From positions 1-55,961 of IMG/VR virus record IMGVR_UViG_3300033814_000040: a DNA stretch of 55,961 nt. One strand, written 5' to 3'. The translations under genes were made by a program, and so were the position numbers. The notes under the pieces are model-generated. The model did no database searches. It was not told the origin of the DNA and worked only from the letters and a program-made list of their open reading frames with translations. This DNA comes from a virus. Taxonomy: Duplodnaviria > Caudoviricetes. Below are positions 1 to 55,961 of the stretch, one piece after another (position 1 is the first letter of the stretch; every line of letters begins with the position of its first letter).

Positions 1-330
1 CCCGATCCCCGCGAGTTTTCCTCCTCAACAGAAGTCGCCCATCATTGCGTCGAGAACAGCGGCTTTCAGCACAAGGACGTCGCCTTCCGGATGAAGATGT
101 CCACTCAACTTCTCACCATGAAACTCCATGGGAACACGGCAAACCTGACGGCCGACGAGTACGACCGGCTGGCAGATGTGCTCGGGGAAAAGGGGGCACT
201 CATGCGGAAATACCATGCGGCGAAATTGCTCCCGCAGGAGAATCGGCGGGAGCTTCTACTTGCGCGCTTGGAAGAGCAGCAGAAAGAAGTCGCCCGCGTC
301 CTCTCGGAACTGAAGGGCGGGAAGAAATGA
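1..330 (+). CDS. CII-like HTH transcriptional regulator, 5'-truncated by window edge
   Basis: Frame 1 is open from base 1 (PDPREFSSSTEVAHHCVENSGFQHKDVAFRMKMSTQLLTMKL...). It has an HTH-like segment and a C-terminal coiled coil, and sits at the start of the rightward early operon. Confidence 0.5.
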   Translation, partial: PDPREFSSSTEVAHHCVENSGFQHKDVAFRMKMSTQLLTMKLHGNTANLTADEYDRLADVLGEKGALMRKYHAAKLLPQENRRELLLARLEEQQKEVARVLSELKGGKK

Positions 331-737
331 CTTGCCCCTACCTCGATCATCCCTCGGCATGTATGCCTGAGAAAAACCTTCGCTATCGTCTGGTGCGCCC
401 GGGAGAAAGCATCGAGTGCGACTACTGCCCGGCTGCGCGAAAGAACGCATTGGCCGCACACGTGCCCGAAGCAGATAGGGAACCGATCATGGCGCATCGC
501 CGCCGCAACGACGGGTACACGCGGCACGGGCCCCCTTGCCCAACCTGCAAGAGACCAAGGCCGGCCCGGGGAAACGTGGACCCCGATCAACCCTGCATGG
601 ACTGTTGGCGGAAAGATCCTGCGTACCTCGAGAGCCGCCGTAAATACCAGAGGAAATATTGGCGGAAATATTGCCGGGACAGCGGTGAAATTTCCCGCAA
701 CGCCGCGATGGAAGCGGCGAAGAGGGTGCAGGAGTGA
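327..737 (+). CDS. Cys-rich hypothetical phage protein
   Basis: ATGA overlap with the upstream stop; several CxxC motifs (CDYC, CPTC, CMDC). Confidence 0.6.
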   Translation: MTCPYLDHPSACMPEKNLRYRLVRPGESIECDYCPAARKNALAAHVPEADREPIMAHRRRNDGYTRHGPPCPTCKRPRPARGNVDPDQPCMDCWRKDPAYLESRRKYQRKYWRKYCRDSGEISRNAAMEAAKRVQE

Positions 738-1327
738 AACGCTGTGACCTCATAAACCATCCGCGCGCCTGCGCCATCGCGATGACGAAATATCGGCGCA
801 AGGAATGCGATTTATGCGAGGCGGGGGAGAAGAACATGGCCGTGATGGAGCGGCCGCAGCCGGGAGACGCTCTCGCGGATGCGCCTCAAACGAAGTCGGA
901 AAACCGGAAGCCCATGGAGAAGGAGAAGGCCGAGATGACGACGAAGGAGAAGATCCTCGCGCGAGTCACGCGGGAGAAGGTGGTCGGCAAGAGCCGTTTC
1001 ATGCAGTACGACAGAATCCCGTCGGCAGAGCTCGTGAGCGCCGCCAAGGAGCTCGAGGCCGAGGGGAAGATCAAGATCTGGCCAGGGCGCCAGGCAAAGA
1101 GCTTCATTTTCACCCTTCCGGGTCTTCCGGATCCCTTGAAATCCATACGGAACACAACGCCATCGAAGGCAGACGGGGATCCACGCCCACCTGCCCTGCG
1201 CAAGCCAAAGGAGAAAGCGATCAAGACTGCCGCTGGGGACGGAGTGTTCGCCGCAGCCATCGCCGAACTTGAGGCCAAACGCCAGAACATCGACAACGCG
1301 ATCGCGGCGCTGAAGGCGCTCGCGTAG
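734..1327 (+). CDS. hypothetical protein, possible winged-helix domain
   Basis: GTGA overlap; ELVSAAKELEAEGKI segment is wHTH-like; C-terminal coiled coil. Confidence 0.55.
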   Translation: MKRCDLINHPRACAIAMTKYRRKECDLCEAGEKNMAVMERPQPGDALADAPQTKSENRKPMEKEKAEMTTKEKILARVTREKVVGKSRFMQYDRIPSAELVSAAKELEAEGKIKIWPGRQAKSFIFTLPGLPDPLKSIRNTTPSKADGDPRPPALRKPKEKAIKTAAGDGVFAAAIAELEAKRQNIDNAIAALKALA

Positions 1328-1334
1328 GGACGAC

Positions 1335-1571
1335 GTGAAGCTTCTCCGCGTCTTTCCCGACTCGCAGGATCGCTTCGCGCTGCCACCGGGATCCTACGGG
1401 AAGCATCCGGACGGGACCTGGTGGTTTCGTCCGCCAGGCGTCGGCCATTCCGGTCCTCTCGTCGAGCACACAATCACCGAACACGATGACGGAACGATCA
1501 CCGTCGATCCGTCGATCATGACGGACGATATTCACGGCTATTTGATCCGGGGGGAGTGGACGGCGTGCTGA
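1335..1571 (+). CDS. small conserved phage protein (DUF6527-like)
   Basis: Motif TITVDPSI...HGYLIRGEW. Confidence 0.55.
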   Translation: MKLLRVFPDSQDRFALPPGSYGKHPDGTWWFRPPGVGHSGPLVEHTITEHDDGTITVDPSIMTDDIHGYLIRGEWTAC

Positions 1572-1587
1572 ACAAGGAATCGCCAAT

Positions 1588-1728
1588 ATGACCTGGATCT
1601 ACCTCTACCTCTTGGCCGAGGACTGGGAAGAGAACCGGCGCCGATGGAAGGCGGCCGGCTGGAAACTCTGCGGCCCCATGTACCCGCTGGCCGGGTGGGA
1701 ATCGGTGATCGTGAGGAAGAGAGCATGA
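1588..1728 (+). CDS. small hypothetical protein (46 aa, not in ORF track)
   Basis: MTWIYLYLLAEDWEENRRRWKAAGWKLCGPMYPLAGWESVIVRKRA; AAGGA upstream; ATGA overlap with the next gene. Confidence 0.5.
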   Translation: MTWIYLYLLAEDWEENRRRWKAAGWKLCGPMYPLAGWESVIVRKRA

Positions 1729-2021
1729 AAAAACCCTTCCGTCCCACCATCGACCACTCCCTTCTATCCCCCTCGGGCCGAGTATCGAAGCGGGCCCGGG
1801 AAGAGGCCATGAAGCGTGAAGCGGAGATCCTATTCCCCCCTGGGTACTGGGCTGCGCCCGAGAAAACAACCGAGGGAATCGCCCAAGAGAATATCGACAG
1901 GCTGCTACGGGCCGCGCATAACCTCCGGGGCCTGGCCGCGCGGGGGATGTCGCCAAAAAAGCACCTTAAGGCGGCGGAGGAAATGGAAGCGGAAGCGGAT
2001 CTCATCAGGAGGAGGGGGTAG
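1725..2021 (+). CDS. hypothetical protein
   Basis: GAGG RBS and ATG at 1725; helical, charged protein. Confidence 0.55.
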   Translation: MKKPFRPTIDHSLLSPSGRVSKRAREEAMKREAEILFPPGYWAAPEKTTEGIAQENIDRLLRAAHNLRGLAARGMSPKKHLKAAEEMEAEADLIRRRG

Positions 2022-2060
2022 GTGTCCTACAAGATGATCCATGACGGAGCTGATGCCTAA

Positions 2061-2318
2061 ATGCCCAAACATTTCTTAAGGGAAACCTTCCCACAAAGGA
2101 CCAAGGCAGTGGTTTACGAAAAGCATCGCGGCCGATGCGCCGACTGTGGCCATGAGGGGCGTGACGGAAAATGGTCCCGTTCGGCAAAGGGAAAAAGGTT
2201 TTACCTTGGTGGGCTTGAAATACATCACCAAAAACCTATCTGTCTGGGCGGAACCAACGCCCCCGAGAATCTTGTTCTTCTTTGTGGAGATTGTCATGGG
2301 AAAAGGCATAAGCCATGA
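2061..2318 (+). CDS. HNH endonuclease
   Basis: CADC...LEIHHQKP..LGGTN..ENLVLLCGDCHGKRH. Confidence 0.85.
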   Translation: MPKHFLRETFPQRTKAVVYEKHRGRCADCGHEGRDGKWSRSAKGKRFYLGGLEIHHQKPICLGGTNAPENLVLLCGDCHGKRHKP

Positions 2319-2935
2319 AGTACATCAACCACATGACCTCATCCCACGACGATGAGAAACACCAGGCCGCGATGGACCGTGCTGGTCTTGAGGTATATGG
2401 GGCTTACTGGATAATTTGTGAGAAGATCGCCGCGCAAATCCGTCCCGAATGTGTAGCCACTTCTCTCCAATTCTCATGGAAGTCCTGGGGATCTAAGCTC
2501 CAAGTAGACCCCCGGGTAGCCCGTAGACTGATCAGAGTCATGGGAGAAGTTAAATTAGCTATTGTGAAGGAAACCGATAGCGGAGCAAGGGTGGATATCC
2601 CCAACCTATTGAAATATGGAGACGAATACACAAAGAAAGTATTAAGAAAGTCCGGACAAGCTCCGGACAATGTCCCGACAAACAACGGATCCCCGGCAGT
2701 ACCGGCAGTACCGGATAAACAAGATCTTAAACCCGGTCCTGTGGAAATTGTGGATAACTCTGCCAAAGACACCGGCGCAGACGCGCGTGGTGGATTGCTT
2801 GAGGCACCCCCACGCGCTGCGCCTGTCAAGGGGACGAGAAGGGCAAGAGCACCTGACCTCGAACCCGGACGGATGACCCCGGAAGAACTCATTGCGGCGG
2901 CAAGAATCACGGGAGAAAAACAGAAGGCAACCTGA
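2315..2935 (+). CDS. phage replication initiator (DUF4373/Lin1244-like N-terminal domain)
   Basis: N-terminal SSHDDEK...GLEVYGAYWIICEKIA motif; internal DNA repeats typical of lambda-O-like genes. Confidence 0.7.
   Translation: MKYINHMTSSHDDEKHQAAMDRAGLEVYGAYWIICEKIAAQIRPECVATSLQFSWKSWGSKLQVDPRVARRLIRVMGEVKLAIVKETDSGARVDIPNLLKYGDEYTKKVLRKSGQAPDNVPTNNGSPAVPAVPDKQDLKPGPVEIVDNSAKDTGADARGGLLEAPPRAAPVKGTRRARAPDLEPGRMTPEELIAAARITGEKQKAT
2651..2757. promoter_or_regulatory. putative replication origin: iterons plus DnaA boxes
   Basis: TCC(G/C)GACAA x3 at 11-bp period (2651, 2662, 2673); CCGGCAGTA x2 (2693, 2702); perfect DnaA box TGTGGATAA at 2749-2757 and a one-mismatch box at 2740-2748. Confidence 0.65.
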
Positions 2936-2974
2936 CCAACAGCACAAACCGCACTCTTAAAAAAGGAGGATCGC

Positions 2975-3196
2975 ATGGCACGAGTCAGAATGTTCGTCAG
3001 GGACGTATCGCTTCGAATCAAGCAGACCAAGGACGGAGTCGCCCAGTACGCCCGCATTGTCACGCACGTCGAGATCCCCAACGACGAGGTCTATGACGAG
3101 ATCGTTGACCTCGGCCGCAAGCAGAAAGGATCGTTCGTTGCGGAGCTTTCCGAGGAGCAGCCCGATCTGCCCCTGAAGGCTGGTATGTCCGGGTGA
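2975..3196 (+). CDS. hypothetical protein
   Basis: Strong AAGGAGG RBS. Confidence 0.65.
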   Translation: MARVRMFVRDVSLRIKQTKDGVAQYARIVTHVEIPNDEVYDEIVDLGRKQKGSFVAELSEEQPDLPLKAGMSG

Positions 3197-3588
3197 CCAG
3201 GTTCACCCGCTTGCCGTGGGCCCGGGAGGTTGATCACCGTGGCCGAATGACGAACCCGGAGACGGAGCACATCATGCGCCCCATCCGGGAGGTCTGCAAG
3301 AGGCTGCACCTTCCCTGCGAACGGAATGCCACGGGGAAGGCGCGTTCCCTCGGTGGCCCGAGCATCATCCATCTGCACTCGACCGGCTACTGGGATCTTG
3401 AGGTGTACGTTCCGGGCGCCGGCTGCTCGATCATGATCGAATGCAAGATGGCGGGGAAAGGGCTCTCTCCCGAACAGGCCGCGTGGGCGAATGTCTACCG
3501 CAGGTGCGGGAAGGAAATGATCGTGGCGGAAAGCGTCCATCAATTCCTCGAGGAACTTCAAGGCATCAGAACGAGGAGATCACGGTGA
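3193..3588 (+). CDS. VRR-NUC / PD-(D/E)xK nuclease (Holliday junction resolvase-like)
   Basis: GYWDL...IMIECK..GKGLSPEQAAW motif; start may be 3247. Confidence 0.75.
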   Translation: MTRFTRLPWAREVDHRGRMTNPETEHIMRPIREVCKRLHLPCERNATGKARSLGGPSIIHLHSTGYWDLEVYVPGAGCSIMIECKMAGKGLSPEQAAWANVYRRCGKEMIVAESVHQFLEELQGIRTRRSR

Positions 3589-3637
3589 GCGCGTTCGCCG
3601 TCGCCGTGTACCACCAGGACAAGGAGGGGGCGCCGCG

Positions 3638-3952
3638 ATGATGAGGATCGTGCTCGAAGTAGACCCGATGGCGATAATCCTAGGGGAGCAGACCGCGACG
3701 GGGCCGAAGAAGATGGCGGCCCGCACCCGGACTGCGTGTGCCGACGCGCTGCAACGCCTGGTGAAGGATGTCCGCGACGGGCGCATCGACGTGGTCAGCC
3801 TGGAGGGGAAGTCAAACCTCGTGGAAGGTCCGGGGATCGACGGGGCCCGGGAATACCGGCCTACGGGGCGGCACTACGTGACGATCGAGTTTATCAAGAA
3901 GACTGCGTCGCGGAAGTTGTGGGAGGGCCAGCGGAGAAAGGCGCCGCGATGA
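3638..3952 (+). CDS. hypothetical protein
   Basis: GGAGG RBS; coupled to neighbours. Confidence 0.55.
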   Translation: MMRIVLEVDPMAIILGEQTATGPKKMAARTRTACADALQRLVKDVRDGRIDVVSLEGKSNLVEGPGIDGAREYRPTGRHYVTIEFIKKTASRKLWEGQRRKAPR

Positions 3953-4185
3953 ACGACCACCCCTGCACCTGCAAAGAGTCGCGCTGGTTCCACGCCTTCG
4001 TTCCCTGCTGGCCCTTCTGCGCGATCTACTGCGCCGAGTGCCAGGAGGTCCAGGCGCTGTGGGGATCCGCGCTACAGCTCGTGTGGGACGCCGTGGTGTA
4101 CCCGCTGTGGGACGGGCGGGTGAAGATCACGAAGAGGGAAATGTCGCGCGGAGGCTATGTGCGGCCGCCGAGTCCGTGGCCGTGA
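3949..4185 (+). CDS. Cys/Trp-rich hypothetical protein
   Basis: ATGA overlap; MNDHPCTC...CAEC. Confidence 0.55.
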   Translation: MNDHPCTCKESRWFHAFVPCWPFCAIYCAECQEVQALWGSALQLVWDAVVYPLWDGRVKITKREMSRGGYVRPPSPWP

Positions 4186-4204
4186 TAAGCCGAAGGAGGG
4201 ACAA

Positions 4205-4420
4205 ATGGAACCCATAGTTGCTTGGGGAGTCGGCGTGTATGTGGGCAGCAAGATCACTGATTTGGTGAGCAGTCGTAACCGCGCAGGAATACATGGGCCA
4301 GTTATCGCTGGCTCACGGGAGCAATTAAGGGATCGTATCCGCGAGCAGCGGCGCTGCGGGTTGATCCCAGAAGGATATACGTTGCGTCCCGTACGTGTGC
4401 GGATAGAGGTGGAGGAATGA
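4205..4420 (+). CDS. hypothetical protein
   Basis: AAGGAGG RBS before ATG 4205. Confidence 0.55.
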   Translation: MEPIVAWGVGVYVGSKITDLVSSRNRAGIHGPVIAGSREQLRDRIREQRRCGLIPEGYTLRPVRVRIEVEE

Positions 4421-4662
4421 TCTTCTGCGAACGCTGCAAGACGTACCACGAGCCGGGAGGTCCGGAGCTGTGCGCTCCACCGTACCCGAGCGGCAACGAG
4501 AAGATGATCCGCGAGTGCACGTTGGCGATCATCGGCGCGATCGAACTGCACGCGCATTACTTTGCCATCCAGAAGGACGTCGTTGATTCGACGCTGCATG
4601 AAGACATCCACAAGGACTTCGACGAGATCAAGAAGCGATTGACCGACACGGGAACCGGCTGA
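4417..4662 (+). CDS. hypothetical protein
   Basis: GGAGG RBS, ATGA overlap. Confidence 0.55.
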   Translation: MIFCERCKTYHEPGGPELCAPPYPSGNEKMIRECTLAIIGAIELHAHYFAIQKDVVDSTLHEDIHKDFDEIKKRLTDTGTG

Positions 4663-5153
4663 TGCGAGCTATGGGTCAGTGGGGCGAGCCTTTTCATGAA
4701 GAGAATATCTACCATATCGGCGGCGGGAAGCGAATCCGCGTGAGGAAGACCTTCATCGACCACTTCTACACGTGCACGGAACCGTTTCACCCGATCTCGT
4801 CGAAATCGGTGGCGGACATGAGATTGCTCCTCGACGTGTGCGTCGACGGGGATGTCTCGCCAGAGAACGCAGCCGCAGTCAGGGAATGGATCCTGGGCGG
4901 GCTGAAAACAGAGATCCCGGAATTTCTGCGGATCGCATGTAACCTTGAACCGAAAGGAGAACGGATCATGGGAGAGAAGATCGAGTTGGGAAGCAAGGTG
5001 AAGGACAGCGTCACCGGAGCGGAAGGCACAGTGACGGTGCGGGCAGAATATTTTTCGGGAAGCGTGCCCCGAGTGTTGATCGAGGGCATGTCCGAAGGAA
5101 AGCCATTCGAGCTGTGGGTGGAGGAATCTCGCTGCATCGTTCAGGGGGAGTAA
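4662..5153 (+). CDS. hypothetical protein; C-terminal SH3-like phage domain with possible internal start at 4968
   Basis: TGATG overlap; AAAGGAG RBS precedes in-frame MGEKIELGSKVKDSVTGAEGTV. Confidence 0.55.
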   Translation: MRAMGQWGEPFHEENIYHIGGGKRIRVRKTFIDHFYTCTEPFHPISSKSVADMRLLLDVCVDGDVSPENAAAVREWILGGLKTEIPEFLRIACNLEPKGERIMGEKIELGSKVKDSVTGAEGTVTVRAEYFSGSVPRVLIEGMSEGKPFELWVEESRCIVQGE

Positions 5154-5169
5154 TGCCGCAGGGGATCGC

Positions 5170-5634
5170 GTGTTGACTTTACGCCAGCACGTCGCGAAGG
5201 CCATGGAGATCCTGTCGACGGACGGGGTGCGCTCCTCCACGCCGCGCAAGGGGATCATGGTTCCGCGGTCGAAGCGCAAAAGTGGGATGCGCAATCCGAA
5301 GCGGCCGCCGATGCGTACGGACGTCTGGGGCAAGCAGCGGGACTACGCGCTGTCGGTGATGATCCCGCTGGTGGCGGAAGACAGGACCGGATGGGTGGAG
5401 ATCTACGAGCGTGCCTCGAGGGAGGCGGCCAGTTCGATCTGGGAGCGGATCCCGGATCATCTAGTCTGCCCGGAATGCCTGTCCCGGGCGATGTACGTGA
5501 AGATCAACTTGAAGCCGCAGGTGTGCCGCACCTGCAAGGAGCGCAGGCGCCCTGTGACGTTGCGCGGGGTCGTGGCGTGGGATATCCGGCGGATCAAGCA
5601 ACGATTGAGGGAAGGGGACATTCAAGTTGCGTGA
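5170..5634 (+). CDS. C4 zinc-finger protein, possible late antiterminator (Q-position)
   Basis: CPEC...CRTC; lies at the end of the early operon just before a terminator and the late genes. Confidence 0.4.
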   Translation: MLTLRQHVAKAMEILSTDGVRSSTPRKGIMVPRSKRKSGMRNPKRPPMRTDVWGKQRDYALSVMIPLVAEDRTGWVEIYERASREAASSIWERIPDHLVCPECLSRAMYVKINLKPQVCRTCKERRRPVTLRGVVAWDIRRIKQRLREGDIQVA

Positions 5635-5646
5635 GGAAGAGGATTG

Positions 5647-5868
5647 ATGACTGACCAAGACCGATGGCTTTCCGGACGCAAGGACATCGCGGGTTATCTT
5701 AACGTGGCCGGGCGCACAGTGACGCGCCTGATCGCGAAGTACTCTGACTTCCCAGTTTCCTTCCTCGGACGCAGGATGATGGCCAAGCCGGAGGACATAG
5801 ACGCATGGGTCCGGAAGCACGCGGCCAAGCCGTGCGGGAAGTGCGGCGGTATGTTCATCGAAACCTAA
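5647..5868 (+). CDS. HTH DNA-binding protein (AlpA/excisionase-like), possible late regulator
   Basis: WLSGRKDIAGYLNVAGRTVTRL...FPV...IDAWV. Confidence 0.7.
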   Translation: MTDQDRWLSGRKDIAGYLNVAGRTVTRLIAKYSDFPVSFLGRRMMAKPEDIDAWVRKHAAKPCGKCGGMFIET

Positions 5869-5972
5869 GTGGACAAAGGAGGACATTTCCATAATATGTC
5901 CTCTTGTCATGGCCCCATGCTGGCCTTATAAGCGGATGTAGACTCATCGTTCTGTCCCCATCCCCTTTCGAG

Positions 5973-6006
5973 AAGCCCCGGCACGCCACCCGGGGCTTTT
6001 CTTTTT
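5973..6006 (+). terminator. intrinsic terminator at the early/late boundary
   Basis: AAGCCCCGG-loop-CCGGGGCTT followed by TTCTTTTT. Confidence 0.7.
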
Positions 6007-6016
6007 GGAGCCTCAA

Positions 6017-6223
6017 ATGCTCGTTCCCGCTGGTCACGCATGGCGTTCCTGCCCGCGGTTGAAAAGGGAGCGGACGTATCTCCGACGAAGGATCAGCCCG
6101 GCGCGGGAGAAGGAATTGGAGATACGAGAGTGCGATTGCTGTCCCGTGGGAACCAGCAGGGCGTACTCGCTGGCGATGCACCACCGGAAGCAGAACGCGA
6201 TGGCGATGGAGGTTCAAGCGTGA
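6017..6223 (+). CDS. small hypothetical protein
   Basis: GGAG RBS; GTGA overlap with the next gene. Confidence 0.45.
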   Translation: MLVPAGHAWRSCPRLKRERTYLRRRISPAREKELEIRECDCCPVGTSRAYSLAMHHRKQNAMAMEVQA

Positions 6224-6651
6224 GTGAGCACTTGGCATGGCACACGGAGCAACGCAGGATCCGAGATCTCGTTCCATTCGAGCACAACCCCCGGCACATG
6301 ACGGAGAAGCAAACGGCTGATCTCAAGCGGTCCCTTGAAAAGTTCAACCTGATGTCGATTCCCGTGGTCGACCTGGACGGCCGGATCGTATCGGGGCACC
6401 AGCGGTGCCGAATCCTGGTCGCCCTCGGCCGCGGGAACGAGACGATCGACATCCGGATTCCGAATCGGAAGCTCACCGAAGAGGAATACCTCGAGGCGAA
6501 CCTCCGCGAGAACAAGAACCTCGGGGAGTGGGATTTCGCGGAGCTCGCGAACATCGACGAGGCAATGCTCCTCGAGGTCGGCTTCGAGAAGGACGAGCTC
6601 AACACGATGTTCGATCTTGGGGGGGGTGGGGGGGGGGCTGACCGATCCTGA
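6220..6651 (+). CDS. ParB/Srx-like N-terminal half of a ParB-methyltransferase fusion (out of frame with the MTase half)
   Basis: LVPFEHNPR...SLEKFN...PVVD..GRIVSGHQR...NKNLGEWD; runs into a poly-G tract and stops 4 codons later. Confidence 0.8.
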   Translation: MSEHLAWHTEQRRIRDLVPFEHNPRHMTEKQTADLKRSLEKFNLMSIPVVDLDGRIVSGHQRCRILVALGRGNETIDIRIPNRKLTEEEYLEANLRENKNLGEWDFAELANIDEAMLLEVGFEKDELNTMFDLGGGGGGADRS

Positions 6652-7543
6652 CGATGTCCCGGAACCTCCCGACGATGCGATCACCCAGCCCGGGGACCTC
6701 TGGATCCTGGGCGAGCACCGGCTGCTATGCGGCGACAGCGGGAGTGCCGAGGACGTGGACCGGCTCCTTGCGGGGGCGAATATTCACCTGGTGAACACCG
6801 ACCCCCCATACAACGTCAAGGTCGAGCCTCGGAGCAACAACGCGATCGCCGCCGGGAACAGCTCGTTCACGAAGACGCATCACCAAAGCCTGGATCTCGC
6901 CCGTCATCCGGGGAAGGCCAAGCCCACCACCAGGAAGATGCGGCCCAAGGACCGGCAGTTGATGAACGACTTCGTCTCCGACGAGGAGTTCGGCCGTCTG
7001 CTCCGTGCCTGGTTCGGCAACATCTCCCGGGTCCTGGAGCCCGGGCGGGGTTTCTACATCTGGGGCGGGTACGCTAACTGCGGCAACTATCCGCCCGTGC
7101 TCAAGGAGTGCAAGCTCTACTTCTCCCAATCGATCATCTGGGTGAAGGAGCACCCGGTCTTAACCCGAAAGGACTTCATGGGAAATCACGAGTGGTGCTT
7201 TTACGGCTGGCGCGAGGGCGCGGCGCACCACTGGTACGGCCCCACCAATGCGGTCGACGTCTGGTCAGTGAAGAAGGTCAACCCCCAGAGCATGATCCAT
7301 CTGACCGAGAAGCCGGTGGAGCTGGCCGTCCGCGCGATGGAGTATTCCTCTCGCCGTGGCGAGAACGTCTTGGATCTGTTCGGGGGGAGCGGGTCGACCC
7401 TGATCGGGGCCGAGCAGACGGGACGCAAGAGCTTTCTCATGGAGCTTGATCCTCCATACTGCGACGTCATTGTCACCCGGTGGGAGAACTTCACGGGCAA
7501 GAAGGCGGAGCGGATCCCGTGGGCCCAGGCCGCAGAGGCGTAG
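6617..7543 (+). CDS. DNA N6-adenine/N4-cytosine methyltransferase (beta class), C-terminal half of the fusion
   Basis: GDLWILGEHRLLCGDS, catalytic TDPPY, SAM-binding VLDLFGGSGSTL; no independent RBS. Confidence 0.9.
   Translation: MGGVGGGLTDPDDVPEPPDDAITQPGDLWILGEHRLLCGDSGSAEDVDRLLAGANIHLVNTDPPYNVKVEPRSNNAIAAGNSSFTKTHHQSLDLARHPGKAKPTTRKMRPKDRQLMNDFVSDEEFGRLLRAWFGNISRVLEPGRGFYIWGGYANCGNYPPVLKECKLYFSQSIIWVKEHPVLTRKDFMGNHEWCFYGWREGAAHHWYGPTNAVDVWSVKKVNPQSMIHLTEKPVELAVRAMEYSSRRGENVLDLFGGSGSTLIGAEQTGRKSFLMELDPPYCDVIVTRWENFTGKKAERIPWAQAAEA
6619..6637 (+). repeat. G8-T-G10 homopolymer tract at the frameshift junction
   Basis: Sequence GGGGGGGG T GGGGGGGGGG read directly. Confidence 0.9.
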
Positions 7544-7660
7544 GAAGGGACGCTGGCCGTCGAGATCGTAGCCCACGGGCGAACGTGGGCCGCCCCGTGG
7601 CGGCCTTCGTACGGTAGGGGGGGAGGAAGAGGGGGGCAAGATTCGGCCCCCATTGCGAGG

Positions 7661-7843
7661 TTATCTGCGGGGGGAGAGGCCCCGGCGCCGGAGGTATTCA
7701 GATACCGGGAGCTCCCGGGCGGCGGCCAAGGCCTCGAGGCGCCGGCGCTCAATCTCAGTGACGCGGATCTCAATGCGGCCAGTGCGGCGTTCGTCCTCGG
7801 GAAGCACCGGACGACCGCGGGGACGCGATGTGGCGGTCTTCAT
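7661..7843 (-). CDS. ribbon-helix-helix DNA-binding protein (MobC-like)
   Basis: RGRP..., RIEIRVTEIERRRLEALAAARELPVSEYLRR. Confidence 0.7.
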   Translation of the reverse strand: MKTATSRPRGRPVLPEDERRTGRIEIRVTEIERRRLEALAAARELPVSEYLRRRGLSPRR

Positions 7844-8301
7844 ACCTGCCGTTCCATCTTCCAGGTCTTGGCGAGCATCACGGCGTGGTCCATCGCCCGG
7901 GCAAAGTTCTCGGCGTACGAGTCGAAATGGCCCACGCGGATCTCGTCGTGCGTCCCGTCGCTACCGCCGGTGCCCCACCGCACCTCGTGCTTGATCACCT
8001 TCTTGCCGGCTTTGTGTGATTCCCAGTAGTCCTCGGTCTCGTGGACCTCGACCGTGTCCGACCAGAACCCGCGCGGCCGGATGAAGGCCCGGCGCAGGCC
8101 GTTGTCCCGGGTCTCGATCCGCACCATGAACGCCCCGTGGTCCGTTCCACCCTTCTCGGGGGCAAGGTAGTGGGCGCACCGATAGCACATCCGTGCTCCG
8201 GCCATCGCCTCGGGGATCATCTCGGACTCTTTGGTTTCCGCCTGGCACACCGGACAGGTCACCTTCGGTTCGTCGTTCTTCTTGCGGGTCGTGGTCTTCA
8301 T
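7840..8301 (-). CDS. hypothetical protein with N-terminal Zn ribbon
   Basis: AAAGGAG RBS; CPVC...CYRC. Confidence 0.65.
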   Translation of the reverse strand: MKTTTRKKNDEPKVTCPVCQAETKESEMIPEAMAGARMCYRCAHYLAPEKGGTDHGAFMVRIETRDNGLRRAFIRPRGFWSDTVEVHETEDYWESHKAGKKVIKHEVRWGTGGSDGTHDEIRVGHFDSYAENFARAMDHAVMLAKTWKMERQV

Positions 8302-8353
8302 CTCGTTTCTCCTTTCTGGGGCCGGCGGTAACCGGGCCCCGGTTCGTGATGCG

Positions 8354-8590
8354 TTACCTGTTAACCCCGAGCTCCTTGCGGGCGGCATCGAACCCGACCC
8401 ACATCCCGCTGAGGCCGGCGCCCCGGCTGGCCAGCTCCTCGCGGGCGATCCGGTTGAGGTCGATCTCGCCCCGGGCGGCGGCGGCGAGGACCTTCGCGGA
8501 GGCGATCTGGATGAACCCGATCTCGTCTACGGTGAACCGGCCGCCCGTAGTGTACTGCTCGGTCTTTTCGATCTTCGCGGTCTTCTTCAT
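8354..8590 (-). CDS. small conserved phage protein
   Basis: AAAGGAGG RBS; LAAAARGEIDLNRIAREELASRG...G.WVGF. Confidence 0.7.
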   Translation of the reverse strand: MKKTAKIEKTEQYTTGGRFTVDEIGFIQIASAKVLAAAARGEIDLNRIAREELASRGAGLSGMWVGFDAARKELGVNR

Positions 8591-8621
8591 CGTCGTGTTC
8601 CTCCTTTGTCCGGTCTTGGGT

Positions 8622-8807
8622 TCAGCGGCTGTTGCGGCCGGCGTCGAATGCAGCACGCAATGCGCTCTTGATGCCCCAAACGCTCACCTCGTGAAAATCA
8701 AGACTGTCGGAGTTGCGGGTTTCGAGGGTATCGATGGAGAGGTGGTCCGCAGCAATCTTCCGGAGTGTTTGTTCGGTCTTCGCGGTCTTTGCGGTGGTCT
8801 TTTTCAT
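8622..8807 (-). CDS. DUF6900-like protein
   Basis: IDTLETRNSDSLDFHEVSVWGIKSALRAAFDAG; AAAAGGAG RBS. Confidence 0.75.
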   Translation of the reverse strand: MKKTTAKTAKTEQTLRKIAADHLSIDTLETRNSDSLDFHEVSVWGIKSALRAAFDAGRNSR

Positions 8808-8838
8808 CGTCGTCTCCTTTTCGTCTATTCTTGAGTAT

Positions 8839-8867
8839 ATGGTACGTACATTATATATGGCCGTCAA
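8839..8867 (-). promoter_or_regulatory. sigma70-type promoter of the divergent mini-operon
   Basis: Minus strand TTGACG-N17-TACCAT with AT-rich upstream sequence; GTACGTAC palindrome at 8842-8849 overlaps the -10 and spacer. Confidence 0.65.
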
Positions 8868-9025
8868 GGGAAATAGGGCAGAAAAAGCGTTTATTTTCAC
8901 TATTTTATTGCCCCAAGTTAACGCCTAGTTGGGTGGATTGTGGCGGCCCAAACCTACCCCGTGGCGGTCATTTTCAAGATTCTGGCAGCAGAAAGATCGC
9001 AATGTAGCCGAGGAAGGTGGTTTGC

Positions 9026-9529
9026 ATGCCATTGTGTGGCGAAAAACAACTTGAGGAACGGGAACACCGCAAGCAGATGTTCCTCGAGGTCTACCAGAAA
9101 AAGGGCGGGATCATCTATCTGGCCTGCGAAGCGGCCAATATCGGGCGCACGACGTATTTCGAATGGATGAAAAAGGATTCGCAGTTCGCAGCATCGGTCA
9201 GGGAACTCGACGATTACCTGCTCGACTTCACCGAGTCGAAGCTCATGGCGAAGATCCAGTCCGGGAACCTGACCGCCATGATTTTCTACCTCAAATGCAA
9301 GGGGAAGAAGCGCGGCTGGGTCGAGCGCCAGGAGGTAACCGGGGCAGACGGAATCCCGATGAACCCCGGGGTCTCCGCCGAAGAGGAGAACCGTTTAAGG
9401 AGCCTATCGGTTGACGATCTCAAACGCATTCGCGACATCATCCGGAATGGAAACGGAGACGCCGCAGGCCCCGCCGCTGGACCTGATCGAGAAGCTGATC
9501 GCGGAGAAGAGCCTCCACGAGTTCATTAA
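9026..9529 (+). CDS. terS: terminase small subunit
   Basis: HTH ACEAANIGRTTYFEW..D..F and AMIFYLKCKGKKRGWVERQEVTG; immediately upstream of TerL. Confidence 0.8.
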   Translation: MPLCGEKQLEEREHRKQMFLEVYQKKGGIIYLACEAANIGRTTYFEWMKKDSQFAASVRELDDYLLDFTESKLMAKIQSGNLTAMIFYLKCKGKKRGWVERQEVTGADGIPMNPGVSAEEENRLRSLSVDDLKRIRDIIRNGNGDAAGPAAGPDREADRGEEPPRVH

Positions 9530-10874
9530 GCAGGCGTGGCACATCATCGAGCCGCTGGCGCCGTTCGTCCCGGGCTGGCACATCGAATCCCTCTGCGAGC
9601 ATCTCGAAGCGGTAAGCGCGGGGCAGATAACCAGGCTCATCGTAAACGAACCGCCGCGGACCATGAAGTCCGGGCTGATCTCCGTGTTCTGGCCGACGTG
9701 GGAATGGGCAACACGACCCACAACCCGGTGGATGTTCTCGTCTTACTCCATGGGGCTGTCGGTGCGCGATTCGCTCCGCTGCCGGCGCATCATCGAGAGC
9801 TCCTGGTATCAGGCCCGGTGGGGGCGCGTGTACCAGCTGACGGGCGACCAGAACGTGAAGAGCCGGTACGAGAACGACAAGGCCGGGTATCGACTTGCAA
9901 CATCCGTTGGGGGGTCAGTCGTCGGAGAGGGCGCCGATATCCTTGTCGCAGACGATCCGAACAACCTCGATGAGATCCATTCGGACCCGGTACGAGACGG
10001 AGTGAATCGCTGGCTCGACGAGGTATGGAGCACCCGCATGAACGACCCGAAGACGGGCCGGCAGGTCGTGGTCCAGCAGCGCGGCCACGAGCGGGATGCC
10101 ACGGGACACCTACTATCCCAGGACGTAAAGTGGGAACACATCTGCCTCCCGATGGAGTTCGACGGGATGCGGCGATCAACATCCCTGGGCCCGTACGATC
10201 CTCGGAAGGAATCGGGCGAGCTCCTCTGGCCGGAACGATTCGACGCGACGGTGCTGAAAGATCTGAAAACTCGCCTCGGTTCCTATGGCGCCGCTGGGCA
10301 GCTGCAGCAGGCGCCGTCGCCGGCAGGGGGAGGGATCTTCAAGCGGGAGCACTGGCGGTACTACAAGCAGCGTCCGGCGAAGTTCGACGAGATCATCCTC
10401 TCCTGGGACATGGCCTTCAAGGGGCTGAAAGATTCCGACTTCGTGGCTGGTGGCGCGTGGGGACGGATCGGCGCGGACAAGTACCTGATCGACCGCGTGA
10501 AGGACCAGATGGGATTCGCCGCCTCGCTTCAGGCTGTACGGCAGATGAAGGCAAGATGGCCAGGCGCCGTGGCCGTGCTCGTCGAGGACAAGGCCAACGG
10601 GCCGGCCATCATCGAAACGCTGACCAAGGAGATCCCCGGGGTGATCGCGGTCGACCCGGAAGGCGGCAAGGTCGCCCGGGCATACGCCATCCAGCCGGAG
10701 CAGGAGGCGGGAAATATCCACCTTCCGGACCCGACGATCGCGCCATGGGTCGGGGAGTTCGTCGAGGAATGCTCGTCGTTCCCGCGCGGGGCCAACGATG
10801 ACGAGGTGGACCAAATGACCCAGGCCATCAACTATCTCCGGAACCGGGCAATGCCCGGCTTCGCTTTCGCGTAA
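9447..10874 (+). CDS. terL: terminase large subunit
   Basis: Walker A-like PPRTMKS, Walker B ILVADDP, nuclease SWDMA...EDKANG...FPRGANDDEVD. Confidence 0.95.
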   Translation: METETPQAPPLDLIEKLIAEKSLHEFIKQAWHIIEPLAPFVPGWHIESLCEHLEAVSAGQITRLIVNEPPRTMKSGLISVFWPTWEWATRPTTRWMFSSYSMGLSVRDSLRCRRIIESSWYQARWGRVYQLTGDQNVKSRYENDKAGYRLATSVGGSVVGEGADILVADDPNNLDEIHSDPVRDGVNRWLDEVWSTRMNDPKTGRQVVVQQRGHERDATGHLLSQDVKWEHICLPMEFDGMRRSTSLGPYDPRKESGELLWPERFDATVLKDLKTRLGSYGAAGQLQQAPSPAGGGIFKREHWRYYKQRPAKFDEIILSWDMAFKGLKDSDFVAGGAWGRIGADKYLIDRVKDQMGFAASLQAVRQMKARWPGAVAVLVEDKANGPAIIETLTKEIPGVIAVDPEGGKVARAYAIQPEQEAGNIHLPDPTIAPWVGEFVEECSSFPRGANDDEVDQMTQAINYLRNRAMPGFAFA

Positions 10875-10888
10875 GAGACGGAGGAGGC

Positions 10889-13081
10889 ATGCCGACAGAA
10901 GACATGGGCCTGTTCGCCGGGCTGGAGGCGGGACTCCTGGAAAAGGCGGCTGCGCAAGCCTCGGCGCCGGCCAACCTCGTCTCTGCTGTCATGTCCGCCC
11001 TGCAGTTCGGGTCGGGTGGCGGGCAATCGTACGCGCAGCTCGTGGATGCCTACAAAGGCTGGGTTTATACAAGCGTCGATAAGATCGCCAAGACGATCGC
11101 GACCCGGCCGCTGCGACTCTACACGCTCCGAAAGAAAAATGGGCAGAAGCTGCTCGATCCGAGCGGGGTGCTCGTTCAATTCAAGCAGATCGGAGTAGCG
11201 TCCGAACGCACGTACGCCTTGAAAAATATGGGGCTGGAGAAGCGGGAGGTCCTCGAACACCCATTCCTCGATCTCATCCATCGGCCCAATGGCATTATGT
11301 CCCGGATGATTCTGTGGTATGAGACGATGATCCGGATGGAGCTCGGGGGATTCTGCGGCTGGTACCTGCCGTCCAACGGGCTCGGGCTGCCAGGCGAGAT
11401 CTGGCCGCTTCCGCTTACCAAGGGCGCGACGCTGAAACCCCGCGTCTCAGGCAGCATGCAGATCGAGGAGTGGATCTACCAGGACGGCTCGGTCCGCAAA
11501 TCATTCAAGCCCCAGGAAATCCTCCCACTGAAATACCCGAATCCTTCCTCCCCTTGGGAAGGCTTCTCCCCCCTCATGGCGCAGCAGCATCCCTACGACA
11601 TCGACCTGTTCCTCATGCAGCAGCAGCGTGCGCTACTCAAGAACATGGGGATCCCGGGGGTCCACCTTCACACGGATCAACCTCTCACCAAGGAGCGCCT
11701 GACAGAGATTCTCGAACAGATCCGGGAGCAGTGGGGCGATGCTACGCGGTCCGGTCGTCCGATGGTAACTCACTCGGGATTGGCCGCAGAAAAAACCGGC
11801 TGGTCGAACAGGGAAATGCGCATCGGCGAGATCGCCAAGTACTCCCGCGAGAAGACGATCACGTCCTATGACCTCTCCGAGGCGAAGCTGGGACTGGAGG
11901 TTCCTTCCAACCGGGCGAACATGGAGGTCCTGGACGAGACCTTCGAGAAGGAGTGCATCGGGCCGAAGTGCACGCTCCTCGAGGAGCAGATCAACACGTT
12001 CTTCCTGCCGCGGTACGACCAGGGAATCTTCGCGGAGTTCGATCAGCCCGACATCGGAGACAGGGATTTCAATCTGCGCGAGACGGAGATGGAGCTGAGG
12101 AACTTCGTCACCGTTGTAAACGACGTGCGGGCCAGGAAGGGCTTGCCGCCAGTGCCGTGGGGCAGTAAGCCGTGGATTCCGCTCGGGGTATCCCAGGAGG
12201 GAAGCGAATCGGCGCCTCCGCCACCCCCGAAAGGGAATGGTGTCGAAACGCAAGAGGAAAAGGCGTCCCGCACCGACCGGCGCAACCGCCGCTGGCAGCT
12301 CTTCATCTCCCGGACCGCTCCCTGGGAGCGGTTGATGACCGGTCAGATGCAGGGGTACTTCAAGCACCAGGGCGAGGAGGTCATCGCGCGTTTGCACCGG
12401 CTGGGCCACCAGGTCGAGGCGCAGTACGCCGGCTGGTCGAGGAAGGCTGTCCAGAAGCACATCGCAGAAAAAGGCGTGGGCGACAATATCAACATCGACA
12501 AGAAGGCGGAGGCCGCACGGCTGAAATTACTGTTCACTCCGCCCGTTACGACGATGGTGGGGAATGGCGGCGCCCGCGTGTTGCGGGAACTCGGTGCGGC
12601 CGTCGTCTTCAACGTCAACGACCCGAAGGTGAAAAAATGGATCGGGACGAGGATGGATATGTTCTCCGAGGCCGTCGCCGGCACGACGTTCGACGACATC
12701 AAGGTCATCCTGCGCCAAGGGTTCTCCGAGGGAAAGCCGCTCTCCGCGATCGCGGACACGCTGCGGGAGAAGTTCGACTCCTACGACAAGTACCGCGCTC
12801 CGCTTATCTCCCGCACGGAGGTAATGGCAGGGAACAATATGGCGGACATTCTGGCGATCCGGCAGGCGGGGATTGAGGAGAAGGTCCTCAAAACTTGGAT
12901 CACCGCGGGTGATGAGAATGTCCGGCCGACGCACATGGATGCCGGCGCCAGGTACGAAGAAGGGATCCCGATCGGCGAAATGTTCCAGGTCGGAGACGAC
13001 GAGATGGATGCCCCCGGGAACGGAAGCGATCCGGCCGAGACGATCAACTGCCGCTGTGCCATGGGATACGAGAAAGCATAA
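10889..13081 (+). CDS. portal protein fused to a MuF/SPP1 gp7-like head morphogenesis domain
   Basis: HK97-type portal (VYTSVDKIA, EIWPL, GFSPL, NDVRARKGLPP), Pro-rich linker, then RAPLISRTE...KTWITAGDENVRPTH...INCRC. Confidence 0.9.
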   Translation: MPTEDMGLFAGLEAGLLEKAAAQASAPANLVSAVMSALQFGSGGGQSYAQLVDAYKGWVYTSVDKIAKTIATRPLRLYTLRKKNGQKLLDPSGVLVQFKQIGVASERTYALKNMGLEKREVLEHPFLDLIHRPNGIMSRMILWYETMIRMELGGFCGWYLPSNGLGLPGEIWPLPLTKGATLKPRVSGSMQIEEWIYQDGSVRKSFKPQEILPLKYPNPSSPWEGFSPLMAQQHPYDIDLFLMQQQRALLKNMGIPGVHLHTDQPLTKERLTEILEQIREQWGDATRSGRPMVTHSGLAAEKTGWSNREMRIGEIAKYSREKTITSYDLSEAKLGLEVPSNRANMEVLDETFEKECIGPKCTLLEEQINTFFLPRYDQGIFAEFDQPDIGDRDFNLRETEMELRNFVTVVNDVRARKGLPPVPWGSKPWIPLGVSQEGSESAPPPPPKGNGVETQEEKASRTDRRNRRWQLFISRTAPWERLMTGQMQGYFKHQGEEVIARLHRLGHQVEAQYAGWSRKAVQKHIAEKGVGDNINIDKKAEAARLKLLFTPPVTTMVGNGGARVLRELGAAVVFNVNDPKVKKWIGTRMDMFSEAVAGTTFDDIKVILRQGFSEGKPLSAIADTLREKFDSYDKYRAPLISRTEVMAGNNMADILAIRQAGIEEKVLKTWITAGDENVRPTHMDAGARYEEGIPIGEMFQVGDDEMDAPGNGSDPAETINCRCAMGYEKA

Positions 13082-13102
13082 CCCGAGAAAAAGGAGCCTG
13101 CC

Positions 13103-14335
13103 ATGCCGATCGAGTACAAAATTTACCAGGCCGAGGTAAAGGCGTTCGACGACGAGAACCTGATCGTCGAGCACTTCATCTCCACGGAGCACAAGGACCG
13201 CGGCGGCGACATCATGCGCGCCAAGGGAATGAAGATCGTGGGAAAGCCCGTCGTGCTCTTGCTGCATGGCCGCGGTCCGATGGGAGGTGAGCCGGTCGCC
13301 AAGCCGCTATCGATCGGCGTGGGCGAGTTTAAGGGGCAGCCGGGTGTCCTCGCCAAGACGCAATTCTTCCCGGACGACGTGGGGAGGCGACTCTACGCGA
13401 AGACGAAGGGCGGCTTCTTTCCGAGCTGGTCCATCGGCTACATGGTGGACGAGGCGAAGGACCTGTTGCGGGAAGGAAAATATGACGGGCGCGATGTCAC
13501 GAAGTGGACGCTCTTGGAGTACAGCCTAGCAGGCGTGCCGATGAATCCGTTCGCGCAGACGATCAAGGAGTTTCTGGATCAGACGGAGGCTGATGCCGAC
13601 TACCTCGGAGGCAAGGTCGCCGAAGGTCGCGGCTGGTTCGGCTTCGTTGACGTGAAGGAATGCAAGGAATGCGGGCAGGGGTGCGAGAAGCACGTCGATC
13701 CTCCATCCGAGGAGAAACCCTTTGCCAACGAGCACGCCTGCCGCGTGAAAGACCCGGACCAGTTCCCGAAGAAGCGACGGGAGAACAATAAGTTCGGCGA
13801 CGGGATCCACGCGATATGGGGCATCAAGGATGACAAGGCGCACCTCCAAGCGATCCGCTTCTCCACCGACAAGTTCACCGCGGACGCTGCCAAGAAGTGG
13901 GCGAAGGACCACGACCATACGTGCATCCTGTTCGAGCCGGCGACAGGCAAGGAGGAGCAGTACCCCGATGCCGAGCCGGAACTGCTGGCGAAAATCGCCG
14001 AAGAAGAGAAGCACCTCACGATCGAGATAAGGGTCACAGGCCTCGAAGAGGCGATCGCCAGCATGAATGAGGCGATCAAGACGATGACGGAAACCTACAT
14101 GAAACTGGAACCGCTCTTGAAAGCCCTCCCGCCCGAACCGGATGGCGGGGAAAAGGGTGACGAGGAGCATCACGACAACCCGCCGGAGAAGAAAACGCCG
14201 CCCCGCCTCGTGATCGTGCGCGAAGAGGACACGCCGGAAGCGAAACAGAAGGCGCAGATCCTCGCGGCAATGAGGGAGGTGTACGTCGAAGTCGTTAAGC
14301 AAGAGATCGACCGTATGAAGGGCCGCGTGCCCTAA
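13103..14335 (+). CDS. HK97-type prohead protease with C-terminal extension
   Basis: DRGGD, PVVLLLH, SWSIGY, LLEYSLAGVPMNP. Confidence 0.85.
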   Translation: MPIEYKIYQAEVKAFDDENLIVEHFISTEHKDRGGDIMRAKGMKIVGKPVVLLLHGRGPMGGEPVAKPLSIGVGEFKGQPGVLAKTQFFPDDVGRRLYAKTKGGFFPSWSIGYMVDEAKDLLREGKYDGRDVTKWTLLEYSLAGVPMNPFAQTIKEFLDQTEADADYLGGKVAEGRGWFGFVDVKECKECGQGCEKHVDPPSEEKPFANEHACRVKDPDQFPKKRRENNKFGDGIHAIWGIKDDKAHLQAIRFSTDKFTADAAKKWAKDHDHTCILFEPATGKEEQYPDAEPELLAKIAEEEKHLTIEIRVTGLEEAIASMNEAIKTMTETYMKLEPLLKALPPEPDGGEKGDEEHHDNPPEKKTPPRLVIVREEDTPEAKQKAQILAAMREVYVEVVKQEIDRMKGRVP

Positions 14336-14363
14336 CACCCACTACAAACAGCCGAAGCGAATG

Positions 14364-14390
14364 AAGGCCCCTTGCGGGCCTTTTTTCGTT
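14364..14390 (+). terminator. terminator-like hairpin upstream of the capsid gene
   Basis: AAGGCCC-CTTGC-GGGCCTT followed by a T run. Confidence 0.65.
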
Positions 14391-14412
14391 TCAGGACACG
14401 GAGGAAAAGGAA

Positions 14413-15732
14413 ATGACGGCACCCAATCAGGAAATGACAGTGAAATTCGAAGACCTGAAGGGCATCTTCGCCGAGATGCTCAAGACGACTCCGATTCCGG
14501 AGTTGCAGGCGATCAAGGAGGAGATGGCCAGGATCAACAAGCAGTCGCTGTTCCCCACAGGCGACGGGGACATCTTCGAGACCTGCGGGAAGAGCATCGT
14601 CGACCTGGGCTACTACCAGAAGCAGGCGGAGAAGAACACCCAGCGGTTCGTCGACGGCGGCGGGCTGGCGGCCAGGCTCCGCAGCGGGGGCGGGCCGTGG
14701 CTTTCCCTCTCCCCGCTGATGCAGAAGTTCGCCAAGATCGTCGCGACCGGCGGGGACCTCCAGAAGGCGATGGCCCTCGGGATCAACGTCTCCGAATACA
14801 ACGCGGAGGCCCGCGAGCAGTACAAGTCCGTCTTCGGAGAGAAGGCGACGGACTTCCTGTCCACAACCGATGTCGGGCCGCTCGTCCCGACCGAGTTCCT
14901 GGCAACCGTCGTGGAGTTCGCGACCTCGCAGAGCCAGGTCCTCGGGAAACTCTGGCGAGTCCCGATGTCCAGCTTGCTGCTCAAGATCCCGAAGCTGGTC
15001 CAGGCGGCGGGATCGTACTTCGGCGGCGTGCTCCTGTACCACCCCGGCGAGGGCCTGGAGAAAACCCTCACCAAGCCGGAGTTCGACAGTCTGACCTTCA
15101 CGGCGAAGAAGCTCATCGGCCTCGTCGCGTTCTCGGACGAGCTGATCGGCGACTCCGCGATCAACATCATGAACTACACCACGGGGCTCTTCGTCCGGGC
15201 GTTCCAGTACAAGACGGAGGGGGAAGTCCTCTCCGGGACCGGAGCGAACGACCAGATGACCGGGATCCTGACCGACCCGAACATCAACGAGGTCAAGCGG
15301 ACGAACACCGGGGTCGTGAAGTTCTACGACCTCCTGAACCTCGAGTCGGCGCTCGACGAGAACTTCACCGCGCTGACCTTCCTCTCCCGGCGGGCGACGG
15401 TCAACTCGCTGCGGAAGCAGGTCGACGACAACAAGCAGCCCGTGTACCACGACGGGTTCACCACGTTCCTCGGCGCGGGCATGGGTCCGCAGCTCCTGGG
15501 CTACCCGGTCGTCAAGACCAGGAACGTCCCGGCGCTCGGCGTCCGCGGGGATCTCATCCTGGGCGACCTCTCCTTCTACATCTGGGCGATGCGGCAGGAG
15601 ATGACCATCGATACGTCGAGGGAATGGCGTTTCAACCTCGACCAGACCGCGATCCGGTTCGTGGTTCGGCAGGACGGGGCGCCCGGCGTGTCCGAGGCGT
15701 TCGCAGTCCTCGACGACGGCCTGGAGTCGTAG
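14413..15732 (+). CDS. major capsid protein (HK97 fold)
   Basis: GPLVPTEF, GEG...PEFDSLTFTAKKL, SDELIGDS, LLGYPVV, ILGDLS; GGAGG RBS. Confidence 0.95.
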   Translation: MTAPNQEMTVKFEDLKGIFAEMLKTTPIPELQAIKEEMARINKQSLFPTGDGDIFETCGKSIVDLGYYQKQAEKNTQRFVDGGGLAARLRSGGGPWLSLSPLMQKFAKIVATGGDLQKAMALGINVSEYNAEAREQYKSVFGEKATDFLSTTDVGPLVPTEFLATVVEFATSQSQVLGKLWRVPMSSLLLKIPKLVQAAGSYFGGVLLYHPGEGLEKTLTKPEFDSLTFTAKKLIGLVAFSDELIGDSAINIMNYTTGLFVRAFQYKTEGEVLSGTGANDQMTGILTDPNINEVKRTNTGVVKFYDLLNLESALDENFTALTFLSRRATVNSLRKQVDDNKQPVYHDGFTTFLGAGMGPQLLGYPVVKTRNVPALGVRGDLILGDLSFYIWAMRQEMTIDTSREWRFNLDQTAIRFVVRQDGAPGVSEAFAVLDDGLES

Positions 15733-15750
15733 GAGACATCATGATCGACG

Positions 15751-15787
15751 GCCCCCCGGGTTCTTTCCCGGCCCGGGGGGCGCTTTT
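15751..15787 (+). terminator. hairpin/attenuator after the capsid gene
   Basis: GCCCCCCGGG...CCCGGGGGGC followed by GCTTTT. Confidence 0.6.
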
Positions 15788-15800
15788 CAAGGAGGGCGAG

Positions 15801-16019
15801 ATGGGGAAGGTGAATGTGAAGGTCCTCGACCCGAATATCAAGGCGGTGTACGGGGAAACCATGCATGTCCTGGAAGAGGATGTCGCCAAGGGCGTCGCGT
15901 CCGGGAAGTGGGAAACGATCCCCGAGGTCAAGGAGATGGCTCCCGCGCACGGGAAGATCTATCAGACGAAGGACTTCCTCTCGTACCGGGACGTTTACGG
16001 GGAGGACAAGAAGAGGTGA
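15801..16019 (+). CDS. small post-capsid protein (putative head accessory), paralogous to the N-terminus of the next gene
   Basis: AAGGAGG RBS; 72 aa; ungapped similarity to residues 5-41 of the downstream glycosyltransferase. Confidence 0.75.
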   Translation: MGKVNVKVLDPNIKAVYGETMHVLEEDVAKGVASGKWETIPEVKEMAPAHGKIYQTKDFLSYRDVYGEDKKR

Positions 16020-17074
16020 TGGTCAGGATGGTGGCCGTCGAGAATATCGACGAGGCGCTGCGTCGCACTTACGGGACGAGGATGCGGATCTCCCGCGACA
16101 AGGCGCTCCTCGGAGAGCGCAAGGGGAAGTGGCGGATCATCGACCCCGCAGAACGCCCATCCACGAAGAGCGCGGCGGAAGTGAGGGTCGCGACCGGAGC
16201 GAAGGAGGCGAGGCGCGTCCGGAAGGCGAGGATCGCCTGGGTGCAGGATAACGCGATCGACTGGAAGGGTGGCGCGGAGTTCTCCGCCCGGCAGGTCATG
16301 GCGGTGGGCGAACAATGCGGGTTCCACATCGAGATGATGACGCCGGCAGGTTTCTCCTCGGACGTCCTTGCGAACGCGGACCTCGTCGTCCTGAACAACC
16401 TCTGGCACTTTTCGGGCGAGCAGATGCGGGCGATCCTGGCCGTCCTGTTCGAGCGACGGATACCGTACGTCAAATACGAGCACGACCACCGGGAGCTGAC
16501 CCGACCGGAGTTCTCCCGCCGGCTGTTCGAGCGCGCCGCGGCGAACGTGTTCCTCTCCCCCGCACACAGGGAGAACCATCGGGAGGCTCTCGGAGCAGCG
16601 GGGGAATGTATTCCGCTGGCGATCGACGTGGACGCCTACCGTCCCGTCCCGGGCGTGGAGCGAGCACTGGGGACCGCCCTGGTCTCCAACGTGCGGACGA
16701 TCAAGACGTGGGAACGGCTGAAAGCCTACGTCTCCGAACACCAGGAGATCCGGTTCACCGTGATCGCCACGAACGGCGTCATCCAGGGAAGGAACGTGAA
16801 GGTGATCCCCCCGGTCCTTCCGGAGAAGATGCCGGAACTCTATTCGGCGCATGAGTTCCTTGTCCACCTCCCGGACGCTTGGTGCGCCGGGGAGCGCATC
16901 GTGTTCGAGGCGGCACTTTGTGGATGCAAGATTGTCACGAACGAGCGGGTCGGACACGCCTCCTGGGGATGGGATCTGACCGATGCGGCCGCGTTGCGAG
17001 AGCGGCTTATTGACGCGCCCTACGAGTTCTGGCGGCTGATAGACGGGATCGTGTCGAAGAGGGCGGCGGCGTGA
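16019..17074 (+). CDS. GT-B (GT4-like) glycosyltransferase with extra N-terminal small domain
   Basis: GGAE, YEHD, VFLS, MPELYSAHEFLVHLP...GERIVFEAALCGCKIVTN. Confidence 0.85.
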   Translation: MVRMVAVENIDEALRRTYGTRMRISRDKALLGERKGKWRIIDPAERPSTKSAAEVRVATGAKEARRVRKARIAWVQDNAIDWKGGAEFSARQVMAVGEQCGFHIEMMTPAGFSSDVLANADLVVLNNLWHFSGEQMRAILAVLFERRIPYVKYEHDHRELTRPEFSRRLFERAAANVFLSPAHRENHREALGAAGECIPLAIDVDAYRPVPGVERALGTALVSNVRTIKTWERLKAYVSEHQEIRFTVIATNGVIQGRNVKVIPPVLPEKMPELYSAHEFLVHLPDAWCAGERIVFEAALCGCKIVTNERVGHASWGWDLTDAAALRERLIDAPYEFWRLIDGIVSKRAAA

Positions 17075-17679
17075 AGGAGTACTGGGACAAGAGGTACGCG
17101 GAACAGGGGCGAAAGACCGTCGGCCACGTTCAGTTCTCGCGGGAGGAGTTCCAGTCCCGCTCCGTCCAAATCGAGCTGCTCGCCGGGCCGATCTTCCTGC
17201 GCGCGTTCAAGAAGGGCGGGAGGATCCTCGACCTGGGATGTGGCTACGGGAGGCTGTCGAAGGTCCTCCTCCAGCTCGGGTACGAGGTGCACGGGCTCGA
17301 CGTTGCCGCATGGGCGATCGAGGAAGCGAAGAAGCATGCGCCGGGGGGCTTCTACCGGACGTACGACGGGATCACGATCCCCTATCCGCAAGGCGAGTTC
17401 GACGGGGTGCTCACCTGGACCGTTCTCCAGCATGTCCCGCCGGGGGAGATCCTGAAGGTCGCCCACGAGATCGTGCAGGTGCTCAAGCACGGGGGGGAGC
17501 TGTTCTGCCTGGAGAACACGACGGCGGGAGTTATGGACAAGGAGCACATCTGGTTCCGGAGGTACGAGGATTACCTGTCCCTCTTCCGCCTGCTCACTCC
17601 GACGATGAAGTCAGAGTACCCGGACCTGGACGGGACCGGGGAAGTGCACACGGCGATGGGGTTCGCGAAATGGTGCTGA
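17071..17679 (+). CDS. class I SAM-dependent methyltransferase
   Basis: YWDKRY, ILDLGCGYGR, GLDV, FDGVLTWTVLQHV, VLKHGG. Confidence 0.9.
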   Translation: MKEYWDKRYAEQGRKTVGHVQFSREEFQSRSVQIELLAGPIFLRAFKKGGRILDLGCGYGRLSKVLLQLGYEVHGLDVAAWAIEEAKKHAPGGFYRTYDGITIPYPQGEFDGVLTWTVLQHVPPGEILKVAHEIVQVLKHGGELFCLENTTAGVMDKEHIWFRRYEDYLSLFRLLTPTMKSEYPDLDGTGEVHTAMGFAKWC

Positions 17680-18461
17680 TCGTCTCGACCTTCGGAGCGA
17701 CCGATCGTTATCCTGACGGGGAGATGATGCGGAAGACCTTGAACGCCTTCCTCGGTTCGCTCCGCCGGCAGACCTCGGGTGCGTTCCATCTGTTTCTGGT
17801 CGGCCACGACCTGCCGCCCGTCTCGCTGGCGGAGCCGTGGATCTCGTGGACCTCGATCTCGGACGGGAACGGCGGATCGTACATCCACCGCTATCTTCCG
17901 CAACTGGCAACGGACCCCCTGTTCTTCGACAGCCGCGGCATGGCCGACAAGATCACGGACATGGGGTTGAAAACATACCGGGCCGTGATCGAGGCAGGGA
18001 GGTGGGCACACGAACGTGGGATCAAGAGCTTCTGGCTTCTGCGGATGGACTCGGACGATCTGCTCTGCAAGGGGATGGTGGCTCTGCTCATGTCCCTCGA
18101 TCCCGGGAAGATCCGGGCGGTATTCAACCGGACGTGCCACATGTACGACCCGCGCACAGGGGAGATCGCGGAGAAAAGGCATCCATGGTCCACGACCGTG
18201 AACGCGCTCCATTACCGGATGTCGGAAGCTGGCGCGTTCGACCCTGAATGGTTCTACCACTGCCGGGACCATACGACGTTCTGGCAGACGGTCAAGAAGG
18301 ACGGGATCAAGGCGATGGAGGTGGACCACGCGCTATGCATCACGACGAACACCGGGAACTCGATCTCCGGCAGGCCGGAACTCGGGAAGGAAGAGGGCGC
18401 GAGGAAGGTGAGGCTCACGAAGGAAATCGCGGAGAGGTACGGACTCAATGGATTCGCGTGA
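17670..18461 (+). CDS. GT-A fold (GT2-like) glycosyltransferase
   Basis: LGSLRRQT...FLVGHD, LLRMDSDDLL (DxD motif). Confidence 0.7.
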   Translation: MVLIVSTFGATDRYPDGEMMRKTLNAFLGSLRRQTSGAFHLFLVGHDLPPVSLAEPWISWTSISDGNGGSYIHRYLPQLATDPLFFDSRGMADKITDMGLKTYRAVIEAGRWAHERGIKSFWLLRMDSDDLLCKGMVALLMSLDPGKIRAVFNRTCHMYDPRTGEIAEKRHPWSTTVNALHYRMSEAGAFDPEWFYHCRDHTTFWQTVKKDGIKAMEVDHALCITTNTGNSISGRPELGKEEGARKVRLTKEIAERYGLNGFA

Positions 18462-19083
18462 GAAAGTCAGGGAGCTCGCGAGTCAGAATGACCGGATCGC
18501 GATCGCCGCGTGCCTGCCGATGATCTACGAGGAGGCGCGGGCTGCGAAGCCGAACCTGATCGTCGAGCTCGGCGTGTCGAGGGAAGCGCTCGCGAACAAG
18601 GTCCTTACCTTCGTGGCGGAAGAGTTCGATTCGACGTTCGTCTCCTGCGACCTGTATGACTTCTCTGACGTCTGCCGTTACCCACGCTGGTACTTCTACC
18701 AGGTCGAGGCGAGGATGCTCGCGACCAGGTGGCGGCAGACTTGCGCGGACCTCGGCGTGCCGGCGAACGTGGATCTTCTCTTCGTGGACTGCGACGAGAA
18801 GTACGAGACGACCAGGGGGATCCTCATGCTGTGGGGCTCGTTCCTCAAGGAGGGATCAACCCTCATGCTCCGCTGCACGAACCTCAAAAAAGAGCTCTCC
18901 TATGCGGACGGGCGCAGGACGAACCTCGGGTGGGACAACAAGCGCGGGGTGATGCGAGCGATCGAGGAGGATCTCGGCGCCTACTTCGACGAAGCGAGGC
19001 CGTTCTCCGGGAAGATCAACGGGTACGATGTTAGGCACATCCCCTGGGGCGCCGGGCTCACGGTCTTGAGGAGGGAGAAGTGA
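18448..19083 (+). CDS. SAM methyltransferase (Methyltransf_24-like)
   Basis: LIVELGV, VSCD, VDLLFVDCDEKYE, FLKEG. Confidence 0.7.
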   Translation: MDSREKVRELASQNDRIAIAACLPMIYEEARAAKPNLIVELGVSREALANKVLTFVAEEFDSTFVSCDLYDFSDVCRYPRWYFYQVEARMLATRWRQTCADLGVPANVDLLFVDCDEKYETTRGILMLWGSFLKEGSTLMLRCTNLKKELSYADGRRTNLGWDNKRGVMRAIEEDLGAYFDEARPFSGKINGYDVRHIPWGAGLTVLRREK

Positions 19084-20213
19084 TCCCCCTCTTCCACCCG
19101 CCGGCGCAGGACGTATGCCTCATGCTTCGGGAGCTCGGGGACACCCTCTCCGGGAGATGGTGGGGGCAGGGGCCGAAGGTGGACAGGTTCGAGAAGGAGT
19201 TCGGGGAGAAGTTCGGATTCCCGCGCTGCGTCTTCGTGAACTCGGGGACGGCCGCGCTCCATCTCGCCTACGAGCTCGCGGAGGTGGGCCCGGGAGATGA
19301 GGTGATCGTGCCTGTGCTCACGTGCACGGCGACTTGTCACCCGATCCTGCTCCTCGGGGCGAAGATCGTGTTCGCGGACGTGCGCAGGGACACGCTCACC
19401 GTCGACCCGGAAGACGTGGCGAGGAAGGTCACATCCAGGACAAGGGCGATCATCGCGGTCCACCTCGGGGGGATCGTGGCGGACTCGGAACACCTCAAGG
19501 AGATCGCGAGGGACAAAGATGTCGCGCTCATCGAGGACGCGGCGCAGGCGCTCGGGGCCCCTGGGGTCGGATACGGGGACTTCACCTGCTTCTCGTTCCA
19601 GGCAATCAAGCATATGAGCACCGGGGATGGTGGGATGCTTGTCGTGCGAACCGAATACGGGGAGAAGATGGCTCGGCGGCTCCGGTGGTTCGACATCGAC
19701 CGCGAGGCGAAGAAGGAGAAGGGATGGCAGGCATGGGACCGGCGAGGGATCACGTGCGACCAGGAGAGGCCCGGGTACAAGTATCAGGGGAATGACATCG
19801 CCGCGTCGATCGGCCTGGCGGCGCTCAAGACTGTCGACGCCACGCTCGGGCACCGGGCAAGGCTCGCCGACCTCTACCGCAGGCTCCTCTCCGGGGTCTA
19901 CGGGATCCGGCTCCTCGCGGATGAGCCTTCCTCGTACTGGCTGTTCATGGTCCGCGTTCTGTGGGACCGCGACAGGCTCGCGGAATACCTCGCCGCGGGG
20001 GGCGTCGAGACGAACGTCGCGCACGTGCGCAACGATCTGTTCACGGTGTTCGGAGGAAGAAGGCAGCCCGGGCTTCCCGGCATGGACGAGGTGGAACATC
20101 AGTACCTCTGCCTGCCGATACACGACCGGGTGTCGGCGAACGACGTGGGGTATGTCTGCGGACAGATCAAGCTGTGGAGCATGAAAGCCGTCGTCGTCGC
20201 GGAGAAGGGATGA
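19080..20213 (+). CDS. DegT/DnrJ/EryC1/StrS PLP-dependent NDP-sugar aminotransferase
   Basis: VNSGTAALHLA, GDEVIVP, IEDAAQALG, FSFQAIKHMSTGDGG (PLP lysine). Confidence 0.95.
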   Translation: MIPLFHPPAQDVCLMLRELGDTLSGRWWGQGPKVDRFEKEFGEKFGFPRCVFVNSGTAALHLAYELAEVGPGDEVIVPVLTCTATCHPILLLGAKIVFADVRRDTLTVDPEDVARKVTSRTRAIIAVHLGGIVADSEHLKEIARDKDVALIEDAAQALGAPGVGYGDFTCFSFQAIKHMSTGDGGMLVVRTEYGEKMARRLRWFDIDREAKKEKGWQAWDRRGITCDQERPGYKYQGNDIAASIGLAALKTVDATLGHRARLADLYRRLLSGVYGIRLLADEPSSYWLFMVRVLWDRDRLAEYLAAGGVETNVAHVRNDLFTVFGGRRQPGLPGMDEVEHQYLCLPIHDRVSANDVGYVCGQIKLWSMKAVVVAEKG

Positions 20214-20214
20214 C

Positions 20215-20958
20215 ATGGTAGACATCACGATCACCACCTACAACCGCTGCGGGATGCTGAAGCGCACGCTGGACGCCCTCTTCTCGACGGTGGACGTGCC
20301 GCACCGAATCTTCGTGATCGACGACTGCTCCACGGACCAGACCCCGGAATATCTCTCGAAGATGAACGGAGACAAGCTGCAATTCGTGGCGCTCTCGAAG
20401 AAGAGAAACGGCGTGGTCTATGGCTTCAACATGCTCTGGAACATGGTGGACTACTACGATTCCTTCCACGGCGCGTTCCCCTATATGTGCTACCTCCAGG
20501 ACGACATGATCGCCACGGAGAAGGGGTGGCTCACGACGATTATTCACGCCTACGAGGAGCTGCAGAACGAGCATCAGATCGGCTTCTTCGGTGGACACGA
20601 CGCGCCGGAGCATCCGGTCCGGGAGATCGTCGAGTGGAAGGGAAGGAACGTCTTCCTGAAGCGTTCCTCTGGGGCGACGAACCTGGTCGCCACGAAGGAG
20701 TTCTGGAGGTCCGTTGGGTATGTGCCGAAGTGCAACCCGGACGGAACGCCGAGGGGATTCCCCGACCGACAGCGCGGGTCGCACATCGACCTGTACTTGA
20801 CCGGCTGCATGTCGGGATCGAGGTTCGTCAGGAACTCCGCCGGCGTGAACTGCTCTGTGAACCAGGGGAAGAATCTCATGGTGATCCCTGGGTTGCTCCT
20901 GCATGAAGGACAGTCGGCCGCAGTGTCTACCTGGCGCGGAAAGGAAGTGAAGGCATGA
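20215..20958 (+). CDS. GT2 glycosyltransferase
   Basis: ITITTYNR, VIDDCSTD, YLQDD. Confidence 0.9.
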   Translation: MVDITITTYNRCGMLKRTLDALFSTVDVPHRIFVIDDCSTDQTPEYLSKMNGDKLQFVALSKKRNGVVYGFNMLWNMVDYYDSFHGAFPYMCYLQDDMIATEKGWLTTIIHAYEELQNEHQIGFFGGHDAPEHPVREIVEWKGRNVFLKRSSGATNLVATKEFWRSVGYVPKCNPDGTPRGFPDRQRGSHIDLYLTGCMSGSRFVRNSAGVNCSVNQGKNLMVIPGLLLHEGQSAAVSTWRGKEVKA

Positions 20959-21875
20959 ACCGGGCGATCGCCTACTTCTCCAACGGCCTCGGGAACTTTG
21001 TGATGATGATGCCTGCGATCCAGGCGCTTCGCGAGATGACCGGAGAGAAGGTGGACCTCTGCCTGCCGGACTCCTGGCGGGACTCGCGGAGGCCCGCGAT
21101 CGAGGCGATATGCGCCGCCTGGGACGTGGTGGGGGAAGTCATCAGCTACCCGAAAGACCCGATCGATCCGGCCCGCTACGCGCACTGGTTCTGGTCCGGC
21201 CACAGCTCGCAGACGGACGCAGTGCTGCCGTTCAAGCACAGGATGCGCCACGTGCCCGCGGCAAAGCCGAATTGGAGGGAGTCCCGCATCCACGAGCGGG
21301 ACCACTACATGGACATCGTGCGCGCGATGGGATGGAGGAACGGGGACGGCGTGCCGAAGGTGGACTTCCCGCTGGCGGAGGGGCCGGCCCTCTCGCTTCC
21401 GAGGCCTGTCATCGGGGTCTGCAATGGAGCGTTCAACACCCCGGCCTGGGAGAAGAAGCATTGGCCGCATTTCAAGGAGCTGGCGACGACCATGCGGCGA
21501 TACTTCAGGGCGTCCGTTGTGGGAGTGGGCGGCCCGGGAGAACTCGACGGGGTTCCCTGCGATGAAAACTTCTGCGGGAAGCTCTCCATCCTGGAGACCG
21601 CGAGGGTGATTCGGCAATGCGACCTGTTCGTCTCCACGGACACCGGCTGTATGCACATCGCCGACATCCTCGGGATCCGGACGATCGCGCTGTTCGGATC
21701 GACGCTGGTTTCCAAGAACGGCCCGCTCGGGGAACAATCCCGGGCGATCGTCTCCGGGCTGGACTGCGTGCCCTGCCTGGAGACGACCAAGTTTTTCACC
21801 TGCCAGCACAACGAGTGCATGCACTCCCTCTCCGTGGGGGACGTGATGCACGAGGCGAGGAGGACGCTCCGATGA
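20955..21875 (+). CDS. GT9 (heptosyltransferase-like) glycosyltransferase
   Basis: GLGNFVMMMPAIQALR, KHWP, DLFVSTDTGCMHIA, IALFG, C-terminal CVPC...C...CM. Confidence 0.9.
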   Translation: MNRAIAYFSNGLGNFVMMMPAIQALREMTGEKVDLCLPDSWRDSRRPAIEAICAAWDVVGEVISYPKDPIDPARYAHWFWSGHSSQTDAVLPFKHRMRHVPAAKPNWRESRIHERDHYMDIVRAMGWRNGDGVPKVDFPLAEGPALSLPRPVIGVCNGAFNTPAWEKKHWPHFKELATTMRRYFRASVVGVGGPGELDGVPCDENFCGKLSILETARVIRQCDLFVSTDTGCMHIADILGIRTIALFGSTLVSKNGPLGEQSRAIVSGLDCVPCLETTKFFTCQHNECMHSLSVGDVMHEARRTLR

Positions 21876-22453
21876 CGATGCTGATCGACGCGAAGACCCT
21901 AATCGGACCGCCGGTCAACGCGTCCGGGGACTACGACGGGCTCTTGGAGGACATCATCGCCGGGGTGCTCGCGGAGGCGGACGATTTCATGGGCGTCTCC
22001 TACCAGGCCGTTACGGACGCGATCGCATACTTCGACGGCGGGAAGTCGACCCTCTATCTCCCGCACGTCAACGTCACCGTCGCCTCCGTGGAAGTGGACG
22101 GCGTCGCGCTCTCCGCGGACGAATTCGTCGTCTACCCGGAGGCCGGGAAGATCGTCGGCAAGACCGGGTCGATCTCCGGATTCCCGACCGCCACGGATTA
22201 TTCGCCGGGAAGATTCGCGGCCGGCCAGCGCAACGTGAAGGTCACGTACAGCGGGGGATACGAAGAGGATGCCTACCCATTGGACCTAAGGAGGAAGCTC
22301 CTGAAGCAGGTCGCCTACGAGTTCAGGCGCCGGAGTGATCCGGGGCTGTCGGCGGTCTCCTACCCGGACGGAACCGTCTCGAAGTTCGCGATCGCAGAAT
22401 GGCTCGAAGACGTGGAAGCCATGCTCTCGCGGAAGAGGAGGATCTTCATTTGA
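21872..22453 (+). CDS. head-tail connector (gp6/gp15-like adaptor)
   Basis: YFDGG..TLYLP, NVKVTYSGGY...P.DL; position. Confidence 0.75.
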   Translation: MTMLIDAKTLIGPPVNASGDYDGLLEDIIAGVLAEADDFMGVSYQAVTDAIAYFDGGKSTLYLPHVNVTVASVEVDGVALSADEFVVYPEAGKIVGKTGSISGFPTATDYSPGRFAAGQRNVKVTYSGGYEEDAYPLDLRRKLLKQVAYEFRRRSDPGLSAVSYPDGTVSKFAIAEWLEDVEAMLSRKRRIFI

Positions 22454-23076
22454 TCCGTGGGAAGGTAGAGGGCGGAAAACCCGGGGACGTCCAGAAGGTA
22501 GGAGTCAGGCTCATCTCCGAGACGAAGAAGATCCTCAAATCCGAAGCGGTGCTAATGACCTCGCATACCCGGAAAACCTACATGTCCGGGCCGAGGCCGG
22601 TCCTGCTCGGGGTGCGGACCGGGAACTTGCGGTCACAGACGAAACCCCTGCCGGTCACCGAACGCCCCGGGGTGATCGAATCCGGCATGGGATTCGGTAC
22701 CGCGTACGCGCGCCCGCACGTGGGCCCCAAGGGGCAGGTCACGACGATCAGGCCGGTCAGGGCGAAGTGGCTCACCATCCCCTTGCCTGCAGCCATGACC
22801 AAGGCTGGCGTCCCCCGCGGAGCGGCGCAGTCCGGGATGTGGGGGGAGACATTCTTCGCCAGGAGCAAGAAGGGAAATTTGATCCTGTTCGGGAAGCGCG
22901 TCGCGCAAAAGGGGGCGCACGCTGGAGAGGCGCGCGGGGATGTCGTCCCGCTTTTCGTCCTCAAAAAGCAGGTCCAGATCAAGTCACGAGTGCATCCGGA
23001 AGTGATCCTCGCTTGGGAGAAGCCTCGCATGATCGCGGCGTTCGCGCAAATCGGCATTCGGCTGAAGGGGGCGTGA
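22450..23076 (+). CDS. neck/tail-completion protein (HK97 gp10-like)
   Basis: VRTGNLRS, YARPH; basic protein; TTGA overlap. Confidence 0.65.
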   Translation: MIRGKVEGGKPGDVQKVGVRLISETKKILKSEAVLMTSHTRKTYMSGPRPVLLGVRTGNLRSQTKPLPVTERPGVIESGMGFGTAYARPHVGPKGQVTTIRPVRAKWLTIPLPAAMTKAGVPRGAAQSGMWGETFFARSKKGNLILFGKRVAQKGAHAGEARGDVVPLFVLKKQVQIKSRVHPEVILAWEKPRMIAAFAQIGIRLKGA

Positions 23077-23077
23077 G

Positions 23078-23521
23078 ATGGCGGAACCGCTTAAAACCCT
23101 GATCCTGCGGGCGATCGCTGAGGCGGTTACGGCCATTCCTATCGTCGGCTCCGTGAAGCGGAACCCGCCCTCTCCGCCGAAGCGGGAGACGGCGATCTTC
23201 CCGGCAGTGTTCATCTACGATGATGCGGAGTCGAAGGTGAACAATAACCGGTACTCACGGAACACCTTCCCGATCCAATTCGAGGTCTATTTCCTGGCCG
23301 ACGAGGAGGACGCCAGCGACAAGGCGGACCTGATCGATTCCGAGATCTACAAGACGATCCTGAAAGACCCGGCGACCCTGGCGCTCATCAATGCCATCAA
23401 GCCGGAGGAGGGAAATACCTCAAGCAAGCAGTTCGTCGACGAGTTCACCGGGGTCCTGATCGCTCGCTATGTAGTGACGTACCAGCACGCCTATGGGGAC
23501 CCAACCGACCAGGCGAAATAG
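23078..23521 (+). CDS. tail terminator protein
   Basis: Acidic, ~147 aa, FPAVFIY; directly before the tail tube gene. Confidence 0.65.
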   Translation: MAEPLKTLILRAIAEAVTAIPIVGSVKRNPPSPPKRETAIFPAVFIYDDAESKVNNNRYSRNTFPIQFEVYFLADEEDASDKADLIDSEIYKTILKDPATLALINAIKPEEGNTSSKQFVDEFTGVLIARYVVTYQHAYGDPTDQAK

Positions 23522-23549
23522 CACGTAACCGATAGATTCCTTTCGTTCG

Positions 23550-23591
23550 AGGGGCCGCACTCCTTTGCCGGGGTGGCGGCCCTTTTTATTT
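23550..23591 (+). terminator. terminator-like hairpin upstream of the tail tube gene
   Basis: GGGCCGC...GCGGCCC followed by TTTTTATTT. Confidence 0.6.
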
Positions 23592-23632
23592 CCACTCAAC
23601 CGCAAATCCCAACCACGAAGGAGGAAAGGAAC

Positions 23633-24157
23633 ATGCCGACTGCACCGAGCACGAGCAATTACTATTTGGGGAAGGGGATCGTAAAGTTCGACCGGTTCGA
23701 CGATGCGGGGCTTCCGACCGGGCTCCGCGACATGGGAAACGCACCAGCCTTCACGATCCTTCCGGTCCTGGAGACGCTCGATCACTTCTCCAGCCGGGAG
23801 GGGATCAAGACGAAAGATCTGTCCGTCGACACGATGATCGGCGCGACGGTGAAGTTCACACTCGACGAGTACGACAAGGAGAACTTGGCGCTGGCACTGC
23901 TCGGAGAGGTGAGCGGGAACCTCATCCACGGCCTCACGAAGCGGAACATCATGGGGGAGCTGCGCTTCTTCGGTGGGAACGACATCGGCCCGAACTACAA
24001 CGCGACCATCTGGAAGGTCAAGATCAAGCCGGTATCCGAGGTCGGATTCATCACGGAAGAGTGGGGGAAGGTCGACTTCGAGGGTGAGGTCCTGTCCGTC
24101 GTGGCGGACCACCCGACCTCGCCGTTCTTCGACCTCCAAGACGTGACGGGGAGCTGA
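23633..24157 (+). CDS. major tail tube protein
   Basis: NYYLGKG...LRDMGN, LDHFSSR.G, ENLALAL; strong RBS; no sheath gene (siphovirus). Confidence 0.8.
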   Translation: MPTAPSTSNYYLGKGIVKFDRFDDAGLPTGLRDMGNAPAFTILPVLETLDHFSSREGIKTKDLSVDTMIGATVKFTLDEYDKENLALALLGEVSGNLIHGLTKRNIMGELRFFGGNDIGPNYNATIWKVKIKPVSEVGFITEEWGKVDFEGEVLSVVADHPTSPFFDLQDVTGS

Positions 24158-24158
24158 C

Positions 24159-24617
24159 ATGGGAGACGCTGAAAAGTCTGACGTGAAGGTCCTATTCCCC
24201 GGAACCGAGGTGTGCGGGTATACAACAAAGCCGTGGGTGCTGAGGCAGATCGTTGCCTTGGCACCCATCCTTGGTTCCTTCCTCGAAGTCATCAATGGCA
24301 GCGAGATTCGGAGCGTGGTGGTGCGCTTCGTCGAAGCCATCGACATCGAGACCAACTCAATCGACGCCGTTGTCGATGGCTTCAAGTCCGAGTGGAAGAA
24401 CATCGTGTACGCGCTCCTTGACCCGAATCTCGTCCCGGGACTCATCCCGCTTGCGCCGCGATTCCTCTCCATTTCGCTCGACGTGCCAGAGGAAGAGGTT
24501 GGGGGGCTCGGAACCGGGCCGACTACCGATCTTGTAAAAGCAGTCTTGGTGCAGAACAGGGATTACATAAAAAACTACTTCGGCCCGGCAAAGCAAGAGG
24601 CAGCGAAGGCGAGCTGA
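24159..24617 (+). CDS. tail assembly chaperone (gpG-like)
   Basis: Between tube and tape measure; slippery site near its 3' end. Confidence 0.75.
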   Translation: MGDAEKSDVKVLFPGTEVCGYTTKPWVLRQIVALAPILGSFLEVINGSEIRSVVVRFVEAIDIETNSIDAVVDGFKSEWKNIVYALLDPNLVPGLIPLAPRFLSISLDVPEEEVGGLGTGPTTDLVKAVLVQNRDYIKNYFGPAKQEAAKAS

Positions 24618-24925
24618 TCCGGGCCGTCGAGTTCCTGGTATCAAGAGGTCATGCTTTCCATGATGTGCTGAACGTCTACACGATGGAGCAGGTGTATGCG
24701 TTCGAGGATGCTGCCCATAGGAACGTCGCAGAAGATCTTGCCGAGATGGCAACGGCTTTCCGTGCGGCCGGGCATCCGAAAGATACTGTCTGGAAAAAGT
24801 ACATGGAACATCTGAACGGAAGGATGAACAGGGGGATGAAGAAAGCGAAAAGGAAGTCGCCTGCCGTGATGACGCGGGCGCAGGCGGCGGAACTTAGGAA
24901 GATGTCCACAAGAAGGGCGAACTGA
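24569..24925 (+). CDS. -1 frameshift extension of the chaperone (gpGT-like)
   Basis: A_AAA_AAC at 24569-24575 in the gpG frame; the -1 frame is open from there to the stop at 24925. Confidence 0.8.
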   Translation, partial: KKLLRPGKARGSEGELIRAVEFLVSRGHAFHDVLNVYTMEQVYAFEDAAHRNVAEDLAEMATAFRAAGHPKDTVWKKYMEHLNGRMNRGMKKAKRKSPAVMTRAQAAELRKMSTRRAN

Positions 24926-27900
24926 TGGCGAACGAGCAGACCATAGCGAACCTTATCATCAAGCTCTCCGCGCAGACGGTGGAGCTCGCCACCGGCCTGA
25001 AGAGAGCCGAGGGAATGGTATCCGGGTTCAAGGACATCGTGCAGAAGGCCCTGGGAGGGATCTCTCTCGCGATCGTCGGATACAAGCTCAAGCAGGCCGT
25101 CACGGATGCGAAGGACTACGCTGTCCAGATCTCCAAGACTGCCGAGAAGATCGGCATTTCTACGGTCGACCTCTCGAAGCTCGCGGACGCCGCGGACGAC
25201 GTAGGGCTCTCCCTGGACACGCTGGCTCTCGGAATCCGGTTCCTCGAGCGGGCCATGCTGGAGGCCTCCCAGCAGGAGGGGGAGACGAGGGACATCTTCA
25301 AGTCCCTGAAGGTCGAGTATGAAGCTGCCCCTGGAGTCGTCCGCCCCGCGATCGACGTCATCCTCGACCTGGCCGACGCGTTCAAGAGGATGGGCGACGA
25401 GGACCCGACCAAGGCGCCGAGGGCGATGAAGCTGATGGGGCGCGGCGCGGCCGAGATGATCCCCTTCCTGAACAAGGGGAAGCAGACCTTGACCGAATGG
25501 ATGGCCACTTCCGAGAAGGCCGGGATGGTCATCAGCGAGTCTCTCGGGAGGAGGGCTCGCGAGTTCGACCGCACGATGAACAATGTGAACGACGCCATAA
25601 AAGGCGTGTCGATCACCCTCATGAGCGAGCTGCTCCCGTCCTTGCAATCCGCGGCGAAGTTCCTGCTCGACGCTGCTTCGGCGATGAACAGCATGCGGGG
25701 AAGCGCGGGCTTCCTCGTCGACATGACGAAGTTTCTCCTGCTCTCCGTCGTCCCCCTGACCGCGGCCATCTTCATCCACTCGAAGGCGATCTGGATCGCT
25801 AACGTCGCGCTCCGGGCCTACGGGGCGGCCATTGCCTTCTTCTCCGGTCCGCTTGGCTGGATCACCATCGGCATCATCGCCCTATCCGCTGCATGGAGCC
25901 TCCTTGGAAAGGCAGAGAGAGAGGCCACCCGGGAACAGGAAAAGTTCGCAGACTCCGTCAAGGCGATGAAGATGGACGAGATCCAGATGGAGCTTCGGGA
26001 CACCGAGCGGCTCCTTACCCTCATGAGGCAGAGGTACGAGGCGTTGAGGGAGGAGTTGGAGCGGGACGTCGAGGTGAGCCTGTTCTCCGCGGGCAGGGCC
26101 AAGGAAGCCGACGATCTCTCGAAGGCGATGGCGAGGACGGAAGCCCGCGTGAAGATCCTGCGGAAGGCGATCGAGGAAGGACCGAAGGCGCCGAGCGAGA
26201 TGATTCCCAACGCGGAGGCCATGAAGGCCCTCGAGGACAAACTGCTCCAGCTCAAGGCTGCGATGAGCGAGTTCATCGACCCCACGGCCAAGGCCAGGGC
26301 CGAGCTCAAGGCGTTCATCGAGCAGACGGTCCGCGGGAAGGGTCCGATCACCCTGTACCAGGCGAAGATCAACGAGGTGACGGCAGCCAGCGAGAGGTAC
26401 CTCGCCGCCTCGCTCGACCTGAAGATCAGGCAGGCGAAGATCTCCGGAGAGCTCCAGAACGAGATCGCGATATGGGACCAGGCCCTCGCGGACCTCGAGA
26501 TCGACTACGAGCGCGGGCTCGTCGGGGTGGAGAATTATTTCGCAGAGCGTGCACGGATCATCGAGGAGAAGTCGAAGGCGGAGATCGATGCCCTGAAGGC
26601 GAAGCGGGAGCTCCCGGGGGTAGGGGAGCCGGAGAAGATCGCCATCGACCTCGAAATCGAGGTGAAAGAGACGGGGCTCGAGAGCGCCCTCATCCAGGAG
26701 GCAGCGACCGCGAAGAAGGCGGTCGACGAGTTCAAGGCGGCCGTCAGGGCGACGGAACTCCAGGCCATTGTGGACCGGAACACTCTGGACCTGGAGATCC
26801 TCACGGGTCAATACGACACCGGGCTCGTCGATCTCGCCACATTCTATCGGGAACGCCGGGAGATGATCCTGGCCGAGGCAGATAAGGAAATCGCCAACAT
26901 CCAGGCCGAGATAGACGTGGGACTTCCGGACAAGGAGAGGATCGCCAGGGAGAACGAGATCGCACGCATCCGCGCAAGGGCCGGCCTCGACCAGATACGG
27001 CTGAACAGGGAGATGGCCGCGGAGAGCAGGAAGCAGGTCCTCGATGCGATCGACCTCGCGAAGATGCTCGCCACGGCGAAGGCAGAAGGGACAACTGGAG
27101 AGATCGAAGCCATGCGCCTTCGCCACGACGCGGAGCTCGCAGAACTGGACAGTAGGAACCTCGAGGAGATCAATCAACTCGCGCTGCACCTCGGTCAGAA
27201 ATCAGAATTGGAAATGGACTACAACGAGAAGCGGCAGGCGATGGAGGAACTGTACGCGGCACAGGACATGCGGCGCAGGAAAAAGCTTGCCGACCAGGAG
27301 CGGGACGTTGCCCTGAAGCGGCTCGAGGCCCAGATGTTCGTGGCCACGGAGCTCGGGAATATCTTCGGGCAGATATACGAGATGTCCGGGAACAAACTGA
27401 AGGCGTTCTTCTACCTCCAGAAGGCGATGGCGATCGCACAGATATACATCAGTGCGGCTGCAGGGGCGATGAAGGCCGTCGAGCAGACCGGCATTTTCGG
27501 GATTCCAATGGCGTCCATCATCTGGGCGATGGCCGCCGCGAACATCGGGATCGTCCTTGCCCAAACGGTCAAGGGGTTCGTGAAGGGAGGTCCGGTCACC
27601 TCCGGGTCAGGCAGGAAAGACGACGTCCCGGCAATGCTCACGAAGGGCGAGTATGTGCAACCGGAGCCTGCCGTCCGTTACTACGGTGTCCAGGTGATGG
27701 AGGCGATTCGGCGGATGGTGATCCCGAAAGATGCCTTCAAGGGATTCGGTTTTTTCCCCGTAGTTAGACCGCAGTTCGCGTTCGCGGGCGGGGGAGTCGT
27801 CGATAGACCTGCGGGGCCCTCCTTTGCAACGAACGTCACGGTGAACGTGGCGGACCCGCGCCTCGCAGCGGACCTCAAGAGGGAGATCGAGAAGACGGCC

Positions 27901-27927
27901 ATCCGCGTCATGAAGGAGCACTCCTGA
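24925..27927 (+). CDS. tape measure protein (1000 aa)
   Basis: N-terminal IANLIIKLSA, long Ala/Glu/Lys helical body, hydrophobic segments, C-terminal KGG.V...DDVPAML..GEYV. Confidence 0.92.
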   Translation: MANEQTIANLIIKLSAQTVELATGLKRAEGMVSGFKDIVQKALGGISLAIVGYKLKQAVTDAKDYAVQISKTAEKIGISTVDLSKLADAADDVGLSLDTLALGIRFLERAMLEASQQEGETRDIFKSLKVEYEAAPGVVRPAIDVILDLADAFKRMGDEDPTKAPRAMKLMGRGAAEMIPFLNKGKQTLTEWMATSEKAGMVISESLGRRAREFDRTMNNVNDAIKGVSITLMSELLPSLQSAAKFLLDAASAMNSMRGSAGFLVDMTKFLLLSVVPLTAAIFIHSKAIWIANVALRAYGAAIAFFSGPLGWITIGIIALSAAWSLLGKAEREATREQEKFADSVKAMKMDEIQMELRDTERLLTLMRQRYEALREELERDVEVSLFSAGRAKEADDLSKAMARTEARVKILRKAIEEGPKAPSEMIPNAEAMKALEDKLLQLKAAMSEFIDPTAKARAELKAFIEQTVRGKGPITLYQAKINEVTAASERYLAASLDLKIRQAKISGELQNEIAIWDQALADLEIDYERGLVGVENYFAERARIIEEKSKAEIDALKAKRELPGVGEPEKIAIDLEIEVKETGLESALIQEAATAKKAVDEFKAAVRATELQAIVDRNTLDLEILTGQYDTGLVDLATFYRERREMILAEADKEIANIQAEIDVGLPDKERIARENEIARIRARAGLDQIRLNREMAAESRKQVLDAIDLAKMLATAKAEGTTGEIEAMRLRHDAELAELDSRNLEEINQLALHLGQKSELEMDYNEKRQAMEELYAAQDMRRRKKLADQERDVALKRLEAQMFVATELGNIFGQIYEMSGNKLKAFFYLQKAMAIAQIYISAAAGAMKAVEQTGIFGIPMASIIWAMAAANIGIVLAQTVKGFVKGGPVTSGSGRKDDVPAMLTKGEYVQPEPAVRYYGVQVMEAIRRMVIPKDAFKGFGFFPVVRPQFAFAGGGVVDRPAGPSFATNVTVNVADPRLAADLKREIEKTAIRVMKEHS

Positions 27928-27928
27928 C

Positions 27929-28312
27929 ATGAGGCTTGGAACATACCTTTTCCCGTGGACGCCGGACCGATTCACGATCCCGCAGGCGGATCGCATCCAC
28001 GCCGCGGAGAAGACCTGGTCCTCGGCTGTCCTGTTCTCGTGGGGAGCGGACATCATCGGGAAGCGCATCGTCATGGAGTGGGAGTTCACCTCCGTCGCGC
28101 AGTACGACGAGATGCGAGAAATCCTTGAGGCTGACGTTGGGGTGGAGTGGGATCCGAACCGTCCTGGATACGGTGGAATGGCGTACAACGTGGAGGTCCT
28201 TGCCGTGGACGGCGAGTATTTCGAGGTCGCCGACAAGGAGCAGCCCTATCGGAGAAACGTCCGGGTGGAATTGATGATAATGAGCGAGGCCGGCTATGGC
28301 GTTGGTTCTTGA
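27929..28312 (+). CDS. distal tail protein candidate
   Basis: 127 aa directly after the tape measure gene. Confidence 0.55.
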   Translation: MRLGTYLFPWTPDRFTIPQADRIHAAEKTWSSAVLFSWGADIIGKRIVMEWEFTSVAQYDEMREILEADVGVEWDPNRPGYGGMAYNVEVLAVDGEYFEVADKEQPYRRNVRVELMIMSEAGYGVGS

Positions 28313-31300
28313 CCCCACTCTCGCGGCGGCCCAGGACGCGCAGTTCCGCAGGCCGTTGGCGGAGATCATCTCCGGCGCGTTCGTCCCCGACGTGCCGTTC
28401 GACGGGCAGCTCCTGACCGGTGGCGCGACCGCCGAGTCGCGCCCGAACATGATCTCGCTTTCCTCGGGGCGGCTTGCGATCGCCATGAAATACAGTGTCG
28501 GTGGAAGGTACGTTTACACGGACGAGGAGCGCCTGGAGTTCTCCTTCGTCGCCATCCCGAACAGCATCTCGTTCGACGTGGAAGAGATGGTGCTGTGCGA
28601 GCTCGGAAGCGGGAACGTCGGCGTGGTCTTCCTCGAGTCAAGCGTATCGACGTGGAGATTGTCGTCTCGCGTGATCTCCCCTACGGGCGAGCTCGTGTCC
28701 TCCCTGGTGACGATCGCGAATTACGCGAAGTCGTCGTACTGGATCGGCAAGCCCGCGACGGTCCGGCTCCCGGCAGGCGGCTACATCTTCGTGTACGGGA
28801 AGGAGGACGCCGGGACCTACACGATCCAGAAGCGGACCTCTTCGGATTTCCTCTCTTGGAGTGCGGAGTCCGCCCTGTCGATCGGCGGTCTCGATTCCTC
28901 GAAGTGCCGGGACAATCCTTCGCTCCTGGTGGACACGCACGACGACCTGTTCCTCTTCTTCGATTACCTCGACGAGGTGAGCGGGAACCAAGAACGGACG
29001 AATGTGTACTACTCCGTATCGTCCGACGGCGGGAGCACGTGGTCGACTGCCGTGGCGGTCACCAGTTACGCGGACTTCACCGCAACGGGCTTGCATCCGG
29101 CGGCCGTCCAGCTCATAGCCGACCAGATCAAGATGGTCTACTACGAGCAGCGCGGAGCCCTCCACGCGGATGTCAACACGGCGGGATGGACGGACAACGG
29201 AAGCAAGGTCAATGCGGTCTCCTTCGACCCGGTAACGAGGAAGATTTACGCTATCTGCGGGGCACTCGAGGGAGTGGTCGAGATGGACCTCGACACGTGG
29301 ACCGTCACGAACATGTGGGACGACGGCTCCGTGCCTGCGTTCCCCGCGTGGCTTGGCGGCGGCGGAACGCTTGGACACCACGAGCGCCACCTGGTGGTCA
29401 TCACAGACATTACGAATAGGCATCTATATCTGCTCGACGCGCAGGCGAACACGATCACCGGCTACCATTTCTCGGACGACGCCCCGCATCAAATAGTTAC
29501 GAACGTGGAGGGGCTAGTGCCCGGAGGACATCCCGGCACGCCGGTCATACAGAAGACGTGGGTGGACTTTGCCTCGCAGCGTCTCTGGATCTATTTTGCC
29601 CAAGGATACATTGGTGTCGCTACGAACATCGTCGGGTACATCGACCTCTCCCAGACCGCGCCGCCCTACACGTTCCATCAGGTCGTCACGCACACGTTCA
29701 CCCCAAACGCAGGCTATCCCCAATACGATATGTGGATTGACGTCGCGGAGAACTACGCCGTGGTGTCTCACAATGGAGACGTATTCGTCTATTCGCTGGA
29801 AACTGGAAACGTGCTGTATACGTTCAATTATTCCCTGTACCCCGAGTTTCCATATCAAGGGCTCCACGACGTTTCCTATTTGAACAGGAACATCTATGGA
29901 ACATTCTTCTACTTCGATCTTTACGGCCAGGGGGACTATCGCGGCCTATGCAGAATCAACCTGGACGACAGCTCGATCTCCTATTCCCGCCCCACGTGGG
30001 ATACCCTGGACGACTACAAACTGTACGCAATTGAACCGATCTCCACCGGGGAGTTGCTTATCGTCGGCTTCTACTGCGTGACGAAGTTCAACCCGCTGGA
30101 CGGCACGTGGGTGGAGTACAGCAACGACACGATCCCCGGGTTTACTCCGACCGGGGTCGCGGACGGATTCTCTGGCCTTGCGTACGATTCGCTGACCGGT
30201 ACGGTCCTGACCGGGTCCAACGGCTTCTACACCTGGAACGGACTCATCGCGTTCTCCATATACGGATTCATCCGACAGTCCCACTATATCGACGGGGTGA
30301 AGTCGGGAGGATCCTGGTCGTTCGGCTCCGAGGAGGCTTTCACGCAGGGGCTTTACGACTACGAGGCGACTGCCTCGAAGGAGCCGGGGACGACTGCTCT
30401 CTATTCTTTCTGGACCCGGCAGGAGGGAATGGATCTCCGGGTTGCGTGGGACAAGGAGCAACCCGCGTTCAACCTGTCTCAATATCTCATCTCGGGTAAG
30501 GCGGTGATGATCAGGCGCGGAATCGACGGGACACCAGGCAGGCTCGAGTTTACGGTCTCGCACGGGCAACTGTTCGATCCCCACAATTCGTTCTCGCTTC
30601 TTTCCCCGTACCTCAAGAAGTTCCGGAAGATCACGGTCCGATTCGGGGAGAAGATCGGCGGATCGGAATACTGGCAAAACGCAGGGGTGTTCGCGGTCAC
30701 GGAGAACCACATCTCGTACGAACGAGGCGTCTATCCGGTGATGTCCGTGACGGCGGAGGACAAGCGATCCCTCTGGGAGGGCGTCGAGGTCATTGCGACG
30801 GAACACTACGAGACGTATCCGGAGGCGATCATCGGCGACGTCCTCGTTACCTGGGCCGGGGAGCTGCTCGGGAGCATCGACCTTCCGGACTTCGACGGAA
30901 GATACGTCATCTGGCGTCAGTGGATCGACACCGACGTCAAGAGGATCATAGACGACATCGCGAACAGGTTCGGGTACTTCGTCCGCGTGACGGTCGATGA
31001 CGAGGTGTCCGCGAGGAAGATCTCGAACGTCAATCCCGTGGATCACGCGTATGCCAACACGACCCGCATCCAGAACTTCTCGCCGGACGATTCGTTCTCC
31101 GACTGGACGAACCGGGTCGTGGTGGTCGGGGAGTCCAGGGACTTCATAGACGTCCTGATGAACGAGGAGCCGATCCAGGTGCTTTCGGGGACGGTCGGGT
31201 GGTTCGGGCACAAGAAGACGGTCCGCGTGTACTACTCCGAGGACCGCACCAAGCGGTGCAGGAATCCCAGGCTGGAGATCATCGAGAGCGTGAAGAACTT

Positions 31301-31919
31301 CAACTTCCGGCTCGGCGGGGGAGGGGAGTCGATCACGGACAGCGATGGGGTCGAGTTCCTCTGGGTCGAAGTCACGATCGACATGCCGAACCTCGTTCCG
31401 GAGGCTGCCGGACTTGTCGCTGCAATTACTGCGCTCGGCATCGCGTGCGGGAGTTCCATCTTCGTCTCCGGATACTGCTTCGCCGCGCTGTGCATCCTCC
31501 TCGGGGCTCTCTTCTATATCGTCTCGTCGTTCGCCCTGTACCAGTACCAGCTCCATGCGCGCCCGATGGGGAAGGAGAGGCAGTCCATCCAGGCGGAAGC
31601 GAACGACGTCGCGCTCCAGGCGCAGATCGGCCGGGTGGTGACGAAGAAGCTCGAGGACTCCCTGTGCATCACCGTGGGGCAATGCCTCGAGGTGGCGAAC
31701 TACGAGCTGATGATCGCGCAACTCCAGAGGAACCGGGTGACCCTCAAGAAGATCGCGCACCTCCAGGACGAGGAGGGGGACACGATCACGTTTCCCCACC
31801 CGTATACCGGGGCGACCATCAAGATATTCGTGACGGACCTGACGCGTACCTACACCAAGCCGGCGCCGGGGAGCGAATCCGGGGGGATCTTCGACCAGAT
31901 CGAAGGATGGGTGCTGTGA
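28296..31919 (+). CDS. large tail-tip/baseplate hub protein with BNR (Asp-box) beta-propeller region
   Basis: Asp-boxes TSSDFLSWS and SSDGGSTWS; C-terminal hub features (NRVVVVG, LQDEEGDTI); internal hydrophobic hairpin. Confidence 0.75.
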   Translation: MALVLDPTLAAAQDAQFRRPLAEIISGAFVPDVPFDGQLLTGGATAESRPNMISLSSGRLAIAMKYSVGGRYVYTDEERLEFSFVAIPNSISFDVEEMVLCELGSGNVGVVFLESSVSTWRLSSRVISPTGELVSSLVTIANYAKSSYWIGKPATVRLPAGGYIFVYGKEDAGTYTIQKRTSSDFLSWSAESALSIGGLDSSKCRDNPSLLVDTHDDLFLFFDYLDEVSGNQERTNVYYSVSSDGGSTWSTAVAVTSYADFTATGLHPAAVQLIADQIKMVYYEQRGALHADVNTAGWTDNGSKVNAVSFDPVTRKIYAICGALEGVVEMDLDTWTVTNMWDDGSVPAFPAWLGGGGTLGHHERHLVVITDITNRHLYLLDAQANTITGYHFSDDAPHQIVTNVEGLVPGGHPGTPVIQKTWVDFASQRLWIYFAQGYIGVATNIVGYIDLSQTAPPYTFHQVVTHTFTPNAGYPQYDMWIDVAENYAVVSHNGDVFVYSLETGNVLYTFNYSLYPEFPYQGLHDVSYLNRNIYGTFFYFDLYGQGDYRGLCRINLDDSSISYSRPTWDTLDDYKLYAIEPISTGELLIVGFYCVTKFNPLDGTWVEYSNDTIPGFTPTGVADGFSGLAYDSLTGTVLTGSNGFYTWNGLIAFSIYGFIRQSHYIDGVKSGGSWSFGSEEAFTQGLYDYEATASKEPGTTALYSFWTRQEGMDLRVAWDKEQPAFNLSQYLISGKAVMIRRGIDGTPGRLEFTVSHGQLFDPHNSFSLLSPYLKKFRKITVRFGEKIGGSEYWQNAGVFAVTENHISYERGVYPVMSVTAEDKRSLWEGVEVIATEHYETYPEAIIGDVLVTWAGELLGSIDLPDFDGRYVIWRQWIDTDVKRIIDDIANRFGYFVRVTVDDEVSARKISNVNPVDHAYANTTRIQNFSPDDSFSDWTNRVVVVGESRDFIDVLMNEEPIQVLSGTVGWFGHKKTVRVYYSEDRTKRCRNPRLEIIESVKNFNFRLGGGGESITDSDGVEFLWVEVTIDMPNLVPEAAGLVAAITALGIACGSSIFVSGYCFAALCILLGALFYIVSSFALYQYQLHARPMGKERQSIQAEANDVALQAQIGRVVTKKLEDSLCITVGQCLEVANYELMIAQLQRNRVTLKKIAHLQDEEGDTITFPHPYTGATIKIFVTDLTRTYTKPAPGSESGGIFDQIEGWVL

Positions 31920-33181
31920 GGCTGTACGGGAAAAGGTTCCTAAAGAACAAAGTCCGCCGGGAGATGACCTCCAGGGTGGAGACCAGGGACGGCATCGTGT
32001 GGGACGTCCTCCCGGATCAGCGCGTGTGTCGCGTGAAGATCCAGGGTTCCGGCGAGTTCATCGTGGCGTGGTATCCGCTCAACATGGACAAGAACCCGAG
32101 CTGGATGAAGGCAGGGAACGCGGTGAGGATCGCGCACGTGGGCGGGGCGGGGGGAAGGATCGAGGTGGTGGGTCACGGCCTGCGGCTGCCGTCGGCGATG
32201 CCGGGCGGAGACAAGCCGCCGGAGATCGCCGGCCCGGACGGAGTGGTCTCCGGAGCGTACGTCCATGCCCCGGACGTGCCCTCCATGACGGTCGCGATCG
32301 AGCCGGGAACCTACCGGATCAACGGGGTCACGTACGAACTGGCCGGCGAGGGAATGGTGATGTCCGCGACCTCGCAGGAAGTGATGGGGTCCGGATCGGT
32401 CATGGGCGGCGTCGCCGCGACGGTCACGCTGAACGCCGCGCCCGCCGTGAACACGTTCCGGTACGACCTCATCGTCGTCGGTGCGGACGGAGTGGTGGAC
32501 TATATCCCCGGGGCCCCGTGGGCGTACCCGGGGTGGAGCGGATGGGACAAGGTAAGCACCCCGGTCAAGCCGACCGTTCCGGCGGGGCACGTAATGCTCG
32601 GCGACTACATCCTGGTTTACGGCGGAATGACCGAGGTGACCGACGCGGACATCGGGCGCGAATGGACCCGGCCGAGAACGGCGAGCGTGAAGGTCACCGC
32701 GGACGACGCATCGCTGCTGTACGGAGACCTCGTCGGCGGATATCCTCCGGGGACGCTGGCGAACATGAGGACCTACCTGTACGCCCTGGTTTATGACCAG
32801 TACGGGCAGATTTACGGCGAGATGGGACCCCACGCCTATACGGAGGTGGCTTTCCGGGTCGCGTACGGGTACGGCTACGTCTCGCTGAACTGGCCGACTT
32901 TCGTCGGGCCGGGCAAGGACTGGAACGGCGATCGGTCGTGGCTCACCTTGTACGTCGCGACCTGGGGGAGCTACTTCCGGGTCTACTACGCCAGGCCCTT
33001 CGTGTACATCAACCAGCCGATTCCAGAGGACCCGGGCTACCCGGGGTATTACGAGGCGGACGACGGACACACGGCTTTGGTCGAGGTGCGGTGCCGCGCT
33101 TACGACGCGGACTACTTCGACTATATCTATGTTCGCCATCTCGGAAACGACAATGCGACATTCATGCCCCCGGAGATATGA
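31916..33181 (+). CDS. tail spike/central fibre protein (N-terminal OB-fold-like, Tyr-rich C-terminus)
   Basis: GTGA overlap; GIVWDV...CRVKIQG...GNAVRI; RYDLIVV; P.VPAGHV.LG. Confidence 0.6.
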   Translation: MRLYGKRFLKNKVRREMTSRVETRDGIVWDVLPDQRVCRVKIQGSGEFIVAWYPLNMDKNPSWMKAGNAVRIAHVGGAGGRIEVVGHGLRLPSAMPGGDKPPEIAGPDGVVSGAYVHAPDVPSMTVAIEPGTYRINGVTYELAGEGMVMSATSQEVMGSGSVMGGVAATVTLNAAPAVNTFRYDLIVVGADGVVDYIPGAPWAYPGWSGWDKVSTPVKPTVPAGHVMLGDYILVYGGMTEVTDADIGREWTRPRTASVKVTADDASLLYGDLVGGYPPGTLANMRTYLYALVYDQYGQIYGEMGPHAYTEVAFRVAYGYGYVSLNWPTFVGPGKDWNGDRSWLTLYVATWGSYFRVYYARPFVYINQPIPEDPGYPGYYEADDGHTALVEVRCRAYDADYFDYIYVRHLGNDNATFMPPEI

Positions 33182-33184
33182 GCG

Positions 33185-33430
33185 ATGAGCGACAAGGCGG
33201 AAAAGATCCTCGAGTCCATTCTCGAGCAGGCCGTTGAACAGACGACGCTTCACAGGAAGATCGTCGAGAAGATAGAGGATCTGCACGTCGAGTTCGTGAA
33301 GCGAATGCCTTGCGGAGAGCGCACCGCGGAGGAAATGCGGGAGAACATGGAGAAGGTGCTTCAGTCCTTCGAGGGCACGCCCTTCTCCTCGATCTTCAAG
33401 GGCATGATGGGAGGGCCTCGTGGGAAATAA
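33185..33430 (+). CDS. small helical protein (possible fibre chaperone)
   Basis: GGAG RBS; coiled-coil composition. Confidence 0.55.
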   Translation: MSDKAEKILESILEQAVEQTTLHRKIVEKIEDLHVEFVKRMPCGERTAEEMRENMEKVLQSFEGTPFSSIFKGMMGGPRGK

Positions 33431-34391
33431 CTACTTCACGAAGTGGATCGACGGCACGACGAAGTACCGCCTCGCGGACATGGACACTCCGCTCGTCTCC
33501 CTGGATCGGGCCATCACCTACCACAAGGTGGGCATAGTTTCCTGCGACGGCGCACTCTCCTACGACAAGACAACGGGAATCCTCTCATGGTCCGGGTCGC
33601 TTCGCATCCACTTCAACAGGACGGACGGGTTCGCGATCGTGAACACCGTCGCGGCCGGGAACATAACCCTCGCCGACAACGAGTTCGCCTATGTAGACTT
33701 GAACGAAACGGATGCCACCGTATTGACGGTCCAGAAGGCCGCGATCACCACGGGGGCGGCGTCGAACTTCAAGGCGTACAATCGGCTCATCCTCGCCTAC
33801 CGGAACGCGACCTCCGACGAGATGTACCCGGTGGAGCTGGTCAAGGGGTGGACCGTTCCCGAAGGATCGCTACCCGAGAGGAACGCGACGATCTCGTTCA
33901 GCCCCGAGTATCCCGGAGCCGTGATGACGGCTGACGGCGGGGACAACGCCCCCGGAGACTTCGGGATGACCAGCGACCTGGCGGTGTCCGGGAACACGTT
34001 CAGGAACTACTACGAGTGGAAGTCCTCGATCACCACCGCGCTCCAGGACTACGATATCTTCTTCCAGTGGAGAGTGCCGTACAACTTCGACAGGTTCCAG
34101 GCCGGGACGAGCCAGGCGCTCCTGCTGGAGATATGCACGGAGGAGACGGCCGCGACGAACAACAAGATCGACGTGACCCTCCAGAAAGACGGGAGCGCGA
34201 CCACGTCCTCGCTCACCGGGCAGACGTCGGCTTCGGCCGGAGTCTGGAAGCAGATCGGATTCGACGAGACGGACACGGTCCTGGCCTCGCTGTCCCCCGG
34301 GGACATCCTGAACGTCCGCATCAAGATTTACAGCCAGAATGAGAAGTACGCGAGAGTCGGAAGGATCGACCTCGCGGCCGTCCTTCAATAG
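33420..34391 (+). CDS. tail/baseplate fibre-related structural protein
   Basis: Beta-rich, Thr/Ser/Gly-rich; located in the tail module. Confidence 0.6.
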   Translation: MGNNYFTKWIDGTTKYRLADMDTPLVSLDRAITYHKVGIVSCDGALSYDKTTGILSWSGSLRIHFNRTDGFAIVNTVAAGNITLADNEFAYVDLNETDATVLTVQKAAITTGAASNFKAYNRLILAYRNATSDEMYPVELVKGWTVPEGSLPERNATISFSPEYPGAVMTADGGDNAPGDFGMTSDLAVSGNTFRNYYEWKSSITTALQDYDIFFQWRVPYNFDRFQAGTSQALLLEICTEETAATNNKIDVTLQKDGSATTSSLTGQTSASAGVWKQIGFDETDTVLASLSPGDILNVRIKIYSQNEKYARVGRIDLAAVLQ

Positions 34392-34400
34392 GAGGCCGAT

Positions 34401-35378
34401 ATGGCGAGAAGGTTCATCGACGGGTTCGAGAGCGGAACCGCAGACGCCTGGGACCAGAGCGGGGGCGCGGGGACCGTCGGCGGGTCCTACGCGGCGACCG
34501 GCTCGTACGGGCTGTTCCTTGACGCGGTCGCAACGCACTGGCGAAACGTCAATATCCCTGCGTCGGCCACCTATTATTATTCCATGCGCATCAAGACGAC
34601 GAGCATCGGGGGGCTCTCCATCTGCCAGTTCTTCGAGGGGGCGATCCAGCACATAGGTTTTCTGGTCAGCGCGAACAAGATCCAGGTGAAGCGTGGAACG
34701 ACGACGCTGACGGATTCCGGCGTCAACGTACTGTCCAGCAACATCTGGTACCTGGTGTCGGGGTGGGTCTACATCCACGACTCGGCCGGCCGGGTGGTCG
34801 TCGACGTCAACGGGATCAACTGGATCGACTTCACGGGCGACACCCAGAACGCCGGAAGCGGACCCATCGACATCTTCCGAATCGGTTCCGACGCGGCGAA
34901 CGGAGGCGTCCCGCGCTGGTACTACGACGACATCGTCTTAGACGACGCGAACCCGATCGTCAACTCCAGGATCGCCGGAATCGCGGTGGATGGAGCTGGT
35001 AACTCGACGCAATGGACACCGTCGGCCGGCAGCAACTATCAGTGCGTGGACGAGATCCCGCCGTCGGACGCGGACTACGTGTACGTGAACTCCAACGACC
35101 AGGTCGATCTCTATTCCCTGGCGAACCTCGGGGTGAGCGGCGTGGACATCAAGTCGGTGCAGGTCCTCGCGAGGGCGCAGAAGGAAGGTGCGTCCACCCC
35201 GCAGAAGATCGCTCTTGCGGTCAGGACTGGAGCCACCAACTACGTGAGCTCCGACCAGAACCTCGCCACGGCCTTCAAGGGTCATCGGAACGTCTGGGAG
35301 CAGAACCCTAACACGGTTGCCGCATGGACGGAGAGCGACGTGAACGGCCTCGAGGCCGGGGTCAAGTCGAGGGCATGA
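34401..35378 (+). CDS. two-domain adhesin-like virion protein (ConA/lectin-like plus jelly-roll)
   Basis: FIDGFESG, NIWYLV, VDVNG, YYDDIVL, then a second beta-sandwich. Confidence 0.65.
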   Translation: MARRFIDGFESGTADAWDQSGGAGTVGGSYAATGSYGLFLDAVATHWRNVNIPASATYYYSMRIKTTSIGGLSICQFFEGAIQHIGFLVSANKIQVKRGTTTLTDSGVNVLSSNIWYLVSGWVYIHDSAGRVVVDVNGINWIDFTGDTQNAGSGPIDIFRIGSDAANGGVPRWYYDDIVLDDANPIVNSRIAGIAVDGAGNSTQWTPSAGSNYQCVDEIPPSDADYVYVNSNDQVDLYSLANLGVSGVDIKSVQVLARAQKEGASTPQKIALAVRTGATNYVSSDQNLATAFKGHRNVWEQNPNTVAAWTESDVNGLEAGVKSRA

Positions 35379-35379
35379 C

Positions 35380-35577
35380 ATGGCAGACCAGGCGACGACA
35401 TCCCAGGTCCACGTCCAGGCGGAATACGAGACGGCGCCGCAGGCCGTCGTCTCCCAGGTGTTCGTGCAGGTGGAATACATGATCCCGACGAGCGGTGCCC
35501 CAACCCAGGAGAGGCTGCTTCGACATGGATCATGGTTCGGTTCATCCGTGAAGCAGAGGTTCTGGTGGGCGAGATGA
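35380..35577 (+). CDS. 65-aa protein with two SQVxVQxEY repeats
   Basis: ATTSQVHVQAEY and AVVSQVFVQVEY; basic/aromatic C-terminus. Confidence 0.65.
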   Translation: MADQATTSQVHVQAEYETAPQAVVSQVFVQVEYMIPTSGAPTQERLLRHGSWFGSSVKQRFWWAR

Positions 35578-35590
35578 GAAGGAGGAAACG

Positions 35591-35800
35591 ATGAGCGGGA
35601 ACAACGAGAAGCCAAGGCCGCGGATCATCATCACGCTGCATCCTGGCGGCGGAGTCGAGATCGAAGGGCCCCTCCAGGACAAGATCCTGTGCTTCGGGAT
35701 GCTGAAGATGGCGGAGCACATGGTGGCGGAGTGGAAGCCGGAGAATCAGCCGAAGATAGTCGTTCCGCAGATCCAAGTCGGGGAGCTCCCGAACCAATAA
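35591..35800 (+). CDS. small hypothetical protein
   Basis: AAGGAGG RBS; IEGPLQDKILCFGML. Confidence 0.65.
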   Translation: MSGNNEKPRPRIIITLHPGGGVEIEGPLQDKILCFGMLKMAEHMVAEWKPENQPKIVVPQIQVGELPNQ

Positions 35801-35818
35801 GCGAGGAGGTGGAAAGAA

Positions 35819-36316
35819 ATGGCAGCGACAGTTCAGATCCACGAGATGACGGCGGCCGCGGCCGGGACGGACAAGACCAGCGGAACGATCCGGTTCAAGG
35901 CGGCGGACAATCAAACGGTCGATTCAAATGACCGACTCCAGATCCCGACGGGCGCGGAGATATTCAGCTACACGAAGCACGCGAGATTCTACTTCTCGAC
36001 GGGACCGAGCGTGGACATCCAGAACTTGCGGGGCTACTCGGACGGGGGCGGATTCGGCACAGGAGTAAACGTGGACTACGACGTCCCCGGCGGCGGACTC
36101 GGCACTTTTCCGAACATCAACACGGACATCGCCGGGACGGACCTGTTCCTTCGCGGGTCCGGAGACCCGGTGGACCTGGACGCGATCAACACGGGGCCGC
36201 ACACCGGGACAGGGTACAAGGGCGACCACATCCGGATGCAGATGGGCGTGGCGAACACGGCGGCGCCCGGGCAACTCACGGGGGAGACGCTCACCTTCGC
36301 GTACGACGAGACGTAA
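35819..36316 (+). CDS. beta-sandwich virion protein (candidate fibre subunit)
   Basis: GAGGAGG RBS; Gly/Thr-rich; ends APGQLTGETLTFAYDET. Confidence 0.65.
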   Translation: MAATVQIHEMTAAAAGTDKTSGTIRFKAADNQTVDSNDRLQIPTGAEIFSYTKHARFYFSTGPSVDIQNLRGYSDGGGFGTGVNVDYDVPGGGLGTFPNINTDIAGTDLFLRGSGDPVDLDAINTGPHTGTGYKGDHIRMQMGVANTAAPGQLTGETLTFAYDET

Positions 36317-36319
36317 AAT

Positions 36320-36679
36320 ATGTTCCCGGTCTCCGAGGCGTACGGGTGGGAAGTAGAGATACTGGACCACACGGTCATTCGGCAGTACCCGGGCGACGGG
36401 ACCGAGACCCCGTCGACGAAGATCCCGGTGGGGGAGGTCGTGCGCGCCTCGATCGTCCCCCACCTCGGGGCTGGCCCGAGGCACGACGTCCTACTCGACC
36501 ACGGGCGCGGGGAGAAGTTCGTCAGAAGGTTCGGGCGCGGGATCATGAAGGATCGCGGGAACGGGCACAAGCTGGTGGAGTACCTTCACTGTCTCGAAAC
36601 GACTCATTATCGCTTCTGGATCTTCAGTTCGTCGGGGCAATCGCTCGTGACGAACCCGGAGTTTGAGCTGTACCTGTGA
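36320..36679 (+). CDS. hypothetical protein (possible fibre assembly factor)
   Basis: Clean ORF between structural genes. Confidence 0.6.
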   Translation: MFPVSEAYGWEVEILDHTVIRQYPGDGTETPSTKIPVGEVVRASIVPHLGAGPRHDVLLDHGRGEKFVRRFGRGIMKDRGNGHKLVEYLHCLETTHYRFWIFSSSGQSLVTNPEFELYL

Positions 36680-36687
36680 GGGCGTAG

Positions 36688-38517
36688 ATGGCTGACACCG
36701 GCGTAAAAGCCCCGACGGCTGCGGAGAGCGTCGGCGAAGCCCCTTGGAACGATGCGAACTGCGGGTGGGTCAATCCGGCGAACATCTTCGGGGCCGGGGA
36801 AGCGGAAGTCACGCACGCATCGTTCGATTCCCCGGACCAGACGTACGTTCTCAAGGCGTACGGCTTCGACTTCTCCGCGATCCCCGACGGCTCCACGATC
36901 AACGGAGTCCAGGTCGTCATCAACGCGCGGTATGCCGTGGCCGCCGTCAGTCTCGATCTGTGCCAACTTCTGGACATCTCCCGTGCGAAGGTCGGGACGA
37001 ACAAGTACGCGACCCCGCAAGCCCTGACGACCTCGGCGGCGAACTACACCATCGGCGGCGCGGCGGACAAGTGGGGGAACTCGCTCACAGCCGCATGGGT
37101 GAAAGACCCCGACTTCGGTGTGGCCATCGGTGCCCTCGCGGGCGGCGCGAACTCTGACGTTTTCATCGACTCCGTCACGATGCAGGTATGGTATACGGCA
37201 CCAGCAACCTATACGAAGACGGTTTCCCTCGACGGGTATCTCCAGAAGGTTTTCACGAAAACCCCTTCTCTCGACGGGTTGCTGAACAAGGCAGGACAGA
37301 CGAAGACGCTCACCCTCGACGCGTACGTCAAGAAGACGTTCGAGAAGACGCCTTCGATCGACGCCTTCCTGACGAAGGTCGGGCTCAAGACTCCGGCGCT
37401 CGATGCCCTCCTTCAGAAGCTCGGCCTCGACGAGACGCTCTCCCTCGACGCCCTCCTCCAGAAGGTCGGCGTGGAGAAGACCGTCTCCCTGGACGCGATC
37501 CTGTACGCGGTCGTGGCATACACGATCTCCGCCACCCTCGACGGCCTACTCAGGAAGTCAGGCGCGAAGACGGTTCAGGCGGACGCGCTCCTCCAGAAGG
37601 AGCAGACGAAGACCGTCGCGGCGGACGCACTTCTCCAGAAGGAGCAGACGAAGAGCGCAGTACTCGACGCTTTCCTGTTCGCGACGATACTCAAGACCCC
37701 GGCTCTCGACGGGGTGCTCCAGAAGCTCGGGATCGAGCGGGGCTCCACGCTGGATGCTCTCCTCCTCGCGCTCGGACTTGAGAAGACGGTCAGCCTCGAC
37801 GCTCTCCTGACGAAGATGACGGAGGTCTCCCTCGGACTGGACGCCTTCCTTACGGACTCTGACGTGGAGCGATCCGTCTCCCTGGATGCCTATCTCAAGA
37901 AGACGGAGAACAAACCGGTCTCCCTCGATGGGCTACTCCTCGGGGTGGCGCTGACGAGGATTACCACGCTTGACGCGATCCTGATCGCGGCCGGGGAGAC
38001 ATCGATCTCTGCGTCGATCGACGCCGTTCTCCAGAAGTTTGGAATGACGAAATCCGCCTCGATCGACGCGTTCCTCTCCCGGGTGGCCCTGACGCTTACG
38101 ACCTCGCTGGATGCCTACCTGTCGAAGGGATACGCGAAGGAGCTGGGGCTCGATGCTCTCTTGACGAAGTCGTTTTCACAGGGATCTACGATCGACGCCT
38201 TCCTTCAGAAGCAGTACGCAAAGCAAGCGTTGATTGACGCCCTGCTCCAGAAATCTGGCGCGGCCCGTACCGTGGCGCTCGACGCGATCCTCGTTGAATA
38301 CGCGCCGTTCCTGGCCGTTCTTGTCAGTCTGGACGCGCTCCTTTACAAGGCTCGCAGCAGATCGGTCGGGCTGGATGCAATCCTTGTGATGGCCTCGCAA
38401 CTTGCTTCGCCCCGCTATACCTACAATGCCACGGCGAGGCAGAGGGAATACGATGCACGGAAAAGGAAGCGCGAATACGACGCAGCGCCCCGCAAGCGAG
38501 AGCATGACGATCAATAG
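36688..38517 (+). CDS. fibre protein: N-terminal jelly-roll domain plus about 27 tandem 14-16 aa repeats
   Basis: FDFSAIPDGSTINGVQV domain; repeat consensus (T/E)KT(V/P)SLD(A/G)(L/F/Y)LxK. Confidence 0.75.
   Translation: MADTGVKAPTAAESVGEAPWNDANCGWVNPANIFGAGEAEVTHASFDSPDQTYVLKAYGFDFSAIPDGSTINGVQVVINARYAVAAVSLDLCQLLDISRAKVGTNKYATPQALTTSAANYTIGGAADKWGNSLTAAWVKDPDFGVAIGALAGGANSDVFIDSVTMQVWYTAPATYTKTVSLDGYLQKVFTKTPSLDGLLNKAGQTKTLTLDAYVKKTFEKTPSIDAFLTKVGLKTPALDALLQKLGLDETLSLDALLQKVGVEKTVSLDAILYAVVAYTISATLDGLLRKSGAKTVQADALLQKEQTKTVAADALLQKEQTKSAVLDAFLFATILKTPALDGVLQKLGIERGSTLDALLLALGLEKTVSLDALLTKMTEVSLGLDAFLTDSDVERSVSLDAYLKKTENKPVSLDGLLLGVALTRITTLDAILIAAGETSISASIDAVLQKFGMTKSASIDAFLSRVALTLTTSLDAYLSKGYAKELGLDALLTKSFSQGSTIDAFLQKQYAKQALIDALLQKSGAARTVALDAILVEYAPFLAVLVSLDALLYKARSRSVGLDAILVMASQLASPRYTYNATARQREYDARKRKREYDAAPRKREHDDQ
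37213..38388 (+). repeat. coding tandem repeat array (about 27 units of 42-48 bp)
   Basis: Counted from the translation; near-identical adjacent 42-bp units at 37579 and 37621. Confidence 0.85.
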
Positions 38518-38526
38518 GAGGACCCC

Positions 38527-38874
38527 ATGGCCCAGGTTGTGAGACCGCCGAAACCTCCGGCCGAGAAGAGATGGCTGACGATCAACTTCGACGAGAAGGC
38601 GAAGGACGCACTCGCACCGGGAGACTCCCTGGCGAACATCCTCTCCTTCGTCTGCCGGACGACGCCCCAGGGCGACGACGTGACGAGCGAGATGGTGGAG
38701 GCGGGGACCGTGTCGATCATCGCGAACGACCTGAAGGTGACGTTCCTTACCGGAGAAGGCGTCGACAAGCAGGACTACGAGTACGAGGCGATCGTGGACA
38801 CCCTTCTCGGGGAAACGCTCACGGAATACCTGATCCTCGAGGTTCGCGGGAGGAACGTGGAACCGACTTCGTAA
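38527..38874 (+). CDS. small acidic Ig-like protein, putative fibre-tail adaptor
   Basis: KPPAEKRWLTINF...GDSL...Y......T..GET; GGAGG RBS. Confidence 0.5.
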   Translation: MAQVVRPPKPPAEKRWLTINFDEKAKDALAPGDSLANILSFVCRTTPQGDDVTSEMVEAGTVSIIANDLKVTFLTGEGVDKQDYEYEAIVDTLLGETLTEYLILEVRGRNVEPTS

Positions 38875-38899
38875 AAGCATACATTCCATAATACGAGCG

Positions 38900-38926
38900 A
38901 GGCCCCTTTCGGGGCCTTTTTTATTT
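38900..38926 (+). terminator. intrinsic terminator before the lysis cassette
   Basis: AGGCCCC-TTTC-GGGGCCT followed by TTTTTATTT. Confidence 0.75.
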
Positions 38927-38935
38927 GGAGGCGAA

Positions 38936-39505
38936 ATGCGGATCTTGATCGATCCAGGGCATGGCGGATCGGATCCAGGGGCGGTGAACGACCGGGTGAA
39001 ACTGCGGGAGTCAAACGTCGCGCTCATGTACGCGCTGATCCTCCGCCCGCACCTCGCAGACGCGGGGCACCAGGTCTCCCTCTCTCGGGAGGCCGACCAG
39101 TTCCTCTCTTTGGAGGCGCGCGTGGCGTTCGCGCACGACCGCAGGGCGCACCTGTTCCTCTCCCTGCACTGCAACGCCGCGGTCAACCAGGCGGCCTCGG
39201 GGATCGAGCTGTGGACGTCGGTGGGACAGACAGCTTCGGACGATGTCGCGACAAGTCTCTTCGGGGAGATCAAGGCAACCTTCCCCGACCGGAAGATGCG
39301 CGCGGACTGTGATGACGGCGACCCGGACAAGGAAGCGAACTTCTACGTCCTGCGCCACACGCGGATGCCTGCGGTGCTGCTGGAGCTCGAGTTCCTCTCG
39401 AACGACGCCGCGGCCATCTGGCTCCGGGACTATGCAACGGTCAACCTTTATTGTGCTGCGATCGCCCGCGGCGTGGACGCGTGGGATAAATCCTTGAGGA
39501 GGTAG
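38936..39505 (+). CDS. endolysin, N-acetylmuramoyl-L-alanine amidase (Amidase_3)
   Basis: ILIDPGHGGSDPGA, E, LSLHCNA, PAVLLELEFLSN. Confidence 0.95.
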   Translation: MRILIDPGHGGSDPGAVNDRVKLRESNVALMYALILRPHLADAGHQVSLSREADQFLSLEARVAFAHDRRAHLFLSLHCNAAVNQAASGIELWTSVGQTASDDVATSLFGEIKATFPDRKMRADCDDGDPDKEANFYVLRHTRMPAVLLELEFLSNDAAAIWLRDYATVNLYCAAIARGVDAWDKSLRR

Positions 39506-39509
39506 AAAA

Positions 39510-39902
39510 ATGTTGTGGATGCGAAGAAGTGTTGGGGTACTGATCGGGCTACTTGTTATTGGTGTGATGATGCTATCCGCTGGAAATGCCGAAGCCGCGA
39601 CACTGTCGTGGACAGCACCGACGCAGTACACGGACAACACCGTGATTCCGGCGGCGAAGATCCCGACGATTACGTACACGCCTGCATACGGCTCCTCCGC
39701 GAGCGGACCATGGACCGCGGGAACCGCCACCGCCGCGGGCGCCACAAGCGCGGTCGTTCCTGACCCAGCATCCGGCACAACGCGGTACTACACGGTACAG
39801 GCAACCCTCGATGGGCAAACGAGCGGTTATGCGACGCCTCCTGTGTCAAAGACCGCCCCATTCCTCACCCCGAAATCACCGACGGGCCTCTCGGTGAACT
39901 GA
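39510..39902 (+). CDS. secreted FN3-like protein
   Basis: Sec signal ending AEA; ATLSWTAPTQYTDNT, YYTVQA, PKSPTGLSV. Confidence 0.7.
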   Translation: MLWMRRSVGVLIGLLVIGVMMLSAGNAEAATLSWTAPTQYTDNTVIPAAKIPTITYTPAYGSSASGPWTAGTATAAGATSAVVPDPASGTTRYYTVQATLDGQTSGYATPPVSKTAPFLTPKSPTGLSVN

Positions 39903-39904
39903 CA

Positions 39905-40273
39905 TTGAAGCGGGCTGTATTTATCATCGCCTTCCTGCTCCTCGCGGTCCCGGCGTTCGCAGAGACGTTAGGCTGGAACCCCGTGACGCAGTACACGGAT
40001 GGCACGCAGATAACCGGCAAGACTGTCTACTACCAGCCTGTGTGGTCGATGACGCAGAACCTCGCCTCACCGAAGAATATGGGCGGCCAGATCACGGCCA
40101 CGATGAAGGACTTCACCCCGGTCTCCGAGGGGATGCCGGCCACAGGGTGGATATACCTGTCCTGCAAGGCCATCGTGGATGGGATGCCGTCCGATCTCGC
40201 ATCACCCCTCGCGTGGGATGTTGCAAGGAAAAAACCGGTACCGCCTGGGCAATTGAAGAAGATCGTCCGATGA
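39905..40273 (+). CDS. secreted FN3-like protein, paralog 2
   Basis: Signal ending AFA; ETLGWNPVTQYTDGT, PVPPGQL. Confidence 0.7.
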   Translation: MKRAVFIIAFLLLAVPAFAETLGWNPVTQYTDGTQITGKTVYYQPVWSMTQNLASPKNMGGQITATMKDFTPVSEGMPATGWIYLSCKAIVDGMPSDLASPLAWDVARKKPVPPGQLKKIVR

Positions 40274-40698
40274 GAAAGATGCTGGCCTGGATGATCCTTT
40301 TCCTTGTGGCCTGTTCGTCCCCGCAAAATACGGAGCCGCCGAAGGAGCAAGGGAAGGAATATCTGGCGTGGGAGCAGGAAGGAAGATACACGGACAATAC
40401 CTACATGGACGTTGCCAGAGAGGTGTTACGGTACGACGTTTACATGGACGAGGACGGCACGTTCGAGCCCTACGGGGAGTCGCATAATCTTGACCATCTG
40501 ATCGCATCGGTTGGAAAAGCGAACGACAATGAGGTCCAGGCAATGATCAAACGGGAATTCGACCTGTGGCTCTTTCGGCAGGCGGGGATCACCCCAGGCC
40601 CGTACGGGAAGTTCCTGTCGGTTCGGTGCGTGGCGATTGACAACTCCGAATCCGATCATTCGGCACCCCTGTTCTGGGAAGGGGAGGAGGCAAAATAA
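40270..40698 (+). CDS. lipoprotein, FN3-like paralog 3
   Basis: Lipobox LVA-C; YLAWEQEGRYTDNT...YDVY...SVRCVAIDNSESDHS. Confidence 0.65.
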   Translation: MRKMLAWMILFLVACSSPQNTEPPKEQGKEYLAWEQEGRYTDNTYMDVAREVLRYDVYMDEDGTFEPYGESHNLDHLIASVGKANDNEVQAMIKREFDLWLFRQAGITPGPYGKFLSVRCVAIDNSESDHSAPLFWEGEEAK

Positions 40699-40699
40699 C

Positions 40700-40990
40700 A
40701 TGCCTGACTGGAAGGGCATCGGGGCAATCCTGGCGGCCCTCGGATTCATGGTGAGCAGCACACTCGCTGTCGAGTACCGATATGCGAAGAACGACCGGCT
40801 TAAACTCGTCGAGATGCGCCTGGAGCAGAAGATCCAGCAGGATCGGTATTGGTGGCTCAAGGACAGATTGCAGCGTCTGAACCGTGCGTATCCCGACAGT
40901 CGGAGGGCCCCCACGGAGATTCGGGAGGAGTGCGGCAACCTGGAACGGGAAATCATGGAGATCGAAAAGTCGAAGGGAGAAAACCGATGA
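40700..40990 (+). CDS. single-TM plus coiled-coil protein
   Basis: GGAGG RBS; N-terminal TM segment. Confidence 0.6.
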   Translation: MPDWKGIGAILAALGFMVSSTLAVEYRYAKNDRLKLVEMRLEQKIQQDRYWWLKDRLQRLNRAYPDSRRAPTEIREECGNLEREIMEIEKSKGENR

Positions 40991-41106
40991 GCATCTTGTC
41001 GCCGATCGGATACGTCCTGTTCGGAGCCATCCTCGGGCACTTCCTCGGGGACTGGATCATCGCGAAGATCAAGGGGTGGTTCGGCCAGCCCCCGGCCTTG
41101 GGATAA
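40987..41106 (+). CDS. 39-aa membrane peptide
   Basis: ATGA overlap, GGAG RBS; MSILSPIGYVLFGAILGHFLGDW. Confidence 0.55.
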   Translation: MSILSPIGYVLFGAILGHFLGDWIIAKIKGWFGQPPALG

Positions 41107-41110
41107 TGAA

Positions 41111-41425
41111 ATGGATGAGTGGGGGTTCTTCTCAACCGCACAGCAATTCATCGACCCGGTGGCAGTGATCTTCGCCATCACAGCCTGCTGGCTCATCAAG
41201 CAAATTTTCTTCCAGGAGGCGGGGCAGGCGTCGGGGTTCATGCGCCCGGGGGAAATATGGACCCGCATCTTCCCGGCCATGCCGATTCTCTTGGCCGTCC
41301 TGTACGTCGTCGTGACCGGATACAAAAGCTACACGGGAAACGTCCTTGCGAGCAAGGGGATCGTCTCGGGCGCCGTGGCCGGGTATTTGAACCGTGCATG
41401 GAAGGTGGTTGTGCTTGGCCAATAA
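41111..41425 (+). CDS. holin candidate (2-3 TM)
   Basis: Hydrophobic segments; in the lysis cassette. Confidence 0.6.
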   Translation: MDEWGFFSTAQQFIDPVAVIFAITACWLIKQIFFQEAGQASGFMRPGEIWTRIFPAMPILLAVLYVVVTGYKSYTGNVLASKGIVSGAVAGYLNRAWKVVVLGQ

Positions 41426-41556
41426 CCACAGGCGGGTTCGGATTTCCGCTTGTCCGACGTGCGGGAAGCTTGTCCTCCATCCCTGTATGGCGGATGGGGA
41501 TCAGGGGTGCAAGGAAACTTCCTGTCCGGTCTATTTCAGGAAGGGAGGAAAATGTA

Positions 41557-41952
41557 GTGGAAATCGTGGAGAGCGTAAAAAGAAAGATCGCCGACCACTG
41601 GAATAAGAACTGGTTCGCGATTCTCGTCGTGGCGATCCTCGTCGCCGTGGTCTTCTCAGGATACCTGGGCGCACAACATGCGCAGAAGATGGCGGACAAA
41701 TATTACCAGCGGATCGACGCGCTGGAAAAACAGGTCAACGAAAAGCTGGCGGCGATCGAGGCCGGGGACAAGGAGGCGGCCCGGCAACGTGCCGAGCTCG
41801 AGAAGCGGATCGCTGTATCGAATGCGAAGTGGGACTCTGCCATCAAGAAATATGCGGAAGTGAGAGGGAAAGTGTATCCCACAAAGCCGAAGGACGACAA
41901 GGAGCTTCTGACCAGATTCTCCGCGGCTGGCTACAAGGCGGTCCTCCGATGA
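41557..41952 (+). CDS. i-spanin-like protein
   Basis: GGAGG RBS; N-terminal TM (WFAILVVAILVAVVFSGYLG) then a coiled coil. Confidence 0.6.
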   Translation: MEIVESVKRKIADHWNKNWFAILVVAILVAVVFSGYLGAQHAQKMADKYYQRIDALEKQVNEKLAAIEAGDKEAARQRAELEKRIAVSNAKWDSAIKKYAEVRGKVYPTKPKDDKELLTRFSAAGYKAVLR

Positions 41953-42404
41953 GAAGATTGCTCGTATTTACCCTATGCGGGGCGATCGTCCTTGCCTGCC
42001 CTTCATCCCAGGGAGGAGATCGCCTCTCCTGGGCGGCGGAGGATTCGGGGGCGGCCGTAAAAAGGGAGCTGGTAATCCCCTACGACCAGGCGGAGAAATT
42101 GCTCGAGGACCTGGAAAGGGGGAAAATGGATGGGGAGAGGGCCGCTGCCTGCGAGGATGCGCTCAACCGCGGGATCGTCCTGGTCGAGGACTGCAAGGCG
42201 GCGAAGGGACTCCTCGAGAAGCGTGTCGACGTCCTGACGAAGGACCGGGATGAGGCCCTTGCGATGGCGAAAGAGGCAACGGAAACCGGGAAGAAGATCG
42301 GGAAGGTCCCTTGGTACAAACGTATGTGGGATGCCGGGAAATGGTTCCTGATCGGGTCGGCGGTCGGGTTCATTGCCGGAGCCGCTATGGGGGTTGGAAG
42401 GTGA
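41949..42404 (+). CDS. spanin-like protein with possible lipobox and C-terminal TM
   Basis: MRRLLVFTLCGAIVLA-C; coiled coil; WFLIGSAVGFIAGAAMG at the C-terminus. Confidence 0.55.
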   Translation: MRRLLVFTLCGAIVLACPSSQGGDRLSWAAEDSGAAVKRELVIPYDQAEKLLEDLERGKMDGERAAACEDALNRGIVLVEDCKAAKGLLEKRVDVLTKDRDEALAMAKEATETGKKIGKVPWYKRMWDAGKWFLIGSAVGFIAGAAMGVGR

Positions 42405-42721
42405 TAACGGTGACGGAGTTCTTCTACCACTTCGGCCCGCCCATGGTCGTCGCCGGGCTGACGATCTGGCTAGGCCGCAGGTTCAAGCAGGGCGACGACA
42501 AGAGGGAAAAAGACCGCCTCCTCACGGAGCAGAAGCGCATAGAGGAGAAGACCGACCAAGAGATCTTCCGACGCCAGGTGGTCGGCGGCCTCAAGGTGAT
42601 CCGCAAGCAGAACCACTGGATGAGCAGGAAGTTCGTCGAGCTGGTGACGATCCACAACACCAAGCACCACAGCGAGGCGGTTTCGCTTGAGGGATACCCG
42701 AACGACGTGATCGAGGATTAG
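42401..42721 (+). CDS. single-TM coiled-coil protein (holin/antiholin-like)
   Basis: GTGA overlap; FGPPMVVAGLTIWLG TM segment. Confidence 0.5.
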   Translation: MITVTEFFYHFGPPMVVAGLTIWLGRRFKQGDDKREKDRLLTEQKRIEEKTDQEIFRRQVVGGLKVIRKQNHWMSRKFVELVTIHNTKHHSEAVSLEGYPNDVIED

Positions 42722-42723
42722 AG

Positions 42724-43056
42724 ATGACCCGCGAGTGGAGGATTCTGACCGATGATGAAGGGCACACCATTTCCATCCGTGGACCGGACGGGAAGGAGCA
42801 CTCCTTCTCCGGGTTCATCCTGTTCGCTGGCGATGCTTTCGCCGGGGCAGATTACCAAGCGGCGCATGGGGCGTCGGCGGATGCGGCGTTCGCCTTCGTC
42901 CAGGGATACGATAAGCCAGCCCTCGCGGCGTTCTACAAATCCTGCGCGTTGCAATTCATGAAGGTGCTCTCCCCCGAGGTGTTCCGGCAGGAGGTGGACG
43001 CGGAAGAAACGCTTGCCCGATGGGAACGGGAGGACAGCCGGAAGAAGGTGATGTGA
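42724..43056 (+). CDS. hypothetical protein
   Basis: GAGG RBS; last gene before attP. Confidence 0.6.
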   Translation: MTREWRILTDDEGHTISIRGPDGKEHSFSGFILFAGDAFAGADYQAAHGASADAAFAFVQGYDKPALAAFYKSCALQFMKVLSPEVFRQEVDAEETLARWEREDSRKKVM

Positions 43057-43195
43057 AAGATGGCCGCCACGACGAATGCCTATGCCGCTCGCGCGGGGGT
43101 AGGCCGCCCTTGCGATATCTGGCTCCCCGGCGAGGCCGTAGAGGGGGGGCTGCCGGGATGCCCGATAATCGCCCGAGGATGCCCCAGGGGCGATC

Positions 43196-43435
43196 GTGTC
43201 ATTTTTGTGTCATTTCCCGGGCACATTTCCGGGGTAAACCGGGGTAAATCGGGGAACGACGGGGAATCGGGGAGACACCCGCCAAGGGCGTAAATACGCC
43301 GTTTACTCGCCAAGTTATTGATTTTTAAAGTGGAGCCGACGCGGAGACTCGAACTCCGAACCTGCTGATTACGAATCAGAAAACCTACCAAGCCGGTGGC
43401 GGTCTGGCGGGCCTTGTGTCATTTCTGTGTCATCC
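43196..43435. mobile_element. attP region with arm-type, Xis-like and IHF sites
   Basis: (T)GTGTCAT pairs at 11-bp period on both sides of the core (43196/43207 and 43415/43426); CGGGG(T/A)A repeats at 10-bp period 43229-43268; IHF consensus AATCAATAACTTG on the minus strand at 43311-43323. Confidence 0.8.
43331..43379 (-). other. att core: 3' half of tRNA-Thr(CGT)
   Basis: Minus strand CTGA-TTCGTAA-TCAG anticodon arm, CGGAG-TTCGAGT-CTCCG T-arm, ends CCA; the 5' half is absent. Confidence 0.9.
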
Positions 43436-44494
43436 TGCCTTGAATTTCCTCGCCTTTTTCCGATCCTCCCGCTCGATCCTTCCCAAGGCATCCCGGAGCT
43501 GCTCGGCGGTGACGTGCGTGTAGTGGAGCGCCATCTCGACCGTCGAGTGTCCGAGCATGGCCATCCTACCCTGCAGGTCGACCCCTTGCATCGCAAGCTG
43601 GCTTTCCGTCGTGTGACGCAGCGTGTGGGGCGTCACGTCCGGAATCTTCGCCTTCCTGGCCACCTCCTTGAACATCCGGGTGATCGTGTTGGGATCCCGC
43701 CACCTGGGGAAAATATAGGCGTCGGGCTTCCCTGTGCTCCCCAGGAGGGTCCGGGAGCTCGGGGTTATGGGGACGGATCGATGCTTGTCCCCCTTCCCGT
43801 GGACGTGGATCTCCGCCTCGAGGACGTCCTTCCATTTCAGGCGGACGAGCTCGATCCGGCGCAGCCCCGTGGCAAGTAGGAATTCGATGACCGGCCTGAA
43901 CCCCCGGAACCTGGGTTCTTCTTTCGCCAGTCCGTCGCAGGCGAAAAGGAGCGCGGCGCGAACCTTCCCGACGACCAGGCGCGGAGCCCGGCCCGGCAGC
44001 CGTCGGAGCTTGATCTTTCGGAAGGGGTTCTCCTTGAGGATTCCCCATTCGATCGCCTCGTTGAAAGCAGCCCGCAGGTGCCTCCCTATGGAAGAAACTG
44101 AATTCGGCTTGAGCCCCTCCCCGGAAAGGGCCGAGAGAAACTGAGCAATATCCTCCCGAGAAACGGAGGAAAGGAGCCGATCGCCGGCGAACCAGATCAG
44201 CTTCGAGAAGGCGAACCGATCCGCCCGCAAGGTATCCTTCGCCCGGCCGCCGCGGGCCCCGATGTACCGATCGCGGAATTCGGAGAGCGTGACGCGGGAT
44301 GCTCCTTCAATGCTGGCCAGCTGCTCCTCGAGGGAGAGCTTTTCAAATTCCCGGTAAAGTTTCTGTGCGAAATCGGGGTCTTTCGTGCCGAGGGATTTCC
44401 GCCTCTGGCCGTGGCGGATATGGAAATAGCCGTCGCGGGGATTCTTCCACAGTTTCACGGGGAACAGATTACTTACGAAGACGTCGGACTGCAA
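43430..44494 (-). CDS. int: tyrosine integrase
   Basis: TGLRRIEL, GKGDK, HTLRH, LGH, Y catalytic set; adjacent to attP; start codon uncertain. Confidence 0.95.
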   Translation of the reverse strand: MQSDVFVSNLFPVKLWKNPRDGYFHIRHGQRRKSLGTKDPDFAQKLYREFEKLSLEEQLASIEGASRVTLSEFRDRYIGARGGRAKDTLRADRFAFSKLIWFAGDRLLSSVSREDIAQFLSALSGEGLKPNSVSSIGRHLRAAFNEAIEWGILKENPFRKIKLRRLPGRAPRLVVGKVRAALLFACDGLAKEEPRFRGFRPVIEFLLATGLRRIELVRLKWKDVLEAEIHVHGKGDKHRSVPITPSSRTLLGSTGKPDAYIFPRWRDPNTITRMFKEVARKAKIPDVTPHTLRHTTESQLAMQGVDLQGRMAMLGHSTVEMALHYTHVTAEQLRDALGRIEREDRKKARKFKAG

Positions 44495-44693
44495 CCCGAA
44501 TTTGATCCCGGTCGGAATTCATGAGGGCGTTGATGCTGTCGGCGTCGACCCGCCATTCCTTCCCGATCTTTTTCCCATAGATTTCGCCGCGCGCCAGAAG
44601 GTTCCGAACCTTGTCGTCTCCCATCTTTAGGGCAGCCTTTGTCTCCTCGAAGGTGAGCCAGCGGGAGGCGATGCGGACGGCGGAAGAACTCAT
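44469..44693 (-). CDS. xis: excisionase (HTH_17/MerR-like)
   Basis: WLTFEETKAALK...LLARGEI.GKKIGKEWRV; directly upstream of int. Confidence 0.8.
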   Translation of the reverse strand: MSSSAVRIASRWLTFEETKAALKMGDDKVRNLLARGEIYGKKIGKEWRVDADSINALMNSDRDQIRVAVRRLRK

Positions 44694-45154
44694 TCCTTCC
44701 CCTTGAGGGCCTTCATCTCGAACCCGCGTTCGGCGATTACCTGGTACACACTCCTCCCGGGTGCAACGGAGACGAATGGCAGGAAGATCTCCTCCGGGCA
44801 CACCATGCCGAGGTCGACCAGGGCCATCTGAGCCTTGACCCAAGCGGAAAGCTGCCGCCAGCAGATGCGGTACGCGGCCTCGTCGAGCCGACCGTCCTGC
44901 TTCCACTGGTCCCGCTGTCGCGGCCCGAGATCCCGGTAGATCCGATTTTTCATAGCCTCGACCCGGGCGGGGAGTTCGACCGGAACCTGTTTGCCGTCCG
45001 GCAGTGTGATCAGGAAGGCGAGGCCTCGGAGAAGCCCATTGGAATCGAAGTCCTGCCGGACTTGCGTGGCGCCGCGGCTGGCGATCTCGGAGATGATCTC
45101 GGAGACGGAGCGCTCGGCCTTGACGCTGGTGTGCTGAAGGTAGATTTTCGTCAT
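44690..45154 (-). CDS. conserved hypothetical phage protein
   Basis: TSV...S..EI, RICWRQL..WVKAQMALV...EEIFLP. Confidence 0.7.
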   Translation of the reverse strand: MTKIYLQHTSVKAERSVSEIISEIASRGATQVRQDFDSNGLLRGLAFLITLPDGKQVPVELPARVEAMKNRIYRDLGPRQRDQWKQDGRLDEAAYRICWRQLSAWVKAQMALVDLGMVCPEEIFLPFVSVAPGRSVYQVIAERGFEMKALKGKE

Positions 45155-46014
45155 CCCTTCCTCTCCGGCACTTGATCCCACACGCGTCCGTCGAGCAACC
45201 GGCCGGCGGCCTTCTTGCCGACGCGCTCCATCATCTCGCCCGGGTGGGCTGGATTCGACCAGTGATGGACGCGGTCCCTCGGGGCGTTCGTGCAGGTCAC
45301 ACGCCCCCATTCTCCCCATTGCTTTAAGAAGAATGGCACCACGGCTGCTTGGCACTGATCGCGCAGGTCGCGCACCCACACGGGGTTCATCGGCCGCGCC
45401 CCTGGACCGCTCTCCCCGCCCACTATCGCCCATCCGATCCCCGTGAAGTCCACCTTCCCGACATCGGCCAGCAGCGGTTCAAATGAGATGAACCGGAGCG
45501 CGGCGGGGACATCCACCAGCGCATCACGACGCCACATCACTTCGGGGCTCTCAATGGTTGTACCGAGCCAGAGATTGGGCAGGACTGGGAACTTCTTGCT
45601 GAGCCCGCCCCGGAAATGGTAAAGCATCCGATCCGGCCGCTTTGTGAGAACCAAGAAAGTGTGCCAAGGCGCAGCCTCTATGTAGCTGAATACGGATACG
45701 ATGAATCCGTGCGGAACATCCTTGTGAAAAAGGTCATTCCACGCCGCCCACACCTGCGGTTTTTTCGTCCGCAACGGTTCCGTCAGCACACGCTCTGTGG
45801 CGAGGCGCACCAATCCGTTCCACTTCCCGCCGGACGTGCATTCCCCCCCGCCGTACCGCTCGGCAATCTTCTCGTTCGGGTTCTTCCCGCGCATCACGGT
45901 CTCCCGCTCCGACCAGCAATGCGCACAACCGGGGGATACTTTTTCGCAACCGGATACCACGCGATAGGAACGATCCCAGTAAAGGCCGCGGTTGATGCGT
46001 GATCGGTCAGGCAT
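45151..46014 (-). CDS. DUF5131 / phage Gp37-Gp68 family (radical-SAM-like)
   Basis: GCEKVSPGCAHCW, DLFH, LTKRP, ISFEPLL, WAIVGGESG, FFLKQWG. Confidence 0.9.
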   Translation of the reverse strand: MPDRSRINRGLYWDRSYRVVSGCEKVSPGCAHCWSERETVMRGKNPNEKIAERYGGGECTSGGKWNGLVRLATERVLTEPLRTKKPQVWAAWNDLFHKDVPHGFIVSVFSYIEAAPWHTFLVLTKRPDRMLYHFRGGLSKKFPVLPNLWLGTTIESPEVMWRRDALVDVPAALRFISFEPLLADVGKVDFTGIGWAIVGGESGPGARPMNPVWVRDLRDQCQAAVVPFFLKQWGEWGRVTCTNAPRDRVHHWSNPAHPGEMMERVGKKAAGRLLDGRVWDQVPERKG

Positions 46015-46235
46015 CAGATCGGACTCTGGTCGTATATCTTCTGATGGATGCTGCAACGATCCATCCCCGGAGCCCGCCGGAACTTGCAACGTGGCGCGGG
46101 GTTCGGCGCCGACCGGCCTGTACCGATCGTGCTGATGCAACGTTCCTCGTCCGGGGGGATCGTGTTGACTCGTCGGGGCTTGGGAGGCGGTTCTTGGAAA
46201 CGGAAGTATGAGAATAACTTTTCGATCCAGTTCAT
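46014..46235 (-). CDS. small Cys/His protein
   Basis: AAAGGA RBS; RC...RC...CSIH. Confidence 0.55.
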   Translation of the reverse strand: MNWIEKLFSYFRFQEPPPKPRRVNTIPPDEERCISTIGTGRSAPNPAPRCKFRRAPGMDRCSIHQKIYDQSPI

Positions 46236-46567
46236 GTTTTGTCCTTTCCTTCGGCTTTGGCGATTGCGGCGCGGGCTCGATCTAATTTCTTTCGATCATC
46301 GAGCGAGAAGGCCAGCCAGTCTGTTGTTTCGACCAGCTTCACAGTTCCAAGCAATGCCTCATACGTTTCCAGCGCGGCGGAGATCAGGCGGGCGTTGGCT
46401 TCGGCTTCTTCAAATGCTTCTTGTGAGAGCGTTCCGCGTTCATACTTCGCAGGGAAGCGCACAGTTGCCAATGGCTTTTCCCCCTTCTCAAAGTGAGGGG
46501 AGAATACTCCTCCTTCCCCGTACCCACCGATATTCCCTAATGTCCACGGTCCCGGCGTGTGCTTCAT
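46232..46567 (-). CDS. conserved phage protein (HTPGPW...ANARLI family)
   Basis: MKHTPGPW...EANARLISAA. Confidence 0.7.
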   Translation of the reverse strand: MKHTPGPWTLGNIGGYGEGGVFSPHFEKGEKPLATVRFPAKYERGTLSQEAFEEAEANARLISAALETYEALLGTVKLVETTDWLAFSLDDRKKLDRARAAIAKAEGKDKT

Positions 46568-46578
46568 CTTCCCTCCTT

Positions 46579-46764
46579 TCACATCGACCTGAATCTTTTC
46601 ATTCTCCGGCGTTCCTCGAAGTAGGGCCTTATCACCGGCTGCCTCCTGGGCGGTATGGTGAAGGTGGCCTTCTGGACGGCCACGGCGCACTTGTGGCATA
46701 CCTTCGAGCGTGCATCCATGGTACCGGGGCAGGAGGGGCAGGGGATGCGGGAGCGGTCAGGCAT
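46579..46764 (-). CDS. small Zn-finger protein
   Basis: CPSC...CHKC; GGAGG RBS. Confidence 0.5.
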   Translation of the reverse strand: MPDRSRIPCPSCPGTMDARSKVCHKCAVAVQKATFTIPPRRQPVIRPYFEERRRMKRFRSM

Positions 46765-46948
46765 GCACTGTCCTCCGTCTCTTCTGCTTCCCGGGCTCAT
46801 GCCCGGCATGGAGTTTCCCGCACCATCGACAACGATATGGCCTGATCTTCTCGCCCGTCTTTCGCGCTGCCGTCCACGCGGCGTCCATCGATTCGTGTCG
46901 CACTTTCCCCTCGCAGGACTTGGAGCGGACGCGGCGCTTGGAGGCCAT
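46757..46948 (-). CDS. small Zn-ribbon protein
   Basis: C.GKVRH...YRCRWCGKLH.GH. Confidence 0.6.
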   Translation of the reverse strand: MASKRRVRSKSCEGKVRHESMDAAWTAARKTGEKIRPYRCRWCGKLHAGHEPGKQKRRRTVHA

Positions 46949-47418
46949 CAGCGGATTGTCTCGCGTATTATTTCTATGGATTGCAGCTCGCACGCAAGGC
47001 GCTGAAGTCCGTTTTCCTCGATCCGATAGAGCTCGTCAGCAAACCCGTACATCACATCGAATTCGCCCTTTGCGAATCCCCCCAGGATGAAAAGGTTCTT
47101 CCCACACCCTCTCGCGTAGCCGGCTTCGAGGTGTGCACTTCGGCCAGCCGGAAGGACGAGTACGACGGCCTCGGCCCAATCCAACCACTTCTTGTCTTCG
47201 GAGAACGCCCACTTCGTTCGGGCGTCGTGCAGAAACGAAATTGCGTCATAGTTTTGAAGCTCCGCCTCCGTCTTGACGAGCTCGGTCCAATGGAATACAT
47301 ACCGGCCGGAACTTTGATCACAGAAACAATCGACCGTATGCCCCACGCCGCGAAGGTACTCCGCGACTATTCCTGCAAGTTCACTGTTTTTCCAGGACGA
47401 TGCGATGTAGATCCTCAT
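46948..47418 (-). CDS. nucleoside 2-deoxyribosyltransferase-like protein
   Basis: IYIASSW, D...LDWAEAVVLVLPAGRSAHLEAGYA.G.GK. Confidence 0.7.
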   Translation of the reverse strand: MRIYIASSWKNSELAGIVAEYLRGVGHTVDCFCDQSSGRYVFHWTELVKTEAELQNYDAISFLHDARTKWAFSEDKKWLDWAEAVVLVLPAGRSAHLEAGYARGCGKNLFILGGFAKGEFDVMYGFADELYRIEENGLQRLACELQSIEIIRETIR

Positions 47419-48908
47419 CCCGCCACAACCTTCCCCTCGCGCACCTCGAGCTCGCCCTTGTGTGGAGCACCGACGCGCGTTACGAAGTACTGGAACCCGT
47501 CCGAACCTGACTGCTTCACGAATTCGGCGAATGCTTCCTCGTCCAGACGTTCGACCCCGTCGATGCAGATGAGCGGCAGTTCCCGGGAGAGGGCCCGGGC
47601 GATCGACAGGGTGACCTCGATCTGCTCCGAGGCAGAAAGCTGGTCGATCGGCACACCGGAGACGAGGATCCCCGCCTCTCCGATCTGCAGTCCCTCGATC
47701 GGAAGTTTCGCCTCGGCCAGCGCCTTGGCGGGGAGTTCCTTCCCGAAGAGTTCCGTCAAGGCGGACAGTCGGCCGGATTCATCCTCGAGTTTCTGGACTT
47801 CCTCCCCGAGCATGGATGCCTCCTCGAATATTGCCATGCGCTTCTGTTCGTCCTTGAGGGCCACGACCCGGGTAGTCGTTTCGGCAAGGCTCTCCTTCTC
47901 GGCCTCAAGTTTTTTCGCGTCGAAGGGGACCGGAAGTTCCTCGAGGGTCTGCACGTTCCTCTGAATCATCGATTCGATCCCTTTCGCCTCCTCAAGCAGA
48001 ATTTCCCGGCGTCTGATTTCCTTGGCGATGTGATCACGATTGTTCATCGCCACCCGCAGGTTCTCTTCAAGCTCATTTACGAGTGCCTGCGCCTGAGACT
48101 CGTCGGTATCGGTGAACGTGATCGCTTCGGCCTTCTTGATCCGCGGTTCCCATCGGTTCTGACGGAGATCTGCCTGCTCATCCTTGATCCGTGCCCGGGT
48201 TTTCTCCGCCCGCTCCGCCGCCTTCTGTTCCTCCTCGAGGGCGGCGATTCTTCGTTCGATGGTCTGTTCCTGATCTCGCCACCTGTCGATCTCGATAAGG
48301 ACGTTCGGGTTGTAGACGTACGTCTCGGGGAGCTTCTTTTTTGTCTCCGCGGCCGCGGACATTTTCTGCTTGAGCGTGCGGTTCACTTCCGTGCGCTGGC
48401 GGTAGAACCATCCGTGCGCCTCGGCGTACTGCTCGAGCGCCGGCCCCGAGGGCGGTACCGGGACGTGCGTACCATCCCCGGCCGCTTCCCGGATCTGCTC
48501 GGCGGTGACCGTGACGTCCATGGCCTTGAGGAGGTAATCCTTCCGGGCCTTCGCCTCGGACAAAAGGAACGCCAGCGGGTTGAATGCGAAGTTCCCGAGC
48601 AGCCCGTCGAGGAATTTCTGCGGGGCGGTCCGGACGAATCCCTCTTTCGTTTTCACCGTGACGCTGTGGGTCTTGTGGGTCTGCACCCGGGTCACCAGGA
48701 TGTCCTCGAGGTCGACGACGATCTCCGCGCGTTCGGTTCCCTGGTGGATCGCCGCCGGCGTGCATCCTTTGAAGGCCGCCTCGATGGCTTTGAGGATGGA
48801 CGATTTGCCCTGGCGGTTCTTCCCGGCCAGCACCGTGATCTTGCCGGGAGAGATTTCCGCGTCCTTGATGCCGAGGAAATCTTTGATTTTCAGCCTTGCG
48901 ATTTTCAT
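47415..48908 (-). CDS. Rad50/SbcC-like AAA ATPase
   Basis: Walker A GKNRQGKSS, coiled coil, signature LSASEQ, Walker B ICIDGVE. Confidence 0.85.
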   Translation of the reverse strand: MKIARLKIKDFLGIKDAEISPGKITVLAGKNRQGKSSILKAIEAAFKGCTPAAIHQGTERAEIVVDLEDILVTRVQTHKTHSVTVKTKEGFVRTAPQKFLDGLLGNFAFNPLAFLLSEAKARKDYLLKAMDVTVTAEQIREAAGDGTHVPVPPSGPALEQYAEAHGWFYRQRTEVNRTLKQKMSAAAETKKKLPETYVYNPNVLIEIDRWRDQEQTIERRIAALEEEQKAAERAEKTRARIKDEQADLRQNRWEPRIKKAEAITFTDTDESQAQALVNELEENLRVAMNNRDHIAKEIRRREILLEEAKGIESMIQRNVQTLEELPVPFDAKKLEAEKESLAETTTRVVALKDEQKRMAIFEEASMLGEEVQKLEDESGRLSALTELFGKELPAKALAEAKLPIEGLQIGEAGILVSGVPIDQLSASEQIEVTLSIARALSRELPLICIDGVERLDEEAFAEFVKQSGSDGFQYFVTRVGAPHKGELEVREGKVVAG

Positions 48909-48933
48909 GGGGTCTCCTTTCGTTGAGGCTTTG

Positions 48934-50178
48934 CTACGCCGCCAGCTCCTTCATCTTGTCGTCGTACACTTTCCGGATGGCCGTCTGGATCCCGGTGGGT
49001 TTCTTCTTTACCAGTTCGAGGACCGCATTCCACCTCGCCTCGCAGTCGGCCTTTGTTCTGGCTTTCATGAGGTATCCTGGGACGCCGGCGTATTCATGCG
49101 GCGGCGGTTCAGAAGGGACTTTGTCGGGCGGAAATGGATCGTCTTCCTGTTCGTCGGCGCCAGGTTCGCGCTCGGGGGGGACTTCCTTCTCCACGACCTC
49201 CGCATCGACTGTCCGCTCCTCCTGGGGGCCTTCCGTGGCACCCACTACCTCGGGTTCCTTGGCAGCCAGGTCCGGGGGCGTGAGCGGTTTCCCGTCCAAG
49301 GTCGGTTCCGAAGCGTCCCGGATCTCGTCGTGGCGATCGTCGGGCGGAGGCGGGAGGGCTGGAAGTTCCGGTTCCCCCGGAAGAAGCGCGGAGATCGCGT
49401 CCCGCTGTCGGAGCATGGCCGCTTGGCGGGCATCCCCGTCGAAGGTAAAAACCCACAGGGGCTTGATGACCGCCTTTCCTTCGGGCGTGTTGATCTGCTG
49501 CGGGACCAGGGAAATCCGCAGGGGGACATAGGAGATCCTCCGCAGGAGCGATTGCTGCACCGTCTCGGGGAAGTCCGGGTCCCCGGAGATCTCGTTCATG
49601 AAGCTGTTCGTACGGATGATGTTGTGGACCGACCCGGTGTCGATCTGGAAGCACCCCTGCACCTTGATCTTGTACAGAGCAATCATGAGGCTGGCCCGGG
49701 GTGCACATCCGTTCCCGAGGAAGTCGCAGGGGCACTTCATGGAAAACATCCCGCCATTCTGCTCGTCGATCCTGGAGGCCACCTGTCCATCGCCCCGGCA
49801 AAAGAGCCTCGGGCCCTTGTAATGTTTCAACGCTTGCGGGAACACCAGGGAACGGTTCTCGGTCGGGAAGAAGAACTGGAGGCTGGTTGGCTTCTCTCCG
49901 TACTCCTTGATCATGGCTTCGTGGATCCCGGGCGGATAATCCTCCGGGCCATCGAACACGAAATAGTCCGTCTGGACCGGCCTGGAGCAGTACATACACA
50001 TCTCATCGTCCTGGTGGTTCTTCTTTCGGCACTCGGCGTTCTTGCTGGCGATCGGAACCTTGATCCCGAGCCGGATCTTCCCCAGGCGGGTCAACTGCAC
50101 CGTCTGCGACAGGTTCATGATGCTGGTCGTGTGAACCCGCGGGGTGGTGAAATTGAAAACGCGCTTTGTTCGGGCCAT
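48934..50178 (-). CDS. Gp3-like (recombination directionality factor-like) putative annealing protein
   Basis: RLGKIRLG, DYFVF, CRGDG, CPC...C, G.FQIDTGS; acidic C-terminal tail; lies between the exonuclease and ATPase. Confidence 0.65.
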   Translation of the reverse strand: MARTKRVFNFTTPRVHTTSIMNLSQTVQLTRLGKIRLGIKVPIASKNAECRKKNHQDDEMCMYCSRPVQTDYFVFDGPEDYPPGIHEAMIKEYGEKPTSLQFFFPTENRSLVFPQALKHYKGPRLFCRGDGQVASRIDEQNGGMFSMKCPCDFLGNGCAPRASLMIALYKIKVQGCFQIDTGSVHNIIRTNSFMNEISGDPDFPETVQQSLLRRISYVPLRISLVPQQINTPEGKAVIKPLWVFTFDGDARQAAMLRQRDAISALLPGEPELPALPPPPDDRHDEIRDASEPTLDGKPLTPPDLAAKEPEVVGATEGPQEERTVDAEVVEKEVPPEREPGADEQEDDPFPPDKVPSEPPPHEYAGVPGYLMKARTKADCEARWNAVLELVKKKPTGIQTAIRKVYDDKMKELAA

Positions 50179-50179
50179 G

Positions 50180-51091
50180 CTATTCCTCCTCGTTCTTCGG
50201 TAATGGCGTTGCGCGCGCCTGCCGGCCCCAATCGCATGCTGTCCATACTGGACAGAACCGGGCGCACCGGACGTCCACGCCTTTGTCGTTCCTCCACCGC
50301 TCGTGCTCGGAGCACACCGGCGGCATCTCCTTTTTCTCCACGGCCTCGCAGAGCGCCTTGTTGCGTGCCTGGTAGAAGGCCACGACGGTCTCCCGGTCGA
50401 ACAGCGTCACCGGGAACATATAGATCTGGCGGTCGAGGCCGCTGGACTTCGCCGTCGACTGCGTGAAATCACGGATGGTGAACTGCGCCTTGTATCGGTC
50501 GACCTTGTATCCCATGTCCCGCATCATCCAGGCATACCGGGAGCACTGCATCCGAAGATCGAAGTCGTCCGGTTCCCGGAGCGCCCACTCCGTGCGGGTT
50601 TTTTCCTGGCCCTTCCTCGGTCCCGACTTGAAAAATTCCCCCGTCGGGACATCGATCTTGTATTTGCCCTGCAGCCGGACGATTTTCCACGCGCCGGCCG
50701 TCTTGTAATCGAGCATCTCGTGGACCCCATCCTCTTCCTCGTAAAAGTCGAAGATGCCCGTCGAATCGGAATCCTCAAGCCCCTCCTCCATCAGGGCGTC
50801 CGGAAGGTCCAGCTTCTGGTGCTTCATGTGGTGGAACGTACCGAGCAGCGCGAAGGCCCGATCACAGGGTCTCTCGCTGTAGTCGGTGGTGAGGCGAAGG
50901 AACTCATATCTGGTGCCGTTGAGTGCCTGCGTCGTGGAGATCTTCCCCTTCCACTGGCGCCGGCTGCGGGAGAACAGGATGCAGGTCGGCCTGGAAACGC
51001 ACCGCTCGGTCATCCTGCAGCCACCCTTCTCGCAGCAGGTCTCGATCAGGATCGTTTCCCCGTCTGGACATTCAAACCAGCGCCATGGCAT
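50180..51091 (-). CDS. Cas4-like PD-(D/E)xK exonuclease
   Basis: GTFHH, TGIFD, LDYKT, Q...Y, C-terminal RCARFCPVWTAC. Confidence 0.8.
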   Translation of the reverse strand: MPWRWFECPDGETILIETCCEKGGCRMTERCVSRPTCILFSRSRRQWKGKISTTQALNGTRYEFLRLTTDYSERPCDRAFALLGTFHHMKHQKLDLPDALMEEGLEDSDSTGIFDFYEEEDGVHEMLDYKTAGAWKIVRLQGKYKIDVPTGEFFKSGPRKGQEKTRTEWALREPDDFDLRMQCSRYAWMMRDMGYKVDRYKAQFTIRDFTQSTAKSSGLDRQIYMFPVTLFDRETVVAFYQARNKALCEAVEKKEMPPVCSEHERWRNDKGVDVRCARFCPVWTACDWGRQARATPLPKNEEE

Positions 51092-51094
51092 CGG

Positions 51095-51412
51095 CTACTT
51101 CTCCTCGGCCTTGGCGATCACGGCCTCGGCCTTGGCGATCGCCGCCTCGGCCTTCTCGACGGCCATGCGCTCGCTCTCATCGAACAGCCCCTGCGCCTTG
51201 TGGACGGACACGGAGAACTTCAACGCCGCCAGAAGGATCGCGTGACAGTTCGCGGCGTGGGCGATGAAGGCGGCGTTGTCTTCCATCAGCGTTGTCAGGG
51301 TCGCTCCGTCATCGTTGATGATCTCGCAGACCCGGCTCCCCCCTTTCGCCCTGACCGAGATCGCATTGAGCGCTGTTTTGACGGGCTTCCAAGGCAATTT
51401 CGAATGACGCAT
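51095..51412 (-). CDS. conserved phage protein, paralog of 46232-46567
   Basis: MRHSKLPW...DNAAFIAHAAN...LLAALK...AAIAKAE. Confidence 0.6.
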   Translation of the reverse strand: MRHSKLPWKPVKTALNAISVRAKGGSRVCEIINDDGATLTTLMEDNAAFIAHAANCHAILLAALKFSVSVHKAQGLFDESERMAVEKAEAAIAKAEAVIAKAEEK

Positions 51413-51603
51413 CAACCTCTCCTTTCCACGGCCGCTACGATATTTGCGATCGCGGCCTGCTGGCCAGGGGTGCAGTGTTCCATTTCCCCGACTGTCTCGG
51501 CGATCCCGGAGAGCGTGTCCTCGGCCCACTCGAAATCCGAGTCGGAGAGCAGATCATCGAGCTTCTCAAGGAAGTCCTGGTACCCGCAGAAATTACAAGC
51601 CAT
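51412..51603 (-). CDS. small acidic protein
   Basis: 63 aa; TGATG coupling. Confidence 0.6.
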   Translation of the reverse strand: MACNFCGYQDFLEKLDDLLSDSDFEWAEDTLSGIAETVGEMEHCTPGQQAAIANIVAAVERRG

Positions 51604-52066
51604 TGGGATCCCTCTCTGATATTTTTTTCTGGTCCTTCCTCCTTCGGTCTCTTTCTCTCGTCGCACGGCAGGCGCGGCAGTATCGGCGCCCCTTCGCGTC
51701 GATGTAGGTGTTCGGAATATCGTATTGGTGCCCCGCCGGGCAGTGGGTCTTTACACGATTCATCGCAAGCGGCGACATTGAGTTTTCGAGTACGTTCACC
51801 TTTCGGCTGACGACGCGTAAATGGTCTGGTCTTACACAAGAACGGTTCCTGCAAATATGGTCTATAACCATCCCATCCGGAATCTTCATTCCATGGAAGT
51901 GTTCGTACGAGTACCGGTGTGCACACACAACATCCTCGGGTTTCGTCTTGCGGTTGCCTCCCAAGCGAAAGCGTCCGTAACCAGTGCTTTTCCCTGCCAA
52001 CCAAGGCCAACAGCCATCAGGGTCGTTGATGCTTAAATCTACCTTCCTGAAAAATCTCTCGCACAT
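51593..52066 (-). CDS. HNH homing-type endonuclease
   Basis: CWPW...GYGRF, AHRYSY, IDHICRNRSCVRPDHL, KTHCPAGH, CRAC; lower GC. Confidence 0.9.
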   Translation of the reverse strand: MCERFFRKVDLSINDPDGCWPWLAGKSTGYGRFRLGGNRKTKPEDVVCAHRYSYEHFHGMKIPDGMVIDHICRNRSCVRPDHLRVVSRKVNVLENSMSPLAMNRVKTHCPAGHQYDIPNTYIDAKGRRYCRACRATRERDRRRKDQKKISERDPNGL

Positions 52067-52398
52067 CACCTCTCCCCGTGGATCTTCTCGTCCCCGAGCC
52101 GATCCGCCTCGTTCAGCCGGCGTTCGAGTTCGGTGCACTCGTCCGAACAGCATTCCGTGCGCTCCGCGAATGTGAAGTCGTCCGGGACGAATTCGGCGCT
52201 GCACATTTTGCAGGTCACCTTGAACCGGTCGATCTCCTTGAGGAGGAGGCGGATCCTGGTCTTATTCAGGACATCCTGCCCCCGAAGGCGCTCCAGTTCC
52301 TGCTCCGGCGTTTCCTCGCTGTAGTCGAACATCGGATGGTCTCCTCTGTATCGTCTGTCGAATCCGCGCCGGATGAAAAGATCATGATGGTCGGTCAT
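52066..52398 (-). CDS. hypothetical protein with Zn-binding motif
   Basis: GGAGG RBS; CKMC...CSDEC. Confidence 0.6.
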   Translation of the reverse strand: MTDHHDLFIRRGFDRRYRGDHPMFDYSEETPEQELERLRGQDVLNKTRIRLLLKEIDRFKVTCKMCSAEFVPDDFTFAERTECCSDECTELERRLNEADRLGDEKIHGER

Positions 52399-52402
52399 GT
52401 CT

Positions 52403-52477
52403 TCACCTCCCCTTGACCAGCGGCCATATCCACACCGCCAGGCAGATAAGGAAAACGGCAAACAACAGGTCAGTCAT
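52403..52477 (-). CDS. 24-aa single-TM peptide (not in ORF track)
   Basis: MTDLLFAVFLICLAVWIWPLVKGR; GGAGG RBS, TGATG coupling. Confidence 0.55.
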   Translation of the reverse strand: MTDLLFAVFLICLAVWIWPLVKGR

Positions 52478-52686
52478 CACTTCACCTCCACAATCCGCAC
52501 CTTGGCGATCCGGATCACGGGCGGGGAACCGCTATACATACTGCGATCCGCGCGGCGCAAAGTTTCAGGCATTGAGTGGGCAACGGTATATTGGTCGAAG
52601 AAGCACCCCGTCTCATCTCCTCGGACGGCGACGTGGAATACCTCGTCGGCGGGGGCGTATGGACATGGCTTGGGGTCTGTGCTCAT
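52477..52686 (-). CDS. hypothetical protein
   Basis: GGAGG RBS, ATGA overlap. Confidence 0.55.
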   Translation of the reverse strand: MSTDPKPCPYAPADEVFHVAVRGDETGCFFDQYTVAHSMPETLRRADRSMYSGSPPVIRIAKVRIVEVK

Positions 52687-52823
52687 CGTTCCGCCCTCCC
52701 CAGTTCCCGGTCGATCCGGTTGCACACTTCATCGAACACCGTGCAACCGAAGAAGAAGCATAGGATCCAGCGTGCCCGCCAGTTGCATCGTGAACAGGTC
52801 AGATATTCAGCGAGCTTCCTCAT
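52683..52823 (-). CDS. small Cys-rich protein
   Basis: AGGAGG RBS; MRKLAEYLTCSRC. Confidence 0.5.
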   Translation of the reverse strand: MRKLAEYLTCSRCNWRARWILCFFFGCTVFDEVCNRIDRELGRAER

Positions 52824-52830
52824 GGCTGTT

Positions 52831-53079
52831 TCACCTCCTGCGCATGATTGTGTTTCTTCCTGGGGAGCGACGGTCGCCCGACTCCCCGTTCGGGCTCTCG
52901 CCATCCATCACGAAGAACAGGCCACAGGCCAGGATGCCAACCCCGCAGATCGTTATCGACCAGTTGGGGCCTTCCGGTATGTCGATCCCGAGCCCGAGCC
53001 CAAGCCCGGCGAAGAATGCGCCCACTAAGGTCAGCGCGAAACCGAACGATAGAGCTGCTGATCCTCTCGAAGATTCCAT
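52831..53079 (-). CDS. two-TM membrane protein
   Basis: Two hydrophobic helices; alternative frame 52820-53083 is also open. Confidence 0.45.
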   Translation of the reverse strand: MESSRGSAALSFGFALTLVGAFFAGLGLGLGIDIPEGPNWSITICGVGILACGLFFVMDGESPNGESGDRRSPGRNTIMRRR

Positions 53080-53397
53080 TCATGCAGACCTCCTTTCCCG
53101 GATTTTCTCGATGGCCTCTGACACGTCCCGAGTGGTAAGTCGCCAGGAATCATCCTTGATCCTGCCGATGACGGCGAACTTGAAATCTTGGTATAACCCC
53201 AACGCTTCTTCTTCGTTCCCCAGGTGGTTGCAGAGGATCGCCAGCGAGAGCTGTGCTGGCCCGCTCCCGCCATATCCCCACTCGAATCCGGTCGGTGAAT
53301 GATTGCGAACCTTAAGCCTCGGGTTGAGCGGACTTCCATTGACGGTGACAAACGCTCCCGTTGGTGTGCGGAGTCCGTCATATATTTTCTCTTTCAT
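53080..53397 (-). CDS. DUF6166-like protein
   Basis: NHSPTGFEWGYGGSGPAQLSLAIL. Confidence 0.8.
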   Translation of the reverse strand: MKEKIYDGLRTPTGAFVTVNGSPLNPRLKVRNHSPTGFEWGYGGSGPAQLSLAILCNHLGNEEEALGLYQDFKFAVIGRIKDDSWRLTTRDVSEAIEKIRERRSA

Positions 53398-53415
53398 TCG
53401 ATTGACCTCCTTTCG

Positions 53416-53517
53416 CTATCCGAAGACGGCAAGCATCAAGAAAACAGCCGCGAAAAAAAGAACCACCGAAACGATCTCAATCCACAATGGGCCGGAGGCG
53501 TCGTATTCAGATTTCAC
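53416..53517 (-). CDS. 33-aa single-TM peptide (not in ORF track)
   Basis: MKSEYDASGPLWIEIVSVVLFFAAVFLMLAVFG; GTGA overlap. Confidence 0.55.
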   Translation of the reverse strand: MKSEYDASGPLWIEIVSVVLFFAAVFLMLAVFG

Positions 53518-53600
53518 CGCGGCCCCCCTGTTCCGATGAAGATCAGCCCGGCGACGACGATCATCACCGCCACTCCAAGCATCGTAAATGTCATCAACAT
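53514..53600 (-). CDS. 28-aa single-TM peptide (not in ORF track)
   Basis: MLMTFTMLGVAVMIVVAGLIFIGTGGPR; AAAGGAGG RBS. Confidence 0.55.
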   Translation of the reverse strand: MLMTFTMLGVAVMIVVAGLIFIGTGGPR

Positions 53601-53857
53601 GGAGGACCTCCTTTCGTTTTGGATCGAAGGGCGGCCTCGTGGTATTTCTCGATGGCTTCCAACGACGGCCACGCGATAAATTCTCCGGTTACGTTGTCGT
53701 GGTGGCTGGTTGAGACGTACCCGTATCTTTCCAGTTCTTCCTTGTAGGTTTCGACTAGCGTAGGGGTCATGCGGTTCTTCTTGTAATATCTGTTCAGGTA
53801 GTCCTCAACGCTGTCGGCCTCGACAATCCTGATATTGCGCCACCACTTCCTGTCCAT
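53594..53857 (-). CDS. hypothetical protein, first clear gene of the PL operon
   Basis: G-rich RBS; 87 aa. Confidence 0.6.
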   Translation of the reverse strand: MDRKWWRNIRIVEADSVEDYLNRYYKKNRMTPTLVETYKEELERYGYVSTSHHDNVTGEFIAWPSLEAIEKYHEAALRSKTKGGPPC

Positions 53858-54327
53858 CGTTTTAGCCCCCCCTGGGGCGGTTGCCCGCCCCGTCCGGTTC
53901 GTTGCCGCCGCCCAACTTTAGTGCTGGCGGGCCGGATTCTTACCGGCTTTGGCCGTACTCAATGGCGATATCCCTTTCGGGGTGCGCATATCTGCTTTCG
54001 CAGTTCCCACACCAATCTCGGAGATCAGCCCGAGCACCTACTCGTTGAATCAGCGGGAACCTCCTATGCACGGCCTTGATCCCGCTCCTCAGCGTGTTCC
54101 ACCACGCCGCCGCCAGCACTCTCAAAGATCGTTTCCGCCGCCGCCCCATTCGATTGGGCCGGGCTAGGTTCCCCCGGTTAGTCCGCCCCTATGCGCGGAA
54201 CCCCTTGCCATCCCGTATCGCCCTTCCCTTTTCCCCCTTCCGCGATCGGCGTCGCGCCCAGCCGCCGGAGCCGCTCGGGGCGTCGTGTCCTGCGAGAGAG
54301 ATTCAAGGAACAGGCGATGTTGGGATG

Positions 54328-54379
54328 AGAATACAACATTAGGCGTATATGTCAAGCAGAAATACAACTGTGGGCGTAA
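54328..54379 (-). promoter_or_regulatory. PL-like promoter with two operators
   Basis: Minus strand TTGACA-N16-TATTCT; imperfect palindromes ATACAAC-N4-GGCGTA(T/A) at 54331-54348 and 54362-54379. Confidence 0.75.
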
Positions 54380-54385
54380 TAATGG

Positions 54386-54413
54386 AAATAAAAAAGGCCC
54401 CCTGGAGGGGCCT
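54386..54413 (-). terminator. terminator of the cI (lysogenic) transcript
   Basis: Minus strand AGGCCCC-TCCAG-GGGGCCT followed by TTTTTATTT. Confidence 0.75.
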
Positions 54414-54446
54414 CGCGTGCGGTCGCCGTTCACCTAAATCAAGGAA

Positions 54447-55061
54447 TCAGAAGCGATATCCTACATTTGCCGTCGCCGTAAACCCATCGAGATGGGAGCC
54501 GAACGGACCACTACTGGGGATGATCGATTCATTGGTTTTCGCCCAGATATACTTGCCTTCAACCCCCAAGAACAGGGCCGGGTTGATATTGATATTTCCT
54601 CCAAAGAGGACATGGTATCCGAATGAGGTGCTCATGTCGGAATCGCCCCCGACGACTCCCGGCAGAGTGGACGAGACATTGATCTTCGCGAAATAAACTC
54701 CCGCCCCTGGTCCTGCATAAAGCTCCAGTACCCCAACGGACAAGACCCCCTTGATCGTGTATATGATATCGACCACTTTCAGGGAGAAATCCAAAGAGGG
54801 AATGTGTCCGCTGGCCTTGAAATACCCGACTCCCAGTTCCGACGCGAAATATTGTTGGAAGAGGAGGCCATAAAAGATTTCCCCGCTGAACCCCTCGTTG
54901 AAATCCTTCATGTGGTCGTGCTGCGGGTAGTATGCCCCAAGCTTCAAACCAAAGTAATTTTGGGGCCCCGCATCCGCAGCCACGGAAGGGGAGAGAGGGA
55001 CGAGGAGGAAAAAAAGAACTGCGACCAGAATCCTCGAGACGATCGGGATTGATTTCACCAT
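54447..55061 (-). CDS. outer-membrane 8-stranded beta-barrel protein (OMP_b-brl, Ail/Lom/OmpW-like fold)
   Basis: Signal peptide; alternating amphipathic strands; C-terminal VGYRF beta-signal. Confidence 0.85.
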   Translation of the reverse strand: MVKSIPIVSRILVAVLFFLLVPLSPSVAADAGPQNYFGLKLGAYYPQHDHMKDFNEGFSGEIFYGLLFQQYFASELGVGYFKASGHIPSLDFSLKVVDIIYTIKGVLSVGVLELYAGPGAGVYFAKINVSSTLPGVVGGDSDMSTSFGYHVLFGGNININPALFLGVEGKYIWAKTNESIIPSSGPFGSHLDGFTATANVGYRF

Positions 55062-55078
55062 CGGATCCTCCTTTGATT

Positions 55079-55294
55079 TCATTCTTCGGGTTTCCCGGCG
55101 TGGCCACAGTATCCGACGCGCTTCGTGCCATGAACCCCGGGCTGCACACGCCATCGCCACCAGGCGCACCGGGATCCCTGGCAGGCATCGTCTATCAGCC
55201 GGGGGAATTCGCTGGAATCATTTTCGGTAAGAAAGAAGGCGAGAGCAAAGATCGGGCAGGCTTTTTCGCGGGCTTTTTCTTCGGTAAGCCACAT
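55079..55294 (-). CDS. small Cys-rich protein
   Basis: LTEEKA..K.CP...CQGSRCAWW...GYCG. Confidence 0.6.
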   Translation of the reverse strand: MWLTEEKAREKACPIFALAFFLTENDSSEFPRLIDDACQGSRCAWWRWRVQPGVHGTKRVGYCGHAGKPEE

Positions 55295-55342
55295 TGCAAT
55301 ACCCCGATAGAAACGCAGATCGGCGGCTATGTCAACACGGTT

Positions 55343-55961
55343 CTATACAGCCTGCCAGACCCAGACCACCCGGCCGATTATCGGAGACTCCTGCGTCCTC
55401 AAATCCATGGTCATGGGAGGTTGCGATAGGTTCGAGCTGATTAAGATCATCAGGTCGCCCGAGATTCGCACGTATTTCACTGAGACGCCTTCCTGGCTGG
55501 TTCGGACGGCGTAGATGGCATTGTCCTCGTATTTCTTCCCGGCGGGGCGAGCTGCCCGGTCCACGCAAACCATTGAACCCGCGCGGATGGTCGGCTCCAT
55601 CGATTCCCCGGTAACGCGAATGCAGACGAGGTCTCGGCTGCGCCCATGCAGCTGATCGACAGGGATCCATGCCCAGTCCTCCACGATATCGTCGGGGACG
55701 CGGCCGGGCCCTGCGGCAACCGATCCGCTTACGATGGGAACCTCGATCAGTTCGGTGCGGCGCTCCGGAAGGCCAGCGATGTTTTTGAGGCTTGTAGCCC
55801 GGATCACAACGGAAGAGGGCAGGGAGCGCACAATTGGTTTCTTACCAGCCAGTTCGTCGATGGAAATCTTGAAATGGTCTGCCAGGTCCGCAGCGGTATC
55901 AAGCCTTGGGGCGACATTTTCATTCGGGTTCAGATATTTGCTGACCTGTTGCTGGGAGACC
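55343..55961 (-). CDS. cI: CI-like repressor (XRE HTH plus S24 autopeptidase), 5'-truncated
   Basis: Frame open to the window end: VSQQQVSKYL...PRLDTAADLADHFKISIDEL HTH; VTGESMEP (Ser) and VSVK (Lys); AAG cleavage-site motif. Confidence 0.9.
   Translation of the reverse strand, partial: VSQQQVSKYLNPNENVAPRLDTAADLADHFKISIDELAGKKPIVRSLPSSVVIRATSLKNIAGLPERRTELIEVPIVSGSVAAGPGRVPDDIVEDWAWIPVDQLHGRSRDLVCIRVTGESMEPTIRAGSMVCVDRAARPAGKKYEDNAIYAVRTSQEGVSVKYVRISGDLMILISSNLSQPPMTMDLRTQESPIIGRVVWVWQAV

Follow-up and report, generated by a model that had tools for sequence, protein, structure and literature searches.

A small module shared by a capsid-adjacent mini-protein and several glycosyltransferases in uncultured HK97-type phages

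The stretch of viral DNA analysed here (the window, 55,961 nt) encodes two homologous copies of a small domain of about 40 residues. One copy is a free mini-protein, P0001, and the other forms the N-terminus of the glycosyltransferase (GT) encoded directly after it, P0002. In related loci the domain, which we call the module, is fused to or split from its enzyme and lies in synteny with the gene for the major capsid protein (MCP); it is shared by three unrelated glycosyltransferase designs. We propose, with a confidence slightly better than even, that the module is a portable targeting or adaptor tag that brings unrelated glycan enzymes to a common partner, most probably a virion protein that they would glycosylate.

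Results

All features described below lie on the + strand. The MCP gene (14413..15732) encodes an HK97-type protein of 439 aa (Pfam Phage_capsid, 3.8e-40; phrog_10, 4.3e-58) with the C-terminal end ...DDGLES. The MCP and the tail tube protein both terminate in Ser, and a terminal Ser is found in 39 of 40 distinct MCP relatives. The end of the MCP gene is separated from the window's module by 66 nt, and between the two genes lies a GC-rich hairpin with a 12-bp stem (15751..15781), followed by CGCTTTTC. The hairpin was not flagged by a terminator scan because it is followed by just 4 T, and the RNA fold of the region 15725-15805 (-35.9 kcal/mol) has a z-score of merely -1.24; an attenuator or a transcript-stabilising element is possible. 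Downstream of P0002, positions 17071..21875 carry glycan-tailoring genes, recognised through Pfam as a methyltransferase, a 261-aa protein without assignment, Methyltransf_24, a DegT aminotransferase, GT2 and GT9. A head-tail adaptor gene (21872..22453; phrog_442, 1.3e-17) marks the end of this glycan insert. Relatives have variable glycan cassettes at the equivalent position, followed by adaptor and tail genes. The portal protein of the window bears a Mu F-like domain.

P0001, read from the sequence and its translation, is a protein of 72 aa encoded at 15801..16019, with a start ATG at 15801, a stop TGA at 16017-16019 and the Shine-Dalgarno sequence AAGGAGG 6 nt 5' of the ATG. Its ten relatives are 72-74 aa long with 64-100% identity, and P0001 itself gave zero matches in Pfam and PHROG. 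The ORF appears to be coding, judging from its codon composition (GC3 0.86, GC2 0.31), which resembles that of the adjoining genes, and from a comparison with the L004 homologue, which shows 15 synonymous and 15 non-synonymous codon differences (1:1). Residues 3-40 (15807..15920) make up the folded domain, delimited by an AF2 model and by a match to an HMM of distant GT N-termini. The model (alignment A4) predicts a beta-alpha-beta-alpha-beta order (E3-8 H11-17 E20-24 H25-34 E37-39) with pLDDT 83-87. The remainder of the protein, residues 44-72, is predicted to be a disordered tail, in which pLDDT falls below 50 at residues 44-55, 58-61 and 67-72. Within this tail, residues 54-67 (15960..16001) hold the motifs YQTKDFLSYRDVYG, delimited by pLDDT and by conservation among clades; motifs of this type are kept in free mini-proteins across many clades. 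Of 67 domain ORFs, 15 have the pattern L-x-x-[KRED]-[DN]-h-h-G, compared with 4 of 11915 ORFs without the domain, counts that refer to a pattern built from the same sequences. We also considered whether 'TKDFLSYRDVYG' in P0001 mimics 'ATDFLSTTDVGP' in the MCP N-arm. This candidate was rejected as probably due to chance, because the MCP sequence is confined to the window's clade and the MCPs and tails of other clades do not co-vary.

P0002 (16019..17074) is a glycosyltransferase of 351 aa whose start codon overlaps the stop of the small ORF (TGATG). It has 130 homologues, and its AF2 model has a mean pLDDT of 92.4. Its residues 4-40 (16028..16138) form the fused second copy of the module, identified from the AF2 model (E4-9 H12-18 E21-25 H26-34 E38-40, pLDDT 90-96) and from a match to a mini-protein of locus L028. 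A flexible linker follows at residues 43-70 (16145..16228), where the block-wise pLDDT of the AF2 model drops to 68, 52 and 59. In the window's clade this linker lacks the YETK and LTREDLFG motifs, both of which are kept in other clades. The first Rossmann strand begins at residue 71 of the AF2 model, and residues 71-351 (16229..17071) constitute a GT-B catalytic core according to Foldseek comparison with the PDB. That comparison gave at least 500 matches at E<=0.001, led by GtfC, PimA, Gtf3 and BshA; GtfC (9htx_B) matched the core at E=2.1e-11, and Gtf3 (3qkw), PimA (2gej) and other GT4 enzymes were also matched. Residues 239-314 marginally pass the Pfam threshold for Glyco_trans_1_2 (27.5 bits, cut-off 25). 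The Pfam match together with two predicted Rossmann-like domains places P0002 among the GT-B, GT4-like enzymes. The enzymes GtfC and Gtf3 of accessory Sec systems (9htx, 3qkw, 4w6q), the best structural matches of the core (TM 0.54), are protein O-glycan transferases, compact GT-B enzymes that work on a protein-linked glycan. In contrast to P0002 they lack an N-terminal module, and with an identity of 12-15% and an rmsd of 6-8 A the match indicates the predicted fold class of P0002 and not its substrate.

Sequence comparison firmly establishes P0001 and residues 1-42 of P0002 as homologues, two copies of a single small domain. BLASTP aligned residues 4-40 of P0001 with residues 5-41 of P0002 without gaps (11/37 identical, 17/37 positive, 24.3 bits, E=3e-4). 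The Smith-Waterman score of 55 was reached by 0 of 2000 shuffles of P0001, the maxima being 49 against the whole GT and 44 against its first 80 residues. An HMM built from 68 distant GT N-termini, with the window's own clade left out and the search space set to 1, matched 10 of 10 proteins of the small family at E-values from 7.6e-13 to 5.6e-9 (none above 7.1e-9), P0001 among them at 3.6e-11. In a six-frame profile scan the N-terminus of the window's GT was recovered at E=2.3e-16, and the domain HMM found nothing further in the window beyond the two copies. Similarly, when the small-protein alignment (24 rows) was compared with the GT alignment (70 rows), hhalign returned a probability of 98.5% (E=2.9e-15) over 61 columns. 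The homology exceeds the 37 residues aligned by BLASTP, since many GT homologues also have, in their linkers, the tail motifs Y-x-T-K and L-S-x-x-D-V-Y-G and a basic end. Both copies have the same predicted order of secondary structure at corresponding positions, a beta-alpha-beta-alpha-beta unit of about 40 residues followed by a disordered stretch. This agreement in fold is not independent of the sequence evidence, because the alignment used for P0001 included GT N-termini.

A sequence-only reading of this DNA had described the GT as carrying an N-terminal copy of the small protein, joined by a linker to a GT-B fold. Its ORF coordinates and ungapped alignment proved correct, the relation holds at the profile level, and the linker is where it was placed. 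The homology therefore stands and the framing does not: the window harbours two old paralogues of the module. Copy 2, fused here, shares 23/40 residues with the second mini-protein of the sister-clade locus L028, where it is free. The same reading had raised the matter of fusions to other enzymes, and our search bore this out with the three glycosyltransferase designs described below.

The module has no family match in Pfam, PHROG or the PDB. A sequence profile search of the PDB gave 0 matches at E<=10, Foldseek gave none at E<=0.001 in the PDB (E>=1.2) or BFVD, and Pfam searches with 46 module sequences yielded single weak matches alone, one of the 46 matching Gins51_C at E=0.01. VIA-align against 48,161 chains reached a best Z of 3.6 among weak and tied rows. 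The best ESM Atlas score was 0.83, and a viral cluster in which 35% of the members carry Ribosomal_L9_N scored 0.79. The commonest VIA-align rows were the N-terminal domain of bL9 (6eri_AH, Z 3.4, rmsd 2.0, 39 aligned) and the B-domain of GINS (5ghr_B, Z 3.6), which like the module consist of a small three-stranded sheet with helices in about 40 residues; their best Z values are 3.4-3.6 over 39-43 residues, the scores are under the tool's meaningful level and there is no sequence relation. The bL9 and GINS domains bind rRNA or replisome proteins. The HMM of the YqbF N-terminal domain (PF14553) gave 0 candidates in the window and was positive on the control genome, Bacillus subtilis; none of the 46 module sequences matched PF14553 at E<=1, and the YqbF structure 2HJQ was absent from the VIA-align and Foldseek rows listed for the module. 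Another row is the C-terminal domain of lambda gpFI (2lsm, Z 2.6, rmsd 2.1, 39 aligned), which is tied with unrelated rows and has no sequence match. Lambda FI is encoded just 3' of the major capsid gene E, and its C-terminal domain, which follows a flexible linker, touches the procapsid. Unlike the role proposed for the module, gpFI acts in DNA packaging and not in glycosylation, and its likeness to the module is a lead only. Because the fold matches are weak and tied, the fold is uninformative on function.

We compared 67 loci, the window and 66 related ones, and found one or more module copies in 55 of them at E<=1e-3; many of the 66 are near-identical, so that these counts overstate independent events. 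One fused copy is present in 29 loci, 27 with nothing else and 2 in which the next enzyme bears an additional one. Two fused copies occur in 7 loci, one free and one fused copy in 5, two free copies with a core-only GT in 5 and one free copy with a core-only GT in 9. The other 12 loci had no copy at this threshold, and some of them show a visibly diverged N-terminal extension. The module is always N-terminal of, or just upstream of, the enzyme gene; core-only enzymes without a detected copy also occur, and the domain-bearing P0166 lies seemingly about 49 genes from a GT, as judged by locus tags. A homologous MCP gene is found upstream of the module or GT in 60 of 67 loci, at a distance of <=400 nt in 49 of the 60. 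The relatives are uncultured, some of their contigs being binned with Desulfobacterales or Sphaerochaeta. On these comparisons the module is a lineage-wide accessory of capsid-adjacent glycan clusters in uncultured HK97-type phages.

A profile search of 1.84 billion representative proteins returned 47 matches, comprising 34 proteins of less than 150 aa, 9 GT-B fusions, 3 GT2-type fusions and 1 spurious repeat protein (P0170, 1268 aa with 8 weak stretches), which was dropped as a DUF7507/DUF11 repeat protein. The GT2-type fusions are P0156, P0167 and P0169, the last of which combines GT2 and GT9 (Pfam); their linkers are short and lack the tail motifs. Additionally, the domain stands at the N-terminus of a second, GT-A-like enzyme family (hhalign 95.8%, E=6.8e-9), whose genes directly follow the GT-B gene in L044, L048 and L052-54; shorter members of that family do not have it. 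A search of viral contigs recovered neither P0169 nor P0156; metagenome contigs gave just GT2 relatives of P0169 at 25-33% identity, and genome contigs gave one unrelated 21% match to P0156. P0156 and the GT-B homologue P0068 are each recorded on an NCBI contig of 19,396 bases, which may be one and the same. The module is fused to three unrelated designs, GT-B, GT-A-like and GT2, the latter two both of GT-A type. Its presence on three enzyme designs fits a portable docking or targeting module.

Discussion

We favour the view that the module is a targeting or adaptor tag. In such a mechanism the module would either be fused to a GT by a flexible linker or be made as separate, translationally coupled mini-proteins. 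It would bring one enzyme after another to the same partner, most probably the virion protein that these enzymes would glycosylate, which would be the capsid lattice and maybe also the tail tube, both built of proteins that end in Ser. The capsid or prohead, proposed by the sequence-only reading, is a candidate on the basis of gene order. A free mini-protein would grip the partner with its folded domain and recruit a catalytic core through its tail motifs. The window, with one free and one fused copy, would then supply two modules per enzyme, matching the relatives with tandem fused copies. The length of the disordered linker suits a tether.

The nearest known counterparts are mycobacteriophages Che8, Corndog and Myrna, in which phage-encoded GTs and a methyltransferase reportedly modify capsid and tail-tube proteins by O-glycosylation of the virion (PMC11600133, PMC12691614). 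The window likewise encodes GTs and a methyltransferase, in a cluster with an aminotransferase between the capsid and adaptor genes. The hosts and the phage lineage differ, and virion glycosylation is a putative trait of the present phage. In contrast to the present locus, neither a shared N-terminal module nor a free mini-protein appears in the passages on mycobacteriophages that we found, and how phage glycan enzymes locate their virion substrates is not addressed in the literature that our searches returned. To our knowledge, a few mycobacteriophages are the only phages in which glycosylation of the virion has been proven, and the proven glycan acceptor sites are reportedly C-terminal. The principle proposed for the module is shared by the lectin domain of polypeptide GalNAc-transferases and by carbohydrate-binding modules, small non-catalytic domains that are attached by a flexible linker and concentrate their enzyme locally on a substrate made of repeats. 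Their folds are unrelated to that of the module, and we know of no case in which they are made as free mini-proteins as well.

An alternative that we consider unlikely is that the modules bind each other and gather the GTs of a pathway into a metabolon, with the free mini-proteins as nucleators and the virion not a direct partner. The sharing of the domain by several enzymes of one cluster (L044, L048, L052-54) is consistent with this, as is the frequency of two copies per locus (17 of the 55 copy-bearing loci). Furthermore, the net charge of the first copy is below that of the second in 18 of 18 two-copy loci, which represent few independent lineages, and this would suit heterotypic pairing. 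The 27 loci with a single fused copy and the 9 with a single free copy, however, offer no pairing mate, and the latter, which have no enzyme-fused copy, argue against a purely homotypic docking of enzyme to enzyme.

A more specific form of targeting, which we regard as quite unlikely, is that the module reads the C-termini of virion proteins. As a minimal beta-sheet domain of PDZ-like kind, it would capture the conserved ...[T/E]-S-COOH ends that the MCP and the tail-tube protein have in common and pass them successively to the GTs that bear or recruit a copy. If this were true, a 40-residue tag would programme a whole exchangeable glycan pathway onto the assembled virion, with the free mini-proteins as adaptors that dock onto core-only enzymes through their tail motif.

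We also weighed a structural role, in which the free mini-protein is a virion component of the decoration or cement type with its disordered tail as glycan acceptor, and the fused forms are tethered beside it or glycosylate their own linkers. The slot directly 3' of the MCP gene, the strong Shine-Dalgarno sequence, and a folded head followed by a conserved disordered tail with Ser/Thr would suit such a protein. We find it distinctly improbable in view of the tail itself: several members replace the Thr of Y-x-T-K with V, K, A, N or E, others have G, A, N, Q, K or R in place of the Ser/Thr of L-[ST]-x-x-D, the conserved tail positions are hydrophobic or charged as in a docking motif, and the linkers of the GT2-type fusions are short and motif-less. 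Because these Ser/Thr positions vary, the tail as glycan acceptor is kept as a minor rival only.

We give little credence to the module as a cis-acting part of the enzyme, which would pack on the core to regulate or stabilise it, the free copies being regulators in trans. Its invariable position before the enzyme and its high pLDDT in the full-length P0002 model agree with this reading, whereas its occurrence with three unrelated catalytic folds (GT-B, GT-A-like, GT2) argues against a specific contact in cis with one core. The long low-confidence linker and the core-only enzymes that lack a detected copy speak against it as well. A predicted complex of P0002 (alignment A2) with P0001 (alignment A4), run without controls, reached scores of 0.01 and 0.09, the mark being 0.32, and so counts neither for nor against binding.

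The sequence-only reading had also suggested that the GT might be packaged in the head. We found no support for this, and regard as very improbable that the module is an encapsidation signal sending the enzyme or mini-protein into the prohead interior: the locus adjoins head-assembly genes and the portal has its Mu F-like domain, but GTs depend on nucleotide sugars from the cytoplasm and would serve no purpose within a capsid, the module showed no similarity to scaffold or protease, and its HMM is silent elsewhere in the window. Finally, chance resemblance, or a functionless and decaying duplicate left locally by the 5' end of the GT gene, is practically negligible despite a pairwise identity of just 30% over 37 residues, given the profile statistics (E=3.6e-11; hhalign 98.5%), the majority of free mini-proteins among the clusters of the 1.84-billion-protein search, the tail motifs that P0001 keeps and the linker of the window's GT lacks, the coding GC3 and the 1:1 ratio of synonymous to non-synonymous differences from L004.

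Returning to the targeting tag that we favour, the locus offers a testable handle on how glycan enzymes may be directed: a module of 40 residues without a database family which, mostly beside the MCP gene, has on repeated occasions been joined to or separated from no fewer than three unrelated glycosyltransferase designs. If the module is an address tag, it would explain how hypervariable glycan cassettes can be swapped and still act on the same particle, and it may be usable for steering enzymes or cargo to phage capsids.

Results

The 72-residue protein P0001 (15801-16019, plus strand) and the N-terminus of the 351-residue glycosyltransferase (GT) encoded next to it (16019-17074, plus strand) share a domain, as the sequence-only reading had claimed. 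Residues 4-40 of P0001 align without gaps to residues 5-41 of the GT with 11 of 37 positions identical (BLASTP, E=3e-4), and the observed alignment score of 55 was equalled by none of 2000 shuffles. Among 8000 candidates scored, 130 GT homologues were identified at E<=0.001; most possess an N-terminal region like that of the window GT, and about 20, of approximately 280 residues, begin directly at the catalytic core. An HMM trained on 68 GT N-termini, all from outside the window's own clade, recovered the small-protein family in full (10 of 10 members; P0001, E=3.6e-11). Furthermore, alignment of 24 free small proteins with 70 GTs by hhalign gave a probability of 98.5% (E=2.9e-15), a firmer relationship than had been proposed. 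The tail of P0001 (Y-Q-T-K-D-F, L-S-Y-R-D-V-Y-G and a basic end) matches linker motifs found in many GT homologues (YET[KR], L-[ST]-R-[ED]-D-[LV]-[FY]-G and YETKG-KKK), and these tail motifs are lost from the linker of the window GT itself. One GT-B homologue of 585 residues, P0038, carries the N-terminal module together with roughly 230 extra residues.

The small ORF is preceded by AAGGAGG 6 nt upstream of its ATG, its stop codon overlaps the GT start (TGATG), and its codon-position G+C (0.58/0.31/0.86) is like that of neighbouring genes. Of its 72 codons, 15 differ synonymously and 15 non-synonymously from those of its homologue in the related locus L004.

In the AlphaFold2 model of the GT (70 sequences, mean pLDDT 92.4), residues 4-40 form a strand-helix-strand-helix-strand domain (pLDDT 90-96), residues 43-70 form a low-confidence linker, and the GT-B core begins at residue 71, in agreement with the linker proposed from sequence. 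Residues 3-39 of the small protein follow the same order of elements (pLDDT 83-87), with a tail disordered from residue 44, in a model that was built on 46 sequences including GT N-termini and is thus not independent of the GT fold. In structure, the catalytic core is similar to compact GT-B enzymes; GtfC and Gtf3, both protein O-glycan transferases, are the top matches, ahead of PimA and further GT4 enzymes. No relative could be assigned to the small domain by fold or sequence. In structure searches with VIA-align the best match was the GINS B-domain (Z 3.6), with many rows for the bL9 N-domain at Z 2.5-3.4 and the lambda gpFI C-domain at Z 2.6; Foldseek returned nothing at E<=0.001 in PDB or BFVD. 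The module had no match to PDB sequences at E<=10 and no usable signal in Pfam, PHROG or the ESM Atlas, and the YqbF Pfam model PF14553 matched neither the module nor the window.

Only 47 matches at E<=0.001 emerged when 1.84 billion representative proteins were searched with the module profile. Of these, 34 were shorter than 150 residues, mostly free mini-proteins with the conserved tail, together with a few that look like fragments and one truncated GT; nine were GT-B fusions, and three were fusions to GT2-type enzymes by Pfam (P0156, P0167 and P0169, the last with GT2 and GT9). The remaining match, a repeat protein, was dismissed as spurious. Additionally, the module was found on a second, unrelated family, GT-A-like, with an invariant D-H-D region and 51 homologues, which is encoded directly downstream of the GT-B and is absent from the window. 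Members of 232-287 residues carry the module at their N-terminus (L044:9219-10007, L048:6689-7513, L052:9219-9980, and also L053 and L054), and members of 172-200 residues do not; the module is missing from the family in five other loci, and hhalign relates this N-terminus to the module at 95.8% (E=6.8e-9). The module-bearing protein P0166 (147 residues) has a 50-residue leader; locus tags appear to place it some 49 genes away from P0049, the module-bearing GT on the same MAG contig (55,308 bases); therefore the module is not always beside a capsid gene.

All six-frame ORFs of 66 related IMG/VR loci were scanned with iterated domain HMMs and the loci classified together with the window (n=67), although many are near-identical and they do not represent 67 independent observations. 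One copy fused to the GT-B was present in 29 loci, two of which carried another on the enzyme that follows; a tandem fused pair in seven; one free and one fused copy in five (the window and L001-L004); two free mini-proteins with a core-only GT and ATGA/TGATG overlaps in five (L028, L031, L034, L045 and L046); and one free mini-protein with a core-only GT in nine. No copy was detected at E<=1e-3 in 12 loci, several of which have a visibly diverged N-terminal extension. At L028:3062-3540, L034:5374-5843 and L046:7738-8207, both mini-proteins and the core-only GT are translationally coupled, with overlapping stop and start codons. In the tandem-fused GTs (L006, L007, L008, L012, L020, L024 and L026) the first copy is diverged (T-T-D-D-G-S-M-V...) and lacks the GKW motif. 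The net charge of the first copy was below that of the second in 18 of 18 two-copy loci. The closest match to the fused copy of the window is the second free mini-protein in the L028 clade, with 23/40 identical residues versus 11/37 for its own neighbour, which indicates that the window locus holds two old paralogues and that copy 2 has undergone fusion or fission between sister clades.

A gene for a homologous major capsid protein (MCP) is found on the same strand upstream of the module or GT in 60 of the 67 loci, and in 49 of these 60 the distance is no more than 400 nt. In 22 sampled loci, varied glycan genes lie between the GT and the adaptor/tail genes, including methyltransferases, GT2, GT9, GT17, GT-D-like, DegT, hexapeptide acyltransferase, epimerase, radical SAM, sulfotransferase and WbqC genes. 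Thus the cassette is variable, and the module-bearing GT is its constant opening gene.

The window genome is that of a temperate siphovirus-like phage (linear IMG/VR record of 55,961 bases, 61% G+C, 74% completeness by CheckV) with an integrase (43433-44494), a tape-measure protein, a major tail protein and an endolysin. On the plus strand, the large terminase (9411-10874), a portal protein (10889-13081; Phage_portal, residues 108-416) to which a C-terminal Mu F-like head-morphogenesis domain is fused (Phage_Mu_F, 603-725), the protease/scaffold (13103-14335) and the HK97-type MCP (14413-15732) precede the small ORF. The GT is followed, in order, by a methyltransferase, a 261-residue protein (17676-18461) with no Pfam or PHROG match, a second methyltransferase, a DegT aminotransferase, GT2, GT9 and the head-tail adaptor (21872-22453). 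GC-rich hairpins flank the MCP gene, one upstream (14363-14383), terminator-like and followed by a T run, and one downstream (15751-15781) with a 12-bp stem followed by CGCTTTTC; they may control how strongly the MCP is expressed relative to the genes downstream. Elsewhere (6040-7540), a ParB-like or nuclease-like protein precedes an overlapping DNA methyltransferase, and phrog_498 matches both ORFs.

Discussion

The module is attached through a long disordered linker or made as a separate polypeptide. Purely homotypic docking of enzyme to enzyme is disfavoured, since nine loci encode no copy other than a free mini-protein next to a core-only enzyme. The attachment of the module to three unrelated catalytic folds likewise speaks against a cis contact that is specific to a single core. 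A common external partner therefore remains. For enzymes that build one glycan stepwise on one substrate, this partner would most simply be the substrate particle. Gene order and the fusion pattern make binding to the capsid plausible; we infer each binding step of this mechanism. The free mini-protein would additionally need to hold the enzyme, and its conserved, hydrophobic-anchored tail motifs would be the natural candidates for this role. Of 67 domain ORFs, 15 contain the pattern L-x-x-[KRED]-[DN]-h-h-G, compared with 4 of 11,915 other ORFs; this comparison is circular, since the same sequences supplied the pattern.

Phage-encoded GTs of mycobacteriophages modify capsid and tail-tube proteins (Freeman et al. 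2023, as cited in PMC11600133 and PMC12691614). In the window, the MCP (...DDGLES) and the major tail protein (23573-24157; ...DVTGS) both end in Ser, as do 39 of 40 distinct MCP relatives from loci L001-L062, mostly in TS or ES. Judged from these termini, the C-terminal Ser of both proteins may serve virion glycosylation as a common acceptor or recognition feature.

A literature search covering titles and some passages found no account of a docking domain that phage glycosyltransferases have in common, and the module is an undescribed family. The sequence-only reading had proposed that the fused domain docks the GT onto the capsid or prohead or packages it in the head. This proposal is supported in part: packaging into the head is unlikely, but the domain sharing noted from the sequence extends further than one enzyme, and the module is a lineage-wide, portable accessory common to the small post-capsid protein and several glycosyltransferases.
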